In this document: positions 1 through 61,729 of the stretch, piece by piece
Numbering within the stretch: position 1 is the stretch's first letter
How the letters are laid out: the number at the start of each line of letters is the position of its first letter
From: an uncultured Acidimicrobiia bacterium
Lineage (GTDB): Bacteria > Actinomycetota > Acidimicrobiia > Spongiisociales > JAENVV01
DNA: 61,729 bases
Assembly (NCBI GenBank): GCA_964600365.1
Contig: CAZRJG010000006.1
Coordinates: 1 to 61,729, forward strand
Direction of reading: 5' to 3'
Notes under the pieces: model-generated
The model's database searches: none
What the model saw: only the letters and a program-made list of their open reading frames with translations
What the model was told of the DNA's origin: nothing
Translations under genes and position numbers: made by a program

Positions 1-1
1 A

Positions 2-235
2 CGTGGCTTCGGCGAGATGAATCGCCACGAGTACGAACGGATGCGCGGGCCCGGGGGTTCGCTCGTTCTGGGGAGCCCCGGGACCGTCGCCGCGAAGATC
101 CTCCGTTGGCGGGACGTGCTCGGGGTCAGCCGATTCATGCTCCACATGAGCGTCGGGACGATGCCCCACGACCAGGTCCTTGCGTGCATCGAACGGCTGG
201 GCCAAGAGGTCGCGCCCCTCGTACGCAGCGCGTAG
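2..235 (+). CDS. LLM-class (luciferase-like) flavin-dependent oxidoreductase, C-terminal part (5' truncated by window edge)
   Basis: GSLVLGSP..VAAKI...RFMLHMSVGTMPH..V...IE.LG.EVAP.VR tail typical of LLM monooxygenases; frame open to the window start. Confidence 0.8.
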   Translation, partial: RGFGEMNRHEYERMRGPGGSLVLGSPGTVAAKILRWRDVLGVSRFMLHMSVGTMPHDQVLACIERLGQEVAPLVRSA

Positions 236-402
236 TTGCGCACCACATCGCAAGTACGGGCGTGACGGCGTCACGATCGGCTGACCCCGAGGCGACCCCG
301 ATGGGGTCCGGGGACCATCAGGGTCATTCCTCATGGTGCGTTCGGGTGCGAAGAGGGACGATGTCGCCCGATAACGGACACCACTCGAGGGAAGGCACCA
401 CC

Positions 403-1170
403 ATGCACCGTTCGCTCCCCATCACAGATCGATCCCGACTCGGCACCGTCGCTGTCGCCCTCGCCGTCACGCTCATGCTCTCGGCCTGCACCGGCTGGTC
501 GTTCGACCTGAATGATGAGATCGTTGGCTCGGGCGACGTCGTGACCCAGGTGCGCAGCGCCGACGGATTCGATCGCATCGACTTCCGGGCCTTCGGCACC
601 GTGGAGATCTCCCAGGGCGACGATGAATCGCTCACCGTCCGGGGTGACGACAACCTCCTCTCCCGCATCCACACGTTCGTCGAGGACGACACGCTCGTCG
701 TCGAGATCGAGGACGGCATCGTCCCGATCCCGAGCGACGGCTTCCGCTACGAGATCAGGGTCGTCGACCTCGAGGGGCTCGAAGTGTCCGGTGCTGGCCG
801 GGTCACCCTCGACGGCTTCCGCGGCGACGCACTCGGCGTGGATTTCTCCGGGGCCGGCGACATCGACCTCGTGAACCTCGACCTCGACGTCCTCGACGTC
901 TCCTTCTCCGGGGCGGGAACGATGTACGCATCAGGCCGGGCCGACGCCCATGAGGCGAACCTCTCGGGAGCCGGCGACTACGACGCCGGTGCCCTCGCCA
1001 CCCGCACCACGAGCATCTCCTCGAGCGGGGCTGGCTCCGCCGAGGTCTGGGCCACCGTCGACCTCGAGATCGACGCCAGCGGCGTGGGTCGGGTGCGGTA
1101 CTGGGGCTCCCCGAACACCGAGATCACCTCCTCAGGCATCGGCGGAATCGACGAACTCGGCGACAAGTAG
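403..1170 (+). CDS. DUF2807 / GIN-domain putative adhesin-like lipoprotein
   Basis: Lipobox LSAC after hydrophobic stretch; repeated SGAG motifs; G.G.V.Y.GSP C-terminus; ATG 403 after GAGGGAAGG. Confidence 0.8.
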   Translation: MHRSLPITDRSRLGTVAVALAVTLMLSACTGWSFDLNDEIVGSGDVVTQVRSADGFDRIDFRAFGTVEISQGDDESLTVRGDDNLLSRIHTFVEDDTLVVEIEDGIVPIPSDGFRYEIRVVDLEGLEVSGAGRVTLDGFRGDALGVDFSGAGDIDLVNLDLDVLDVSFSGAGTMYASGRADAHEANLSGAGDYDAGALATRTTSISSSGAGSAEVWATVDLEIDASGVGRVRYWGSPNTEITSSGIGGIDELGDK

Positions 1171-1264
1171 CGGCCAAGAACAGGCCTGTTTCACCGACAC
1201 CCCTCCTCCTGTCGTTCCTACCCTCCTTCCCGACGAGGAACCTCTCGTCGGGAAGGAGGGTGCC

Positions 1265-2446
1265 ATGCTTGGCACCGCATCAGCGCCAGTTCGGCTGCTG
1301 TATCGATCAGCCCTGATCATCTTCCTGGTGACGATCGTCATCGGGATCCTGAACGGGATCGACGTCTGGGAGCCCTCGAGGGAACTCCTGCTCACCCACG
1401 TGCACGCAGGCACACTCGGCTGGATCACACTCGCGATCATCGGATTCGCGATCTCCATGTTCGAGGGTGATCGTCGTGATGACCCCGGGACGATGCGCCT
1501 CGCGCAGGCGGCGGTCGGGGCGACCGTGCTCTACATGGTCGCATTTGCCACCGGAACCGGGATCTTCCGGCCCATTGCCGGGACCCTCGAGCTCCTCGCA
1601 ATCGTGTGGGCCCTTGCGTGGGTGGTGGGCCGTTGGAGGTCGTCACCGCGGACCATCGCGGGGCTCTCGATGATGCTCGCCATGGTGTCGCTCACCATCG
1701 GAGCCGTCCTCGGCGTGCTCCTCGGCCTCTTCATCGCCAATGGCGAGCTCCCCGGGATGGACGCCGAGACGGCCGGATCGCTGGCCGGGGCCCATCCGCC
1801 CGCCATGCTCGTCGGCTACCTCATCCTTGCCGTGATGGCCGTCACCGAGTGGCAACTCGCGGATCGCCCACAGGCCTCCTCGGAGTCGAGGGCGGGGCTC
1901 GTGATGGCAGTTGGGCTCTTCCTCGCAGGGGTGGCCTTCAACCTCGCGTTCATCCTCGACATCGACGCCCTCATCCAGGTTGCGACGCTCCTCGAGGTCA
2001 TCGGCGTGGCGATCTTCGTCGTGCGGATGTGGGGGAACATCGCCCCCGCAGCCTGGAGGGACGCATCGAAGGCGTACCCACAGCTCGCAACCGTCTGGTT
2101 GGCTGCAGGCGTCGGACTTCTCGTGTACCTCGTCCAACTCTTCATCTCCGGGGCAGTGGATCCCGAGGCCGGCGAGGGGACCAACATCCTCATCGCCTTC
2201 GACCACACGATGTTCATGGGCGCCACGACCAACGCCTTGTTCGGCGCAGTGGGTGCGGGGGCGCTGGCCTCAGCGACGCGACGCGGCGTGATGTACGGCG
2301 TGAACCTCGGGCTCGTCGTGTTCGTGATCGGACTCCTCGCCGACTCGACGGCCCTGAAGATGATCGGCTCGCCGGTGATGGGCCTCGCCCTCCTGTGGGG
2401 CATCTACTCGATCCTCACCTCGAAGGACAACCACTCGACCGCGTGA
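1265..2446 (+). CDS. Polytopic (about 12 TM) membrane protein with intramembrane His motifs, possibly heme/metal binding
   Basis: GGAAGGAGG RBS; many TM segments; HVHAGTLGW, AHPPAMLVGY and FDHTMFMG motifs. Confidence 0.7.
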   Translation: MLGTASAPVRLLYRSALIIFLVTIVIGILNGIDVWEPSRELLLTHVHAGTLGWITLAIIGFAISMFEGDRRDDPGTMRLAQAAVGATVLYMVAFATGTGIFRPIAGTLELLAIVWALAWVVGRWRSSPRTIAGLSMMLAMVSLTIGAVLGVLLGLFIANGELPGMDAETAGSLAGAHPPAMLVGYLILAVMAVTEWQLADRPQASSESRAGLVMAVGLFLAGVAFNLAFILDIDALIQVATLLEVIGVAIFVVRMWGNIAPAAWRDASKAYPQLATVWLAAGVGLLVYLVQLFISGAVDPEAGEGTNILIAFDHTMFMGATTNALFGAVGAGALASATRRGVMYGVNLGLVVFVIGLLADSTALKMIGSPVMGLALLWGIYSILTSKDNHSTA

Positions 2447-2841
2447 GGAACGCAGTCATCTCTGCGATGGTGGCCCTGCTGGTGAGCGCATGCGCACCAG
2501 CAGGGCCCACCGACGACAACTACATCGCCGGGCGGACCACCTACCGGACCTGCGCCCAGTGCCATGGCACCTCCGGGGAGGGCGGGGTCGGACGCGCGCT
2601 CGACCATGTGAGGGAGACGTTCCCTGACTGCGACGACCACATCGAATGGATCTCGCTGGGCTCCCAGGGGTGGAAGGAGACCCACGGGGCCACCTATGGG
2701 GCGACAGGCGTTCCGATCGAAGGCGCGATGCCAGCGTTCGACCACCTCAACCGCCTCGAACTCGCTCGCGTCGCGGTGTACGAGCGGGTGAGATTCGGGG
2801 GTGGCGACCTCGACGATGAGCTCGCCGCCTGCGGGTTCTGA
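2443..2841 (+). CDS. Monoheme cytochrome c lipoprotein
   Basis: GTG start overlaps upstream TGA (GTGA); lipobox VSAC; CAQCH heme motif; distal GAMPAF Met ligand. Confidence 0.85.
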   Translation: MRNAVISAMVALLVSACAPAGPTDDNYIAGRTTYRTCAQCHGTSGEGGVGRALDHVRETFPDCDDHIEWISLGSQGWKETHGATYGATGVPIEGAMPAFDHLNRLELARVAVYERVRFGGGDLDDELAACGF

Positions 2842-2901
2842 CCACATCGAGCCGGCCGCTCCCTGAGCGCTCGACCCGGGGGTCCCTACACTCCCGGCAC
2901 C

Positions 2902-4815
2902 GTGGAGACCTTCACCGCCGCCATCGCGTTCGCCATCCTCTGCCTCGGCTCATGGATGATCGGGAAGGGCTTCAAGGCGCTCCGACTCCCCACGATCACC
3001 GGGTACCTGTTCGCCGGCGCCGTCGCAGGATCGTTCGGCGTGCAGATGCTCTCCTCGTCCGACGCCGAGCGGCTCCGCTTCGTCGACGAGATCTCACTGG
3101 CGGTCATCGCGTTCGTCGCGGGTTCGGAGTTGTACCTGAAGGAGATCAAACCCCGTCTGAAGCCGATTCTCTCGACCGCCGGCGGGATCCTCGTTGTCGC
3201 GTTCGTACTCCTGTCTGGCGCCCTCTACCTCCTGACCGAGGTCCTCTCGTTCACCTCTGAGTACTCGCCCGCAGCACGGCTCGCCACGGCGCTCCTCGGT
3301 GGCGCCGTCCTCCTCGCCCTCTCCCCACCGTCCACGATCGCGGTGATCAAGGAGGTCCGCGCCCGCGGGCCGTTCACCCGAACCGCACTCGGGGTGACGG
3401 TGCTCATGGACGTGGCGATCATCGTGTTGTTCGCCGTCATGACGTCGATCGCCGCTGCGCTCCTCACCGACGCAACCCTCAACCTCGGGTTCATCGGCCT
3501 CCTCCTCCTCGACCTCGGGTCGGCCGTTGGCATCGGCATCACGAGTGGCTTCATCCTCCAACGGCTGCTCGGACTGCGCGCACCCCACCTCGTCAAGATC
3601 GGGGCGATCCTCGCCCTCGGGTTCGGCATCTACGAGCTCGCCGACTTCGTGGGCGAGTGGAGCATCGGAGTACTCGGGTTCGAGGTGTACATCGAGCCGC
3701 TCCTCATCGCCCTCATCGCCGGGTTCTTCGTGACGAACTTCACGCGCTTCCGGATCGAGTTCGAGTCCCTGCTCCACGACGTCGGACCCACCGTGTACGT
3801 GGCCTTCTTCACCATCACGGGCTTGGCGCTCAAGCTCGACGTCCTCTGGGCAACGCTCCCGGTCGCCCTGGCGCTCTTCGCCGTGCGGGTCGTAGGGATC
3901 GGCGTCGGCTCGGTGGTCGGGACCTCGCTCGCCGGAGAGTCGCGGCAGGTGCGCACGACGTCATGGATGGCGTTCATCACGCAAGCGGGCATCGCCCTCG
4001 GCCTCGCCCGCGAGGTCGCAGTGCAGTTCCCCGACCTCGGAGATGCCTTCGCCACTCTGATCATCTCCGTCGTGGTCATCAACGAGGTCGTCGGCCCCCT
4101 CTTCCTGAGAGCGGGCCTCAAGCGGGTGGGCGAAGCCCATCTCCCCGAGTCGGAGGCCGAAGAGACCGGCAAGGCGGTGATCTTCGGCGTCGAGGGCCAG
4201 TCGATCGCACTCGCCCGGGCACTCATGCGTGACGGGTGGGAGGTGGTCGCCGTGGACACCGACGCAGCACAGATAGCGCGCATATCGGCCTCCGATGTCG
4301 AGGAAGTGCACGTCGCGAACCTCGATGATGCCACCCTGGACGGCATCATCGACGCTGAGACCGCAGCGGTGGTGGCGATGCTCGCCGACGATGGCGCGAA
4401 CCGCCGCGTCCTCCAGTTCGCCATCGAACGACGGGGCATCGATCGGCTCGTCGCCCGACCGGCCGAGGGTGCCCACGCTGCCGAACTCGCCGAGCTCGGG
4501 GCCTTCATCGTGGACCCGGGGCTCGCCATGGTCACACTCCTCGAGCAGGCCGTGCAGGCTCCACAGTCGACCGCCCTCTTCCTCCGACAGGACCCCGATC
4601 GCGAGGTCGTCCAGATCACGATCACGAACCCCGATGTCCACGGCCTCCCCGTCAGGGACCTCCGACTGCCGTTGGACGTCCTGGTGCTCGAGGTCCAGCG
4701 GGGCGAAACCACCGTGCTCGTCTCGGGGTCGACCGTGTTCCGCAACGGCGACCAGGTGACCCTGATCGCCGAGCGCGGTTCCCTCGAAGAGGTGCTCCTC
4801 CGCCTGAGCCGCTGA
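2902..4815 (+). CDS. Cation:proton antiporter with TrkA-N/TrkA-C (RCK) domains
   Basis: LP.ITGYL.AG, IAF.AGSEL and QAGIALGLA motifs; C-terminal Rossmann-like and RCK_C (GDQVTLI) domains. Confidence 0.85.
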   Translation: METFTAAIAFAILCLGSWMIGKGFKALRLPTITGYLFAGAVAGSFGVQMLSSSDAERLRFVDEISLAVIAFVAGSELYLKEIKPRLKPILSTAGGILVVAFVLLSGALYLLTEVLSFTSEYSPAARLATALLGGAVLLALSPPSTIAVIKEVRARGPFTRTALGVTVLMDVAIIVLFAVMTSIAAALLTDATLNLGFIGLLLLDLGSAVGIGITSGFILQRLLGLRAPHLVKIGAILALGFGIYELADFVGEWSIGVLGFEVYIEPLLIALIAGFFVTNFTRFRIEFESLLHDVGPTVYVAFFTITGLALKLDVLWATLPVALALFAVRVVGIGVGSVVGTSLAGESRQVRTTSWMAFITQAGIALGLAREVAVQFPDLGDAFATLIISVVVINEVVGPLFLRAGLKRVGEAHLPESEAEETGKAVIFGVEGQSIALARALMRDGWEVVAVDTDAAQIARISASDVEEVHVANLDDATLDGIIDAETAAVVAMLADDGANRRVLQFAIERRGIDRLVARPAEGAHAAELAELGAFIVDPGLAMVTLLEQAVQAPQSTALFLRQDPDREVVQITITNPDVHGLPVRDLRLPLDVLVLEVQRGETTVLVSGSTVFRNGDQVTLIAERGSLEEVLLRLSR

Positions 4816-4846
4816 GTGCCACCCGATCAGGTAGCGTCGCGACCCC

Positions 4847-5458
4847 GTGGATGCCACATTCGCCATCAGTGCCTTCGTCACGCTGTTCGTGATCATCGAT
4901 CCGATCGGCCTGGCGCCGCTCTTCATCGCCCTCACCCAGGGGGATGGCCCCGCGCGCCGGCGGACGATTGCCTTGCGCGCAGCGCTCACGGGGTTCGGAA
5001 TCCTGCTCGTCTTCGGACTCGTGGGGGAGGCACTCCTCGAGGCGATCGGGATCAGCGTGGCTGCGTTCCGGATCGCCGGTGGCCTCCTCCTCTTCGCCAC
5101 CGCATTCGAGATGCTCTTCGAGATCCGCACCAAGCGCCGCGAGGGGCAGGCCGAGGGGCGACCCGACCCATCGGTCTTCCCCCTCGCCACGCCACTCCTC
5201 GCCGGGCCGGGCTCCATCACCTCGGTCATCCTGCTCGCCGGAGCCGACGGGCTCACGAGCGCGGGCGTCGCCGGGGTCTTCGGGATCATGGCGGTGATCG
5301 TCGGGTTCGTGCTCGTGGCCTTCCTCTCGGCGAACGCCATCGAACGGGCGCTCACGAAGACGGGGATCCAGGTGTTCACCCGGGTCCTGGGCATGCTGCT
5401 CGCCGCACTCTCGGTGCAGTTCGTCATCGACGGCATCCGTTCGGCGTTCCCTGGATGA
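4847..5458 (+). CDS. MarC family integral membrane protein
   Basis: TLFVIIDPIG, FRIAGGLLLF and FPLATPLLAGPGSI signatures. Confidence 0.9.
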   Translation: MDATFAISAFVTLFVIIDPIGLAPLFIALTQGDGPARRRTIALRAALTGFGILLVFGLVGEALLEAIGISVAAFRIAGGLLLFATAFEMLFEIRTKRREGQAEGRPDPSVFPLATPLLAGPGSITSVILLAGADGLTSAGVAGVFGIMAVIVGFVLVAFLSANAIERALTKTGIQVFTRVLGMLLAALSVQFVIDGIRSAFPG

Positions 5459-6360
5459 GCGCCCGGTTCCTTTCCACGGCGGACGGGACCCACAATGGCC
5501 ACTTCGGTCCGACCGAGTGGGCCATGCTCTCGTTCAACGCCGTCGTGTGGGGTTCGTCGTTCCTGCTGATCGCCATCAGCATCGAGTCCCTCACACCGGG
5601 CATGGTGGGATGGGCCCGGCTCACCTTGAGCGCCTCCTGCCTGGCCCTCCTCCCTCGTGCGAGGAAGCGGATCGAGCGGGAGGATTGGAAACCGCTCGCG
5701 GTGGTCGCCCTCGCTGGGAACGCCGGCCCGGCGCTCTTCTTCGCGTTCGCGGAGCAGACCGTTCCCAGCTCGATCGCAGGAATGCTCACCTCTGCCGTCC
5801 CTATCGTGACCGCCGCCATCGCGTTCGCCCTCGGCATTCGTTCCATCACCAACCGGCACGTGGCCGGCCTCGTCGGGGGCTTCGTCGGCGTGGTCCTCAT
5901 CGGGATCCCCTCCCTCACCGGGGGGCGGCCAGCGACACTCGGCATCGTGCTCGTCCTACTGGGGGTCCTCGGCTACGCGATCACGAACAACGTGCTCGTG
6001 CCGCTCACACAGAAGTACGGCGGCCTCCCGGTGACGATGTGGGCCCAGGCCGTCGGGGCGACCGCCCTCATCCCGTTCGGCGCATGGGACCTCTCCGGCA
6101 ACGAGTGGGAGGGCCGCTCCCTCCTCGCCCTGGCGGCGCTCGGCCTTCTCTCCACGGGCATCGCGCGAGTGGTCCATGCCAACCTGGGCGCACGGGTGGG
6201 CGCTCCACGGGCAGCGATCATCGGGTACCTGCTGCCAACCGTGGCGCTCGTCGTCGGTGTCGGGTTCGGCGGCGAGTCCGTGACACCGCTCGAGGTGGGG
6301 GGCCTCGGCGTGGTCCTGGTGAGTGCGTTCCTCCTCAGCCGGGCGACCCGTCGGCCCTAG
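5455..6360 (+). CDS. DMT/EamA family transporter
   Basis: WGSSF motif, two EamA repeats, about 10 TM; ATGA overlap with marC-like gene. Confidence 0.88.
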   Translation: MSARFLSTADGTHNGHFGPTEWAMLSFNAVVWGSSFLLIAISIESLTPGMVGWARLTLSASCLALLPRARKRIEREDWKPLAVVALAGNAGPALFFAFAEQTVPSSIAGMLTSAVPIVTAAIAFALGIRSITNRHVAGLVGGFVGVVLIGIPSLTGGRPATLGIVLVLLGVLGYAITNNVLVPLTQKYGGLPVTMWAQAVGATALIPFGAWDLSGNEWEGRSLLALAALGLLSTGIARVVHANLGARVGAPRAAIIGYLLPTVALVVGVGFGGESVTPLEVGGLGVVLVSAFLLSRATRRP

Positions 6361-7004
6361 CGGCGCACCGCGATGGCAAGCCCGTCATGGGCCTTGTCGT
6401 CCATCGTTTGGAGGATCGTGGCGTCGATCCGGCCGTCCGAGGCAAGCCTCCGGTTGAACCGATCCATCGCAATGTCATCATCGCGCTCGGGGGCAACCAC
6501 ACGCCCTCGTCGAACCACGTTGTCACCGACGATGAGTCCACCCGACCGCGTGAGGCGGATCGCCTCTTCGAGGTAGGCCGGATAGCCCTCCTTGTCGGCA
6601 TCGATGAAGACGAGGTCGAACGGTCCCTCGAGTGCGGGCAGCGTCTCCCTGGCATCCCCCACGAGGACCTCGACCCGGTCATCGAGCCCGGCTCGCGCGA
6701 GGTTCGCCCGAGCCACCGACGCGTGCACGGGTGACGCCTCCAGCCCCACGAGGCTGCCACCGGCCGGAAGCGCACGGGCCAGCCAGATGGCCGAATAGCC
6801 CGCGAGCACACCGATCTCGAGGATGCGACGCGCCCCCACGGCCCTGGCGAGGATCTCCAGCGTTCGGCCGTACATGGGCGAGACCTGGATCTCGGGCATC
6901 CCTGCCTCAGCGGTTGCCTTGATCGTGTGGGCAAGCTCCGGGTCGTCGGGGACGAAGAGCGACTGGAGGTACGCATCGACGGAGCTGAACACGTCTCGAC
7001 TCAT
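6357..7004 (-). CDS. O-methyltransferase (caffeoyl-CoA/COMT-like, Methyltransf_3)
   Basis: RILEIG..GYSAIWLA, FDLVFIDADK and DNV motifs. Confidence 0.9.
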   Translation of the reverse strand: MSRDVFSSVDAYLQSLFVPDDPELAHTIKATAEAGMPEIQVSPMYGRTLEILARAVGARRILEIGVLAGYSAIWLARALPAGGSLVGLEASPVHASVARANLARAGLDDRVEVLVGDARETLPALEGPFDLVFIDADKEGYPAYLEEAIRLTRSGGLIVGDNVVRRGRVVAPERDDDIAMDRFNRRLASDGRIDATILQTMDDKAHDGLAIAVRR

Positions 7005-7054
7005 GCCCCGACCCTATCGGTTCCCCCCGGCGAATCCGGCGTAGCCTTCTCCCC

Positions 7055-7870
7055 ATGGGCACCCGGAAACAACGGGACGCCTTCATCTCGGCGGCGAACC
7101 AACTCGGCCTCTCGTTCATCCGGGGGAGGCCACCGTCCGGCCTCTTCGACAGCCTCACCATGGAGGGGACGGTCGGCGGCTACCGCGTGCGAGTGAGGAC
7201 GATGTCGGGGAGCAACAACAGCAACCGCACCTTCATCGACGTCGAGGCGCCGGGACTCCCCCAGGGGTTGACGGTGAAGCCCCGGACGATCACACGGAAC
7301 ATCGCATGGGCGAGGGGCGGCGTCGAGGTGGGCGACCCGGCATGGGACGACGCGATGTACGCGAACGGACGGGATCGGCGCCGCGTGCTCGCCTGGCTGA
7401 CCGTCGATCGACGACGGGCACTCCTGGCAGCATCGACCCGTGAGTGGGGTCCCACGGTCTTCCTCCAGCGCACCCATCCGCCGACGCTCGCGAAGCAGCG
7501 GGCACGGGTCACCATCCCGAAGTTCCCCGACGATGCGCAGGAGCTCATCCAACCCATTCGCGGGATGATCGCCCTGCTCGACGCGTTGGAACTCGCCGAG
7601 ACCTACCACGTGGCATGGACGTTCGACCAGTCGCCCACCGCCGTCCCCGCCATGCAACTACCGCCCGCAGCGACGCTGAGCGGCGAGATCGTCGACCCGT
7701 TCATCACGGATTCCGGGCCTTCGGGATGGTCGGCGTTCGGCTGGGCGATGGTGGCTGCGATCGCGCTCCTCTGGATCCTCGGCTACGACGGACCTGAGGA
7801 CCTCGCCTGGGTCTCGATCGCCTCGGCGGTCGCCGGCCTCGGCCTCGTGCTCGCGGTGACCCGCCGCTGA
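7055..7870 (+). CDS. Hypothetical protein with two C-terminal TM helices
   Basis: Fills the gap between flanking genes; coding-like GC3; GDPAWDD..Y motif; hydrophobic C-terminus. Confidence 0.55.
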   Translation: MGTRKQRDAFISAANQLGLSFIRGRPPSGLFDSLTMEGTVGGYRVRVRTMSGSNNSNRTFIDVEAPGLPQGLTVKPRTITRNIAWARGGVEVGDPAWDDAMYANGRDRRRVLAWLTVDRRRALLAASTREWGPTVFLQRTHPPTLAKQRARVTIPKFPDDAQELIQPIRGMIALLDALELAETYHVAWTFDQSPTAVPAMQLPPAATLSGEIVDPFITDSGPSGWSAFGWAMVAAIALLWILGYDGPEDLAWVSIASAVAGLGLVLAVTRR

Positions 7871-7872
7871 CG

Positions 7873-8343
7873 TCAGCGGGTGTCGATTCGCCCACTCAGG
7901 TGGACTTCCCCGGAGGCGATGTCCTGGACCCAGAAGGCGTACAGCCCCGATGGCAGGATGGTCTCGTAGTCGAGCGACTCACCCGCAGGGACCTCACGGA
8001 GCACGGTCCAGTTGCCGAGCCAGTCGAGCTCGCCCGACGGATCAGCTGACTCGATCTCCGAAAGCGAGACGTCCTCGTCGAGGACCTCGATGAAGCCCAC
8101 GAGCATCGGGGTCCCACCAGTGTTCTCGAGCGACACCGTGGACGCCCCGGCGTCCTCGTAGACGGGACCGCAGTAGGAGGCGGCCTCTCCGTCGAAGCCG
8201 ACGGTGGGGCGGGAACACCCGCCGAGGAACCACACCGAACCTGCGATGGCAAGCGCCAGGACCGTGAGGAGCGCGATCCAGGCCGAGGGGGACGGCCCGG
8301 CGTGCACGGGGACCCTCGGCAACTCGATTTCGGGGGAGAGCAT
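7873..8343 (-). CDS. Hypothetical membrane-anchored protein
   Basis: AAGGAGG RBS before ATG 8343; N-terminal TM followed by a beta-rich domain. Confidence 0.55.
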   Translation of the reverse strand: MLSPEIELPRVPVHAGPSPSAWIALLTVLALAIAGSVWFLGGCSRPTVGFDGEAASYCGPVYEDAGASTVSLENTGGTPMLVGFIEVLDEDVSLSEIESADPSGELDWLGNWTVLREVPAGESLDYETILPSGLYAFWVQDIASGEVHLSGRIDTR

Positions 8344-8435
8344 GGTGGCCTCCTTCGTCGGTTCCCGACCCACCGGGATCCGACCCCAGCGGGCCGATAC
8401 ACGCGAAGGCTACGCGCGGGGACGCTGCCGTGCCG

Positions 8436-9482
8436 TCAGTCGTCGTCCCCGGACTCCAGTTGCGCGACCTCCACGTGCTCGCCCTCGAGCTCGGGGCGAC
8501 CATCTGGCCCGGCGTAGGTCTCGAGGAGTGGCGCCGGGTTCTTGTTCACGAGGAGGCGGAACACGTCGGGCCGGTTGTAATGCCCTGCGAGGTCATGGCG
8601 CAGCTTGAGCTTCACCCCGATGTCGAAGTCCATGTCGGCATAGAGGATTCCCTCCTCGTCACCCGGCATGGGGCCCGCGATGACCCGCATGTCCGGGGCG
8701 ATGATCGCTGAACCACCGGCGATCTCCGGACGCTGGAGGAACTCGTCGTCCTCGGGACGGGTCGTGATCATCTCGCGGATCCGATCATCGACGATCGAGG
8801 CGGCACTGATCACGAACGCCTTCGACATCTGGGCGAAGGACTTCGCCATGGTGAGAGCGATCTCGCCCATGGGGACACTGATCTTGGGGAAGTGGTTGGG
8901 CCAGGCCATCACATGGACCCGGCTGTGCTCTGCAGTGAGGGCGAAGATCGCCAGGGGGTTCGAGTTCTCGCCACACATGAGCCCCGAAAGGTTCCCGAAC
9001 TCGGTGGGGACCGACCCGAACGCATCGGGCCCACCGGGCTGGTGGACGAGTCGCTCGCCCACCGTGGGAACCAGCTTCTGGTGCTTGCCGAGGATCGATC
9101 CGTCGGGGCCAAGGAAGAGCTGGGTGTTGTAGGCGGATCCGAACGAACCGGGGTTGCGCTCGCAGAGGCCCATCACCACGTACGCGTTGGCGTCCTTGGC
9201 CGCCGCCTGGAGTTGGGCGACCTCGGGGCCCGGGATCTCAACGGTGTTCTTCATCAGGGCCACGCTCAGCTCCGTTGCGAGCCGGTCGGTGCCCGAGTGG
9301 AAGTGGAACCAGATCGGATGGGCGGGGATGAACCCCTCTGGGAACCCGATGATCCGAGCCCCGTTGGCACCCGCCTCCCGGATGAGGGCACACGCCTTCT
9401 CCGTCGAGGCCTCGCGGTCGAGGAAGACCGGCGCTGCCTGCACGGCAGCTCCCCGCACCACGGTTGTCGGATCGCCCATCAC
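8436..9482 (-). CDS. Nitrilase (carbon-nitrogen hydrolase family)
   Basis: Catalytic triad motifs FPE, HQKLVPT..ER and CGEN; GHYNRPDVF tail. Confidence 0.9.
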   Translation of the reverse strand: MMGDPTTVVRGAAVQAAPVFLDREASTEKACALIREAGANGARIIGFPEGFIPAHPIWFHFHSGTDRLATELSVALMKNTVEIPGPEVAQLQAAAKDANAYVVMGLCERNPGSFGSAYNTQLFLGPDGSILGKHQKLVPTVGERLVHQPGGPDAFGSVPTEFGNLSGLMCGENSNPLAIFALTAEHSRVHVMAWPNHFPKISVPMGEIALTMAKSFAQMSKAFVISAASIVDDRIREMITTRPEDDEFLQRPEIAGGSAIIAPDMRVIAGPMPGDEEGILYADMDFDIGVKLKLRHDLAGHYNRPDVFRLLVNKNPAPLLETYAGPDGRPELEGEHVEVAQLESGDDD

Positions 9483-9520
9483 TCGCTCCTGGGGTTGGTG
9501 CGGGCGAGTGTACGCGGCGC

Positions 9521-11278
9521 TCAGACCCCGGCGGACTCCTCGTCGGGCACCTCGGATTGGTCCTCCTCGGGGGAGGACCGGAGGTACCAGCCTCCCACGA
9601 GGAACAGGGCACCAATGCCGAGGAAGACCGCCACCCGCACCAGCGGCTCGAGGTCATCGAGGTGCTCGAGGAGGCGGACCGCCACCGCCCCGAGCGAAAG
9701 GAGCCCTGCGAACTCCGTCGCACGACCGAAGCGCCTCCGCCCCACGATGACCAGGCCGAGGCCGACGATCGCCCACGCACTGGTGGTGAGGCCGACGCCG
9801 ACATCACTCGCCCCGAACAGGTGTCGCACGAGGAGGAGCGCGCCTGCGTAGCCGACCGACCACCAGGCCAACCGCATGCGGTCACCGGTAGCCCAGCCGG
9901 CGGTCCCAAGGAGCGCGACGACGAGGGCAGCAGCGAGTGGAATGGCCGCCCCTGACCCTCCGAACGCCGAGAGGAGCCGGATCCCGGCGATCAGCGATCC
10001 GATCCCCACGGCGACATGGCCCGCCACGGCGTTGGCCCGGTGGCCCCTGGCGAAGTGGTTCGCCACCAGGATGGCGGTGCCCTCTCCCACGAGCACGAGA
10101 GCGTGGTAGTCGGCGTCGACGAGGAGCAGCAGGCCGATCGCAAGCAGCACTGCGGAGAGCAGCCAGTTCACGACGTCGTCGAGATCCTCTGAGAAGGCCC
10201 CCACCAACCCGGCGGCGACGGCGAGGACGAGGGCCACCACGCCTGCTTCGTCGGGATCGAGGCCCCATTGCGAACTGACGACGGCGAGTAGGACGGGAAG
10301 CAGCACGAAGCCTGCGAGGCGCACGAACACGCCAAGCGCGTCGTCGACGGCCCGGGAGAGAGGGAGCGCCGGCGCCCTCCCCGCTCGACGAGCCTCGATC
10401 CCCGGCCGGAGCAGGGCCGGGACGGCCCAGTACCCGAGGGACACGAGGATGGAGTACGCCGTCATGGCGACGGCTCCCGATTGGACGCCGTCGATCGGTG
10501 TGCTCGAGGCGAGCACGAACCCCCCGGCGAGCACTGCTCCCCCGGCGGCGAACAGCTGGAGGAGTCGCCACCCGACCACTGCGTGGACGACGGCCGTGAG
10601 CACCACGAACACGCCGAGGTAGGCGACGAGAGGCACCGAGACGCCCGCAGCATCGGTGAGGCTCTCCCCAGCGATCGCCAACAGGAACGGGGTTGCGAAC
10701 CCGCCAAGCGTGGCAAGCACCGAGAGTGCTACGTCGTTGGATCGGAACACCTCCACGAAGAGCCCCACAACGACGAGCAGCATCCCGCCACCTGCGACCC
10801 ACGACCCGATGAGCCCATACGCCTCATACCCAGCCCACAGCATGAGATAGGTGATCACGGCGCCCGTGGTGAGCAACGTCGTGGCGAAGCCGTCGCTCCT
10901 ACGACGGAGGCCGACGCCGAGGCCCATGAGGGTGGCGCCGATCGCCAGTCCGCCGGCGAGGCGCACCAACGGCGTGAGCCACCCGCGTTCGAGGGCGACA
11001 CTGAGGAGGAAGGCTGCCGCCAGCACGACGAGGATGCCGCCGGCCCAGCGGAAGAGCCGCTCGACGTCGAGCACGCGGGGCTCGGCATCGGGAGGGGGTG
11101 GCGGAGGCACCGTCGTGGACGCTGCGAGCAGCGGGGCAGTAGGAGGGGTGGCCTCGGTCGCCACGGCCGAGGCCACTTGCGTCGACTGTGACGACCGGGC
11201 GACGGATTCGAGGACTTCGAGGCGTCGCTCGATGTCGGTGAGGCGATCCTGGAGTGGCTTTCGTGCTGGACGTGTCAT
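9521..11278 (-). CDS. DUF2339 family membrane protein
   Basis: N-terminal coiled coil and Pro-rich linker; W.GG....L...F.......GWL.P.VR motif; many TMs; R...FLG.G..F C-terminus. Confidence 0.8.
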   Translation of the reverse strand: MTRPARKPLQDRLTDIERRLEVLESVARSSQSTQVASAVATEATPPTAPLLAASTTVPPPPPPDAEPRVLDVERLFRWAGGILVVLAAAFLLSVALERGWLTPLVRLAGGLAIGATLMGLGVGLRRRSDGFATTLLTTGAVITYLMLWAGYEAYGLIGSWVAGGGMLLVVVGLFVEVFRSNDVALSVLATLGGFATPFLLAIAGESLTDAAGVSVPLVAYLGVFVVLTAVVHAVVGWRLLQLFAAGGAVLAGGFVLASSTPIDGVQSGAVAMTAYSILVSLGYWAVPALLRPGIEARRAGRAPALPLSRAVDDALGVFVRLAGFVLLPVLLAVVSSQWGLDPDEAGVVALVLAVAAGLVGAFSEDLDDVVNWLLSAVLLAIGLLLLVDADYHALVLVGEGTAILVANHFARGHRANAVAGHVAVGIGSLIAGIRLLSAFGGSGAAIPLAAALVVALLGTAGWATGDRMRLAWWSVGYAGALLLVRHLFGASDVGVGLTTSAWAIVGLGLVIVGRRRFGRATEFAGLLSLGAVAVRLLEHLDDLEPLVRVAVFLGIGALFLVGGWYLRSSPEEDQSEVPDEESAGV

Positions 11279-11345
11279 GGGCCCATCGTCTCCTTCTCGG
11301 GAGGATCCCGCCATCGCGTGATCCCCTGAGGCGGCCTCGGGGTGT

Positions 11346-12044
11346 TCACCACTCCACCGCGCGTTCAAGTCGGCGTGCAGACCCAACCGCGTGGGTCACC
11401 TCGCCGGGGCGCGGGGGAATCCCCTCGAACCCCGTCGAGGCCACCCAGGCGAGCAGGTGGGCGTGGAGACGCTCGGGCACCCACCTGCTGAGATCGGGAA
11501 CGGAGCCCACCCCCGCGTCGAGGTAGAGCCGGGCACGAATCCCCTTGATCCCCCTGATGCGGGCGAGGTCGCAGAGGCGAGCGAGTTCCTCGACCACCTC
11601 GAGCGGGACACGATGGCGATCGGAGACGGCAAGCCGAGAGGAGGGCGTGGCGGCAGCCTCGAGGAGGACCGGAGCCGAGCCGAGGCCTGCCTTCTCCAAC
11701 ACGGCGACGTGGTCGAGGTCCACGCCGCGAAAGCCGCGGATGCGGAACGGGGCCTCCTCGACTCGCTGCCTGCGGAGGTCGGCAGCGAGATGGGCGAGGA
11801 CCGGGTCGTCGACGAACTCGAACCAGTAGTGGATCGCCCAGAGGTGGAGCTTGGCTGAGTCGCCGACCGTGGATTCGAGGTGGGAGACGAAGCTCTCGAC
11901 CTCCCCAGGACGGGCGTCGTCGATCGTGGTCCCCGCGTCGTGAAGGTAGGTCTCGAACTCGCCGACGTAGCCGACGACCCTGTCGGTCGCACTCGGCGAC
12001 CGGCCTCCCCCTGTGAGGAAGACGCGGAACGCCTGCTCGTCCAT
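11346..12044 (-). CDS. DUF4332 (helix-hairpin-helix) protein with N-terminal integrase SAM-like helical domain
   Basis: FRGV....V.VLEKAG and CDLARIRGIKGIRARLYLDAGV.SV HhH repeats. Confidence 0.7.
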   Translation of the reverse strand: MDEQAFRVFLTGGGRSPSATDRVVGYVGEFETYLHDAGTTIDDARPGEVESFVSHLESTVGDSAKLHLWAIHYWFEFVDDPVLAHLAADLRRQRVEEAPFRIRGFRGVDLDHVAVLEKAGLGSAPVLLEAAATPSSRLAVSDRHRVPLEVVEELARLCDLARIRGIKGIRARLYLDAGVGSVPDLSRWVPERLHAHLLAWVASTGFEGIPPRPGEVTHAVGSARRLERAVEW

Positions 12045-12134
12045 TCCCCGAGACTACGCCGACTTCGCGCGGGCACGACCCGGAATCACCCGGGGAGTCG
12101 GCGGCGGCCGTGCAACTGCGGGTAGGGTCGCCCG

Positions 12135-12572
12135 ATGGCAAAACGCACCTATGAGTCGGCGTCCATCCGCGTCTTCTGGGACTCGGACATCTGCGTCCAC
12201 GTGGGCCTGTGCTTCACCGGGCTCCCCGAGGTATTCGATCGCGAGGCGCGCCCGTGGGTCGACATCGACGGTGCCGATGCCGCGACGATTGCGGGCCAGG
12301 TGGAGCAGTGCCCCTCGGGCGCCCTCCGCTACGAGCGCCTCGACGACGGCCCCCAAGAGGACACCTCGCCTCCCGTCTCTATCATGCCCATGACGAACGG
12401 CCCGCTCTACGTGCGGGGATCGTTCACAGTCGAGGATCGCAAGGGAAAGGCGTGGCAGGTGGGCCCCCGGGCTGCCCTGTGCCGGTGCGGGCAGAGCAAG
12501 AACGCCCCGTTCTGCGACACGTCCCACCGGGAGGCGAAGTTCCGGAGCGCGCCACGGGCGCCCGAAGAGTGA
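12135..12572 (+). CDS. Divergent 4Fe-4S (Fer4_19/DUF1271) plus CDGSH iron-sulfur domain protein
   Basis: C.H.G.C...LPEVFD..RPW...CPSGAL; NGP..V.G and LCRCGQSKNAPFCDTSH. Confidence 0.9.
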   Translation: MAKRTYESASIRVFWDSDICVHVGLCFTGLPEVFDREARPWVDIDGADAATIAGQVEQCPSGALRYERLDDGPQEDTSPPVSIMPMTNGPLYVRGSFTVEDRKGKAWQVGPRAALCRCGQSKNAPFCDTSHREAKFRSAPRAPEE

Positions 12573-12640
12573 TCCTGGATACTGGGCGGAGGCACGTGAT
12601 CACGCGCCGGTCACCCGCAGCCGTGAAGGCGCGGGACCGC

Positions 12641-13453
12641 CTACGGATAGGGGAAGGTGTCCACGAGCGCACCGTCGCGATCGGTGAGGAAGGCCGTGTC
12701 GCCGCCGTTGTTCCACACGGCCCCATCGGCACACCAATGGAAGGTCACCGGACCGTCCTCCCCGCACCCCGAGCGCACACGCACCACCTCCCCCGGGGCG
12801 ATTGACGCGCCCGCGGGGAAGGTGAATCGATGGCGTGAGGACTCGTCCGCGATCCCCCATCCCTCGAGCGAGACGACCTCCTCGGAGGAGTTCACGATCT
12901 CCACCCACTCCCCGTTCGGATTCGTGGCGTCGTCGCCCGGCGCATTCGCCGACACGTCGAGAATCCCCAGCGGCGCACTCCCGGTACCACATGGATCGTC
13001 CGCCCAGAGCCCGATCCCTGCATCCCGTGCGGAGTCCTCGGCCGCCTCGTACTCCTCAGCCCGGGCCACATCGGGCGGGTAGCGGCGGGCGACGGCGAGC
13101 CCCTCCTCGACGAGTTGCCTCCCGGCGTCAGCGGCACCGACGAGCACGTATCGGAGGAGCCTCCCGAACTCGTCCCGGTCCGAGACGTCGTCAACGAGGG
13201 ATACCTCCCCTTCGGACACCAGGTCGGCGAGGCGGTCGGTGGCCTCCTGGGAGACGCACGCCCCACGCTCGGGTGTGTTGATACCGATGAGTCGCACCGA
13301 CTCCCGGACACCGTCGACCTCCGCGATGAGTGTGTCACCATCCACCACCTCGAGCACCGAGGCGGCGACGCCCACCGGCACCGCATCGCCCGTCTCGGGC
13401 GAGACCGTCGTGCAGCCGGCAAGGAGGAGGGCGATGAACCACGCGAAACGCAT
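12641..13453 (-). CDS. Thermonuclease (SNase) plus lamin-tail domain lipoprotein
   Basis: Lipobox LAGC; VVDGDT, VRLIGINTPE, D.FGRLLRYV; NGEWVEI.N and VWNNGGD LTD motifs. Confidence 0.9.
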   Translation of the reverse strand: MRFAWFIALLLAGCTTVSPETGDAVPVGVAASVLEVVDGDTLIAEVDGVRESVRLIGINTPERGACVSQEATDRLADLVSEGEVSLVDDVSDRDEFGRLLRYVLVGAADAGRQLVEEGLAVARRYPPDVARAEEYEAAEDSARDAGIGLWADDPCGTGSAPLGILDVSANAPGDDATNPNGEWVEIVNSSEEVVSLEGWGIADESSRHRFTFPAGASIAPGEVVRVRSGCGEDGPVTFHWCADGAVWNNGGDTAFLTDRDGALVDTFPYP

Positions 13454-13485
13454 GGGGGAAGCGTACGAATCGCCGACGACAGATC

Positions 13486-14571
13486 TCAGCGATCGGTGCG
13501 GGCGTCGTCTGCCGTGATCGCTCGGAGCACCTGGTCACGAGTGGCCGTCGACGTGTCGCCCGGCACAGTCACCGCAAGGGCGCCGTGGGCGATCCCCAAC
13601 TCCAGTGCCATCCCGGGCCCGTCCCCATCGAGGAGCCCGGTGACGATCCCCGCCACGAACGCATCTCCTCCGCCGACTCGGTCGAGGACCTCGAGGTCCT
13701 CGTGGAACCGCCCTGCGTGAGCAACTGCTCCGTCGAAGAGCACCCCTCCCCACCGGTGGCGGTTCGCCGAGCGGGCATCCCGCAGCGACACCGCGAGCAT
13801 CCCGAGGCGGGGGAACGCCTCAGCCACCTCCCGGGCCAGGTCCGCGAACCGCTTGGGCTCGACCGCCCACACATCCACCGGGACGTCCTCGACGTCGATC
13901 CCGAGGGACGGGCCGAGGTCATGAATGCTCGAGAACAACACATCGGCACCCTCCACCAGGTCCCGATGCACCCCGAGCGCCTCCCGTTCGCCAGAGGCCC
14001 AGAGCGACGAACGGACGTTGAGGTCGTAGGAGACGACCGCGCCGGTGTCCCGTGCGGCCGCCATGGCCTCTGCGGTGAGGGCCGTGGTCCGCTCGGAGAG
14101 CCCGGCGAAGATCCCGCCCGTGTGCAGCCAACGCGTTCCCTCTCCTTCGAGGATCGCCGACCAGTCGACGTCGCCGGGTCCCATCCGGGACGCGACGCTG
14201 CCCCATCGATCGGACACACTCGCCGGGGGCCGGATGCCAGCACCACGGTCCATGAAGTAGAGGCCGACCCGGCTCCTTCCCAAGCCATCGAACGAACGCC
14301 ACACCACGTGTCGGGTGTCCACACCACCCGATCGCATCCGGGATTCCACGAGGCGACCCACCTCGTTGTCGGCGAGGCCCGTGACGACGGTGGCGCGCTT
14401 GCCGAACACGTGTGCACACGCCTTCGCGACGTTGTACTCACCGCCCCCCTCCCATGCGCGGAAGGTCGTGGCCGACCCGATCGGCTCATCACCCGGGTCG
14501 AGTCTGAGCATCACCTCGCCCAGCGAGACCACATCCCAGCGACGACCCTCGGGGGACGGGACTTCGATCAT
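13486..14571 (-). CDS. kdgK: 2-keto-3-deoxygluconate kinase (PfkB family)
   Basis: SLGEVMLRLDPG, WEGGGEYNVA and DRVGGGDAF motifs; adjacent to eda. Confidence 0.85.
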   Translation of the reverse strand: MIEVPSPEGRRWDVVSLGEVMLRLDPGDEPIGSATTFRAWEGGGEYNVAKACAHVFGKRATVVTGLADNEVGRLVESRMRSGGVDTRHVVWRSFDGLGRSRVGLYFMDRGAGIRPPASVSDRWGSVASRMGPGDVDWSAILEGEGTRWLHTGGIFAGLSERTTALTAEAMAAARDTGAVVSYDLNVRSSLWASGEREALGVHRDLVEGADVLFSSIHDLGPSLGIDVEDVPVDVWAVEPKRFADLAREVAEAFPRLGMLAVSLRDARSANRHRWGGVLFDGAVAHAGRFHEDLEVLDRVGGGDAFVAGIVTGLLDGDGPGMALELGIAHGALAVTVPGDTSTATRDQVLRAITADDARTDR

Positions 14572-15194
14572 GTGGGCGTCCTCGCCTGCGCCACGGCACC
14601 CACCGCCTCGGTGAGCCGATTCGAGGCGTTGGGCGGGAAGAGCGCGGAACCGAATCCGACGGCGATCGCGCCCGCGTCGAACCACGGGGCGAGGGCGAAC
14701 GGATCGAAGGTCAGGCCACCGGTTGGGATCGCACGCACCGAAGGGAAGACCGAGCGGACGGCGCTGAGGAAGCTGGGGCCGAGCGATGAGGCGGGGAAGA
14801 GCTTCACGACGTCACAGCCGAGGTCGATCGCGGAGTGGACCTCGGTCGGGGTCGCACATCCCGGAACGTAGGGAACGCCGGCATCCGCACAAGCCGCTGC
14901 GACGTCGCGTACGAGGGACGGGGAGATCACGAACGTCGCCCCTGCGTCGATCGCCGCCGTGGCGTCGGTTCCCGAGAGCACGGTGCCAGCACCCAGCACG
15001 AGATCGGCGTCAGGTCCGATGTGTTCGGCGACAGCACGAATCGCGTCGATCGCTCCCGGCGTGCGGAGCGTGATCTCGAAGGTCGAGAGACCCGCGTCGG
15101 TGATCCAGTCCGCCGTGGCGCACAACACCTCGGGGTCGGGATGGGAGCGAAGGGGGACGATGCCGTCCAAGTGCATGAGATCAAAGATGTTCAT
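14568..15194 (-). CDS. eda: KDPG/KHG aldolase
   Basis: EITLRTPGA, GAGTVL, PGCATPTE, VKLFPA and PTGG motifs. Confidence 0.9.
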   Translation of the reverse strand: MNIFDLMHLDGIVPLRSHPDPEVLCATADWITDAGLSTFEITLRTPGAIDAIRAVAEHIGPDADLVLGAGTVLSGTDATAAIDAGATFVISPSLVRDVAAACADAGVPYVPGCATPTEVHSAIDLGCDVVKLFPASSLGPSFLSAVRSVFPSVRAIPTGGLTFDPFALAPWFDAGAIAVGFGSALFPPNASNRLTEAVGAVAQARTPT

Positions 15195-16051
15195 CAGGTC
15201 CCCATCATGGCCGGTGTGGGGACACCCGTCACACCAACGTCGACTGCGAAGACGGCGCCGTCGAGCTCGTGGGAGGTCTCGGGGGTCGCCCCGACCGCAG
15301 CGGACGTGATGAAGAGGGTGCCGAGGTCGGGCCCCCCGAACGCGCACGAGGTCGATCGGAGGGCGGGGACACGGACCTCTCCGAGCACCTCCCCGGTCGG
15401 GGAGAACCGTCGGATGGCCCCAGCTCCCCAAATGGCCACCCACACGCAGTCGTCGGCGTCCACGGTGAGGCCGTCGGAGACCCCCTCGGCCTCCGGGATC
15501 TCGACGAACCGGCGCCGATTGGCGACGTCGCCGGTCCCCAGGTCGTAGTCGAACACGTCGACGCCGACGGCGGAATCGGCGTAGTACATCCGGCCGCCAT
15601 CCGACGACCACCCGATCCCATTCGACACCGACGCCCCACCGAACAGCTCCCGCACGGAGCCGTCCGGCTCACGGGAGTACACGATGCCGATCGGGGGATG
15701 GCCATCCGCCACCGATCCAGCGAGGAAGCGCCCCACGGGGTCCGCTGCGGCGTCGTTCATGCGCTGGCCAGGAGGGGCCACGGAGACCCGGGACCTCACC
15801 GCTCCAGCCCGCAACTCGGCGAAGCCGCCGCCGAGGGCGAGCAGGTACGCGTCGTCGTCGAGGAGTCCCACCGCACCAACCGCCTCGCCCACGTCCACGG
15901 TCGTCGTTCCACCAGTCGCGGGGTCGGTCCTGTGCACGAGTCCGCCGAGGATGTCCACCCACACGAGCTCGCCGAGCCGGTGGTCCCACACCGGACCCTC
16001 CCCGAGGGAGGAACCGAGGGTGACGAGGACATCGGGCTCTGAGAACTGCAA
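15194..16051 (-). CDS. SMP-30/gluconolactonase/LRE family sugar lactonase
   Basis: LGEGPVWD, RMND, SNGIGWS, DGLTVD and TSCAFGG motifs. Confidence 0.9.
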   Translation of the reverse strand: MQFSEPDVLVTLGSSLGEGPVWDHRLGELVWVDILGGLVHRTDPATGGTTTVDVGEAVGAVGLLDDDAYLLALGGGFAELRAGAVRSRVSVAPPGQRMNDAAADPVGRFLAGSVADGHPPIGIVYSREPDGSVRELFGGASVSNGIGWSSDGGRMYYADSAVGVDVFDYDLGTGDVANRRRFVEIPEAEGVSDGLTVDADDCVWVAIWGAGAIRRFSPTGEVLGEVRVPALRSTSCAFGGPDLGTLFITSAAVGATPETSHELDGAVFAVDVGVTGVPTPAMMGT

Positions 16052-16056
16052 GGCGG

Positions 16057-17031
16057 TCAGGCGTCGACGCGCTGGTACACCCGCACGTGGTCCACGTACA
16101 TCTGGACGGGGTACTCCAGGTCGAGAGCGATGTTGCCGCCGAGGGTGCCACCGATCGCCATGTTGATCAGGAAGAAGTACGGCTTGTCGAACACGTACTC
16201 GCGGAAGTCCCCCACCATCTCCGGCGTGACCTTGTAGTACTGCTGGCCGTCGAAGAAGAACGAGATCCCGGTCTCATCCCACTCGATCGCGTACGTGTGC
16301 CAGTCATCCGCGATCGCGAAGTCCTGCGGGAACCACTTCGAGAGCCCACCCGCACCGGCATAGCCGGGGCCGTGCACCGTCCCGATGACGAGGTTCGGCT
16401 CACGCCCGACGTACTCCATGATGTCGATCTCGCCCGCCTGCGGCCAGTTCGCATCGAAGGGATCGGCCGGGTTGCGGTAGAAGTCGGAGCCGAGCATCCA
16501 GAACGCGGGCCACAGGCCTGCGCCATTGGGGACCTTGATTCGACCCTCGAAGTAGCCGTACTGGAACTCCTGCAACCCCTGGCTCACGAGCCGGGCCGAC
16601 GTGTAGTACGAGTTCTCGAACTTCTCCTGGTGCAACTCGATCACGAGGAGGCCGTTCTGCAGGCGGGCGTTCTCATCGCGGTCGGTGTAGTACTGGGCCT
16701 CGCCGTTGCCCCAGCCCCAACCGCCGGTCTCGAACGACCAGTTCTCGGGGTCGATCTCATCTCCGTCGAACTCGTCGCTCCACACCAGTTCGTAGCCCTC
16801 TGGGGGTTCGATGGGCAGCGGCTCTGGCGACGGGATCGTCGTGGTCGTGGTCGTCTCCGGGACCGTCGTCGTGGTGGTCGTCAGAGCGGCCGTGGTGGTC
16901 GGCGCCGCCGTCGTGGTGGTCGGCTCGACGGCGGCTGCGGCCTCGGTCGTGGTCGGCGTGGTCTCCGCCGCACAGGCAGCGAGGACCATCACCAGCGCCA
17001 CGGCAGTGGCGATCGTGCGTCGGGTCGTCAT
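16057..17031 (-). CDS. GH16 endo-beta-1,3-glucanase (laminarinase-like) lipoprotein
   Basis: Lipobox LAAC, Thr-rich linker; LVWSDEF, GWGNGE.QYY, WPAFWMLG and catalytic GEIDIME. Confidence 0.92.
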   Translation of the reverse strand: MTTRRTIATAVALVMVLAACAAETTPTTTEAAAAVEPTTTTAAPTTTAALTTTTTTVPETTTTTTIPSPEPLPIEPPEGYELVWSDEFDGDEIDPENWSFETGGWGWGNGEAQYYTDRDENARLQNGLLVIELHQEKFENSYYTSARLVSQGLQEFQYGYFEGRIKVPNGAGLWPAFWMLGSDFYRNPADPFDANWPQAGEIDIMEYVGREPNLVIGTVHGPGYAGAGGLSKWFPQDFAIADDWHTYAIEWDETGISFFFDGQQYYKVTPEMVGDFREYVFDKPYFFLINMAIGGTLGGNIALDLEYPVQMYVDHVRVYQRVDA

Positions 17032-17045
17032 GGGGTCTCCAATGG

Positions 17046-17843
17046 CTATTCGGCGCTGACGACCGGGAGGCCGTCGGGCGGCGGTGGGGTGCTGAGTTGC
17101 GCGGTCATGCCCCCATCGACGTAGAGGACCTGACCGGTGACATAGGCGGCGTCATCGGACGCGAGGAAGGCAGCGGCACCGGCGATGTCGTCCACCGTGC
17201 CGTGGCGCTGGAGCGGGACGCTAGAGGCGACCGACCGGTACTTCGGGGTGTCTTTGCCGTCGGTCCGCCAGGTGTGGGTGAGGCCGGGTCCGATGGCGTT
17301 CACCCGGATGCCGTACTTGCCGAGGTCCACCGCCATGGTGACGGTGAGGGCATTCATCGCCCCCTTTGTGACGTCGTACGGGAAGCCCGCGCGATGGGCG
17401 CGAAGGGCACCGACCGACGAGATGTGGATGACACTCCCGCCGCCGGCGTCGCGCATGCGACGGGCAGCGCGCTGGCTCATGCGGTACGGACCGAGCAGGT
17501 TCACGGCGACCTGCTCTTCGAGGAGTTCCTCGTGTTCTGCGAGGAACTCCACCTGGCGCATACTTGCGGCGTTGTTCACGAGCACGTCGATGCCCCCGAG
17601 ATCCGTGTCGACGCTCTCGAAGAGCCGGTCGATGTCGGCGATCGCACTCGTGTCGGCGACGACGCCGAGAGCCCGTCCGGTGGCGGCGTGGGTCTCGAGG
17701 AAGGCCTCGATGGCCTCTTCGTGGCGGTCGGCGACGAGGACCCGCATGCCCTCGGCGAGGAACCGCCGGGCGATCCCCTCACCGATCCCCCGAGCTCCCC
17801 CGGTGACGACGGCGGTCCGTCCGGCGAGGTCGGCGTGGGTCAT
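17046..17843 (-). CDS. SDR family oxidoreductase (possible sugar dehydrogenase)
   Basis: TGGARGIG, NNA and YxxxK (YDVTK) motifs. Confidence 0.9.
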   Translation of the reverse strand: MTHADLAGRTAVVTGGARGIGEGIARRFLAEGMRVLVADRHEEAIEAFLETHAATGRALGVVADTSAIADIDRLFESVDTDLGGIDVLVNNAASMRQVEFLAEHEELLEEQVAVNLLGPYRMSQRAARRMRDAGGGSVIHISSVGALRAHRAGFPYDVTKGAMNALTVTMAVDLGKYGIRVNAIGPGLTHTWRTDGKDTPKYRSVASSVPLQRHGTVDDIAGAAAFLASDDAAYVTGQVLYVDGGMTAQLSTPPPPDGLPVVSAE

Positions 17844-19045
17844 GGGCGCGCCGGGCTTCCGTCGGGGAGGCGGGCCTGGGTCCACTCCTCCACGACGTCA
17901 CCACACGGGTACGCCGCGGCGAGCTCCTCGTCCACATCGATGCCTAGCCCTGGGGCGTCGTTCGGGTAGAGGTAGCCGTCGCGCACCTCGGGCGTGCCGG
18001 GGAACATCTCGTACTCCACCTCGTTGGGCCGGTACCACTCGTGGACGCCGAAGTTGGGGGCCCACACACCGAGGTGGAGGTTGGCCGCATGGCCCACCGG
18101 GGAGGTGTCGCTCGGACCGTGCCACGCGGTGCGGACGCCGAACGTGTCGGCGAGGATCGCTGCATTGCGTGCGGGCGTGAGCCCACCAATCTGGCTGATG
18201 TGCATGCGGATGAAGTCGATGAGGCGCTCGGTCACGAGCCCCCTCCATTCATGGGGGTTGTTGAACAGCTCGCCCATGGCGAGCGGCGTTGCGCTCTGGG
18301 CCCTGACGTGGGCGAACCACTCGATGTCCTCGGGGGCGAGGAGGTCCTCGAGGAAGAAGAGCCGGTAGGGCTCCAGGTCCTTGGCGAAGCGCACGGCGTC
18401 GATTGGGTGGAGGCGCTCGTGCACGTCGTGGAGCAACTCGACGTCGTCGCCGAGCTCCGACCGCACGTGGTCGATCATCTCGAGGGTCGAGCGGTAGTAC
18501 CGCACCGGGTCGAAGTAGGCCCCGGGTGGAGAGCCGTCGGGCGCCCGGTCGGATGCGTCGGCACCCCCGTAGCCACCCATCTGGATGCGGATGTGTCGGT
18601 ACCCCTCCTCGACGAAGCCCCGTGCCATGTCGAGCACCTCGGCGTTGTCACGGCCGTGGGCGTGGGTATACACCGCCGCGGCCTCGCGGACCTTGCCGCC
18701 GAGCAACTCGTACACCGGCATGCCCGCCCGCTTGCCCTTGATGTCCCAGAGCGCCTGGTCGACGCCTGAGATCGCGTTGTTCATGACGGGGCCGTTGCGC
18801 CAGTAGGCGTGGACCATGGCCATGCGCCATGTCTCCTCGATCCGGTCGACGTCGCGACCGACGAGGAACGGCTCCAGGTGGCGTTGGATCGCCGCCTCGA
18901 CGGCGAAGATCCCCTGCGTGAAGGTGGCGCAACCGACCCCGTACAGGCCGGGTTCGGAGGTGAGCACCTTCACCACGGCGAGGCGCGACGATCCCGGTTG
19001 GGTGAGGATCGCCCGCACCCCGGTGATCGTGACCGGGGACGCCAT
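17840..19045 (-). CDS. Enolase-superfamily acid-sugar dehydratase (ManD/RspA subgroup)
   Basis: YWRNGPV, LLHDVHERL, FLED, MGELF and HGP.D.SPVG motifs. Confidence 0.88.
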   Translation of the reverse strand: MASPVTITGVRAILTQPGSSRLAVVKVLTSEPGLYGVGCATFTQGIFAVEAAIQRHLEPFLVGRDVDRIEETWRMAMVHAYWRNGPVMNNAISGVDQALWDIKGKRAGMPVYELLGGKVREAAAVYTHAHGRDNAEVLDMARGFVEEGYRHIRIQMGGYGGADASDRAPDGSPPGAYFDPVRYYRSTLEMIDHVRSELGDDVELLHDVHERLHPIDAVRFAKDLEPYRLFFLEDLLAPEDIEWFAHVRAQSATPLAMGELFNNPHEWRGLVTERLIDFIRMHISQIGGLTPARNAAILADTFGVRTAWHGPSDTSPVGHAANLHLGVWAPNFGVHEWYRPNEVEYEMFPGTPEVRDGYLYPNDAPGLGIDVDEELAAAYPCGDVVEEWTQARLPDGSPARP

Positions 19046-19054
19046 GGTCAGATG

Positions 19055-19087
19055 GGGGTTCCCCGGCGTGCCGCGCCGGGGAACCCC
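19055..19087. terminator. 14-bp perfect GC-rich inverted repeat (terminator or mRNA-stabilising hairpin)
   Basis: GGGGTTCCCCGGCG-tgccg-CGCCGGGGAACCCC between the permease and the dehydratase start. Confidence 0.6.
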
Positions 19088-19163
19088 GATCCTGCGGGGA
19101 CGTTCCGGACGGAGGAGAACCGGATCGCCGCGTGGGGGTTGGATCGTCGGCCCAACGCCAGCG

Positions 19164-20048
19164 CACCTTGACAGAGCCGGCGGTGAGGCCGGAGATGATG
19201 TAGCGCTGGAGCATGAGGAACAGGATGAGCATCGGCACCATCAGCATGAGCACCGCGGCCGCTAGCGCCGGCCAGTCGGAGCCGTACACCCCCTGGAACA
19301 CGATGAGTCCCCTGGTGATCGGGTAGAGGTCGTCGTTCGTCAGGTAGATCGTCGGCAGCACGATCTGGTTCCAGATCCCGATGGCGTGAAGGATGAACAC
19401 CGTGGCCACCGCAGGGCGGATGAGGGGGAAGATCACCTGGAAGACGAACCGCAGGTACCCGCACCCATCCACCGCCGCGGACTCGTCGAGTTCCTTCGGG
19501 ATCGACTTGATGTAGTTCACGAGGATGATCATCCCGATCGGGTTGATGAGGAACAGGAAGATGTACCCGGTCCGTGAGTTGTACAAGCCCAGGTTGAGGA
19601 TCAACTGGAACTGGGGGATGAGCGCAGGCGGCAGGAATAACGCCACGACGTACAGGGTGAGCAGGGCGTTCGAGCCCTTGAAGTACCCTCGGGCGATGGG
19701 GAACGCCACGAACAGGGCCGTCACGACCATGATCACCGTGGCGGTGAACGCGTAGAGCGCCGTGTTCGCAAGGTACGTCGGGAAGTTCGCGAGTTCCCAC
19801 GCCTTGACGAAGTTGTCGAACTGCCACGTCTCCGGCAGCCCAACCGGGTTCTTGAAGAACTCGGAGAGCGGCTTGAAGGACGTGAGCACGAGCATCGCGA
19901 TGGGCCAGAGGTAGGCCACTGCCATGACCAGCAGGACGATGTAGGAGAGAACGGACGCCAGCCGAGAACGGTTCGTTGAGCTGCCGAGGACCCGTTCCCT
20001 GAACGTCATGTCCGGGCCGACCATGGCGAGGCGGTCTTCGACGCTCAT
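19164..20048 (-). CDS. Carbohydrate ABC transporter permease (MalG-like); expected stop codon missing, frame reads on to 18648
   Basis: SIPKELDESAAVDG EAA loop; family-typical end QRYIISGLTAGSVK at about 19167 is not followed by a stop. Confidence 0.85.
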
Positions 20049-21016
20049 CCGAGGAACTTCCTTTCACGGTATGCAACGAGTTTGTTGGCCGACATGCCGA
20101 TGATGAGGACCAGGAAGAAGAGCACGATCGATGCCGCGGAGGCAAAGCCCTGCCGGAAGGCATTCGACGTGGATCCCGACGTCTGGCCGAACCCCTGCGC
20201 GAACACGAGGTAGCCGAGCACCTGTGTGCCGGTCTTGTACCCGGTGAGCACCAAGAACAACTCCCAGGCCTGCAGGGACCCGATGATGTTGAGGAGGAAG
20301 TTCGTGTTGATCGCCGGGGTCAGCTGCGGCCACGTGATGTCCCGGAACAGGGCCCATCCGCCGGCACCGTCGATCCTGGCGGCCTCGTACAGGCTCTCAT
20401 CGATGGTCTGCATGCCGGCGAGGAAGATGACCATGGTGATGCCGACGTTCGCCCAGATCTGGACGATGATCACCCAGGTGAACGCAGTGCCGGGGTCGCC
20501 AGCGAGGAACGTCGAAGACATCCCGAAGAACTCCATGACCTTTGCCATGGGTCCGGCAGCGGGGAGGAGGAAGAGCTTCCACATGAGGCCCTGGACAACG
20601 GCCCCGAGCATCACAGGCATGAAGAAGAGGGTCCTGAAGATGGCGCGGCCCTTGAGGGCGCGGTTCAGGATGAGGGCGATGATCAGACCCAGGGTGAACT
20701 GAATGAAGGTCACAAAGAAAGAGAACTGAAGCGTCCGCCACGTCGCTCCGAGGTTGTCACGGGCGATGGCGGAGTTGAACCTCCACTCCCCATTGACCCG
20801 CTGGATGCCGGTGAACTCCGAGTAATTGGAGAGGCCGATGAAGTCGGTCTGCGCGCCCTGGATACCGGTCTCGTTCGTGAAGGAGTACACGGTCGTGGCC
20901 AGCGACGGGCCGATCGCTATGACGAGGTAGAGAAGGATGCCGGGGAGCAGGTACACGAGCGGCATCCAGCGCCGACTCTGCCCTCCGAAAAGGTAGTTCT
21001 TGCTCATCACCGCCAT
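20045..21016 (-). CDS. Carbohydrate ABC transporter permease (MalF-like)
   Basis: FIGLSNY, RTLFFMP and LYEAARIDGAG EAA motif. Confidence 0.92.
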   Translation of the reverse strand: MAVMSKNYLFGGQSRRWMPLVYLLPGILLYLVIAIGPSLATTVYSFTNETGIQGAQTDFIGLSNYSEFTGIQRVNGEWRFNSAIARDNLGATWRTLQFSFFVTFIQFTLGLIIALILNRALKGRAIFRTLFFMPVMLGAVVQGLMWKLFLLPAAGPMAKVMEFFGMSSTFLAGDPGTAFTWVIIVQIWANVGITMVIFLAGMQTIDESLYEAARIDGAGGWALFRDITWPQLTPAINTNFLLNIIGSLQAWELFLVLTGYKTGTQVLGYLVFAQGFGQTSGSTSNAFRQGFASAASIVLFFLVLIIGMSANKLVAYRERKFLG

Positions 21017-21051
21017 GGGTGGGCTCCTCCTCCCGTGCGCTTCACATGTGT

Positions 21052-21081
21052 GTGGGGCGGGCCCTTCCGGACCCGCCCCAC
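21052..21081 (-). terminator. Stem-loop after the solute-binding protein gene (likely stabiliser or partial terminator)
   Basis: Minus strand GTGGGGCGGGTCC-GGAA-GGGCCCGCCCCAC, 13-bp stem (one G.U) with GNRA loop, in the SBP-permease spacer. Confidence 0.65.
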
Positions 21082-21099
21082 GCTTTCTTGTCGACTTGG

Positions 21100-22509
21100 T
21101 TAACCGCCGAGGCCAGCTTCGAGGTCGGCCTGCGTCAGGGCTGCGAGCTCTGCCGGGTCGGTGAACTCACCGAACGGTGCGAACTGCGAAGCAGCGATCG
21201 AACCGTTCGAGTACTGGCCGGCGCCGGTTGGGCCAACCCAGTACTGCTCGAACCCAACCTGGAACGTCCCCATGAGATCGGCAACGTCCTGACCGAGCGG
21301 GGTGTCGAGCACCGCCGTCGGCTGCGTCGGCAGGAAGCCGACCGCATCCACGAAGGCCTGGTAGTTGTCCGGCTCGGAGAACATGGAGACATACGCAACC
21401 GCAGCGTCCTTGTTCGTGGAACCTTCGGCGATCGCCCAACCCTGGTCGTACTTGCCGAACAGGAACTGGTTGTCAGCGGGATCGCTGCTACCCGGGAACG
21501 GGATGTAGGTCCATTCGAAGTCAGCACCATCCTCGACGGGCGGTGCCTGCCAGTTGCCGGTCGGCATGTAGGCGATGTCGCCGGCGACCCAGCGGGCCGG
21601 GGCGGCATCGTGACCGAGACCAGCGGACTCGGGATCGAGCAGCTCGCTCGTGTAGGTCTGGAGACGGGTGAAGTACTCCACGCCCTGTGCATCGTCCCAG
21701 GTGGCTCCACCGGTCCAGAGGGCCTCAACGAAGCCGGCCTGGTCCGGGTAGAAGGAACCGAAGAGACCGTACGCACCGACGAAGATCGGCCAACCGTCGG
21801 CACCACCGACGATCATGCACTTGTAGCCCTCGGCCTTGACGGTGTCACAGGAGGAGACGAGCTCTTCCCAGGTCGTGGGGGTCTCGACGCCTGCGTTCGC
21901 GAGGAGCGTCTCGTTGACGAACATGCCCGAGTAGGTCACACGACCGAGGTTCACGCAGTAGACGCCACCGGCGTAGGAGCAGGCGCCATCAATGGAGGCC
22001 TGGTCGTAGTTGCCGACGAAGTCCTGGCCACCCAGGTCCATGAGGAGGCCGGCGTCGATGAGGGTCTGCCAATTCGGCGGGTTCGCGCCGGACATGTAGT
22101 CCGCCACCGGGTTGGCGAAGCCGAAGATGTCGATGACATCGATGTCACCCGCGGTGAGACGGGTCTGGGTGACCGTGGCGAGGTCGCCGGTGCCCACGAC
22201 GGACATGTCCACCTCGACGCCGGTGGCGTCGGTGAACTTGGCGTTGAACTCCTCCATGAACTCCACCATCGGCGGGTTCTGGTGTACGAGCACCGTGATG
22301 GTGCCGTCGAGTTCCGCGGCGGGAGCCTCGGTGTCGGCGGGGGCGTCGGTGTCGGCGGGGGCCTCGGTGTCGGCCGGGGCCTCGGTCGCTGCAGGGGCCT
22401 CGGTGTCAGCCGGGGCTTCCGTCGTGTCTGCGCTGTCGCCGGCACATGCCGCGGCGATGAGCGAGAGCACGAGCAGGAGGCCGATCAGCTTCCTTCCTTT
22501 GCTTCTCAC
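21100..22509 (-). CDS. Sugar ABC transporter substrate-binding lipoprotein
   Basis: AAGGAG RBS then GTG 22509; lipobox AAAC; TEAPAD linker; P.TWEEL motif. Confidence 0.9.
   Translation of the reverse strand: MRSKGRKLIGLLLVLSLIAAACAGDSADTTEAPADTEAPAATEAPADTEAPADTDAPADTEAPAAELDGTITVLVHQNPPMVEFMEEFNAKFTDATGVEVDMSVVGTGDLATVTQTRLTAGDIDVIDIFGFANPVADYMSGANPPNWQTLIDAGLLMDLGGQDFVGNYDQASIDGACSYAGGVYCVNLGRVTYSGMFVNETLLANAGVETPTTWEELVSSCDTVKAEGYKCMIVGGADGWPIFVGAYGLFGSFYPDQAGFVEALWTGGATWDDAQGVEYFTRLQTYTSELLDPESAGLGHDAAPARWVAGDIAYMPTGNWQAPPVEDGADFEWTYIPFPGSSDPADNQFLFGKYDQGWAIAEGSTNKDAAVAYVSMFSEPDNYQAFVDAVGFLPTQPTAVLDTPLGQDVADLMGTFQVGFEQYWVGPTGAGQYSNGSIAASQFAPFGEFTDPAELAALTQADLEAGLGG
22316..22424 (-). repeat. 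18-bp coding tandem repeat (TEAPAD x6) forming a lipoprotein linker
   Basis: TEAPADTEAPAATEAPADTEAPADTDAPADTEAPAA in the translation. Confidence 0.8.
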
Positions 22510-22581
22510 TATGAGTCTCCTTGTAGGGATCTGAGGGTCCGATCCAAGCCCTGAGTGGCCCGCCCGAATCGCCTCCGTGTT

Positions 22582-22595
22582 TGGGAGCGTTCCCA
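22582..22595. promoter_or_regulatory. CebR/CelR-type LacI operator (1 mismatch)
   Basis: TGGGAGCGTTCCCA. Confidence 0.75.
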
Positions 22596-22604
22596 GCACT
22601 TGTC

Positions 22605-22618
22605 TGGGAGCGCTCCCA
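22605..22618. promoter_or_regulatory. CebR/CelR-type LacI operator (perfect 14-bp palindrome)
   Basis: TGGGAGCGCTCCCA in the divergent SBP/LacI intergenic region. Confidence 0.88.
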
Positions 22619-22693
22619 CGCAATATACTCCTCACCCGGAAGAACCGTCAAGGACGGGTCCTTCCTGAACACTAAAGTGGTGGTTGCTCCGTC

Positions 22694-22707
22694 AAGGAGC
22701 GCTCCCA
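22694..22707. promoter_or_regulatory. CebR/CelR-type LacI operator (2 mismatches), probable autoregulatory site
   Basis: AAGGAGCGCTCCCA, 16 nt before the LacI start. Confidence 0.7.
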
Positions 22708-22723
22708 TAGACGAGGAGAAGGC

Positions 22724-23755
22724 GTGCAACTCACGTTGCAGGACATCGGACGGTTGGCAGGGGTCTCGCGCTCCACCGTGTCCCGCGTGATCAACGAGCA
22801 CGCCAGCGTCAGCCCCGACGTCCGCGCCCGAGTCCTCGAGGTGATCGAGCGCACCGGATACGCCCCGAACCTCGCCGCTCGGTCGCTCGTATCGGGGAGG
22901 AGTGGCGTCATTGGGCTCGTCATCCCGAGTCGCGTCCACTCCCTCTTCGAGGATCCCTACTTCTCGAGGTTGATCGGCGGCATCTCCTCGGCGGCCAACG
23001 AGAGCGGCAAGACGCTCTCACTCTTCCTCTTCCAGAACGAGGAGGAGGAAGCAGCCCTCTACCCCCGGGTCATCGCAAGTCGCTTCCTCGACGGCCTCAT
23101 CATCACCGCGACCCGCATGGCCGACCCCCTCGTTGCGCGCATCAACACCGACGAGGTACCCATCGTGATGGTCGGCCGACCCGACATCGACGGCATCAGC
23201 TACGTCGACGCCGACAACCGGGGAGGCGGACACCATGCCGCAACCCACCTCGCTGACCTTGGGCACCAACGCATCGGCCTCATCGCCGCTCCCGCCAACA
23301 CCACGGCGGGCCTCGATCGGACGAATGGATTCATCGAGGGGCTCGCCACCAGGGGTCGAGCGCTCCATCCTTCGCTGCGCGCCGAGGGTGACTTCAGTGC
23401 AGCAAGCGGGTACGCGGCAATGCAGCAGCTCATCCCCAACAGCCCCGACGCCGTGTTCGTCGCCTCGGACACCATGGCGATCGGTGCGCTCCGGTTACTC
23501 AGGGAGCGCGGGATCAGGGTCCCCGAGGATGTCGCCGTGATGGGATTCGACGGACTCGCGCCCTCGACAGCCACATCGCCACGCCTCACCACCATGCACC
23601 AGCCCGTGGCGGACACGGGACGGCGCGCCGTCCGGATCCTCGACGGACTCGTGAACGGGACGCTGCGGAGTCCAGTCATAGAGATCCTCCCCGTCGACCT
23701 CGTGGTGCGGGAGTCCTGTGGCACGAGCATCAGAACCACGACGGAGGCTCCCTGA
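22724..23755 (+). CDS. LacI family transcriptional regulator (CebR/CelR-like)
   Basis: TLQDIGRLAGVSRSTVSRVIN HTH; Y.PN.AARSL hinge; F.DPYF; periplasmic-binding-fold tail. Confidence 0.95.
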   Translation: MQLTLQDIGRLAGVSRSTVSRVINEHASVSPDVRARVLEVIERTGYAPNLAARSLVSGRSGVIGLVIPSRVHSLFEDPYFSRLIGGISSAANESGKTLSLFLFQNEEEEAALYPRVIASRFLDGLIITATRMADPLVARINTDEVPIVMVGRPDIDGISYVDADNRGGGHHAATHLADLGHQRIGLIAAPANTTAGLDRTNGFIEGLATRGRALHPSLRAEGDFSAASGYAAMQQLIPNSPDAVFVASDTMAIGALRLLRERGIRVPEDVAVMGFDGLAPSTATSPRLTTMHQPVADTGRRAVRILDGLVNGTLRSPVIEILPVDLVVRESCGTSIRTTTEAP

Positions 23756-26700
23756 TGACCGCTACCCCGCCGATCACCGCGACGTCGGGCGGCACCCTCG
23801 TCGAACTCGGTGGCACGTCGTGGTACCGCATCGATCGACTCGAGCGGATGGATCCCTTCCTGGTGAGCGTCATGTCGAACTCGGACCTGTGGCTCTTCGC
23901 CTCGAGTGCAGGATCGCTCACCCTCGGGCGCGTCGACGCCGACAACTCCCTCCTCCCCTATGAGACCGACGATCGCCTCCATCGTTCGGCCGGCATCACG
24001 GGCCCAGTGACCGTGATCACCCGTGGCGAAGATGCTGACCGGGGTGTGTGGCGACCATTCGGCGCAGACGTCAACCCGTCCGCTCGCCGGGCGCTTGCGA
24101 AGTCGACGCTCGGCAACCAGCTCTTCTTCGAGGAAACCCATGACGGGTGGGGCCTCACCTTCAGGGTGACCTGGTCCCCCGCCCCCCACTACGGGTGGGT
24201 GCGGACAGTCGAACTCATCGACGAGTCGGGCGCCGGGCAACGGATTCGCGTCCTCGATGGGCTCATTGACGTGATGCCGTCGGGCATCGGATCCGCGTTC
24301 GAGTCAGCCATGTCGAACCTCGCCGATGCGTACAAGCGCGCCGAGACGGGGCGATGGGGAAGCGCGGCGATCTACACCCTCGAATCGAGGATCACCGACA
24401 CCGCGCAGCCCGCTGAGTCACTCTCGGCTAATGTCGTCTGGAGCTTCGGCGACGCTCCCTCCGAACTGCTCCTCGACGAACGGGCAGTCCGCGCCGAGGT
24501 GGAGGGGAGGGCATGGCCAGCCACCGGCCTGCTCTTCGGACGCCGGGGCTCCTATCTCCGCAGGGGCGAGGTGGTGGTGCCCCCGAGCGGCACGACGTCG
24601 TGGTCACTCGTCGGGGACACCGGCCTCGACCACGCCCGCGTCCTCGATTCCGTGGCCGCCGCCCAGCATCCAGGCGCATCTGACCTCGTCGGGAACGATG
24701 TCAGGGAGGGGACGGCGCAACTCCGCCGGTTCCTGACCGGCTCCGACGGCTTCCAGTCCACCGGTGATCCCGTTGCCGACGCACATCACCTCTCGAACGT
24801 GATGTCCAACTCGATGCGGGGCGGCCTGCTCCCCTATGGCATGTCCCTGCCCATCGACGGGTTCATCGACCATCTCGCGACGTGGAACCTCCCCGCGTTC
24901 AGGGCCTACGCCGACACGATCGAGGCGTGGGGTGACGAGTGCACCCTCGCCGAGTTGCACGGCTACGCCCGTTCGACGGGCGATGTTGATCTCGAGCGCC
25001 TCGTCCTCGAGTACCTCCCCCTCGCGTTCTCGCGCCGGCACGGCGATCCGAGTCGACCCTGGAACCGCTTCTCCATCCGGGTCAGCGACGAGTCCGGAGA
25101 CGAGGTGTTCGGCTACCAGGGCAACTGGCGTGACATCTTCCAGAACTGGGAGGCCCTCCTCCTCTCGCACCCGGGCTTCGCGTCACATGCCGTGGCCAAG
25201 TTCGTCAATGCCTCGACGCTCGACGGGCACAACCCGTATCGGATCACCCAGGAGGGCGTCGACTGGGAGGTGCCCGATCCCCATGACCCGTGGGCGCACA
25301 TCGGATACTGGGGCGACCACCAGGTGGTGTACCTCCACCGACTACTCGACCTGTGGGACCGCTTCGACCCGGGGGACATCGACCAGTGGTTGGCGAAGAG
25401 GGTGTTCGTCTACGCCGACGTCCCCTACACGCTCGCCGGCCATGACGCCATGCTCGCCGATCCCCGTGAGACGATCACCTTCGACGAGCGGCGGGCCGCC
25501 GCGGTCGACTCCCGCGTGGCGTCGATCGGCTCCGACGGGAGGCTCGTCGTCGACACCGAAGGGGAGATCGTGCGTGTCGGGCTGCTCGAGAAACTCCTCG
25601 TACCCGCCCTTGCCAAGCTCACCGCGCTCGTCCCGGGCGGAGGCATCTGGCTGAACACCCAGCGCCCCGAATGGAACGATGCGAACAACGCCCTCGCCGG
25701 CTACGGCCTGTCGATGGTGACGCTCTACCACCTCAACTCCTACCTCGGCACGCTGCGCCGACTCATCGAGCGACACGGAGCCGGCGCGACCCTCTCGGGC
25801 GCCGTCGCCGGATGGTTCGGCGACCTCCGTGCGGCACTCGACCACGCCGCCCCCGCCATCGCTGCGACCGACGACCAGGCGAGGCGCTCCATGCTCGATC
25901 GGCTGGGACGCGCCGGTGAGGCGTATCGAACCGCTGCACTGGCCGGCTTCGACACCTCAGAGGTCGCCATCGAGACCGACGCCCTCCTCTCATTCCTCGA
26001 CTCGGCTCTCGCCCACCTCTCGGCTGCGATCGGGACCGCGAAACGCAGGGACGGGCTGTACGACGCCTACAACCTCGTGTCGTTCCCCGACGAGGCATCC
26101 GCACGGGTCTCCCGCCTCGGGCCGATGCTCGAGGGTCAGGTGGCGGTGCTCTCCTCGGGAGCCCTCGATCCACGGGCGTCCCTCGCAGTCGTGGAGGCGC
26201 TCTTCTCGTCCGGCATGTACCGGCCCGATCAGAACTCCTTCATGCTGTACCCGGTCAAGGAGCTCCCACGATTCCTCGACAAGAACACCGTGCGCAACGG
26301 GGGCCTGGCACCTCTCGCCGACCGCCTCGCTGGAGCAGGGATCATCGTGCGGGACGCCGACGGCGGGATCCACTTCACCCCTCCCATGGAGAACGCCGGT
26401 TCCCTTGGACGGGCGCTCACACGCGCCCGGTTCTCCGCAGCCGAGCAGTCGCTCGTGCAGGATGCCTACGAGGCCACGTTCGACCACCACTCCTTCACGG
26501 GGCGCTCCGGATCGATGTACGGGTACGAAGGGATCGGTTCGATCTTCTGGCACATGGTCGGCAAGCTCCTCGTCGCAGTGCAGGAGACGTGCCTCACCGC
26601 ACGTGAGGTCACCGACCCGGTGGCATGCAGCCGGCTCGGGGAGATGTACCTGCGGGTCCGCGACGGCCTCGGCTTCCGCAAGGACCCGGCCACGTTCGGT

Positions 26701-27084
26701 GCGATCCCAACCGACTGCTACTCCCACTCACCGGCCCACTCGGGCGCCCAGCAGCCTTGGATGACCGGTTCGGTGAAGGAGGGCGTGATCGCCCGGCTCG
26801 GCGAGTTGGGGCTCCGGGTCCAAGATGGCACGCTCGCCCTCGGCCGGCCGCTCATCCCCGAAGCCGAACTCTTCGACGCCGACGGCGTGGCGACCTTCTC
26901 CTACTGCGGTGTGCCAATGACCATCCGGAGGGGGGGATCGGACTCCGTCGCCCTCAAGCAGAACGGATCCTGGGGCTCACCGCGGGCGGGCACCCGCCTG
27001 GACGAGGCAACCTCCCGCGAGATCTTCGACCGCACCGGCACCATCGAAGCTGTGCAGTTCACCCTCGGGGGTCCCCATCTCTGA
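23755..27084 (+). CDS. GH149-like beta-1,3-glucan phosphorylase
   Basis: About 1100 aa; RRHGDPSRPWNRFSI, YQGNWRDIFQNWEAL, GYWGDHQ, NTQRPEWNDANNAL and FTGRSG..YGYEG.GSI.WHMV motifs recalled for GH149; GH16 and GH3 neighbours. Confidence 0.8.
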   Translation: MTATPPITATSGGTLVELGGTSWYRIDRLERMDPFLVSVMSNSDLWLFASSAGSLTLGRVDADNSLLPYETDDRLHRSAGITGPVTVITRGEDADRGVWRPFGADVNPSARRALAKSTLGNQLFFEETHDGWGLTFRVTWSPAPHYGWVRTVELIDESGAGQRIRVLDGLIDVMPSGIGSAFESAMSNLADAYKRAETGRWGSAAIYTLESRITDTAQPAESLSANVVWSFGDAPSELLLDERAVRAEVEGRAWPATGLLFGRRGSYLRRGEVVVPPSGTTSWSLVGDTGLDHARVLDSVAAAQHPGASDLVGNDVREGTAQLRRFLTGSDGFQSTGDPVADAHHLSNVMSNSMRGGLLPYGMSLPIDGFIDHLATWNLPAFRAYADTIEAWGDECTLAELHGYARSTGDVDLERLVLEYLPLAFSRRHGDPSRPWNRFSIRVSDESGDEVFGYQGNWRDIFQNWEALLLSHPGFASHAVAKFVNASTLDGHNPYRITQEGVDWEVPDPHDPWAHIGYWGDHQVVYLHRLLDLWDRFDPGDIDQWLAKRVFVYADVPYTLAGHDAMLADPRETITFDERRAAAVDSRVASIGSDGRLVVDTEGEIVRVGLLEKLLVPALAKLTALVPGGGIWLNTQRPEWNDANNALAGYGLSMVTLYHLNSYLGTLRRLIERHGAGATLSGAVAGWFGDLRAALDHAAPAIAATDDQARRSMLDRLGRAGEAYRTAALAGFDTSEVAIETDALLSFLDSALAHLSAAIGTAKRRDGLYDAYNLVSFPDEASARVSRLGPMLEGQVAVLSSGALDPRASLAVVEALFSSGMYRPDQNSFMLYPVKELPRFLDKNTVRNGGLAPLADRLAGAGIIVRDADGGIHFTPPMENAGSLGRALTRARFSAAEQSLVQDAYEATFDHHSFTGRSGSMYGYEGIGSIFWHMVGKLLVAVQETCLTAREVTDPVACSRLGEMYLRVRDGLGFRKDPATFGAIPTDCYSHSPAHSGAQQPWMTGSVKEGVIARLGELGLRVQDGTLALGRPLIPEAELFDADGVATFSYCGVPMTIRRGGSDSVALKQNGSWGSPRAGTRLDEATSREIFDRTGTIEAVQFTLGGPHL

Positions 27085-27088
27085 GTGG

Positions 27089-29431
27089 GTGCAGGCGACG
27101 CTCGAAGCCCTCACCGAGGAGGAGAAGCTCCTCCTGCTCGCCGGCAAGGACCTCTGGCACACCCACGCCGTGGAGCACCTTTCGATCCCCGCCCTCAGGC
27201 TCATCGACGGCCCTAACGGCGCTCGGGGCGCCGACGGCAACCACGGGCCCACCTCGCTCAGCTTCCCCGTCGGCGTGGCCATGGGAGCCACATGGGACCC
27301 CGACCTCATCGAGGAGGTCGGCGACGTCCTTGGGGCCGAGACCATCTCCAAGGGAGGGCACGTCCTGCTCGGCCCGACGGTGAACATTCCCCGCGTCCCC
27401 AACGCCGGGCGGAACTTCGAGTGCTTCTCCGAGGACCCCCTCCTCTCGGGCCTTCTCGCCACGGGCTGGATCCGTGGGGTCCAGGGCAGAGGTGTCTCCG
27501 CGTGCATCAAGCACTTCGTGTGCAACGATCAGGAGACCGACCGGTACGACACCGACGCGCTCGTCGATGAGCGGCCGCTCCGGGAGGTGTACCTCGAACC
27601 GTTCCGCATCGCGGTCGAACGGGCTCGGCCCTGGGCAGCGATGTCGGCCTACAACACGATCAACGGGACGACGGCCTCGGAACACGAGTTGCTCGACGAC
27701 GTCCTCCGGGGCGAGTTCGGATTCGACGGCGCCATCGTCTCGGACTGGTACGGCACCTACTCCCCCGGCGTCGCCGCGTCCGGACTCGATCTCGAGATGC
27801 CCGGAGGCGCCCGCTGGTTGGCCCCAGATGAGGTCCGAGCGGCCATTGCCCACGGTCGCGCGACGTGGGACGACATCGACCGGAAGGTCGAGCACCTCCT
27901 CATGCTCATGGAGCGTTCGGGAGCCCGGGAGCGGACGGACATGACCGAACGTGCTGAGGACACGCCCGAGCGCACCGCCCTCGCCCGACGCGTCGCCACC
28001 GAGTCCGTCACGCTCCTCACAAACGACGGGGCGCTTCCCCTCGAGCGCCCACTGCGCATTGCGGTGATCGGAGAGCTCGCAGCCGACACCCCCTACCAGG
28101 GCGGCGGGAGCTCCTCGGTCAACCCCCATCGAGTGGTCTCGATCCTCGACGGCATCTTCGAAGCGGCGGGCAGCGACACCGAGGTGACCTGGTCACATGG
28201 CACGCGGGTGCGCAAGGGCCCACCTCCGCTACCCGAAGAGACGCTCGGCGAGGGACTCCTCGTCGAGTACTTCGTGAGCGACGACCTGTCCGGCGCACCG
28301 ATCCGATCGGTTTGGACGACACGCTCCTTCATCAACCTGTTCGGCGAGCACGATGGCCCGCTCGACCTCGGCGCCTGCTCGATCCGGGTCTCGGGGACAT
28401 TCACGCCACGGCAGTCGGGCACCCACCGTTTCCGCTTCGCTGCCGAGGGCAGCCTCACCGTCACCCTCGACGACGAGACGCTTGGGTCCGACGCCGCGTC
28501 CGAGGGCTTCGAGATGGCGCGCGACCTGACCGCCGGAGCCCCGGTCACGCTCCTCCTCGAGTACCGCTCCTCCCCGGGACTGCGCTGGCGGTTCATCGGG
28601 TACGGCTGCGACGAGCCGGGGACGGAACCCTCGACGGCCGATGCGGCACACGTCGCCGGAGCCGCCGACGTCGCCATCGTCGTCGCCGGCCTCACCCTCG
28701 AGTACGAGACAGAGGGACTCGACCGCCCAAACCTCATCCTCCCCGCAGGCCAGGACGCACTCATCGCCGCCGTGGCCGAAGCCCAACCCGACACGATCGT
28801 TGTGCTGGTGGGCGGATCGCCGGTGCTCATGCCGTGGAAGGACGACGTCCGTGCCATCGTCCACGCTTGGTACGGGGGCCAGGAGGTCGGCCACGCCATC
28901 GCCGACGTCCTCTTCGGGGACGCCGAGCCCGGCGGCCGCCTCCCCGTGACCTTCCCCGCGACCTCCAAGCAGCACCCCGGCCTGCTCAATCACCCCGGGC
29001 ATGACACGAAGGTCCGCTACGGCGAGGGCGTCTACGTGGGCTACCGGGGCTTCGACCGCCTCGGGCTGACGCCACTCTTCCCGATCGGACATGGGCTCTC
29101 CTACACGTCGTTCGCCGCACGACCGGCCGCCGAGCAGTGGGATCCAGATGCACACGCCCTTCGGGTCAGGGTGTCGAACATCGGGCAGCGAGCAGGGAGC
29201 GACGTCATCAGGGTGTTCGCACGTGACATCGGAGACGTGGATCGCTCCCTCGTCGGTTTCGGCAAGGTCCGCCTCGACGCCGGTGAGACCACGGTCGCCT
29301 CGGTCCGGATCGAGCCTGACCGCCTGCGGGTTTGGTCCAAGGGGACCTGGGACCCGGTGGAGGGACCGGTCCGGTGCACGGTGGAGGGGCTCTTCGCACC
29401 CTTCGACATCACCATCCCAGCCGAACGCTGA
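27089..29431 (+). CDS. GH3 beta-glucosidase with PA14 insertion and Fn3-like tail
   Basis: DGPNGARG, GRNFECFSEDP, IKHFVCND, SDW nucleophile motif, Y.EG.YVGYR. Confidence 0.93.
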   Translation: MQATLEALTEEEKLLLLAGKDLWHTHAVEHLSIPALRLIDGPNGARGADGNHGPTSLSFPVGVAMGATWDPDLIEEVGDVLGAETISKGGHVLLGPTVNIPRVPNAGRNFECFSEDPLLSGLLATGWIRGVQGRGVSACIKHFVCNDQETDRYDTDALVDERPLREVYLEPFRIAVERARPWAAMSAYNTINGTTASEHELLDDVLRGEFGFDGAIVSDWYGTYSPGVAASGLDLEMPGGARWLAPDEVRAAIAHGRATWDDIDRKVEHLLMLMERSGARERTDMTERAEDTPERTALARRVATESVTLLTNDGALPLERPLRIAVIGELAADTPYQGGGSSSVNPHRVVSILDGIFEAAGSDTEVTWSHGTRVRKGPPPLPEETLGEGLLVEYFVSDDLSGAPIRSVWTTRSFINLFGEHDGPLDLGACSIRVSGTFTPRQSGTHRFRFAAEGSLTVTLDDETLGSDAASEGFEMARDLTAGAPVTLLLEYRSSPGLRWRFIGYGCDEPGTEPSTADAAHVAGAADVAIVVAGLTLEYETEGLDRPNLILPAGQDALIAAVAEAQPDTIVVLVGGSPVLMPWKDDVRAIVHAWYGGQEVGHAIADVLFGDAEPGGRLPVTFPATSKQHPGLLNHPGHDTKVRYGEGVYVGYRGFDRLGLTPLFPIGHGLSYTSFAARPAAEQWDPDAHALRVRVSNIGQRAGSDVIRVFARDIGDVDRSLVGFGKVRLDAGETTVASVRIEPDRLRVWSKGTWDPVEGPVRCTVEGLFAPFDITIPAER

Positions 29432-30839
29432 TGCGCCGACTCCTCGTAGCCCTCGTCGTGGTGGCTGCGGGGTGCACGGCTGGTGCACCGACCGGCACCG
29501 AGGCCCTTCCAAGTACCACGGCACCTCCTCCCTCGGTCACCCTCACGGAGTCGACGATCGACTGGCGCACCCACTCCTACGAGCTCACTCCCTTCAACAC
29601 GGTCACCAACGTGGACCCGACCACGCTCGTCGACGTGGAGTTCGCCACCTGGGTCCTCGAAAACGAGCACCTCTCGGCGACGCTCCTGCCCGAGTTCGGG
29701 GGCCGGATCATCTCCCTCATCTCCAAGGACACCGGACGAGAGCAGCTGTACCGATCTCCCGTGGGGGTGCCGTACCAGGTAGGGACCGGGGTGTTCTTCT
29801 TCGACTGGCTCATGGTGTACGGCGGGATCTTTCCCACCTTTCCGGCGCCCGAACACGGCAAGGCGTGGTTCGTGCCGTGGTCGTTCCAGGTCGTCGAGGA
29901 GGCACCCGACTCCATCACCGTCGCGATGTCGTTCACCGACACCGAGGACTACCCGCTCTCCCCTCCCCGCTACGACGGGCGGGCAACGGGGCTCTCCGTC
30001 AGATGGATCCTCACCCTCGAATCGGGTCGGTCTGCGATCGACACCGAGGTGGTCATCGCCAACCCCGGCGACGTCCCCGTCCGGTTCGAGTACTGGACGA
30101 ACGCCACCCTCGCCCCCGGGGCGGCCCCCCTCACGCCGGTGGCATCCGCCGCGACCGAGATCGTGGCACCCATCGCGTTCGTGAAGATCCCGTCCTACTG
30201 GACTGCCATCGCAGCCAGCGAGCAACGCACCGGAGTCGCGGAGGTCCACGAGTTCGATCGGCTCCGCAGGTTCGGTGGGTGGGACGACCTCGGCATCGCC
30301 TACGCATGGCCCGACGTCCGCGGTGGACGCGCCTGGGGCGCCATCAACCGGGAGAACGGCGACGGGATCATCCGGATCGGCGACAACGCCATCACGCCCG
30401 GGTTGAAGATGTGGACCTGGGGCTACGAGCGCTCCCTGCGCCGCTATCCCCCGAGGCCGGGCCCTACGTGGAGTTGTGGGCCGGGCTCACCCGGGAGTTC
30501 TTCACGAGCACCACGATCGATCCCCTTTCCGAGATCCGGTTCCCGGAGGCCTGGGCGGTCACGTCCGGGCTCGAAGGAGTGACCGACGCCGACGGGCACT
30601 TCGTGGTCGACGCTCGGATCACCGATGATGCGATCGAACTCACCGCCGCTGCGTTGGGAGGCGCCACCGAGGCGACGCTCACCGCCTCCGACGCCGCCGG
30701 ACCGCTCGGAGACGTGGCCGCCGAGATCGGACGCTATGCCACGCGGGTCACGATCCCCCTCGATCGACCACCCGACGGACCGATCGAGGTCGTCCTCACC
30801 CGACCGGACGGATCCTCCCGCTTCATCCTGTCGCCATGA
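29431..30839 (+). pseudogene. DUF5107-like lipoprotein, frameshifted near 30430-30465
   Basis: Lipobox AAGC; LENEHL..TLLPEFGGRI; KMWTWG in one frame continues as PYVELWAG in another frame. Confidence 0.7.
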
Positions 30840-30886
30840 GGCGGGCGCCTCCCCGGGGAGGTACATTTACCCGGAGGAGGAACCAG

Positions 30887-32587
30887 ATGCCGTCCAACAG
30901 GGTCGCGCTGAACGCCGACGTCGTCGGGTACAGCGCGCTCATCTCCGACGACCTCGCAGCCATGACCGAGACCATGCGCACCTTCCATGCGCTCGTCGAG
31001 ACAGAGGTCGTCGCACGGGGAGGAACCCTTGCGAACTTCGTCGGCGACCAGTTCATGGCCCTGTTCGACGACGCCATCGATGCCCTCGGCGCGGCCATCA
31101 CGATCACCAAGGCGGTCGAGGAGCACAACGCCACCCTGCCGGTCGAGCGCTGGGCCCGATTCCGCATGGGCCTCGACGTCGGGCCGGTCGAGGCGACATC
31201 GAGCGGCTACCACGGCGACGCCCTCAACATCGCCGCTCGGGTCCAGGCAATCGCCCCGGCGGGAGGGATCTCGGTCTCCGGGCGGGTCTACCAGGCGATC
31301 GACGAACCGGAGTTGCGCTTCCGGGCGGTCGGCAGGAAGCGAATGAAGAACATCCCCGAGGACGTGGAGGTGTACGAGTTCGTGGACCTCCCCGCCAGTG
31401 GGACGGGCGGGAGCCGGAGTTCCCTCGACCTCGACAACCCCACGGTTGCGATCCTCCCCATCCACACCGACCACGTGGATGACACCGTCCGTTCCGGGGC
31501 CGAGGTCTTGCGGGCTGATCTCGTCCACCGACTCTCACGTGTCCCACAGCTCACGATCATCGACGCACAGACGGCGAGCGGCACCCGGGCGCCTGACCTC
31601 AACGCCCGATACATGCTCGAAACCGGGGTCCACCAGTTCGGCGAGAGCGTGCGCATGTTCGCCACCCTCTTCGACGTCGGGACGATCAACGTCGTGAAGT
31701 CGCACAAGTGGACGGCGACGATCGGTGACCTCGTCGCCACGTCCGACGAGATCGCTGACGAGGTCGCGCGATCCCTCGAAGTCGACCTCATCATCGGTGA
31801 ACCAGCCCAGCTCTACGCGAAGTTGGAGGATCCACGGGCGATCGAGCAGATCTACTTGGGGTGGTACCACTTCCGATCCGACGTCCCCGAGGAGTGGGCC
31901 AAATCCGTGGAGCTGTTCGAGGCCGTGCATCGCTCTCACCCCGAACTCCCGTACGGCGCAGTCCTCAAGGCCTACGCACTCTGGATGGGCACGACCAACG
32001 GCTGGACCCCCGATCCGGATGCGGCACTCGACGAAGCCCATGAACTCGCCGTGTGGGCCCGGGATCTGGGCGATCCCACAGGGATGAGCAAGGCGCTCGA
32101 GGCCGCGGTCGCCATGTCCCGCGGTGACAACGACGCCGCCCTCGCCGCCCTCGAAGGACTCTCCGAGGTACGACCCACGTGCGACGTGACCTACGCCTTG
32201 GAGGGATCGGTACGGCGGTACCTCGGCGACTGGGAGAGGGCCGTCGAGGCGTGCGACGTCGCCATGCGGCTCACCGGACTCAACAAGCCGTGGTACCCGA
32301 CCGTGAAGGCTGCCTCCCTCTTCGTCGGGGGTAAGACGAACGAAGCGGCGATCCTCGCCCAAGGGGTGCTCGAGCACCAGCCGCACAACCTCGAGGCCCT
32401 GCTCGTCCTCGCAGCCGCCCAGGTGGAACTCGGCCTCGAACGACGAGCCGCCGGGACCGTCGACGCCATCCGCGAACGCTTCCCGTCCGTCGACGTCGAG
32501 GACTGGCTCGACAAGACGCCCTATCAGCGGCGCGAGGTGGTCGATCGATGGAAGGACGACCTGGCGACCGCCGGCGCGATCACCTGA
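30887..32587 (+). CDS. Class III adenylate/guanylate cyclase with TolB-like and TPR domains
   Basis: GGAGGAGG RBS; ADVVGYS, GD.FMA.F and GDALNIAAR motifs; P.VAILP; TPR helices. Confidence 0.85.
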   Translation: MPSNRVALNADVVGYSALISDDLAAMTETMRTFHALVETEVVARGGTLANFVGDQFMALFDDAIDALGAAITITKAVEEHNATLPVERWARFRMGLDVGPVEATSSGYHGDALNIAARVQAIAPAGGISVSGRVYQAIDEPELRFRAVGRKRMKNIPEDVEVYEFVDLPASGTGGSRSSLDLDNPTVAILPIHTDHVDDTVRSGAEVLRADLVHRLSRVPQLTIIDAQTASGTRAPDLNARYMLETGVHQFGESVRMFATLFDVGTINVVKSHKWTATIGDLVATSDEIADEVARSLEVDLIIGEPAQLYAKLEDPRAIEQIYLGWYHFRSDVPEEWAKSVELFEAVHRSHPELPYGAVLKAYALWMGTTNGWTPDPDAALDEAHELAVWARDLGDPTGMSKALEAAVAMSRGDNDAALAALEGLSEVRPTCDVTYALEGSVRRYLGDWERAVEACDVAMRLTGLNKPWYPTVKAASLFVGGKTNEAAILAQGVLEHQPHNLEALLVLAAAQVELGLERRAAGTVDAIRERFPSVDVEDWLDKTPYQRREVVDRWKDDLATAGAIT

Positions 32588-32597
32588 GCCTGGCCGC

Positions 32598-32891
32598 TCA
32601 GCCGTGCATGTCGGGTCCGGCCGCGAGGCGAGCCCGGGTGAGTGCCTCGAGCACGTCGGCGTAGAGCGGAAGTCGCCCTGGCGCGCAACACCCCACCTGC
32701 AGGCTCCCGACCTGGGATCCCGCGTCCTCGAGGAGTCCGGCGAACGCGTCCGGGCTCACGTCGACAGCCTTCGCACGAACGATGGTCTCCCGGAGCGCCG
32801 CCATCCGCGGACTCCTCCCCGGCTCGCAACAGAGCCGATCGAGTTTCTCCACGGTGGCGAGGGCGTCGTCGAGTAGGGGGGTTGCGTCCAT
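32598..32891 (-). CDS. Small helical protein with two CCxPGR motifs
   Basis: 97 aa; LCCEPGR and GCCAPGR; coding-like codon usage. Confidence 0.65.
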   Translation of the reverse strand: MDATPLLDDALATVEKLDRLCCEPGRSPRMAALRETIVRAKAVDVSPDAFAGLLEDAGSQVGSLQVGCCAPGRLPLYADVLEALTRARLAAGPDMHG

Positions 32892-32927
32892 GGCGGCATC
32901 GTAGGAGCAGGCCCGAGCTCTGCCGAC

Positions 32928-33316
32928 GTTTCCCGCCGGCGCATCGCCCTCTCCACGATCGCCCTGATCTCGCTCACCGCCCGCGGGTCCGGGACCGGGA
33001 CCGACCCGGGTACGGACATCCCCGTCCAGGATCCCGAGCTCGTCGCGGCCGGCGAACCGCTCTACCAGCAGGACTGCGCGTGCTGTCACGGCCCCGACCT
33101 CCCGGGGACGAAGGGCCCATCGCGCCTCTCCATCGTGTACGGCGGGCCACCGCGGAGACATCGCGTTCGTGCGCCTCCCGCAACAGGGTTCGGGCCCACC
33201 ACCGGACGTTCGGGGACATGGCACCCGTCGAGAGACTGTCGGTCGCCGACCTCGAGGCGATCGTCGCGTTCGTGCGCGAGCAGCAGCGCATCCTCGGGTT
33301 CGAGCCGTACCCGCCG
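32928..33316 (+). pseudogene. Decayed cytochrome c lipoprotein gene
   Basis: GEPLYQQDCACCHG (CxxCH at 33075-33089), then GDIAFV and RAHH..FGDM...EAIVAFVRE..R..GFEPYPP in two other frames; no start codon; degenerate lipobox LTAR. Confidence 0.7.
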
Positions 33317-33453
33317 GGATGGCGGACTCGACGCCTGGCCTCGGACCGACCCCGGGCGGTGCCCCAGGAGCGCGCAATCTGCGGGGAACCTGCTCGAACA
33401 CCGCAGATCGCCACGTGATCCGCGATGATCGTGCTCATGTACCCGGAGGAGCC

Positions 33454-34296
33454 ATGTACGACATCGCCCTGACAGTCCAGTCCTGCCTGCGAGCAGGTAC
33501 CACCGTCCATGTGGCGTGGATCGTGGACGGGGAGACACCCCCCACCGAGGCCGTGGCGATCACCCCCGGGGGTGGACGCATCGGCACACTCCGCGGCGGC
33601 GCCTTCGACGTCGACCTTCCTGACCTCGTCTCACGAGTCGGTGACACGGGAGGGGTGATCGACCTCGAGGTGGGCCCGCTCGCGGCCATGGTCGGGGACC
33701 TCGAGCAGGGGACCATCGTTCGGATCGCGATCGCCCCCGGGGCGCTGCTCCCGGCGGGTTCATGGGAGGCGATCGTCGAACGCCGACCTTTCGCCTTCTC
33801 GATTGGTCTCGATCGCGATCGGTTCACCGATGCTGGCCCGGCCTCACCGACAGGGAACCGATCGACGATGGTCGACGGCCGCCTCGAGGTCTCCCTCTCC
33901 CCCACCTCGAAGGTGGTCATCGCCGGAGGAGGGCCCATTGCCGAGGCGATCGCCGCAGCCTTCGGATTCGTGGGCTGGGAGGCCGATGTGGTGCCCGAGG
34001 TGAGCGCCGCGACGGGGATCATGGCGACGCTCTCGTCATCAGACGCCATCGTCGTGATGGGTCACGACATCGAGATATCCGGACGCGCACTCGAAGCGGC
34101 GGTCCGCTCGAGAGCGGGGTACATCGGCTCACTTGGCGGCCAACGGATGCAGGAGATGCGTCGGGAGTGGATCACGTACCGGGGAGCAGCCTGGGACGAC
34201 CGAGTGCACGGTCCCGCCGGGATCGACATCGGTGCCGAATCAGCTCCCGAGATCGCCATCTCCGTCGTCGCCGAGGCCATCCGTTCGCTGCACTGA
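33454..34296 (+). CDS. XdhC/CoxF-family Moco maturation protein
   Basis: GGAGGAG RBS; GYIGSLG and HGPAGIDIGAES.PEIAISVVAE motifs. Confidence 0.85.
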   Translation: MYDIALTVQSCLRAGTTVHVAWIVDGETPPTEAVAITPGGGRIGTLRGGAFDVDLPDLVSRVGDTGGVIDLEVGPLAAMVGDLEQGTIVRIAIAPGALLPAGSWEAIVERRPFAFSIGLDRDRFTDAGPASPTGNRSTMVDGRLEVSLSPTSKVVIAGGGPIAEAIAAAFGFVGWEADVVPEVSAATGIMATLSSSDAIVVMGHDIEISGRALEAAVRSRAGYIGSLGGQRMQEMRREWITYRGAAWDDRVHGPAGIDIGAESAPEIAISVVAEAIRSLH

Positions 34297-34359
34297 TCGG
34301 GCGCCTGCCAAGCGGATTGGAGGTCACCACTGCTACATTCACCACACGGACTGCACGAC

Positions 34360-34602
34360 ATGAACGACTCCTTCCCGACGCCAACCACCGCAATGTGGTC
34401 TGCCCCCTCCGACGAGCAGACGCTGGCCGATGCCGAGTGCAGCCCGACGAAGACCTGCCGCAACATGGTCGGCATCTCATTCGACGGGTTCGCCGACCAG
34501 GGCGGGGACATCCGGGACGCCTGGAAAGCGACACTCGCTGCCGAGGGGAAGCTCGGAAGCGGCTCCATCGCGGATCTCGTCCTGGGCGACGCGGGCTCCT
34601 GA
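34360..34602 (+). CDS. Small hypothetical protein (80 aa)
   Basis: High GC3 codon usage; sits between the xdhC-like gene and coxD on the same strand. Confidence 0.55.
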   Translation: MNDSFPTPTTAMWSAPSDEQTLADAECSPTKTCRNMVGISFDGFADQGGDIRDAWKATLAAEGKLGSGSIADLVLGDAGS

Positions 34603-34619
34603 GCCCCGGTCCTACCGCT

Positions 34620-35501
34620 GTGCCATCCCCCCTCCCCGAGGACGTCGCAGAACTCGACGCCCTCCTCAGGAGAGAGGGCTACCTCTCCGATCGGGGCCTC
34701 ACCACGGCCACCTTCATCGCCATTTCGCTCGGACGCCCCCTCCTGCTCGAGGGTGAGGTGGGCGTCGGCAAGACCGAGCTCGCCAAGACCCTCGCGTCGA
34801 TCTTCGGACGTCGGCTCATCCGCCTCCAGTGCTACGAGGGTATCGACACCTCGCAGGCGTTGTACGAGTGGGACTACGCCCGGCAGATGCTTCAGATCCG
34901 CGCCCTGTCGGAGGCCGATGCAACCGACGAGCACGCGGTTGACGCGCTTTTCGGCGAGAAGTTCCTCCTTGAGCGGCCGCTCCTCGAAGCCGTGCGGGCG
35001 GGCGGCAACTGCGTGCTCCTCATCGACGAGGTGGACCGGGCCGACGACGAGTTCGAGGCGTTCCTCCTCGAGCTGCTCTCCGACTTCCAGGTGACGATCC
35101 CCGAGGTCGGCACGATCAAGGCGACATCACGCCCTCTCGTCGTGCTCACCTCGAATCGGACGCGGGAACTCCACGACGCCCTCAAGCGACGCTGCCTCTA
35201 CCACTGGATCGACTACCCGACCTCGGAGCGGGAGGAGGAGATCGTCCGCACGCGCATTCCGGACGTGCCCGAGACGCTCGCCGTCAAGGTCGTTGAAGCC
35301 GTGCACCGGCTTCGGGGACTCGAACTCGCGAAGCCGCCCGGCGTCGCCGAGACACTCGACTGGGTGCAGGCCTTGCGCACCATCGGCGCCGGGGAACTCG
35401 ACGAGGAGACGTTCTTCGACACGCTCGGTTCAGTCGTGAAGGACCGCGACGACTTCGACGTCGTGGAAAGGCGTGCCGGGAGCATCGTCGGTGGAGGCTG
35501 A
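34620..35501 (+). CDS. coxD: MoxR-type AAA+ ATPase CoxD
   Basis: LLEGEVGVGKT, LIRLQCYEG, LLIDEVDRAD and TSNRTRELHDALKRRC motifs. Confidence 0.88.
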   Translation: MPSPLPEDVAELDALLRREGYLSDRGLTTATFIAISLGRPLLLEGEVGVGKTELAKTLASIFGRRLIRLQCYEGIDTSQALYEWDYARQMLQIRALSEADATDEHAVDALFGEKFLLERPLLEAVRAGGNCVLLIDEVDRADDEFEAFLLELLSDFQVTIPEVGTIKATSRPLVVLTSNRTRELHDALKRRCLYHWIDYPTSEREEEIVRTRIPDVPETLAVKVVEAVHRLRGLELAKPPGVAETLDWVQALRTIGAGELDEETFFDTLGSVVKDRDDFDVVERRAGSIVGGG

Positions 35502-36621
35502 CCGGGGGCTCCTCGGCACCCTCCTCGACTTCTGCGCGACCCTCCGCGACCACGGGCTCCGGGTCGGTACCGACGACGCCCTCACCTTCTCCACCGCAGC
35601 AGCCCTCCTCGACCCGAGCCGCCTCGAGGACCTCTACTGGGCCGGCCGAGCGACGCTCGCCCGCAGTCGGGAGCACATCGGGGTGTACAACGAGGTCTTC
35701 GCCCGATACTTCTTGGGAGGAACCCCCGACCGCGAGCCTGAGGAGTGGAAGGTCCCTGCGCCCGCCCGAGGCTCCGAAGCCATCTTCGACGTTCCCTCTG
35801 GCGAGAGACCCGAGGAGGGCGACGACGAGCAGGGGGCCCGCCTCGGCACCGTCGCGGCCGCAGTGATCGTGGACCACACGAAGTCGTTCTCGGAATGCAC
35901 CGAAGAGGAACTGGAGCAGCTCCGCAGGCTCATCGCCACCCTCCGGGTCACGCCACCCCTCAGGAGGACCCGGCGCCAGCGGTCGGCACCGGCAGGGCGG
36001 CGGCTGGACATGCGACGGATCGCCCGCGAGACGATGAGGGCCCATGGCGAGCCGGGAGACCTGTGGTGGCGCCACCGAAAGGAACGTCCCCGGCCGCTCG
36101 TGCTCATCCTCGATGTCTCGGGCTCGATGGCCGACTACTCACGCAACCTCCTCCAGTTCGCCCATAGCACCACGCGGGCCACAGGGCGCGTCGAGGTGTT
36201 CTGTTTCGGTACGACGCTCACCCGTATCACGCCGGCACTTCGCCGGAGGGATCCCGACGAGGCGCTGGAACAAGCCGGGGAGGAGGTCCGGGACTGGGCC
36301 GGCGGGACATTCATCGGCGCAGCGCTCGACGAGTTCGTCCGACGCCATGCCAGGAGGGGCATGGCACGGGGCGCGATCGTGGTGATCTGCTCCGACGGCC
36401 TCGATCGGGGCGACCCGGCCCTCCTCGACGCCGCCCTCGAACGGCTTGGGCGCCTCAGCCATCGCATCGTGTGGATGAACCCGCTCAAGGGTGACCAGGA
36501 GCCGTTCGCGCCAGCGAGCCTCGGGATGTCGGTGGCAATGCCCCACGTCGACCTCATATGGTCCGGGCACAACTTCGCCAGCCTGCAGGAGTTCGCCGGA
36601 GCGCTCCCGAGGATCCGATAG
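35491..36621 (+). CDS. coxE: VWA-domain protein CoxE
   Basis: DVSGSM MIDAS motif, F.FGT.LTRIT, W.GGT.IG, SDGLDRG and WMNPL. Confidence 0.88.
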   Translation: MEADRGLLGTLLDFCATLRDHGLRVGTDDALTFSTAAALLDPSRLEDLYWAGRATLARSREHIGVYNEVFARYFLGGTPDREPEEWKVPAPARGSEAIFDVPSGERPEEGDDEQGARLGTVAAAVIVDHTKSFSECTEEELEQLRRLIATLRVTPPLRRTRRQRSAPAGRRLDMRRIARETMRAHGEPGDLWWRHRKERPRPLVLILDVSGSMADYSRNLLQFAHSTTRATGRVEVFCFGTTLTRITPALRRRDPDEALEQAGEEVRDWAGGTFIGAALDEFVRRHARRGMARGAIVVICSDGLDRGDPALLDAALERLGRLSHRIVWMNPLKGDQEPFAPASLGMSVAMPHVDLIWSGHNFASLQEFAGALPRIR

Positions 36622-36633
36622 GAGACACAGACG

Positions 36634-36912
36634 ATGAGATGGAGCATCTCACTTCGCGCCGACGGCGATCGGGTCATGGAACTTGCCGAGATCGTCGCGC
36701 TCGCCGACGCAGTGGCCGCCCACGACGGGATTGCGAGCGGGATGGGAACGATGAGCTACGCGGCGCAGATCGTCGTGGAGGCTCCGACCTCCGATGAGGC
36801 CGTAGACAAGGCGATCCCACTCTTCAGGGAAGCCGCAACGACGGCAAGTCTCCCTGACTGGCCCGTCGCCTGGGCCGAGTCCATCGCCGACGAAGAGGAC
36901 CTCTTCGAATGA
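36634..36912 (+). CDS. Hypothetical protein (92 aa)
   Basis: AGGAG RBS; ATGA overlap with the next gene. Confidence 0.7.
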   Translation: MRWSISLRADGDRVMELAEIVALADAVAAHDGIASGMGTMSYAAQIVVEAPTSDEAVDKAIPLFREAATTASLPDWPVAWAESIADEEDLFE

Positions 36913-37340
36913 TCCGGCTGGGCACATTGGGTGGCTACCCGTTCGAGGGACCACGCGTGCTCGGTGGTTTCCAACCGCCGGCAAACCCGGGGATCTTCGC
37001 CATCTTCGCCCGCACCGATCCAGACTCCCGGCAGTTCGAGGTGATCTACCTCGGCCATGCCGAGGACCTCTCCGAGGTGGGCCTCCCGTTCGGCCACCAC
37101 CTCGCCGATCGTTGGATCGAGCGGGCAGGCGGGAAGTGGCACCTGCACATCGCCACATACGTGATCCCTGGCGGGCTGCCGAGTCATCGACAACGCATCA
37201 CCGAGGAGCTCATCGCCACGTACCACCCATCCTGCAACCCGGAGCAGTTCGATCGGGCGTGGAAGGAGGAGTGGATCGGCTCGTACGAGGCGCCCACCAC
37301 GAAGCCGCTCACCACCCGCCGCGACGCTCCACCGTCGTAG
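36909..37340 (+). CDS. Hypothetical protein with GIY-YIG-like motifs
   Basis: PGIFAI...IYLGHAEDL and a late E.LI..Y.P.CN motif. Confidence 0.65.
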   Translation: MIRLGTLGGYPFEGPRVLGGFQPPANPGIFAIFARTDPDSRQFEVIYLGHAEDLSEVGLPFGHHLADRWIERAGGKWHLHIATYVIPGGLPSHRQRITEELIATYHPSCNPEQFDRAWKEEWIGSYEAPTTKPLTTRRDAPPS

Positions 37341-37393
37341 CCGCGGAGTCGGGACGACCACGTCCCGCCCCCACTCGTGTGGTCGGCGACTTG

Positions 37394-37753
37394 CTACTCC
37401 GGCTCGTACCCCACGGCCTCCATCAACCGCGAGCGGCGGGTGCCCATGGCCGGCCGCGCGACGCCGCTCGCCACGTGGGCGTCGTGGTCGAACGTGGCGC
37501 CCTTGACGATTCCCTCGGCCATCCCGTAGAGGAGGGGGAGCGCACCGGCGATCACGCGGCCGGTGTTGTTGATGCTCCCGAGGCCCGAGTCGATCACCTC
37601 GGCGTTCGTCTTGATCTCCCCGACGAGGTCGGAGCACTCCTCGAGGAGTCCCGCGACCCGGGTGAGCTGGCCACCCACGATGTACAAGTAGACCGCCAGT
37701 CCCGCAATGAGCAGGACGATGTCGACGACGGTGAAGAGGACCATGCCGTTCAT
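37394..37753 (-). CDS. Small single-TM helical protein (cox-associated, 5 of 5)
   Basis: N-terminal TM then amphipathic helix; ATGA overlap with the upstream gene. Confidence 0.75.
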   Translation of the reverse strand: MNGMVLFTVVDIVLLIAGLAVYLYIVGGQLTRVAGLLEECSDLVGEIKTNAEVIDSGLGSINNTGRVIAGALPLLYGMAEGIVKGATFDHDAHVASGVARPAMGTRRSRLMEAVGYEPE

Positions 37754-38031
37754 GAGCGCACCTTCTCGAGTACACGGCCGAGGAAGAGGTGGTGCTCGAG
37801 GCCCTCGGTGAGGACCGCGTCGACCCGCTTGGCCGTCTCACGGATGAGCGCCGTGTCGTTGGTGTTCGCAACGGCCTGTTCGAGGGTGGCCCTGATCGTC
37901 GTCACCCGTCGTTCGATCGTCCGTACGAGGACCACGAGGATGGTGAGCAGGGCCGCCACGGCGACCACGACCACGAGGCCGGCCCAATTGGCGAACTGCC
38001 AGAGCTGCTCGGTGGTGTATCCGTCGAGCAT
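37750..38031 (-). CDS. Small single-TM helical protein (cox-associated, 4 of 5)
   Basis: TM then LEQAVANT helix; ATG 1 nt after the previous stop. Confidence 0.75.
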   Translation of the reverse strand: MLDGYTTEQLWQFANWAGLVVVVAVAALLTILVVLVRTIERRVTTIRATLEQAVANTNDTALIRETAKRVDAVLTEGLEHHLFLGRVLEKVRS

Positions 38032-38032
38032 G

Positions 38033-38293
38033 TCAGCCCCCCAGGCGCTTCCTGCCGCGGTTGAGGCCATCGACGATGGCCTCCGCGGACTCGATGGTGG
38101 TGGCCAGCCCTGCAAGGCCGGCCGTGTTGGTCACGGCCTTCTCCAAGCCGGCGTTCACAGCGACCGCTTGGGTGCCGATGCGCTTGGCGAGGAGCAGGAT
38201 CGGGACGACGAGGGCGACAACGACGAGCACCACGACGATGCCGATCGTGTACCCCACGACCCAACCGGTGTTGGCGAGTGTGAACAGTGTCAT
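38033..38293 (-). CDS. Small single-TM helical protein (cox-associated, 3 of 5)
   Basis: AGGGG RBS; TM then LEKAVTNT helix. Confidence 0.75.
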   Translation of the reverse strand: MTLFTLANTGWVVGYTIGIVVVLVVVALVVPILLLAKRIGTQAVAVNAGLEKAVTNTAGLAGLATTIESAEAIVDGLNRGRKRLGG

Positions 38294-38303
38294 GCCGATC
38301 CCC

Positions 38304-38531
38304 CTAGATGCCCTCTGCGAACTCACGCACCGGCGCGAGCATCCCGTTCACCGCGTCGACCGTAGAAGGGACCGGATCGGTCTTCTCGACGATCACGTCG
38401 ACCCCGCCGATGAGCGCGTCGAGCGTCCGGACGACGGCCACGAGGTGGCCGATGACTCGGATGAGCCCGAGCGCCGCGGCACCGATGATGAGGCCCGCGA
38501 GGACCAAGGTGACGATTGCGACGTTCTCCAT
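38304..38531 (-). CDS. Small single-TM helical protein (cox-associated, 2 of 5)
   Basis: AAGGAGG RBS; TM then amphipathic helix. Confidence 0.75.
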   Translation of the reverse strand: MENVAIVTLVLAGLIIGAAALGLIRVIGHLVAVVRTLDALIGGVDVIVEKTDPVPSTVDAVNGMLAPVREFAEGI

Positions 38532-38541
38532 TGGTCCTCCT

Positions 38542-38796
38542 TCAGCCCAACAGCTTCGCGACGGAGCCTGCGTACCGGACGGCGCCGTTGGCGACCTCCG
38601 AGATCACCCCGCCGGTCACGGCGAGGCGGTCGGGGACCGATTCGACCTCGCCGATCACCCCGACTCCCCCGGCGAGCGTGGTGTCGGCGGCCCCCCGGAT
38701 CCGCTCCAGTGCGGCGAGCACCCTGTTGAGGAGCGCCACCAGCACCGGCACGATCACCAGCAGGAGGACGAGGTTTCCGATTGCCCAGAGCGACAT
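38542..38796 (-). CDS. Small single-TM helical protein (cox-associated, 1 of 5)
   Basis: GAGGAGG RBS right after the coxG stop; TM then amphipathic helix. Confidence 0.75.
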   Translation of the reverse strand: MSLWAIGNLVLLLVIVPVLVALLNRVLAALERIRGAADTTLAGGVGVIGEVESVPDRLAVTGGVISEVANGAVRYAGSVAKLLG

Positions 38797-38806
38797 GCGT
38801 ACCTCC

Positions 38807-39388
38807 TCAGTCCGTCGCAGGCTTGTAGGGAAGGAAGAAGCGGCGGGCGACCCGGGCAAGGGCCATCCACACCGCCCTGAGGCCGATGGCGAGCCCGCTC
38901 GCCTGCGAGGAAGCGCCGGGGGTGAACTCGACGCCCCTCTCGAGCGCTGCAAGCTGTCCCTTCATGTTCGCCGCGAACTCGTCGAGTAGCACCTTCGTCA
39001 CGTCCTGCACCATGCCGCGCCCGTACTGGGCGGCGGCTCCCGAGAGCTGCAGGTCCTGGCTCACCACGACCTTCGTGCCGGCACCCGATGGCACGAGACT
39101 CGCATCCACGACGAGGGCCGCCTGGCCACGGCCCTTCACATCGGCACCCGCCGCATCGACGATGATGCGCCGGTTCGCCTCGTCCCGCTCCCGGATTGTC
39201 GCCTGACCTGAGAAGTCGAGCTTCACGGGGCCGAGGCCGATCACCACCGAGCCCGCGTACTCGTCCTCGGAGACCTGCTCGGAGAGGTCCGCTCCCGGTA
39301 GGCAGTTGGCCACGAGTGGGATGTTGTTGAAGAACTCCCACACCCTGTCGGGAGACTCCCCGACGTCGAATTCACTCTTGATCAGCAT
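38807..39388 (-). CDS. coxG: CoxG (SRPBCC/START-fold) CO dehydrogenase accessory protein
   Basis: VW.F......VA.CLPGA, LGPVK..F.G and LSG.AAQYGRGM motifs; basic amphipathic C-terminal helix. Confidence 0.88.
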   Translation of the reverse strand: MLIKSEFDVGESPDRVWEFFNNIPLVANCLPGADLSEQVSEDEYAGSVVIGLGPVKLDFSGQATIRERDEANRRIIVDAAGADVKGRGQAALVVDASLVPSGAGTKVVVSQDLQLSGAAAQYGRGMVQDVTKVLLDEFAANMKGQLAALERGVEFTPGASSQASGLAIGLRAVWMALARVARRFFLPYKPATD

Positions 39389-40319
39389 GGACGCTCCTCG
39401 TGTATGACTCGGGATCGGCTGCGAGGGCCGCCCGGCATCCCGCGCAACAGAAGTAGTAGGTGGTGCCGTCGTGCTCGAACGGGCGGCTCGAATCGTTGGC
39501 AGTGACCTCCATGCCACAGACGGGGTCGATCGCCGTCGCTGGCCGGTCCGAAGGGGCAGCCGCCGACGCGCCGAAGCCGCCTTCTGCGCGCACCCGCACG
39601 AGCTCGGCCAGGATCGAGGCGGCCATCTCCCGGTGCGACGTGTGCCCCAGGTCGATACCTGCTGGCACTCGGACCGCATCGATCCGTGCTTCGGGCGCCC
39701 CGTGCTCACGCAGGTAGCCGAGCACCACCTCACCACGCTTCGCCGATGCCACGAGGCCGACCCAGGCGGGGTCGGCGTCGAGGGCAGCGATGAGCGCGTC
39801 CTCATCGCCGTGACCCTGGGTCGCCACCACCACCGCCGAGCCGACTGGCACTGCATCTGCGGTGATGGTCTCGGTGACTCGCCCGTGCCAGCCGAGCGCC
39901 TCGACGAGATCGATGAGCGTGTGCGCCATGGGTGATCGCCCGACCACCACCACGGTCGGGGTGGGGATGACGGGTTCGATGTGGACTTGGAGGGCACCAT
40001 CGCTCTGGCAGGAGATCGGAACGGACACCATCCCGTCGGGCACCTCCCCCATCACTCCCTCCATGCCGAGGAGGAGGAGCTTGGGCTCGCCGTCCTGCAT
40101 GGCATCGAGGGCTTCGCGGATGAGCACTGGTTCGGCGCACACACCGCCGATCCATCCGTGCACCTGACCGTGCTCGGTGACGATCGCCTTCGACCCGGCC
40201 TTCCCCGACGAAGGCCCCTGTCTCCACACGACGGTGGCGAGGGCGAACCGCTCACCCTTCCGGGAGAGCTCGACGGCCTTCTCGAGGACCGACCATCCAT
40301 CGTGTGCCTCCTCGTGCAT
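39372..40319 (-). CDS. XdhC/CoxF-family protein fused to a C-terminal YHS domain
   Basis: GWIGGVCAEP, SCQSDG, VATQG and LVAS.KR; C-terminal DPVCGM...YYFCCAGC. Confidence 0.85.
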   Translation of the reverse strand: MHEEAHDGWSVLEKAVELSRKGERFALATVVWRQGPSSGKAGSKAIVTEHGQVHGWIGGVCAEPVLIREALDAMQDGEPKLLLLGMEGVMGEVPDGMVSVPISCQSDGALQVHIEPVIPTPTVVVVGRSPMAHTLIDLVEALGWHGRVTETITADAVPVGSAVVVATQGHGDEDALIAALDADPAWVGLVASAKRGEVVLGYLREHGAPEARIDAVRVPAGIDLGHTSHREMAASILAELVRVRAEGGFGASAAAPSDRPATAIDPVCGMEVTANDSSRPFEHDGTTYYFCCAGCRAALAADPESYTRSVHADQE

Positions 40320-42697
40320 CACCCCACCTTGACCGGCGGCGCCCCCGAGACATCGACTCCCTCGGTGAGGGCCTTGTGGACGCGGTCGGGGAGCAACGGC
40401 ATGTCGATGTTGCGCACGCCCGTGTGCTTGACCGCGTCCATCACGGCGTTCACGAACGCCGCGGGACCTGCGACCGTGGCGCACTCCCCCACACCCTTGG
40501 CACCAATGGGATGGTGGGGACAAGGGGTGACGACCTCATGGAGCTCGAAGCCGGGCGTCTCCCATGCGGTCGGGATGAGGTAGTCCATGTAGTTACCGCC
40601 GATGCAGTTGCCCTCCTCGTCGAACGTGATGAACTGCATGCTGGCCTTGGCGTACGCCTCGGTCAGCCCACCCATGATCTGACCCTCCACGATCATCGGA
40701 TTGATCCGCACGCCGCAGTCGTCGACGGCGACGACCCTCAGGACGTCCCACACGCCCGTCGCAGGGTCGACCTCCACGGTCACCGCGTACATGGCAAACG
40801 GCCACGTCAGGTTTGGCGGGTCGTAGTACGCCGTGTTCTCCAACCCCGGCTCCATGCCATCGGGCATGTTGGAGTAGGCGGCCATCGCGCACTCCTGGAT
40901 GGTCACTCCGCGGTCGGGAGCGCCACGCAGGTAGAACCGTCCCAACTCCCACTCGATGTCCTCCTCGGAGGCCTCGAGCAGGTGCGCGGCGATCTTGCGC
41001 GCCTTCGCACGAATCTTTCGGGCGACCATCGAGACCGCAGCCCCGGCAACCGGGGTCGAGCGGGACGCGTATGTCCCCATGCCGAACGGCGCCGTATCGG
41101 TGTCGCCCTCCTCCACGACGATGTCGTCGGCCGGGATACCCAGTTCGTGGGCGACGATCTGCGCCCAGGTGGTCTCATGGCCCTGGCCCTGCGTCTTCGC
41201 CCCGGTGCGGAGGATCGCCTTGCCGGTCATGTGGACCCGCAACTCGGCGGAGTCGAACATCTTGATCCCCAGGATGTCGTACTCCCGGCTGTTGCCGGCA
41301 CCCAACGGCTCGGTCATCGACGAGAAGCCGATGCCAAGGAGTCGGCCCCGCTTGGCGGCCTCCTCCTTCTCCTTGACGAAGTCCTCGTAGCCGATCGCCT
41401 CGAGGGCCACGTCCATGCACTTCCCATACTGACCGGAGTCAGTGAGGAACCCGAAGGCGGTTCGATGGGGGAAGTCGTCGTCACGCACGAAGTTCCTGCG
41501 CCGGAACTCGGCCTGGTCCATTCCCAGGTCGTCGGCAGCGGCTTGCACCATGCGCTCCTGGAAGAACATCGCCTCCGTCACCCTGAAGGAGCACCGGTAG
41601 GCGACGCCGCCCGGAGCCTTGTTGGTGTACACGCCCCTCGCCGTCAGGTGGGCGGCGGGGATGTCGTAGCACGCGAATGCCGAGTGCATGAGACCGATCT
41701 TGAACTTGCTCGGCTGTGCATCGGCGAAGAACGCGCCGTGGTCGGAGAGCGTGTGCATGCGCACCCCGAGGATCTTCCCGTCGTTGCGAAGGGCCATCTC
41801 ACCCTGGAGATACACGTCGCGGCCGAACCCAGTCGAGATGAGGTTGCCCGACTTGTCCTCGATCCACTTCACCGGTCGCTCCAGGAGGATCGACGCAAGG
41901 ATCGAGATCACGTACCCGGGATAGACAGGCACCTTGTTGCCGAACCCACCACCGATGTCCGGCGACACGATGCGAATCATGTGCTCCGGGAGCTCGGCGA
42001 CGAGGGCGACCGCTGCACGGATGATGTGCGGCGCCTGAGTCGTCATGTACACCGTCAGCTTCGACGTCGAGCGATCGAAGTCGGCGATCGACCCGCAGGT
42101 CTCGATCGGGGAGGGGTGCGACCGGGGATAGTGGAGGTCGATCTTCGAGATGACATCCGCCTGCGCGAATGCGGCATCGGTGGCGGACTTGTCACCGACC
42201 TCCCAATCGAACACGACGTTGTTGGGCTGGTTCGCCTTGTCGTCGCGGATGAGTGGGGCGTCCTCAGCAAGTGACTGCTCCGGGTTGACGATCACATCAA
42301 GCGGCTCGTACTCGACCACGATTGCCTCGCAGGCGTCCTTGGCGATGTACGGGTCGTCCGCGATCACGGCGGCGACCTCCTGGCCCTGGTAGCGGACCTT
42401 GTCGGTCGCCAGCACCGCCTGCGTGTCATATGACAGGGTCGGCATCCAGGCGAGGTTGCGGGCGGCCATCGTCTCGCCGGTCAGGACGAGGCGGACGCCG
42501 GGCATGTCCCACGCGGCGGAGGCGTCGATCGACTTGATACGAGCGTGCGCGAGCGGGCTGCGGAGGATCTCCATGTGGAGCATCCCGGGAAGGACGATGT
42601 CGTCGACGTACTGGCCCTTGCCCCTGATGAATCGGGCGTCCTCTACACGACGCCTGCTGGCACCGAGTCCGCCGATCTTGAGTTCGTCGAGAGTCAT
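40319..42697 (-). CDS. coxL: Aerobic CO dehydrogenase large subunit, form I
   Basis: Active-site AYRCSFR; GGGFGNK, QGQGHETT, GTYASRST and HHPIGAKGVGE; MSL gene order. Confidence 0.96.
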   Translation of the reverse strand: MTLDELKIGGLGASRRRVEDARFIRGKGQYVDDIVLPGMLHMEILRSPLAHARIKSIDASAAWDMPGVRLVLTGETMAARNLAWMPTLSYDTQAVLATDKVRYQGQEVAAVIADDPYIAKDACEAIVVEYEPLDVIVNPEQSLAEDAPLIRDDKANQPNNVVFDWEVGDKSATDAAFAQADVISKIDLHYPRSHPSPIETCGSIADFDRSTSKLTVYMTTQAPHIIRAAVALVAELPEHMIRIVSPDIGGGFGNKVPVYPGYVISILASILLERPVKWIEDKSGNLISTGFGRDVYLQGEMALRNDGKILGVRMHTLSDHGAFFADAQPSKFKIGLMHSAFACYDIPAAHLTARGVYTNKAPGGVAYRCSFRVTEAMFFQERMVQAAADDLGMDQAEFRRRNFVRDDDFPHRTAFGFLTDSGQYGKCMDVALEAIGYEDFVKEKEEAAKRGRLLGIGFSSMTEPLGAGNSREYDILGIKMFDSAELRVHMTGKAILRTGAKTQGQGHETTWAQIVAHELGIPADDIVVEEGDTDTAPFGMGTYASRSTPVAGAAVSMVARKIRAKARKIAAHLLEASEEDIEWELGRFYLRGAPDRGVTIQECAMAAYSNMPDGMEPGLENTAYYDPPNLTWPFAMYAVTVEVDPATGVWDVLRVVAVDDCGVRINPMIVEGQIMGGLTEAYAKASMQFITFDEEGNCIGGNYMDYLIPTAWETPGFELHEVVTPCPHHPIGAKGVGECATVAGPAAFVNAVMDAVKHTGVRNIDMPLLPDRVHKALTEGVDVSGAPPVKVG

Positions 42698-43230
42698 CAG
42701 GCCTCCTCTCCTGCCTCGGAGCGGAGCTTCTCGCCCGCCCAGAGGACTGCCTTCACGATGTTCTGATACCCCGTGCATCGACAGAGGTTGCCGGAGAGCG
42801 CCCAGCGGACCTCGTCCTCGGTTGGGTCGGGGTTCCGTTCGAGGAGCGCCTTGGCGGCCATCATCATCCCGGGTGTGCAGAAGCCGCACTGCAAGCCGTG
42901 CTCGTCCTTGAACCCTTCCTGGATCGGATGGAGTTCACTTGGCCCGGCGAGGCCCTCGACCGTCTCGATCGCGTGACCGTCGGCTTGGACGGCGAGCACG
43001 GTACAGCTCTTCACGGGTTCACCATCCATGAGCACGGTGCAGGCCCCACAGTTCGTGGTGTCACAGCCCGTGTGCGTACCGGTGAGTTTGAAGCCCTGGC
43101 GGATCAGATGTGCAAGGAGGAGCCGTGGCTCGACGTCGACCGTCCGACGCTCGCCGTTGAGCGTGACGGTGATCCTCCGAACCGGGACACCGGGGGTCGG
43201 GGTCGAGACTTCTTCGAACAGGCTGGTCAT
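42697..43230 (-). CDS. coxS: CO dehydrogenase small subunit (2x [2Fe-2S])
   Basis: [20 protein letters not shown] and GNLCRCTGY. Confidence 0.95.
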
Positions 43231-43231
43231 G

Positions 43232-44107
43232 TCAGGCCACCTTCTCCATCGACGAGGCCACCCGAGTGAGGAGGCGAGTCACGAACGTGTGGACGATGTG
43301 CCGCTTGTACTCGGCACTCCCGCGGTGGTCGCTCTTCGGCTCGGCGACCGCAGCCGCGGCATCGGCTGCAGCCCCGATGCGATCGGCCGTGAGCGAGCCT
43401 CCGACGAGGGCGTCGGCTGCCCCCCTTGCGTTGATGGTGCGGGAGCCGACCGCCGCAAGGCCGATGCCCGCCCGGGCGACCGTGTCGCCCCTCATATCGA
43501 CGCTCACCGCCACCGATGCGGTGGCGAAGTCACCGACGCGCCGTTCGAGCTTGAGGTACCCGCCCATCGGCGTGCCCTGCGGGGCGGGGGCGATCGCCTC
43601 AACGCCGAGCTCATCGTGGGCGAGCACCGTCTGGAACGGGCCCGTGACCAGGTCGTCGATCGGAATCGTGCGTCGCCCGCCCGGACCCTGGGCGACCAGC
43701 GAACCCCCGAGCGCGGTCATCACTGCGGACCAGTCGCCCTGGGGATCGGCGTGGCAGAGCGACCCGACGAACGTGCCACGGTTGCGGACGCTGGGGTCTG
43801 CAACGAGAGGGGCGGCAGCTGCCATGACCGGCGAGCGGGAGCCGAGCTCAAGGGAGCGTTCGAGCGCGGCGTGGCGTACGAGAGCACCGATTCGGATGGA
43901 ACCGTCGGCGGCGAAGTCGAGGCGGTCGAGGCCCTGGATCGAGTTGATGTCGACGAGCACGGTGGGACCGGCGAAGCGGAGCTTCATCATCGGGAGAAGG
44001 CTCTGCCCTCCGGCGAGCACCTTTGCGTCCGGCCCGGCCTCGGTCAGGATTCCGATGGCCTCGTCGACGGTCGTCGGTGCCTCGTAGCGAAAGCGTGCCG
44101 GGTACAT
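43232..44107 (-). CDS. coxM: CO dehydrogenase medium (FAD) subunit
   Basis: [27 protein letters not shown] and D.RGS.EYK. Confidence 0.95.
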
Positions 44108-44364
44108 CAGTCGTGTCCTTGGTCCGACCGCCCCGTTCCCCGGGAGTCGGGGACGGCGACGGGCATCGTGTCGGCATCGGGGTCTGGTCGGGGGTGCTGG
44201 TGGGGCGGCCAAGGGCCCTGGACCGGCTGGGCTGCGACCTTCGTGTACTCGGTGAACTGCGGCCAGGCCCAGATGGTCGGGCTCCTGCCTTCCTTCGGTG
44301 AGTGTTCGATGAGCTCGTAGATCCGGGGGTTCCCCTTGCTCTTGCCCGATGATTCGACGGCCAC
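44107..44364 (-). CDS. Small hypothetical protein (85 aa) heading the cox operon
   Basis: GAAGGAG RBS then GTG 44364; high GC3; stop overlaps the coxM start (TGATG). Confidence 0.7.
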   Translation of the reverse strand: MAVESSGKSKGNPRIYELIEHSPKEGRSPTIWAWPQFTEYTKVAAQPVQGPWPPHQHPRPDPDADTMPVAVPDSRGTGRSDQGHD

Positions 44365-44493
44365 CCGCTCGCTCCTTCCGACCTGTCGGCGGGGCGCGCG
44401 GCGCCCCTCCTGAGGCGACCGTAGTCCGCACATTTCGCGCGCGTCGGCGAAACAGCAACCCTTTGCAGGCAGGGTTGCGGATACGCTCCGAAC

Positions 44494-45261
44494 ATGGAGA
44501 CCGAAGCCGGACACCGTTGGCGCGAGCAACTGGCGGGATGGGCCATTCCCAACCACATCCTGGAGGCAGGCGACCACTCACCCTGGGCGATGCCGAGCGG
44601 GTGCTTCGCCCCCGGCGCGAGCCCCTCGACATCGGCCACCACCGAGCGATGCGCCGAGGTCCTCGGTGGCGGCACCGTCCTCGACGTGGGAGTGGGCGGC
44701 GGCCGCGCGTCCCTCCATCTTCCCGCATCTCGAATCATTGGAGTCGACGTCCGCCCACATCTCCTCGAGCTCGCTGTCAGCGAGGCGAAGCGACACAGGA
44801 TCGACTTCGAACCCATCGTGGGCGAGTGGCCCGAGGTAGCTGGACGAGTGGGGTGCGCCGACCTAGTGGTGTCTTCGCACGTCGTCTACAACGTTGCGGA
44901 GATCGAGTCGTTTGTCGACGCCCTTGCATCACACGCCCGCAAGCGGGTCGTACTCGAACTCGACGCAGCACATCCGATGTGCCGGATACGGGAGGCCTGG
45001 TGGGCGTTCTGGGAACTCGACCGGCCGGACGGTCCTACCTGGCACGACCTCGCCGACGTCCTCCGATCGCTCGGAGTCGAGACTGCCTCGGTCCTGACGC
45101 AGGTCCCCGCCCACAAGACGGAGGTGACCCCCGATGAGGTCGCCCGACTGCGTACCCGGCTGTGCCTGCCCGAGGGACGAGACCCCGAGGTTGAGTCCTG
45201 GCTGAGCCGCCAGCCCCGCCAGCCCCGGTCCGTCGTCACCCTGTGGTGGGACACCACTTGA
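44494..45261 (+). CDS. Class I SAM-dependent methyltransferase
   Basis: VLDVGVGGG, ADLVVSSHVVYNV and V.LWWD motifs. Confidence 0.85.
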   Translation: METEAGHRWREQLAGWAIPNHILEAGDHSPWAMPSGCFAPGASPSTSATTERCAEVLGGGTVLDVGVGGGRASLHLPASRIIGVDVRPHLLELAVSEAKRHRIDFEPIVGEWPEVAGRVGCADLVVSSHVVYNVAEIESFVDALASHARKRVVLELDAAHPMCRIREAWWAFWELDRPDGPTWHDLADVLRSLGVETASVLTQVPAHKTEVTPDEVARLRTRLCLPEGRDPEVESWLSRQPRQPRSVVTLWWDTT

Positions 45262-45303
45262 CCGGCGAGCGGCAATCGCACCTCACGGGCTACGATCGCC
45301 GCC

Positions 45304-45609
45304 GTGGATGCCCTCACCACCCGCAGGCACTGGAGAGAACAGGGCAAGCGCGTCGCCGCTGCGACCGTCGTTCGCGTCTCCGGCTCGGCGCCCCGACCCG
45401 AGGGGAGCAAGTTCCTCGTCTCCGATGCGGGCGACATGGAGGGATCGGTATCCGGCGGTTGTGTCGAGAACGACGTCTTCCTGCACGCCCAGGACGTGAT
45501 CGAGTCTGGCGAGCCCAAGCTCGTGACCTACGGGATCGCCGACGATGACGCCTTCGAGGTCGGGCTCGCATGCGGGGGGACGATCCAAGTGCTCATCGAG
45601 CCATGGTGA
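45304..45609 (+). CDS. XdhC/CoxI N-terminal domain protein (split XdhC, part 1)
   Basis: [16 protein letters not shown] and VGLACGG.I. Confidence 0.9.
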
Positions 45610-46391
45610 CGCCCGACATCTTCGAAGCCATCGAACGCCTCGTCGCAGAGGAACGTTTCGGAGCGGTGATCACCGTCCTCTCCGAGGAGCACCGTGGGAC
45701 GAAGGCAGTGGTCGGGGCCGACGGCACCATGCTCGCAGGGTCGCTCCCCGAGGCCGTGTCGGCGAACTCCGTCGCCGACGCGCGGGACCTCATGCGCCGG
45801 GAGCAGTCGAAGGCAATCACCTACGAGGGCGGCGAGGTCTTCGTCGAGGCGGTGGCCCCACCCCCGGTGCTCGTCATTTTCGGGGCGGTACACATCGCCC
45901 AGGAGCTCTCGAAGCACGCCCAATTGCTCGGCTTCCGGGTGACCGTCTCCGATGCCCGCCCGGCGTTCACGACCGACGAGCGCTTCCCCGGAGCAACTGT
46001 CACGAGGGGCTGGCCGGAGGATGTCACCGGCGAGCTCACGGCCGACTGGCGCACGTACGTGGTGCTGCTCAGCCACGACAGCCGGTTCGAAGCGCCAGTG
46101 CTCCACTGGGCGTTGAGGAGCGACGCTCGGTACATCGGCGCGATGGGGAGCCGCCGGACCCACGACCTTCGCCTCGAGCGCCTCCGCGAATCGGGCTTCG
46201 GCGACGAGGATCTCGCCAGGATCCACGGCCCCGTCGGCCTCGACATCGGCGCCGAGACGCCCGGCGAGACGGCGATCTCCATCCTCGCCGAGATGATCCA
46301 TGTCCGATACGGGTCGGGCACCGGGCTCTCGCTCAGGGGGCGCCACGGGCGCATCCACCGCCAACGCACCGAAGACGAGGGCGACGTCTAG
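45603..46391 (+). CDS. XdhC C-terminal (Rossmann) domain protein (split XdhC, part 2)
   Basis: [17 protein letters not shown] and [22 protein letters not shown]. Confidence 0.9.
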
Positions 46392-46756
46392 CGGTACTCG
46401 CTCACCTTGAGGTACTGGCTGGCGAGGTGCGGCTCGGCCACCACCCGATAGGCGTCGGCGCCGACCGCCTCGGCGAAGCGATGCTCCTGCTCCTCGACCC
46501 AACCCCGATCGATGTTCTCCCACGCGTCTTGGTCCGACCAGGTGATCACAACGGTCACCTCGTGGAGCCCCTCCCCGGGGCGCACCCAGGTCTCCTTGCC
46601 GATGTAGAACGGGAACCGCTCCGCTTCGGCGATGGACCAGAACTCATGATCGGCGGCAAGCCACGCCTCGAGAGCGTCGTCGCGGACCTCGAACACCATC
46701 ACTTCGATGGCATGCGGCGGGTCGAACGTGCGGTGTGTGAAGCGGTCGGAAGTCAT
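46388..46756 (-). CDS. TIGR03792-like (ABM/dimeric alpha-beta barrel) protein
   Basis: E...F.V......W...D.E.W, GKETW and I.W.....W pattern. Confidence 0.6.
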   Translation of the reverse strand: MTSDRFTHRTFDPPHAIEVMVFEVRDDALEAWLAADHEFWSIAEAERFPFYIGKETWVRPGEGLHEVTVVITWSDQDAWENIDRGWVEEQEHRFAEAVGADAYRVVAEPHLASQYLKVSEYR

Positions 46757-46820
46757 CCGATCATCCTCGCAGCAACGCACCCTCTGTAGATTTCGAGACC
46801 GATCCCAAGGAGTCCCTCCC

Positions 46821-47330
46821 ATGATGAGCGAACGCCTCGCCGCCGCCTACAACGACCAGATCACTCTCGAGTTGTCGTCCTCGCACGCCTACCTCCAACT
46901 CGCCGCGTACTTCGCAGACGCGAGCCTCACCGGCTTCGAGTCCTGGATGCGGGCCCAAGCCGATGAGGAGCGCATGCATGCCCTCAAGTTCTTCAACTTC
47001 GTGCTCGACCGGGGCAACGAAGTCCGGCTCGGCGCGATCGAGAGCCCTGGATCGATGCCGACGGACCCTGTCGAGGCCTTCGAGGCGGCCCTCGAGGCCG
47101 AGCAGACGGTGACCGCTTCGATCCGCGCCCTCCACTCGCTCGCCCACGAGGAGAACGACGCCGCCTCGTACCCGCTCCTCGAGTGGTTCCTCACCGAGCA
47201 GGTCGAAGAGGAATCGGCCGTCGGGGAGATCGTCGACCAGCTCCGCTTCGCCGACGGGAACGCGGCCGCGGTGCTCATGCTCGACCGCGAACACGCGGGG
47301 CGGGCGCACCTCACCCCCCAGCAGGGCTGA
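46821..47330 (+). CDS. ftn: Non-heme ferritin
   Basis: Q...E..SS..YL, QADEERMHA.KF and L.WF..EQVEEE ferroxidase motifs. Confidence 0.92.
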   Translation: MMSERLAAAYNDQITLELSSSHAYLQLAAYFADASLTGFESWMRAQADEERMHALKFFNFVLDRGNEVRLGAIESPGSMPTDPVEAFEAALEAEQTVTASIRALHSLAHEENDAASYPLLEWFLTEQVEEESAVGEIVDQLRFADGNAAAVLMLDREHAGRAHLTPQQG

Positions 47331-47354
47331 ACCAGCCCGTCCGATCAGGCGCGG

Positions 47355-48026
47355 CTAGCGGTCCTCCGGCGCCTCATCGAAGCGGTCGAGCTGGTCGATC
47401 GGCAGGATGAGCGAGCTGATCAGGTTGAGCAGGTGCGCTGCGATGCGCTTCACGTACCGGTAGAACAACGCTCGCGCCACTGCCTCTGACGGCGTCCCAT
47501 CCGACTCGTAGGCGCTACGCACTCCTTTGTCGCACTCGGCGAGGAGTTCGTCGGCGTCGGCGCAGAACGCTCGAGCTGCCTCGAGGTCGTTCGACTCGAA
47601 GATGTCGGCCGCTTCCACGATCATGTCCCCCACTCGATCGCGGAAGTCGGCGAGCGCATCGGCGTCGGCGCCATCGGTGAGGTCGGCGCCGTACTTGGCG
47701 AGGTCATAGAGGTTCTTGGCGTAGTCGCCGACCCGTTCGACATCCTTCACCACCGACATGTAGGCGAGGACCGCCGGGAGGTCGACCTCGGAGCCGTGGA
47801 CGGCGCTATGGACGGCGAGGCGCTGGCGCACCTCTTCCTGGCCCCGGTTGATCGCCATGTCGGTCCTGCGGACCTTCTTCTTGGCCTCCTTGGACTTCCC
47901 CGCTCCGAACACTGCCTCGGTCGCGGTATCGAAGACGATCACGGCGTCGTGGAGCATCCCGACGAGGATCGCTTCGACCTCTTCGATGGGGGTGTGGCCG
48001 TGTGACCTGAAGAATGCAAGGACCAT
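47355..48026 (-). CDS. PhoU-domain protein
   Basis: D..IN, KDVERVGDYAKN and KRIAAH repeats; follows the Na/Pi transporter. Confidence 0.85.
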   Translation of the reverse strand: MVLAFFRSHGHTPIEEVEAILVGMLHDAVIVFDTATEAVFGAGKSKEAKKKVRRTDMAINRGQEEVRQRLAVHSAVHGSEVDLPAVLAYMSVVKDVERVGDYAKNLYDLAKYGADLTDGADADALADFRDRVGDMIVEAADIFESNDLEAARAFCADADELLAECDKGVRSAYESDGTPSEAVARALFYRYVKRIAAHLLNLISSLILPIDQLDRFDEAPEDR

Positions 48027-48039
48027 GGTTGGACTCCTG

Positions 48040-49182
48040 TCAGAAGAGGACGATACCGATGAGGGGCAGGCCGAGGAAGGCACCAAGGACGTAGGCGAAG
48101 GCGAGCCATCGGCGCCGCTGTGCGAGCGCGGAGAGGCCCTCAGCGGCCCGCACCGGGATGTACCGGATCGCCGGGATGGGATAGATGAGCAGGATCCCCG
48201 CGACATTGAAGAGCGTGTGGGTGAATGCGATGGTGAGGCCGTCGACGGTCCCGGCGCCGACCGCTGCGAGCAGCGCGGTGATCGTGGTGCCGACGTTCGC
48301 ACCCAGCGTGATCGGATAGGCATTGCGCACGGTCAGCACGCCTGCGGCGCAGAGCGGAATGAGGATCGACGTGGTGATCGACGACGACTGCACCGAGATC
48401 GTGACCACGATGCCGACGAGGATCCCGATGAGCCCCGAGCGGGCGAGCGCTGCGTTGAGGGACCGCTCGATTCGGTCGGCAACGAGCATCCGCATGTTGC
48501 CCGTGATCCGGGAGAGCGCGATGAAGATGATCCCGATCCCGAACACGGCGACGAGCACCGGGAAGGCGACCGGGTGGTCGGTGATGAGCGCCGGGATCTC
48601 CTCGAAGAGCCCTGCACCCCACTTCACCGCGGCCTTGATCGGGCTGTCGAACGAACCACCGGAGGTCGAGCCGCCTACGAGCTCGGCGAGTGCCGAGGCG
48701 CTCCGTGAGAGGAACCCGGTCCAAAGCTCCAGCGGGAGGAAGATGGCCACGGCGATGAAGTTGAAGAAGTCGTGCATCGTCGCCGCGGCGAAGGAACGAC
48801 GGAACTCGTCGGACTTCCGGACGTGGGTCAGCGAGACGAGCGTGTTCGTGACCGTCGTGCCGATGTTTGCGCCCATGATCATCGGGATGGCCGTCTCGAC
48901 GCTCAAGACCCCCGCCGCAACGAGGCCGACGATCGTGGACGTGCTCACCGAGGACGACTGGACGAGAACCGTGGCGAGGATGCCTGCGAGGAGCCCGGCG
49001 ATCGGGCTGCTCACCGAGGAGAAGACGGCGTCGGTGTAGTCCGAGCCGAGGCCCTTGATCCCCCCCTCGAGCATCTTGACACCGACGAGGAACAGGTAGA
49101 GGAGCACCACCACGACGAGGGCCCTGAGCCACGGCGGCATGGCGCGGGGGTTCGCTGGTGCGTTCGCCTCGCGTTCAGACAT
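48040..49182 (-). CDS. Na+/phosphate cotransporter (NptA/SLC34 family)
   Basis: Two QSSS repeats, GANIGTT/GANVGTT and HDFFN. Confidence 0.92.
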   Translation of the reverse strand: MSEREANAPANPRAMPPWLRALVVVVLLYLFLVGVKMLEGGIKGLGSDYTDAVFSSVSSPIAGLLAGILATVLVQSSSVSTSTIVGLVAAGVLSVETAIPMIMGANIGTTVTNTLVSLTHVRKSDEFRRSFAAATMHDFFNFIAVAIFLPLELWTGFLSRSASALAELVGGSTSGGSFDSPIKAAVKWGAGLFEEIPALITDHPVAFPVLVAVFGIGIIFIALSRITGNMRMLVADRIERSLNAALARSGLIGILVGIVVTISVQSSSITTSILIPLCAAGVLTVRNAYPITLGANVGTTITALLAAVGAGTVDGLTIAFTHTLFNVAGILLIYPIPAIRYIPVRAAEGLSALAQRRRWLAFAYVLGAFLGLPLIGIVLF

Positions 49183-49238
49183 CGGTCACCATCGCGAGGG
49201 GACGCTAGTCAGGGTGCCAGTGCCCCTGAGCCGTCGAC

Positions 49239-49790
49239 TCAGCGGCCGACGAGTTCGACGCCGACCGGCAGGATCTCCTCGGCCCACAGCCCACACTGGA
49301 ATCCCGAGGGGTGGAGGCCGTCTGCGCCAACGAGTGCGGCGACGTGGGACCGGGAGAACGGGGTGATGTACACCCATGCAGCCCCGACCCGCTCGGCCTC
49401 GCTTCGGGCGATCGCGTTGCACTCATCGACCTCGAGGGCGACCTGCTCGCGGTCGTATCGGCCGCCGAAGGGCGTGACACCCCAGTCGGGGATGGAGACC
49501 ACGACCACGGGTCCCTTGGAGAAGTCCGGTGCCCGACCGAGGAGCCCGGCAAGCTCCGACCATTTCGCCTCGGGATCCAGGTCCTTGAACTGGTTGTTCA
49601 CCCCGATGAGCACGGTGACGAGGTCGTAGGGGGCCCTCGGGTTCGGCGGCGTCGATGCCCGCATCGAGGTCCGAGGTCGTCCATCCCGTACGAGCGATGA
49701 TCTCCAGTTCGACGGGACGGAACCCCTCGGCTTCGACGAGAACCGCGAGCTGGTTCGGCCATGAGTTCGGCGTGGTGTCACTCGCGGAGC
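49239..49790 (-). pseudogene. SGNH/GDSL hydrolase, frameshifted and lacking its N-terminal GDS block
   Basis: SWPNQL and IARTGWTT in one frame; LIGVNNQ, SIPDWGVTPF and DGLHPS in another; extra base in the G5 run at 49629-49633. Confidence 0.75.
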
Positions 49791-49866
49791 AGGCGAGCTG
49801 TTCCGCCAACCATGAGCCCACGCATCACGCCCAGGTCGCCGACGCCGCTGGCCAGCAGCAGGCGGC

Positions 49867-51138
49867 TCAGCGGAGCGGCTGGAAGAGCTTCCCCCGCTCA
49901 GCCCAGACGATGAGGAGCACGCCGAGGACGCCGTAGCCGAGGAACCCTGCCGCGAGCGGGGTGACGGTGGTGTCGATGAGCCTGTCAGTGATCGATCCGA
50001 GTGCCGCTCCCCCGGCGATGGAGATGAGGCCGATCACCGCCGAGGCCATCCCAGCGACCTTGCCCATGGGGTCCATGGCAATGGTGTTGATGTTGGGGTA
50101 GAGCACCGCGTACAGGGCGAGGAGCCCCCCGAACAGCGCCATGTACGACCAGAACGCCGGTACCCCGCCGGTGCCCATCGCCCACAGGGTGAGGACGAGT
50201 GCGGTCCCAACGAAGCCGAACATGGCTCCGTGGACCATGCGGCGCACCCCGAAGCGCCCGACGATCCTTGCGTTCCCGAGCTGGGCGACACCCATTGCGG
50301 CGGCGACCGCTCCGAACACGAGCGGGAAGACCGCCGGCCGGCCGAACACGCCACCGATGATGAGCTCGGAACTCGCGAGGTAGGAGCTGAACGCTCCGAA
50401 CATCACTGTGATCGCAAGCGTGTAGCCCAACGTCTGCCGGTTCGAGAGCACGACCCTCGTCGCGTCGCGGATCGCCCCGAACCGAAGCTCCATCCGGTGC
50501 TCGGACCTGAGGGTCTCGGGGAGCCGCTCGGACCAGACGAGCACCACTGCGGCGAAGATCACACAGAATCCGAACACCCATCGCCAGGAGGCGAAGAGGA
50601 GGATGCCCGCGCCGATGGACGGTGCCACCACGGGCACGAGCACGAACACCGCCATGATGAGCGACATCGCCCGAGCCATGGCCTCGCCCTCGAAGGTGTC
50701 GCGGATGACGGCAGTCGCCATCACGCGTGGCCCGGCGGCACCGAATCCCATGACCAACCGGGCCACATAGAGCACCCCGAGCGAGGGGGCGAGTGCCGAG
50801 GCCATCGCTCCGACCACGTAGAGGGCGAATCCGGATCGCAGCACCGCCTTGCGCCCGAACCGGTCGGCGAGGGGCCCCCATACGACCTGCGAAGCGGCGA
50901 GGCCGATGAAGTAGAAGGTGACGATTCCTGCGACCGCCGTGGAGTCCTCGGTGAGCCCGAACGCCTCTCGGATCTCCCCGAAGGCGGGCAGCATGAGGTC
51001 GATCCCGAGGGCGGTGGTCGCCATGATCATGGCGAGCATCGCGGTGAACTCGGCGCGACCGACGCGGCCGATTTTGGTGTCAGGGATAGGCGCGCCTCCG
51101 CCGGTGGGGGAAGCGATGGTAGGACGAGATGGCTTCAT
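49867..51138 (-). CDS. Bcr/CflA-type MFS drug efflux transporter
   Basis: IDLMLPAF, GPLADRFGRK, RD.FEG..MA..MS and LPETL motifs. Confidence 0.9.
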   Translation of the reverse strand: MKPSRPTIASPTGGGAPIPDTKIGRVGRAEFTAMLAMIMATTALGIDLMLPAFGEIREAFGLTEDSTAVAGIVTFYFIGLAASQVVWGPLADRFGRKAVLRSGFALYVVGAMASALAPSLGVLYVARLVMGFGAAGPRVMATAVIRDTFEGEAMARAMSLIMAVFVLVPVVAPSIGAGILLFASWRWVFGFCVIFAAVVLVWSERLPETLRSEHRMELRFGAIRDATRVVLSNRQTLGYTLAITVMFGAFSSYLASSELIIGGVFGRPAVFPLVFGAVAAAMGVAQLGNARIVGRFGVRRMVHGAMFGFVGTALVLTLWAMGTGGVPAFWSYMALFGGLLALYAVLYPNINTIAMDPMGKVAGMASAVIGLISIAGGAALGSITDRLIDTTVTPLAAGFLGYGVLGVLLIVWAERGKLFQPLR

Positions 51139-51141
51139 CGC

Positions 51142-51723
51142 TCAGCGGTCGCGAAGCCCCTTGCCTTCGAGGATGCGGGCGACGTGCTTCTCGACCCGTG
51201 CATGTCTGGTTGGCGCCTGTTTCGCCCCCGAGACATACAAGTGGTACTCGCGTTGCCGGCCCGGGGTCAACGCCTCGAACGCCACCCGCAGCGCCGGGTC
51301 GGCGTCGAGTCGTTCTTGGAGCTCCCCGACGAGTTCCTCCTCCGGAGCAGGCGGGAGTTCCACGCCCCGTTCCTCAACGTCGATCGCTGAGTCGAGAAGT
51401 CGCCCGATGGAGTCCGCGAGGCGGTCGACGTCGTCGACCGCCTGGACCTCGATTCGTTTCGCCGATCGGGAGTTCGGACCCTGCTCCACGAGGAGTCCAA
51501 CGGGATCGTCGACGAGGGCGCCCTTGAAGAACATGAGGGCAAGGCAGTCGGCGAACTCCTGCATGATGGCGATGTTCTTCCCGCCGAGCGTGTAGCAGGG
51601 CTTGCCCCACTTGATCTCCTCGTCGAGTCCCGCATCGAGCAGGAGCGGCCGAAGGCGGGCGATCTCCTCGGGCCATCGTTCGGAGGAAGCGAGGTAGCTG
51701 TCGACGTCGGGGAAACGCTCCAT
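51142..51723 (-). CDS. YdeI/OmpD-associated family protein (DUF1801)
   Basis: KWGKPCY, FFKGAL..D and FEALTPGRQR.Y....AKQ..TR..R. Confidence 0.9.
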   Translation of the reverse strand: MERFPDVDSYLASSERWPEEIARLRPLLLDAGLDEEIKWGKPCYTLGGKNIAIMQEFADCLALMFFKGALVDDPVGLLVEQGPNSRSAKRIEVQAVDDVDRLADSIGRLLDSAIDVEERGVELPPAPEEELVGELQERLDADPALRVAFEALTPGRQREYHLYVSGAKQAPTRHARVEKHVARILEGKGLRDR

Positions 51724-51737
51724 TGCGAGGAGTCTGG

Positions 51738-52331
51738 TCAGGTGAGCAGGAGTGAGAGTCCGACGGCGAATGTGAAGACGTGCGCCCAGAACGGGGGCGC
51801 CGCGACGAAGCGGGTACGGGGGATGACAAAGAGAAGCCCCAGGATCCCTGCCCACACGATGCCAGCGGTCGGGAGCCACCCCGCCACGAGACCACTGTCC
51901 GCGAGTCCGAGCGCGAGCGGGATCGTGGCGAGGTAGGCGGTCGCCATGTGGATGGGGTGCCCCAGACCAGCCCATCGGGCGAGCGGTTCGTACACCTCGG
52001 GAACCCGGCCGTCGGTCGCAGTCCGCTCGGCGGCCCACTCCCCCACGCTCAGTCGGAACGCCAGGGCGAGCATCCAGGGCACGGCTCCGACTGCGTAGAG
52101 CCCCGCGCCGACCGCGACCATCGGGTCGATCGAGGCCAGCCCCCAGAGGCCCGCGACGGTGAAGGCCACCGCGGGGAGCATCACACCATGGATCCACCGC
52201 AGGCGGGCCCTGTCTGCGTGCATGACCGGGAGCGCGTCCTCGGGAGCCTGTTCGTACTCGAGGCGCCATGCACCTGCACCCGCCACGAACAGGGCGAACC
52301 CGGCCACGAGCACCCACGCCGTTGTCTCCAT
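51738..52331 (-). CDS. Hypothetical membrane protein
   Basis: GAGGAGG RBS; about 6 TM segments. Confidence 0.65.
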   Translation of the reverse strand: METTAWVLVAGFALFVAGAGAWRLEYEQAPEDALPVMHADRARLRWIHGVMLPAVAFTVAGLWGLASIDPMVAVGAGLYAVGAVPWMLALAFRLSVGEWAAERTATDGRVPEVYEPLARWAGLGHPIHMATAYLATIPLALGLADSGLVAGWLPTAGIVWAGILGLLFVIPRTRFVAAPPFWAHVFTFAVGLSLLLT

Positions 52332-52399
52332 CGGTACCTCCTCGTCCTTCATTGGACGCCCCAGCACCGGGACTGGTTGCCCAGTTCCACGGCAGACGC

Positions 52400-52664
52400 G
52401 AACCCGGCGGACTTCGAGGAGGTCGTGCTCTACGGCGGCCTCACCGACCCGCTCGACCCCGACACCGGCGGTGACATGCTCACCGATGGCCAGGAGGTGC
52501 TGTTCGTCGCCACGTCGCCGACCGACCCGGACACCGACGACGACGGGTGGTTGGACGGCGAGGAGGTACACATCTTCGGGACGAACCCGAAGAGCACCGA
52601 CTCCGACGGGGACGGCATTCCTGACCCGACGGACCCCGCTCCGAACGACCCACTCAACCCCTAG
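52400..52664 (+). pseudogene. Orphan fragment of bacterial thrombospondin-3-like (DxDxDG) calcium-binding repeats
   Basis: TDPLDPDTGGDMLTDGQEV, TSPTDPDTDDDGWLDGEEV and TNPKSTDSDGDGIPD; no convincing start or signal peptide. Confidence 0.6.
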
Positions 52665-52756
52665 GACGGGAGCGCGTGGTGGCCCGGACTTCGGTCCGGG
52701 CCACCTTGGCGCGAAATGACCCGACACGGCGGGCTGCCTCGCGCCAACCTCTCCCC

Positions 52757-53782
52757 ATGACCCGCGTTGAACACGTCGACACACGCACTGCCCCGAGGGA
52801 CCTCCTCGAGGCGATGCATGCGTACTACGTGGCCGTGCAGACCGAGGAGCTGCCCGGCGATCCGCCGATGCCGGTGGAGCGGCGGATCCTCGACTGGCGA
52901 CACTGGACCGACAACCAGGTCGCCCCCCGCTGGATCCTGTGGGACGGCGACGAGATCGTTGCGGTCGCGGTCGTGTGGGCCGACCTGGAGCAGAACCTGC
53001 AGAACGCGTTCGCACGGATCCATGTGCGCCTGAATCGTCGCGGCGAGGGCCACGCCAAGACGATCGCCGAGCCCGTTTTCGACTGGCTCGAGGCCCACGA
53101 GCGCACGCGGGTGGACACATACGTGCTCGACGGACACCCCGAGGCAGTGCTGTGCGAGCGAATGGGCTTGAAGCTCGTGTACACCGAGAGGCGGAGCCGC
53201 CTCGTGCTCGCCGACGTGGAGCGCTCACTCATGCAGGCATGGGTGGATCGGGCAACCGAGCGCGCCGGCGATTACCACCTGCTCTCCCTCCGCTCCCCGT
53301 TCCCCTCCGAGCACGTCGCCCCGTACTGCGACCTCCAGTTCCAGATGAACACCGCCCCGATGGACGACTTCGAGTTCGAGGACGAAGTCGTCACACCCGA
53401 GCGGTGGAGGTCGGTCGAAAAGACAGTCGAAGCCGCCGAGAAGGAACTCATCACCATGGTCGCCGTGCACACCCCGACGGGCGCCTTCGCCGGGTCGACG
53501 ACCGTCAACTATGACCGCCTCGATCCATCCCTCGCCTGGCAGTGGGAGACGGTCGTGCACCCCAACCATCGCAACAAGGGCATCGGGAGATGGCTGAAGG
53601 GGGCCAACACCCTGCACATCCTCGACGACTTCCCCGACGTGGCGTGGATCGACACGTGGAACGCCGGCTCGAATGAGCCGATGCTCGCCATCAACGTGGA
53701 GATGGGGTTCGCGCCGATCCTCATCACCACCACCTGGCAGGGGAGCACGGCTGAAGCGCGACGCCGCCTCTTGGGTTCCTAG
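52757..53782 (+). CDS. Tandem GNAT-family N-acetyltransferase
   Basis: RRGEG and T.V.P.HRNKGIGRWLK motif A copies; TWNA.SN.PML.IN..MGF. Confidence 0.88.
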   Translation: MTRVEHVDTRTAPRDLLEAMHAYYVAVQTEELPGDPPMPVERRILDWRHWTDNQVAPRWILWDGDEIVAVAVVWADLEQNLQNAFARIHVRLNRRGEGHAKTIAEPVFDWLEAHERTRVDTYVLDGHPEAVLCERMGLKLVYTERRSRLVLADVERSLMQAWVDRATERAGDYHLLSLRSPFPSEHVAPYCDLQFQMNTAPMDDFEFEDEVVTPERWRSVEKTVEAAEKELITMVAVHTPTGAFAGSTTVNYDRLDPSLAWQWETVVHPNHRNKGIGRWLKGANTLHILDDFPDVAWIDTWNAGSNEPMLAINVEMGFAPILITTTWQGSTAEARRRLLGS

Positions 53783-53803
53783 CGGTGCGCCGCCACCTCG
53801 TCG

Positions 53804-56800
53804 TCAGCCTTCGAGCAGCTCCCGGTTCCAGGGAACCCGCTCGAGGAACGTCTGCCGGTCCACGGGGTCGTCGATCCGCGCCGCCTGCCGCCGCACCATC
53901 TCGCGTGCCCGCGACAGGAGGTGCTCGACATCCGGTTCGCCGAGTGCCTCGAACACCCGGGCACACCGCAGGTGGATCAGGAGGGGCTCCCATGTGCCCG
54001 TCAGCTCCGGGTCGCGATCAATCGCTTCCCTGACACGGGTCGCCCACTCCCGGGCCAACTTCTCCTGACCTGCCACCAGCGCCGCGTAGGCGACCCCTGC
54101 CGCCGCGCCAACGAGGAGGGCTCCTTGGCCGATCTCCCTACGTAGGTCGTGGGCGCGCTCGTAGATCTCGAGGGCCCTCGGCGCATCTCCTGCGGCGAGG
54201 GCTGCGTGGCCGAACCACATGAGGGTCTCGGCGACGGCGTCCTTGTGTCCGATTCGCTCCTGGTCTGCCAGCACCCCCGGGGCGACCTCGAGGGCAACGT
54301 CCCATTCCTCCTCACACACGGTCACCCACAGCAGGTTCGTCCTTGCCATCGTCGAGTTCACCTCATCGCCGATCTCGTCAGCGATCTTCTTGAAGCGGGT
54401 GAAGTGAGCTCGGGCGTCGGCATATCGGCCCAGTCCGACCTCGGCAACGGCGAGGTTGTTGAGCGACTTCGACTCGGCGCGCAGGTCGCTGGCGGCCTGG
54501 GCCGACGCGAGATTGAGCTCGAGGTGCCGTCTCGCCCCGGAGAACTCACGGGTCTGGAGGAGGAGCAGGCCGAGGAGGTTCCGCACGTCCCCCACCACCT
54601 CTTCGCTCCCCGAGCGCACGGCGAGGGAGAGGAGTCCCTCGGCCTCCGGGATCGTTGCGGCGGCCGATTGGCTCCCCCAACGGGACCACACGAGGACCAC
54701 ACCCGCCGACGCCTGGAGCGCAAGGTCACTCGTCGCAGCAGCGGCGTCGACCGCCATGCGCGCAACCACCTCTGCGTCCGACATCTCGCCCCGGAAGTAG
54801 TGCAGCCACGTCTGGCCCATCCGCACCTGGGCCGTCTTCCCCGGGTCACCGCCTGCGAGTTCGAGCAGTTCGTCGAGCGTCCGCGCCCGCTCATCCCACT
54901 GCCCGCGACGGCCAAGCACTTCCTCCCGCACGGAGAGCAAGGAGAACCTGCGGTCTCCGTCGTCGCCCACGATGGCGAGTCCCCGGGTGACGAAGTCGTC
55001 TGCGTTCGTCAGCGCCGACCCGCCAAGCGCAGCACGCGCCGCATCGATGTAGCAGTCGACCGCCTCCTCGGTCCTCCCCGCCCGCTCCAGGTGCACTGCT
55101 CGCACCCCGGCGAACTCACCGGAGGGACGCTCCATGCGGTTGCCCAGCCAGTCCGCCACCGCACCGTGCAGCGAGATCCGCCTCCCTCGGAGCATCCCGT
55201 CGTACGCCACCGAGCGGGTGACCTCATGCTGGAAGCCGTACTCGGTTGCGCCGTCGAGGCCGGACGGATGCCGGAGGGAGACCATCTCGCGGAACATGAG
55301 CTCCGAAAGGGCCTCGTCGAGGTCCTCTTCGGCGACGGTGAGCAGGTCTCCCAGCATGACGTCCCAGAACACGCCTCCGATCAGTGCAGCCACCTCGAGC
55401 ACCCTTTGGTGGGATGAGGGCATTGCCTCGATGCGGGCCTGGACCACCCCTGCCATCGTCGGGGGTACGCGAGCCGCGTCAAGGAGTTCCGGCGAGATCG
55501 ACCCGAGCGCCGCCCCCTCCCCAACGAGGCCCTCGTCGACGACCATGCGGAACAGCTCCCCGGCGTGGAACGGGTTCCCGCCCGACATCTCGGCGATCCG
55601 CTCCGCGAGTGGCCCCCCGGAACCCGCTGGTGCCCCGGCAAGTGCCTCGATCTGCACCACGGCGTCGGAGCGAGAGAGCGCATCAAGGTGCATCCATTCG
55701 TGGCCCACGCCCCAATCGGGTCGGGTCACGAGGAGGTCCTTGCGGGCCGTGGCCACCATCACGCCACCCGCCTCGACGAGGCGGCGCGTGAGCAGTTCGA
55801 GCACGTCGAGCGATGCGACGTCGGCCCAGTGGAGATCCTCGACCGCGAGCACGAGACCGCTCCCGGCGCCGAGGCGCCCGAGCCAGTCCACGAGGTGGCG
55901 ATTGGCCCTCTGGAGGTTGAGCGTCGGATCACCGGCGGCTGCGGGCGCGAAGCCCACGAGGCGGACGATCGACTCCGCGCCCTCCGGGGAGACGCCGTCG
56001 GCGCGCAGGGCTGCGAGACACCGGTCGGCGGGATCACCATCCATGCCGAGCTGGCTGGCCCGTTCCAACAGCAGCGAGGCGATGAGGTCGAACGGCACGT
56101 CACCCCGCTCGACCCGGACGAACCCGCGTAGCACGGGAACGTCTGCGGGGAGCGTTCGGATCGCCTCCTCGAGCAGCCGGCTCTTGCCGATCCCGGCGTC
56201 GCCGAGGATCGTGATCGGGGCACTGGGAGTAGACCGAAGGAGCACCTCGAGGCGAGCGAGCTCTCGCTCACGGCCCACCAACGCAACGCCCTCCCTGCCC
56301 ACCGACTGCTCCGCAGTCCCGGTCACGAGGTAGGCGGCGACCGGTTCCCCGAAGCCCTTGGCTTCCACGGGTCCTGCGTCCTCGATGGTGAACCGGCCGC
56401 GGACGTGGCGTTGGGTTGCCACCGAGATGAGCATCCCACCCGGCGGGGCTGCCTGCTCGAGGCGGGCGGCGAGCGCGACCGTGTCACCCATGATCGTGTC
56501 GGCGGCCTCCGTGCGACCACCAGCAACGACGAGTCCAGTACTGACCCCGACCCGGACCGCGAATCCGTCGAGCGAATGCGTCTCCTCGAGGTCCTCTGCG
56601 ATGCGTTGGGCGTCGGCAAGGATCGCCAGGCCGGCGCGCACCGCCCGCTCAGGGTCATTCTCGCGGGCCCGCGGGAGCCCGAAGATGGCAAGGAACCCGT
56701 CACCCATGAAGCGGGTCACTCGCCCCGCGTTGTCGGCAACCGCCCCGGCGAGGCGACTGAGGGCCGCATCGAGGACAGCCATCGTCTCCTCGGGATCCCG

Positions 56801-57007
56801 GCCGTGCAGGAGGCGGGTGGACCCCACGATGTCCACGAACATGACCGTGAGGAGCTTGCGGGACCTGGGGACCTCTTCGGACTCTGTGAGCTTGGCCCGC
56901 AGCACCTCGATCGTGGCATCGACCACGGCGTCACCCAGCGTCCCACGCAGGCCTTCCTGCGCTTCGATGGCCGCTTCCAGTTGTGCCCTGTCGGGCGTGG
57001 CCTCCAC
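53804..57007 (-). CDS. Class III cyclase - AAA/STAND ATPase - TPR multidomain signalling protein
   Basis: GGAGGAG RBS then GTG; MFVDIVGST and FMGDG; LVGRERE, GDAGIGKSRL, EDLHWAD and SGGNPF; TPR tail. Confidence 0.9.
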   Translation of the reverse strand: MEATPDRAQLEAAIEAQEGLRGTLGDAVVDATIEVLRAKLTESEEVPRSRKLLTVMFVDIVGSTRLLHGRDPEETMAVLDAALSRLAGAVADNAGRVTRFMGDGFLAIFGLPRARENDPERAVRAGLAILADAQRIAEDLEETHSLDGFAVRVGVSTGLVVAGGRTEAADTIMGDTVALAARLEQAAPPGGMLISVATQRHVRGRFTIEDAGPVEAKGFGEPVAAYLVTGTAEQSVGREGVALVGRERELARLEVLLRSTPSAPITILGDAGIGKSRLLEEAIRTLPADVPVLRGFVRVERGDVPFDLIASLLLERASQLGMDGDPADRCLAALRADGVSPEGAESIVRLVGFAPAAAGDPTLNLQRANRHLVDWLGRLGAGSGLVLAVEDLHWADVASLDVLELLTRRLVEAGGVMVATARKDLLVTRPDWGVGHEWMHLDALSRSDAVVQIEALAGAPAGSGGPLAERIAEMSGGNPFHAGELFRMVVDEGLVGEGAALGSISPELLDAARVPPTMAGVVQARIEAMPSSHQRVLEVAALIGGVFWDVMLGDLLTVAEEDLDEALSELMFREMVSLRHPSGLDGATEYGFQHEVTRSVAYDGMLRGRRISLHGAVADWLGNRMERPSGEFAGVRAVHLERAGRTEEAVDCYIDAARAALGGSALTNADDFVTRGLAIVGDDGDRRFSLLSVREEVLGRRGQWDERARTLDELLELAGGDPGKTAQVRMGQTWLHYFRGEMSDAEVVARMAVDAAAATSDLALQASAGVVLVWSRWGSQSAAATIPEAEGLLSLAVRSGSEEVVGDVRNLLGLLLLQTREFSGARRHLELNLASAQAASDLRAESKSLNNLAVAEVGLGRYADARAHFTRFKKIADEIGDEVNSTMARTNLLWVTVCEEEWDVALEVAPGVLADQERIGHKDAVAETLMWFGHAALAAGDAPRALEIYERAHDLRREIGQGALLVGAAAGVAYAALVAGQEKLAREWATRVREAIDRDPELTGTWEPLLIHLRCARVFEALGEPDVEHLLSRAREMVRRQAARIDDPVDRQTFLERVPWNRELLEG

Positions 57008-57160
57008 GTCACTCCTCCGCTCGAGGCGCCGAGCCGACCCAACCTCCGGGGGGTCGATCGCATCACCATACGTTCGGGTTGACAGGATCGCGCCCACGGT
57101 TCGTTCGCGACGCCTGGCGGGGTCGATTCCCCGTATCCTCGCTCGTCGAGGAGGAGCGGC

Positions 57161-58141
57161 ATGACATTGAGTGCGCAGAAGGAGACAGCCTTCGACCGGG
57201 TGTCCGGGCTGTGGGTGGCGATTCCCACTCCGTTCACCTCGGATGGGACGACCATCGATGCAGCCTCGCTCCGCCGATCCGTCGAGCATTACGTCTCGGG
57301 GATCGAGGTGGACGGCATCTTCTGCGGCGGGATGATGGGCGAGTTCTGGGCGATGACCCTGGAGGAACGGCGCACCGTCCACGAGCTCGTGACCGACACG
57401 GTCGCGGGGCGGATCCCGGTGATGGGCCAGACGAGCCACCACGTCTTCGGGCACACCGTCGATCTCACCCGCCACGCCGAGGAGATCGGGATGGACTTCG
57501 CAATCGTGATGAACCCCTACTTCCCACCGAGACCGTCCGACGATCTCGTCGTTGCGTGGTACGAAGCCTTGGCACAGCGGACGTCGATCCCCCTCTTCCT
57601 GTTCAACACCGCGTACTCGGGCTACTCGATCTCACACGACCTCATCGCCCGGCTGTGCGACATCGACGCCGTATGCGGCATCAAGCACCCCAAACCCAAG
57701 GACGACGTGATCGCCCTGTTGGACGGGGTGGGCGACCGCATCGTGGTCTGCGATGCCTCGGAGGACGGGTGGCTCGACCTCCACCTCGACCACGGCCTGC
57801 GTGCGCTCATGTCCACACCGGCGCTCGCCATGTTCCAGACGGCCGACGACAGGCCCGTGCTCGACTACACGAGGGCCGCACAGCGAGGCGATGTCAACGA
57901 GGCACGACGCATCAGCGCCACGCTCTCACCGCACCGTGACGCCTTCCAGCGTTGGATGCGTGACCCATGGCTCACGCGCAAGGAAGGTGCGGTACCGATC
58001 GCGGAGTTGAAGGCGTGGCTCGGCTTCATGGGCCTCGACCAGGGGCCGGTGCGGTTGCCCCTCGTGCCGCTCCCCAACGAACGGCTCGCGGAGATCAGGG
58101 TGGACGTGGAACGACTCGGCCTCCTCGGCTCGATCGACTGA
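57161..58141 (+). CDS. Dihydrodipicolinate synthase/NAL-family aldolase (probably not DapA)
   Basis: AIPTPF, G..GEF..MT.EER, Schiff-base GIK and GPVRLPL. Confidence 0.85.
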   Translation: MTLSAQKETAFDRVSGLWVAIPTPFTSDGTTIDAASLRRSVEHYVSGIEVDGIFCGGMMGEFWAMTLEERRTVHELVTDTVAGRIPVMGQTSHHVFGHTVDLTRHAEEIGMDFAIVMNPYFPPRPSDDLVVAWYEALAQRTSIPLFLFNTAYSGYSISHDLIARLCDIDAVCGIKHPKPKDDVIALLDGVGDRIVVCDASEDGWLDLHLDHGLRALMSTPALAMFQTADDRPVLDYTRAAQRGDVNEARRISATLSPHRDAFQRWMRDPWLTRKEGAVPIAELKAWLGFMGLDQGPVRLPLVPLPNERLAEIRVDVERLGLLGSID

Positions 58142-58178
58142 ACACCACCGCTCGGGGTGGCGGGAACTGCGAAGAGCC

Positions 58179-58355
58179 TCAGCAGCTCTTGACGCCAAGG
58201 AGGGACTGGGCCCTCGAGGCGTGCTCAGCGGGCACACACATCACGTGGTACCGCACCTCGTCGAAGAAGAACGTGGGCTGCCCGCTCCGGACCTCGTGCT
58301 CGCAGCCCCCACAGGTCGGGGCGTGCTCCTTGCGCTCCTCGGATCGTTCGTCCAT
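58179..58355 (-). CDS. Putative 58-aa zinc-finger microprotein
   Basis: CGGC-x18-HVMC metal-ligand spacing; coding-like codons. Confidence 0.5.
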   Translation of the reverse strand: MDERSEERKEHAPTCGGCEHEVRSGQPTFFFDEVRYHVMCVPAEHASRAQSLLGVKSC

Positions 58356-58685
58356 CCGACAAGCGTAGGAGGCGAGTGGGACCACTCGCCGACCCTCCGC
58401 CGGTTCTCGACCGGCGGCCAAACGCGGTCGCCGCTGACCACGAACCTCGTTGAGCGCGGTGGAGCCGCAGCAGCACGAAGCCGGGGAGGAGTGTTCCCGA
58501 CAGCGAGGCGGGACGGAGCGGAGTTCTCCCGACAGCGCCCGCGGACCCCAGGACCGTATAACAGAGGTGCGGAGGCGCCCCCGATGGGTGCACCGGTGAC
58601 CTTCCTCACCGGGACGCCGATCTCGGGTACAGACAGTCCTCCACACGGTCGAGGAATCGGTTCGCTCGACTGAAAGGAGAACAGC

Positions 58686-58901
58686 ATGCAATCGACCCAC
58701 ACCGACGGGGGCGCGTGGAGCTACCTCCTCGAGCTCACCGATCACCCCTCACCGAAGCGTGTCACACGTTTCGCCCTGAAGGGGTTCGCCACTGCCTCGC
58801 TCTACATAGGGGTGTTGGCAGCACTGGGCGTGTTCACCGGGGCTGTGTGGTGGTTCTCCGCCGGTGCCGTGAGCATCGCGCTGTTGGGGGTGGTTCGGTA
58901 G
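58686..58901 (+). CDS. Small membrane protein (71 aa)
   Basis: Strong GAAAGGAG RBS; two TM segments. Confidence 0.65.
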   Translation: MQSTHTDGGAWSYLLELTDHPSPKRVTRFALKGFATASLYIGVLAALGVFTGAVWWFSAGAVSIALLGVVR

Positions 58902-59322
58902 GCGATCTCGTCCGACTGACCTTCCCTCGGTTCCCGGTCCGATCCTTCCTATGGGGCCGGGAACCGGCGCGTCGGGAGACACTCCCCGCCTGGGCCCTCA
59001 AGAGTGCGCTCCGCCTGGGGTCGGCGCGCACGCGCTCGAGACCGACGACCGGAAACGGAGGGAATTGCCTGACATGCGAGCCCATGGGGACGGGGTATAA
59101 CTGAAGAAGCAGGTCAGGGTTCGAGGGTCCTTCGAGCGCCTGAGGTCGCCCCAGACGACCCTTTCCCTGCGGGACACCTCCAGAGAGGAGCGCCGTGCGC
59201 ACGATGGGCATGCGGTCGACACCGGTCCGCCGATACGCGCCACGCAATGGGGAGCCTGCGCCCGCACGTCCAGCGAGATCGCCTGCCCGCCCCGCGACAC
59301 CTCGCGGCGAACCGGACGCCTG

Positions 59323-60750
59323 ATGCGACGGTTCCCCACGATGCCGGAAGGCCTTCTGCGGCACATCCGCCCCCTCGCCCAGGCGGTGATGTCGGTCGGC
59401 GTCCGAACGAAGATCATCGGCATCGTGTTGGGGGTCACGGTGCTCCTCGGGTCGTCCGTCATCGCACTCGTCCGCAGCAGTGTCAGGGATCAGCTCGTCG
59501 CCGAGCTCCACGAGACGGGCGGCGCGATCGCCACAGACGTTGCAGCGACGGTCTCCCTCCAGGACGTCCGGGAGGGCCAGCCACTCCTGCCCCCGACCCT
59601 CTCGAACGAGATCTCCCACCACGACAACCTTGCCTTCGTTGCCTATGCGCCCGATGGCGCGACCGGGTTCTCGGAGTCGCTCCTGCTCGCGGATTGGGAC
59701 GAGGTCGAGGAGCTCGTTGGCGATCTCAGCGCGATCGGGCCATCCCACGACCATGAATCCACCGTCGATGGAACGACGATCCATGTGTTCCGTTCCCCGG
59801 TGCGAGGCATCGGGGTCGGCACCATCACGATCGGCGTGAGTCAAGCGGCCGTGGACCGCGCCGTCGGGGTACTCACGTTGAAGCTCCTCACCCTCGTCGG
59901 AGCAGTCGCGGTCGCCGGGGAACTCGGCGCGGGCCTCCTCACCTGGTACCTGACCCGCCCGCTCCAGGATCTCGTGGGCCTGACCAAGCGCGTCTCCGAT
60001 GGCGACCTCTCGGTGCGGGCAACCCAATGGAGCTCCGACGAGCTCGGAACCCTCGCTGTGTCCTTCAACCAGATGGCAGAGAGCCTCCAACACGCCCACG
60101 CCGAGAGCGAGGCGTCGGAGCGCATCCGCCAACGCCTCGTCCAGGAGCTCTTCACCGTCCAGGAGGAGGAGCGCCAGCGCATCTCCCGGCTGCTCCACGA
60201 CAGCCTCGGGCAGCGTCTCGGATCCCTCTCGATCACCCTCTCGCAACTCGAGCGATCCCCCGAAGTCGTCGAGGACAGGCTCCCCGAGCTTCGGGAGATC
60301 GCCGTGCGAGCCCTCGAACAGGTGAGGGAGATGTCGCACGAACTGCGTCCGGCCGCCCTCGACTCGCTCGGCCTCGGGGCAGCCCTCAGGCGACATGCGG
60401 AAGACCATGAGCACTCCGCGGAAGGCCTCTCGATCGATGTCCGGGTGGAGTTCGACGATCGCCTTCCGGGCCCTGTGGAGACGACCCTCTATCGGGTGAT
60501 CCAAGAAGCCCTGACCAATGCGGTTCGACACAGCGGAGCGTCCACGATCGGCATACACGTCTCACGGTTCGGAGACGGGGTGAGGGCGATCGTTGAGGAC
60601 GACGGCGCCGGGTTCGACTCCGAGAGCGTGGCGTTGAAGTCGACGGTAGGCCTGCAATCCATGCGGGAGCGGGCCCAGATGATCGGAGGGACCATCCAGG
60701 TCGAGACGGCTGCCTCCGGCACGACCGTGTTCATCGAGGTGCCCCTATGA
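59323..60750 (+). CDS. Sensor histidine kinase (HAMP + HisKA_3 + HATPase)
   Basis: DELG.LA.SFNQM, QEEERQRISR.LHDSLGQ, QEALTNAVRH and DDGAGF. Confidence 0.93.
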   Translation: MRRFPTMPEGLLRHIRPLAQAVMSVGVRTKIIGIVLGVTVLLGSSVIALVRSSVRDQLVAELHETGGAIATDVAATVSLQDVREGQPLLPPTLSNEISHHDNLAFVAYAPDGATGFSESLLLADWDEVEELVGDLSAIGPSHDHESTVDGTTIHVFRSPVRGIGVGTITIGVSQAAVDRAVGVLTLKLLTLVGAVAVAGELGAGLLTWYLTRPLQDLVGLTKRVSDGDLSVRATQWSSDELGTLAVSFNQMAESLQHAHAESEASERIRQRLVQELFTVQEEERQRISRLLHDSLGQRLGSLSITLSQLERSPEVVEDRLPELREIAVRALEQVREMSHELRPAALDSLGLGAALRRHAEDHEHSAEGLSIDVRVEFDDRLPGPVETTLYRVIQEALTNAVRHSGASTIGIHVSRFGDGVRAIVEDDGAGFDSESVALKSTVGLQSMRERAQMIGGTIQVETAASGTTVFIEVPL

Positions 60751-61415
60751 ATACGATCATGATCGCCGACGACCATCGGGTCATGCGCCGGGCCCTTTCG
60801 GCGATGATCGACGACGAGCCCGACCTCGAGGTGGTGGCGCAGGCCGACGACGGGATCGAATGCGTCGAGAAGGTGAAGGCGTTCCGCCCCGACCTCTTGA
60901 TCCTCGACCTGAGCATGCCCGGCCTCGGTGGACTCGAGGTCCTCGCGAGAATCCCTGACCTCAACCCCTCGACCCGCGTCTTGATGCTCACCATGCACGA
61001 CGACGACGAGTACCTCAAGGCAGTGATCGCCGCCGGAGGCGCTGGGTACCTCCACAAGAGCGCCTCTGCCAAGCAGTTGCTGGATGCGATCCGCGCAGTA
61101 CTCGCTGGGAGCGTGTACCTGCTCCCCGGCCAGGCCCGACTGCTCGCCGACGCTCAGTCGGAGCGGGCGGAACACTCCACGGATGGCGGGAGCCGCGGCC
61201 TTTCGATGCTGAGCGATCGGGAGCAAGAGGTGTTCCGGCTCCTGGCCCTCGGACACACGAACGCCGAGGTCGCCGAGCGCCTCTTCATCAGCTCCAAGAC
61301 AGTCGAGACCTACAAGGCCAGACTCTGCAAGAAGCTCGGCATCAAGGGAAGGGTGGCACTCGTCGGCGCAGCGCTCGAACTCGGGGTGCTGAAGCGCACA
61401 GGCGAGGAGGAGTGA
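60747..61415 (+). CDS. NarL/LuxR-family response regulator
   Basis: IADDH, LDLSMP and LSDREQEV...TNAEVAERLFISSKTVETY. Confidence 0.95.
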   Translation: MNTIMIADDHRVMRRALSAMIDDEPDLEVVAQADDGIECVEKVKAFRPDLLILDLSMPGLGGLEVLARIPDLNPSTRVLMLTMHDDDEYLKAVIAAGGAGYLHKSASAKQLLDAIRAVLAGSVYLLPGQARLLADAQSERAEHSTDGGSRGLSMLSDREQEVFRLLALGHTNAEVAERLFISSKTVETYKARLCKKLGIKGRVALVGAALELGVLKRTGEEE

Positions 61416-61450
61416 CGATTCATCCCTGCCCAGTCACAGCACCATCGATC

Positions 61451-61674
61451 GGGGCTGGTGCACGGGTGGGTGACAACTGATCTGGCTTGCCCTGTGGGGG
61501 TGGGCTGGGAGAGGATGTTGTCTATGCCAAAGCCGTATCCGAGAGAGTTCCGTGATGATGTGGTCCGTGTGGCCGAGGGCCGGGACGGGGGCGTGACGTT
61601 GGATCAGATCGCGGCTGAGTTCGGGATCCATCCGATGACGCTGTCGAAGTGGCTGCGTCAGGCCCGCATCGATG
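61451..61674 (+). mobile_element. IS3-family element left end with truncated orfA (ATG 61524)
   Basis: MPKPYPREFRDDVVRVA...LDQIAAEFGIHPMTLSKWLRQA HTH typical of IS3 OrfA; candidate left end GGGGCTGGTGCACGGGTGGGTGACA. Confidence 0.85.
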
Positions 61675-61729
61675 TGAAGCGACCCGGGATTTGTGGAGGC
61701 ATTGATTTCACGGAAAGGTGGAGTTATGC
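61675..61729 (+). mobile_element. Left end of a second IS3-family (IS51/IS6110-like) element inserted in the first
   Basis: TGAAGCGACCCGGGATTTGTGGAGGC resembles the IS6110-type IRL (TGAACCGCCCCGG...GGAGAC); followed by GGAAAGG and ATG at 61726. Confidence 0.7.

What the first reader, a model, noticed from the sequence alone, without database searches (positions are those of the whole stretch)
37394..38796. Five tandem paralog-like TM/coiled-coil microproteins after coxG: candidate undescribed membrane stalk or quinone conduit for CO dehydrogenase
Seen: directly after the coxG stop, five tightly packed genes (84, 75, 86, 93 and 119 aa; gaps of 10, 10, 1 and -4 nt; clear RBSs on the first three). 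All share one N-terminal hydrophobic helix running into a 45-60 residue amphipathic helix with periodic L/I/V. Pairs share motifs (LEKAVTNT/LEQAVANT; ESVP/DPVP), suggesting ancient duplication. They match none of the named Cox proteins I know. Known: CoxG carries menaquinone between the membrane and soluble CODH in mycobacteria, the Huc hydrogenase uses a coiled-coil HucM stalk as a quinone channel, and MCE systems build hetero-oligomeric helical lipid tunnels. Inference: a hetero-oligomeric helical bundle that anchors CODH/CoxG or channels quinone.
Basis: partly seen in the sequence, partly recalled or inferred. Interest (0 to 1): 0.85.

Follow-up and report, generated by a model that had tools for sequence, protein, structure and literature searches.

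The report
Hydrogenase-type membrane scaffold genes in CODH operon
The five tiny membrane proteins encoded after coxG are real, strongly conserved relatives of the five "HylTM" proteins known from air-scavenging hydrogenase gene clusters, here attached instead to a carbon monoxide dehydrogenase, which suggests one shared membrane dock for enzymes that live on trace gases.

Summary
Five tightly packed genes (84, 75, 86, 93 and 119 aa) follow coxG on the minus strand. Each encodes one N-terminal transmembrane helix and a 50-60 residue cytoplasmic helix, and all five are under purifying selection. All five were found in 51 of 54 related loci, always in the same order. The family is not undescribed. 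The five proteins correspond one-to-one, in permuted order, to the five small transmembrane proteins that lie between the small and large subunit genes of group 1l [NiFe]-hydrogenases (HylTM1-5; Ortiz et al.). They also match the small TM proteins of clusters that resemble group 1m. In a 401-genome Actinomycetota sample, all 19 genomes with this hydrogenase clade carry the cassette. Ten genomes carry it beside form I (AYRCSFR) coxMSL, in two different layouts, usually next to coxG. The cassette tree follows the partner enzyme. This genome showed no such hydrogenase. The most likely reading is a hetero-oligomeric membrane scaffold that ties CODH/CoxG to the quinone pool, as proposed from AlphaFold models for Hyl. 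That function is inferred, not shown. Some cassette copies sit in unrelated contexts, and most CODH loci lack the cassette. I rate it a new variant of a known kind.

The parts
38542..38796 (-). S1, 84 aa, class A. Counterpart of the 4th inter-subunit protein of group 1l hydrogenase loci.
   Evidence: ORF and RBS. TM at residues 5-23. hhalign to position 4 of L091-L093: 95.4%, E 1.9e-8. Class HMM score 113.9.
38304..38531 (-). S2, 75 aa, class B2. Counterpart of the 5th inter-subunit protein.
   Evidence: hhalign to position 5: 93.1%, E 3.3e-7. Class HMM score 104.3.
38033..38293 (-). S3, 86 aa, class C1. Counterpart of the 1st inter-subunit protein.
   Evidence: hhalign to position 1: 94.4%, E 8.7e-8. 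Paralog of S4.
37750..38031 (-). S4, 93 aa, class C2. Counterpart of the 2nd inter-subunit protein. Has invariant N56, T57, E76 and H80, and a highly conserved C-terminal tip (EGLEHHLFLGRVL).
   Evidence: hhalign to position 2: 95.1%, E 3.4e-8. Single helix 7-92 in the AF2 model. Tip identity within the CODH type is 0.93.
37394..37753 (-). S5, 119 aa, class B1. Counterpart of the 3rd inter-subunit protein. Carries a ~30-residue basic, low-confidence (likely disordered) C-terminal tail that is found only in this CODH-linked clade.
   Evidence: AF2 model: helix 2-86, tail pLDDT 52-57. Profile A4 hits the position-3 gene of G171 at E 1.2e-13; direct hhalign gives only 30.6%.
38807..39388 (-). coxG (SRPBCC lipid/quinone carrier) with an amphipathic, Arg-bearing C-terminal helix. 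It lies directly upstream of S1.
   Evidence: Pfam COXG E 8.4e-18. C-terminal window ASGLAIGLRAVWMALARVA, KD 1.34.
39372..40319 (-). XdhC/CoxI-like maturation protein with a C-terminal YHS domain.
   Evidence: Pfam XdhC_CoxI, XdhC_C and YHS. The start codon is approximate.
40319..42700 (-). coxL, form I (active-site loop VAYRCSFR).
   Evidence: Pfam. Motif at 41602. The start codon is approximate.
42697..43230 (-). coxS ([2Fe-2S] subunit).
   Evidence: Pfam Fer2_2.
43232..44107 (-). coxM (FAD subunit).
   Evidence: Pfam FAD_binding_5 and CO_deh_flav_C. The start codon is approximate.
33500..37340 (+). Convergent accessory operon: XdhC-like gene, coxD (MoxR AAA), coxE (VWA), then two conserved unknown genes o92 (36634-36912) and o143 (36909-37340).
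   Evidence: Pfam. Of the 54 loci, o143 was found in 52, o92 in 49, coxE in 49 and coxD in 45.

Best explanation
S1-S5 are the CODH-linked version of the five-protein HylTM module of high-affinity [NiFe]-hydrogenases. Each protein spans the membrane once, with the N-terminus outside, and sends a ~50-60 residue helix into the cytoplasm. The five different chains are inferred to assemble 1:1:1:1:1 into a membrane-rooted helical bundle or tube. Its membrane-distal tips would form an enzyme-specific docking surface. In this operon that assembly would hold the cytoplasmic CoxMSL enzyme and/or its quinone carrier CoxG at the membrane, so that electrons from CO reach menaquinone.

Shown: the genes are real and conserved, their topology and helical character, one-to-one homology with the hydrogenase-linked sets, and linkage to two different trace-gas enzymes.

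Inferred: the hetero-oligomer, the docking, and any role in quinone access.
For: 1. Homology. In actinobacterial loci where five small single-TM genes lie between the hydrogenase small and large subunit genes (L091-L094; this is the arrangement published for group 1l), positions 1, 2, 4 and 5 match the S3, S4, S1 and S2 families at 93-95% hhalign probability. Position 3 matches the S5 class through profile A4 (E 1.2e-13). Class HMMs resolve nearly every cassette into C1-C2-B1-A-B2.

2. Linkage to hydrogenase. In 401 sampled Actinomycetota genomes, 19 have a HydL at least 53% identical to the query. All 19 also have class-B hits (17 of 17 when unpublished genomes are left out). Among the 38 genomes that have only the 40-46% identical (canonical 1h-like) HydL, 5 have class-B hits.

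3. Linkage to CODH. The cassette lies within about 7 kb of form I coxMSL in 10 genomes, belonging to two CoxL clades with different layouts: coxMSL-xdhC-coxG-A-B2-C1-C2-B1, and (coxG-)C1-C2-B1-A-B2-coxMSL. It is adjacent to coxG in the window clade (50 of 51 loci) and in L083.

4. The concatenated C1+C2+B1 tree groups cassettes by partner enzyme. CODH-i (13 rows) and Hyd S-TM-L (6 rows) each form one side of a branch with SH-aLRT 100.

5. The membrane-distal segments are the best conserved within the CODH type (0.73-0.93 identity) and among the least conserved between types (0.16-0.39). This is the pattern expected for partner-specific docking tips.

6. With this query no group 1l/1m-like HydL was found in the window's own genome (92.4% complete). 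The searches with S5 and S3 found no second copy there. The cassette's only evident partner is therefore CODH.

7. Tight spacing suggests co-translation: the S4/S5 overlap is -4 nt in 51 of 52 loci.

8. Literature (passages read). Hyl is proposed to be anchored by HylTM1-5, which AlphaFold models as tube-like scaffolds. How group 1h hydrogenases attach to the membrane is described as unresolved. CoxG shuttles menaquinone to CODH (abstract and passages).
Against: - Neither these proteins nor HylTM have been studied experimentally. The published role is itself a model.
- In the sample, 76 of the 86 genomes with a CoxL at least 55% identical have no cassette near it. CODH therefore works without the cassette in most lineages.
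- Some cassette copies are not near either enzyme. Three of the four copies in G214 lie beside acyl-CoA ligase, glycosyltransferase, DoxX, HD-domain or lipase genes. The copy in G306 lies beside PBP, TPR and penicillin amidase genes. One copy in G216 is about 6 kb from RuBisCO.
- The test of whether CoxG loses its own anchor when the cassette is present was inconclusive. The C-terminal hydrophobicity median is 1.08 in 52 linked loci against 1.49 in 11 cassette-free loci, with overlapping ranges.
- No cofactor-binding motif was identified.
- Homology was shown to actinobacterial S-TM-L loci. It was not shown to the Hymenobacter reference proteins, which I could not fetch.
Confidence: 0.6

Rival explanations
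1. The proteins are generic DUF948-like membrane coiled-coil proteins with a role in membrane or envelope organisation or in dormancy. They would merely be co-regulated with trace-gas oxidation genes and would not be part of the enzyme complexes.
For: Sub-threshold DUF948 matches occur in 6 of 36 class-B1 members, best E 1.9e-4. One cluster member is annotated 'YoxC' by a source. S5 has the same architecture as the DUF948 protein FacZ: TM helix, coiled coil and basic disordered tail (passages read). Cassette copies occur in unrelated contexts in G214 and G306.
Against: In six loci the five genes are inserted between the hydrogenase small and large subunit genes. They lie directly between or after cox structural genes in two layouts. 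The cassette clades follow the partner enzyme. Co-occurrence with one hydrogenase clade is 19 of 19.
Confidence: 0.15
2. The proteins form a membrane-bound assembly or maturation platform. It would hold the apo-enzyme at the membrane for metal or cofactor insertion, together with the MoxR/VWA (CoxD/CoxE) and XdhC-type factors, and would not be part of the working enzyme.
For: The cassette always lies among maturation genes. In the window these are xdhC-YHS upstream and convergent coxD/coxE. L074 and L099 carry CoxD/CoxE-like genes. L075 carries hypD, hypC and a NifU-like gene.
Against: Mo-Cu and Ni-Fe centres are matured by unrelated machineries, so a shared chaperone platform is less economical than a shared membrane dock. 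The type-specific conserved tips fit a stable partner. Most CODH and canonical 1h loci mature without the cassette.
Confidence: 0.1
3. The proteins are themselves redox or sensing subunits, for example by binding a metal or haem through the invariant His/Glu of class C2, or a signalling module that reports membrane redox state.
For: E76 and H80 are invariant in class C2 across 36 sequences of both enzyme types. A DUF1059 protein with Cys/His residues follows class B2 in hydrogenase-linked loci.
Against: There is only one invariant His in five proteins. There are no Cys motifs and no match to any cofactor-binding family. The invariant His lies in the cytoplasmic helix, not in the membrane.
Confidence: 0.07

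Closest known systems
[quoted passage not shown]
   Same: There are five consecutive genes for short single-pass membrane proteins, and the five classes correspond one-to-one. They are linked to a cytoplasm-facing atmospheric trace-gas oxidoreductase. The proposed role is a membrane scaffold towards the quinone pool.
   Different: Here the set follows coxG in a form I Mo-CODH operon rather than separating hylS from hylL. The gene order is permuted (4-5-1-2-3). S5 has an extra basic C-terminal tail. The distal tips are CODH-type specific. No such hydrogenase was found in this genome. I compared with actinobacterial S-TM-L loci, not with the Hymenobacter reference sequences.
Small single-TM proteins plus DUF1059 of group 1m [NiFe]-hydrogenase clusters (Ray et al. 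2022, PMC9561532, passages read)
   Same: Classes A and B2 (80-90 aa, one TM each) followed by a DUF1059 gene, with a TPR protein nearby, occur in loci where hydS and hydL are adjacent (L011, L012, L071, L073, L075, L080, L082). They are homologous to S1 and S2.
   Different: The window has no DUF1059 gene in the cassette, since the S2-S3 gap is only 10 nt. In those hydrogenase loci a C1-C2-B1 trio also lies next to hydS, usually divergent; the passages I read do not mention it. Calling these loci '1m' rests on the cluster features in that passage, not on a hydrogenase tree of my own.
DUF948 (PF06103), e.g. FacZ of Staphylococcus aureus (PMC10914604, passages read)
   Same: The architecture matches: an N-terminal TM helix, a cytoplasmic coiled coil and, in S5, a basic disordered tail. 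Weak profile similarity exists.
   Different: The matches are below Pfam's threshold and the window's own proteins do not match. FacZ is a single gene predicted to form homo-oligomers, and it acts in division-site placement. Here five distinct classes are co-inherited beside redox enzymes.
HucM stalk of the group 2a hydrogenase Huc (Grinter et al. 2023, PMC10017518; search listing only, details recalled)
   Same: It is a working analogy only: a helical, membrane-associated stalk that connects a cytoplasmic atmospheric-gas oxidase to menaquinone.
   Different: No sequence comparison was made. HucM is one protein forming a homo-oligomer and has no N-terminal TM helix (recalled).
C-terminal transmembrane helix of Mycobacterium smegmatis CoxG (Kropp et al. 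2025, PMC12202499, passages read)
   Same: It is the known way of tethering the CODH quinone shuttle to the membrane.
   Different: The CoxG here ends in an Arg-bearing amphipathic helix (KD 1.34), not a clear TM. Two large-genome cassette-free loci have a clear TM (KD 2.4). In L083 the CoxG is only the 146-aa SRPBCC domain and is followed directly by the cassette.

Membership tests
HylTM1-5 (group 1l hydrogenase-associated small TM proteins) | Five consecutive genes, each encoding a short protein with one predicted TM helix | tested here: met
HylTM1-5 (group 1l hydrogenase-associated small TM proteins) | Sequence homology, member by member, to the five genes lying between hydrogenase small and large subunit genes | tested here: met
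   hhalign gives 93-95% for four of the five. The fifth is linked by profile A4, E 1.2e-13, and by class HMMs. The references were actinobacterial S-TM-L loci L091-L097, not the Hymenobacter proteins.
HylTM1-5 (group 1l hydrogenase-associated small TM proteins) | Position between hylS and hylL of a group 1l hydrogenase | tested here: not met
   Here the set follows coxG. No HydL was found in the own genome at E<=1e-100 (92.4% complete).
HylTM1-5 (group 1l hydrogenase-associated small TM proteins) | Assembly into a scaffold that holds the enzyme on the membrane | not testable with these tools
   For Hyl this is only a published AlphaFold model. My own complex job gave no verdict (see Tried and rejected).
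Group 1m cluster small TM proteins with DUF1059 | Two 82-92 aa single-TM proteins homologous to classes A and B2 | tested here: met
   S1 and S2 match g24_A and g24_B2-type genes.
Group 1m cluster small TM proteins with DUF1059 | DUF1059 gene directly after the pair | tested here: not met
   S3 starts 10 nt after S2. The rest of the genome was not searched for DUF1059.
DUF948 (PF06103) | Match to the Pfam model above the gathering score (37.2 bits) | tested here: not met
   None of S1-S5 matches. 6 of 36 B1 relatives match below threshold, best E 1.9e-4.
DUF948 (PF06103) | N-terminal TM helix followed by a cytoplasmic coiled coil | tested here: met
Named Cox proteins (CoxB-K, CoxG, CoxD/E/F/I) | Match to a Cox family model | tested here: not met
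   No Pfam or NCBIfam family for S1-S5.
HucM (Huc stalk) | Sequence or fold homology to HucM | not tested
   No HucM sequence was compared. The resemblance is functional analogy only.

The most novel reading that the evidence does not exclude
The five-protein set is a modular, enzyme-agnostic membrane 'socket'. Its conserved five-helix transmembrane base and tube would give access to the quinone pool. Interchangeable, co-evolving cytoplasmic tips would plug in different soluble trace-gas oxidoreductases: group 1l and 1m hydrogenases, form I Mo-CODH via CoxG, and possibly other enzymes at the orphan loci. If so, abundant freshwater and marine Actinomycetota couple CO oxidation to respiration through a structure absent from the mycobacterial model.
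Probability: 0.35. Interest if true: 0.8.

Novelty: new variant of a known kind. Interest (0 to 1): 0.64.

Why it matters
How cytoplasmic high-affinity H2 and CO oxidases reach the membrane quinone pool is only partly solved: HucM for Huc, CoxG for mycobacterial CODH, and it is described as unresolved for group 1h.

The same five-protein module accompanies both a hydrogenase clade and form I CODH, and it diversifies with its partner. Two consequences follow. The speculative HylTM scaffold becomes a general, testable hypothesis. It also points to an unstudied component of CO oxidation in Acidimicrobiia and Nanopelagicales-type Actinomycetota; the 54 related loci come from MAGs with such titles.

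In practice these five genes should be annotated and included whenever such CODH or Hyl/Hhm enzymes are expressed, purified or modelled.

Tried and rejected
- Complex prediction on S3+S4+S5 with paired 36-row alignments gave 'no answer' (score 0.12, mark 0.32). It counts neither for nor against binding. Only three of the five chains could reasonably be sent, and CoxG was not included.
- Pfam, NCBIfam and the ESM Atlas gave no named family.
- The representative search found giant proteins of 1410-2716 aa with 8-18 matching stretches. Pfam shows generic coiled-coil families for the three that were scanned (P0171, P0195, P0303). I treat them as compositional coiled-coil matches, not relatives.
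- P0317 (a B-class N-terminus fused to HypF-like domains) may be a gene-call artefact and was not used.
- Word-based homolog search with the hydrogenase-linked B1 protein reached only 50 clusters, all unnamed MAG proteins. The cluster look-up gave no cultured organism.
- The comparison of CoxG C-terminal anchors between cassette-linked and cassette-free loci was inconclusive.
- The promoter/terminator scan found nothing on the operon strand between coxG and S5. That is uninformative in this GC-rich genome.
- RNA libraries. Contigs of a relative (192 differences over about 2.1 kb) cover coxG to S5 in three runs of one study. Because they are 4.5-12 kb long, they may be DNA carry-over. In a second study a 525-nt contig bridges coxG-S1-S2 at depth about 4. 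This is a weak hint of expression and co-transcription in a relative, not proof.
- A fold search was not run, because single-helix models cannot give meaningful matches.
- MCE-like tunnel: nothing tested supports it.
They could already list such genes beside CODH.
Full report
**The observation**

On the minus strand the window carries coxM (43232-44107), coxS (42697-43230), a form I coxL (40319-42700, active-site loop VAYRCSFR), an XdhC/CoxI-like gene with a YHS domain (39372-40319) and coxG (38807-39388). Five small ORFs follow directly:

| Gene | Coordinates | Length |
|---|---|---|
| S1 | 38542-38796 | 84 aa |
| S2 | 38304-38531 | 75 aa |
| S3 | 38033-38293 | 86 aa |
| S4 | 37750-38031 | 93 aa |
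| S5 | 37394-37753 | 119 aa |

The gaps, starting from coxG, are 10, 10, 10, 1 and -4 nt. A convergent operon ends next to S5: XdhC-like gene, coxD, coxE, then two unknown genes.

Each of the five proteins has one strong N-terminal hydrophobic segment (19-residue Kyte-Doolittle mean 2.6-3.5). No K/R precedes it, and 1-4 K/R lie in the 15 residues after it. The C-terminal 50-60 residues should therefore be cytoplasmic. AlphaFold2 monomer models of S5 and S4, each built from 36-row alignments, are single uninterrupted helices: residues 2-86 and 7-92, mean pLDDT 80.5 and 81.2. The last ~30 residues of S5 have low confidence.

**The genes are real**

- dN/dS against the nearest locus is 0.06-0.15 for all five.
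- S5 has 4204 homologous clusters in the large protein collection. All listed ones are unnamed or called hypothetical, apart from a few stray automatic names.
- The search for related loci with S5 returned 54 loci from Acidimicrobiia, Nanopelagicales and other Actinomycetota MAGs.
- All five genes were found, in the same order, in 51 of those 54 loci. The other three are cut by a contig end.
- coxG lies directly upstream in 50 of the 51. coxL was seen in 41 loci and the convergent o143 gene in 52.
- These loci were found through close similarity to S5, so they represent one clade.
- Within that clade the small proteins (median identity 65-72%) are better conserved than CoxG (57%) or CoxE (55%).
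- The S4/S5 overlap of 4 nt is kept in 51 of 52 loci.

**Classes**

Profile comparison of the five families shows that S3 and S4 are paralogs (96.9%). S2 and S5 are weakly related (41.7%), and S1 stands apart. I call them A (S1), B2 (S2), C1 (S3), C2 (S4) and B1 (S5).

**What it is**

More distant relatives of S5 and S3 in related genomes did not lie in cox operons. They lay next to [NiFe]-hydrogenase small and large subunit genes. The large subunit there is closest to the solved group 1h enzyme 5AA5 (E 1.5e-156).

A broader class-B1 profile (A4) found hits in 37 of 401 sampled Actinomycetota genomes. It found 1311 representative clusters (E ≤ 0.001) in the 1.8-billion-protein library.

The 37 genomes break down as follows:

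- Not examined: 4 unpublished genomes and 4 genomes with only weak hits.
- Examined: 29 published genomes.
  - 17 have a cassette copy beside hydrogenase genes. In 16 the structural genes are in the fetched stretch. In G348 it is hyp maturation genes, with the large subunit about 11 kb away on the same contig.
  - 10 have a cassette copy within about 7 kb of coxMSL.
  - G216 has a cassette about 6 kb from RuBisCO, plus a second class-B hit 14-20 kb from hydrogenase genes.
  - G306 has a cassette among unrelated genes.

In six loci of one family (L091-L094, L096, L097) the hydrogenase small and large subunit genes are separated by exactly five small single-TM genes. This is the arrangement published for group 1l [NiFe]-hydrogenases. 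Ortiz et al. named the five interposed proteins HylTM1-5 and proposed membrane anchoring (passages read). [quoted passage not shown]

Other loci have adjacent small and large subunit genes, a TPR protein, and a pair of small TM proteins followed by DUF1059. They fit the published description of group 1m clusters (passage read). In addition they carry a C1-C2-B1 trio next to the small subunit gene.

Member-by-member profile comparison links the inter-subunit genes to the window families:

| Inter-subunit position | Window family | hhalign probability |
|---|---|---|
| 1 | S3 | 94.4% |
| 2 | S4 | 95.1% |
| 3 | S5 | 30.6% |
| 4 | S1 | 95.4% |
| 5 | S2 | 93.1% |

Position 3 is nevertheless hit by profile A4 at E 1.2e-13. 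Class HMMs resolve nearly all cassettes as C1-C2-B1-A-B2. The window's order, A-B2-C1-C2-B1, is a circular permutation of that.

**Association statistics (401-genome phylum sample)**

- 57 genomes have a HydL hit at E ≤ 1e-100.
- In 19 of them the hit is full-length and at least 53% identical to the query. All 19 also have class-B hits (17 of 17 published).
- Of the 38 genomes with only 40-46% identical HydL (canonical 1h-like), 5 have class-B hits. In three of those the cassette is CODH-linked, in one it is unlinked, and one genome is unpublished and was not examined.
- 86 genomes have a CoxL at least 55% identical. 10 of them have the cassette nearby.
  - Four belong to the window's CoxL clade: the window itself, plus three at 87-89% identity.
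  - Six belong to a 55-58% clade. In three of these (L083, L088, L089) the order is C1-C2-B1-A-B2 directly upstream of coxM, preceded by coxG in L083. In the other three the cassette lies a few kb away.
- All fetched CODH-linked loci carry AYRCSFR. The other 76 CoxL hits were not checked for the motif.
- The tallies include unpublished genomes (G077, G106, G146, G177, G204, G293, G322, G390). L013 is from unpublished G036. No conclusion depends on them.

**Co-diversification**

I built a quick maximum-likelihood tree of concatenated C1+C2+B1 (42 rows, 264 columns).

- It places the 13 sampled window-type cassettes on one side of a branch (SH-aLRT 100). Their sister is the orphan G306 cassette.
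- The second CODH type forms a clade (100) together with orphan copies from G214.
- The six S-TM-L cassettes form a clade (100) among the other hydrogenase-linked ones.
- The tree is unrooted and the search was short, so no direction of transfer is claimed. Of the 84 trios found, 42 were used. I kept 12 of the many near-identical window-type loci, plus the window itself.

Along the proteins, the membrane-distal 15-30 residues are the most conserved part within the CODH type (identity 0.73-0.93). They are among the least conserved between CODH-type and hydrogenase-type sets (0.16-0.39). The TM segments are moderately conserved between types (0.41-0.45). S5 also has a basic tail (consensus ARPAMGTRRSRL) that is missing from all hydrogenase-linked B1 proteins.

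**Mechanism**

Shown:
- Five co-inherited classes.
- Single-pass N-out/C-in topology.
- Long helices of similar cytoplasmic length (51-63 residues).
- Linkage to two unrelated cytoplasm-facing trace-gas oxidoreductases.
- Partner-specific tips.

Inferred: the five chains form one membrane-rooted helical assembly that docks the enzyme. In this operon it would dock CoxMSL and/or the quinone carrier CoxG, whose gene is its constant neighbour, and so couple CO oxidation to menaquinone. The window's genome has one detected cassette copy and no detectable hydrogenase of this clade (92.4% complete), so CODH is the only evident partner. Whether the assembly is merely an anchor or also a quinone conduit cannot be decided here.

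**Evidence against**

- Orphan copies exist: three of four in G214, and one in G306.
- Most CODH loci lack the cassette.
- The test of whether cassette-linked CoxG lacks its own anchor was inconclusive. One supportive case exists: the 146-aa CoxG in L083.
- No experiment exists for any member of the family.

**Relation to known families**

The nearest curated family is DUF948, and only below threshold (6 of 36 B1 relatives, best E 1.9e-4). Its studied member FacZ has the same TM-coiled-coil-basic-tail architecture but acts in cell division. None of S1-S5 matches any Cox family.

**Novelty**

The protein family is already described as HylTM1-5 and as the small TM proteins of group 1m clusters. 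What I did not find in print is its presence in Mo-CODH operons next to coxG.

- The term HylTM occurs in three relevant works. The passages I read contain no link to CODH, and 'CoxG' does not occur at all in the 2026 paper.
- The CoxG and CODH papers I queried do not mention such genes in the passages found.
- A further full-text search gave nothing relevant.
- Only open-access full texts were searched, and supplements were closed.

Earlier notes of this scan on six other genomes reached similar readings. I consulted them after my own identification. They are not independent evidence.

**Verdict**

I rate it a new variant of a known kind, with interest 0.64.

Noticed in passing
window 36634-36912 (+) and 36909-37340 (+): Two genes of unknown function (92 and 143 aa, no Pfam or NCBIfam family) follow coxE and end convergently next to S5. 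They were found in 49 and 52 of the 54 related loci, so they are a further conserved, unnamed part of this CODH locus.
   Followed up: partly
window 39372-40319 (-): The XdhC/CoxI-type maturation gene between coxL and coxG carries a C-terminal YHS (TRASH-like, metal-binding) domain. This may be relevant to copper delivery to the Mo-Cu site.
   Followed up: no
window 37394-37495 (-), C-terminal ~30 residues of S5: A basic, low-confidence tail (consensus ARPAMGTRRSRL) is conserved in the window-type CODH cassettes and absent from all hydrogenase-linked B1 proteins. It is a candidate CODH/CoxG-specific contact.
   Followed up: partly
L084, L085, L086 (genome G214) and L068 (G306): Complete or partial cassettes lie in contexts with no cox or hydrogenase genes within 10 kb. 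The neighbours are acyl-CoA ligase, glycosyltransferase, DoxX, HD-domain, ATP-grasp, lipase, PBP and penicillin amidase genes. G214 has four cassette copies.
   Followed up: partly
L069 (G216) 2865-3680 and 9258-10724: A C1-C2-B1 trio lies about 6 kb from a RuBisCO large subunit gene. This fits the reported hydrogenase-RuBisCO association in 'atmospheric chemosynthesis' genomes.
   Followed up: no
L012 1481-1675, L011 10986-11171, L071 2060-2236 and others: A small DUF1059-like protein with conserved Cys/His follows class B2 in hydrogenase-linked loci but not in CODH-linked ones.
   Followed up: no
L083 8829-9269: In the second CODH layout the CoxG is only the 146-aa SRPBCC domain, without any C-terminal helix, and the cassette follows it directly.
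   Followed up: partly
L072, L073 (G447, G245): These genomes carry several hydrogenase large-subunit genes and two cassette sets on one contig: a full C1-C2-B1-A-B2-DUF1059 set and a separate C1-C2-B1 trio directly beside a second, 42-44% identical large-subunit gene.
   Followed up: no
window 30836-32587 (+): This is a 583-aa protein with an adenylate/guanylate cyclase-like domain and TPR repeats, near the cox accessory genes. TPR proteins also recur near the hydrogenase-linked cassettes.
   Followed up: no
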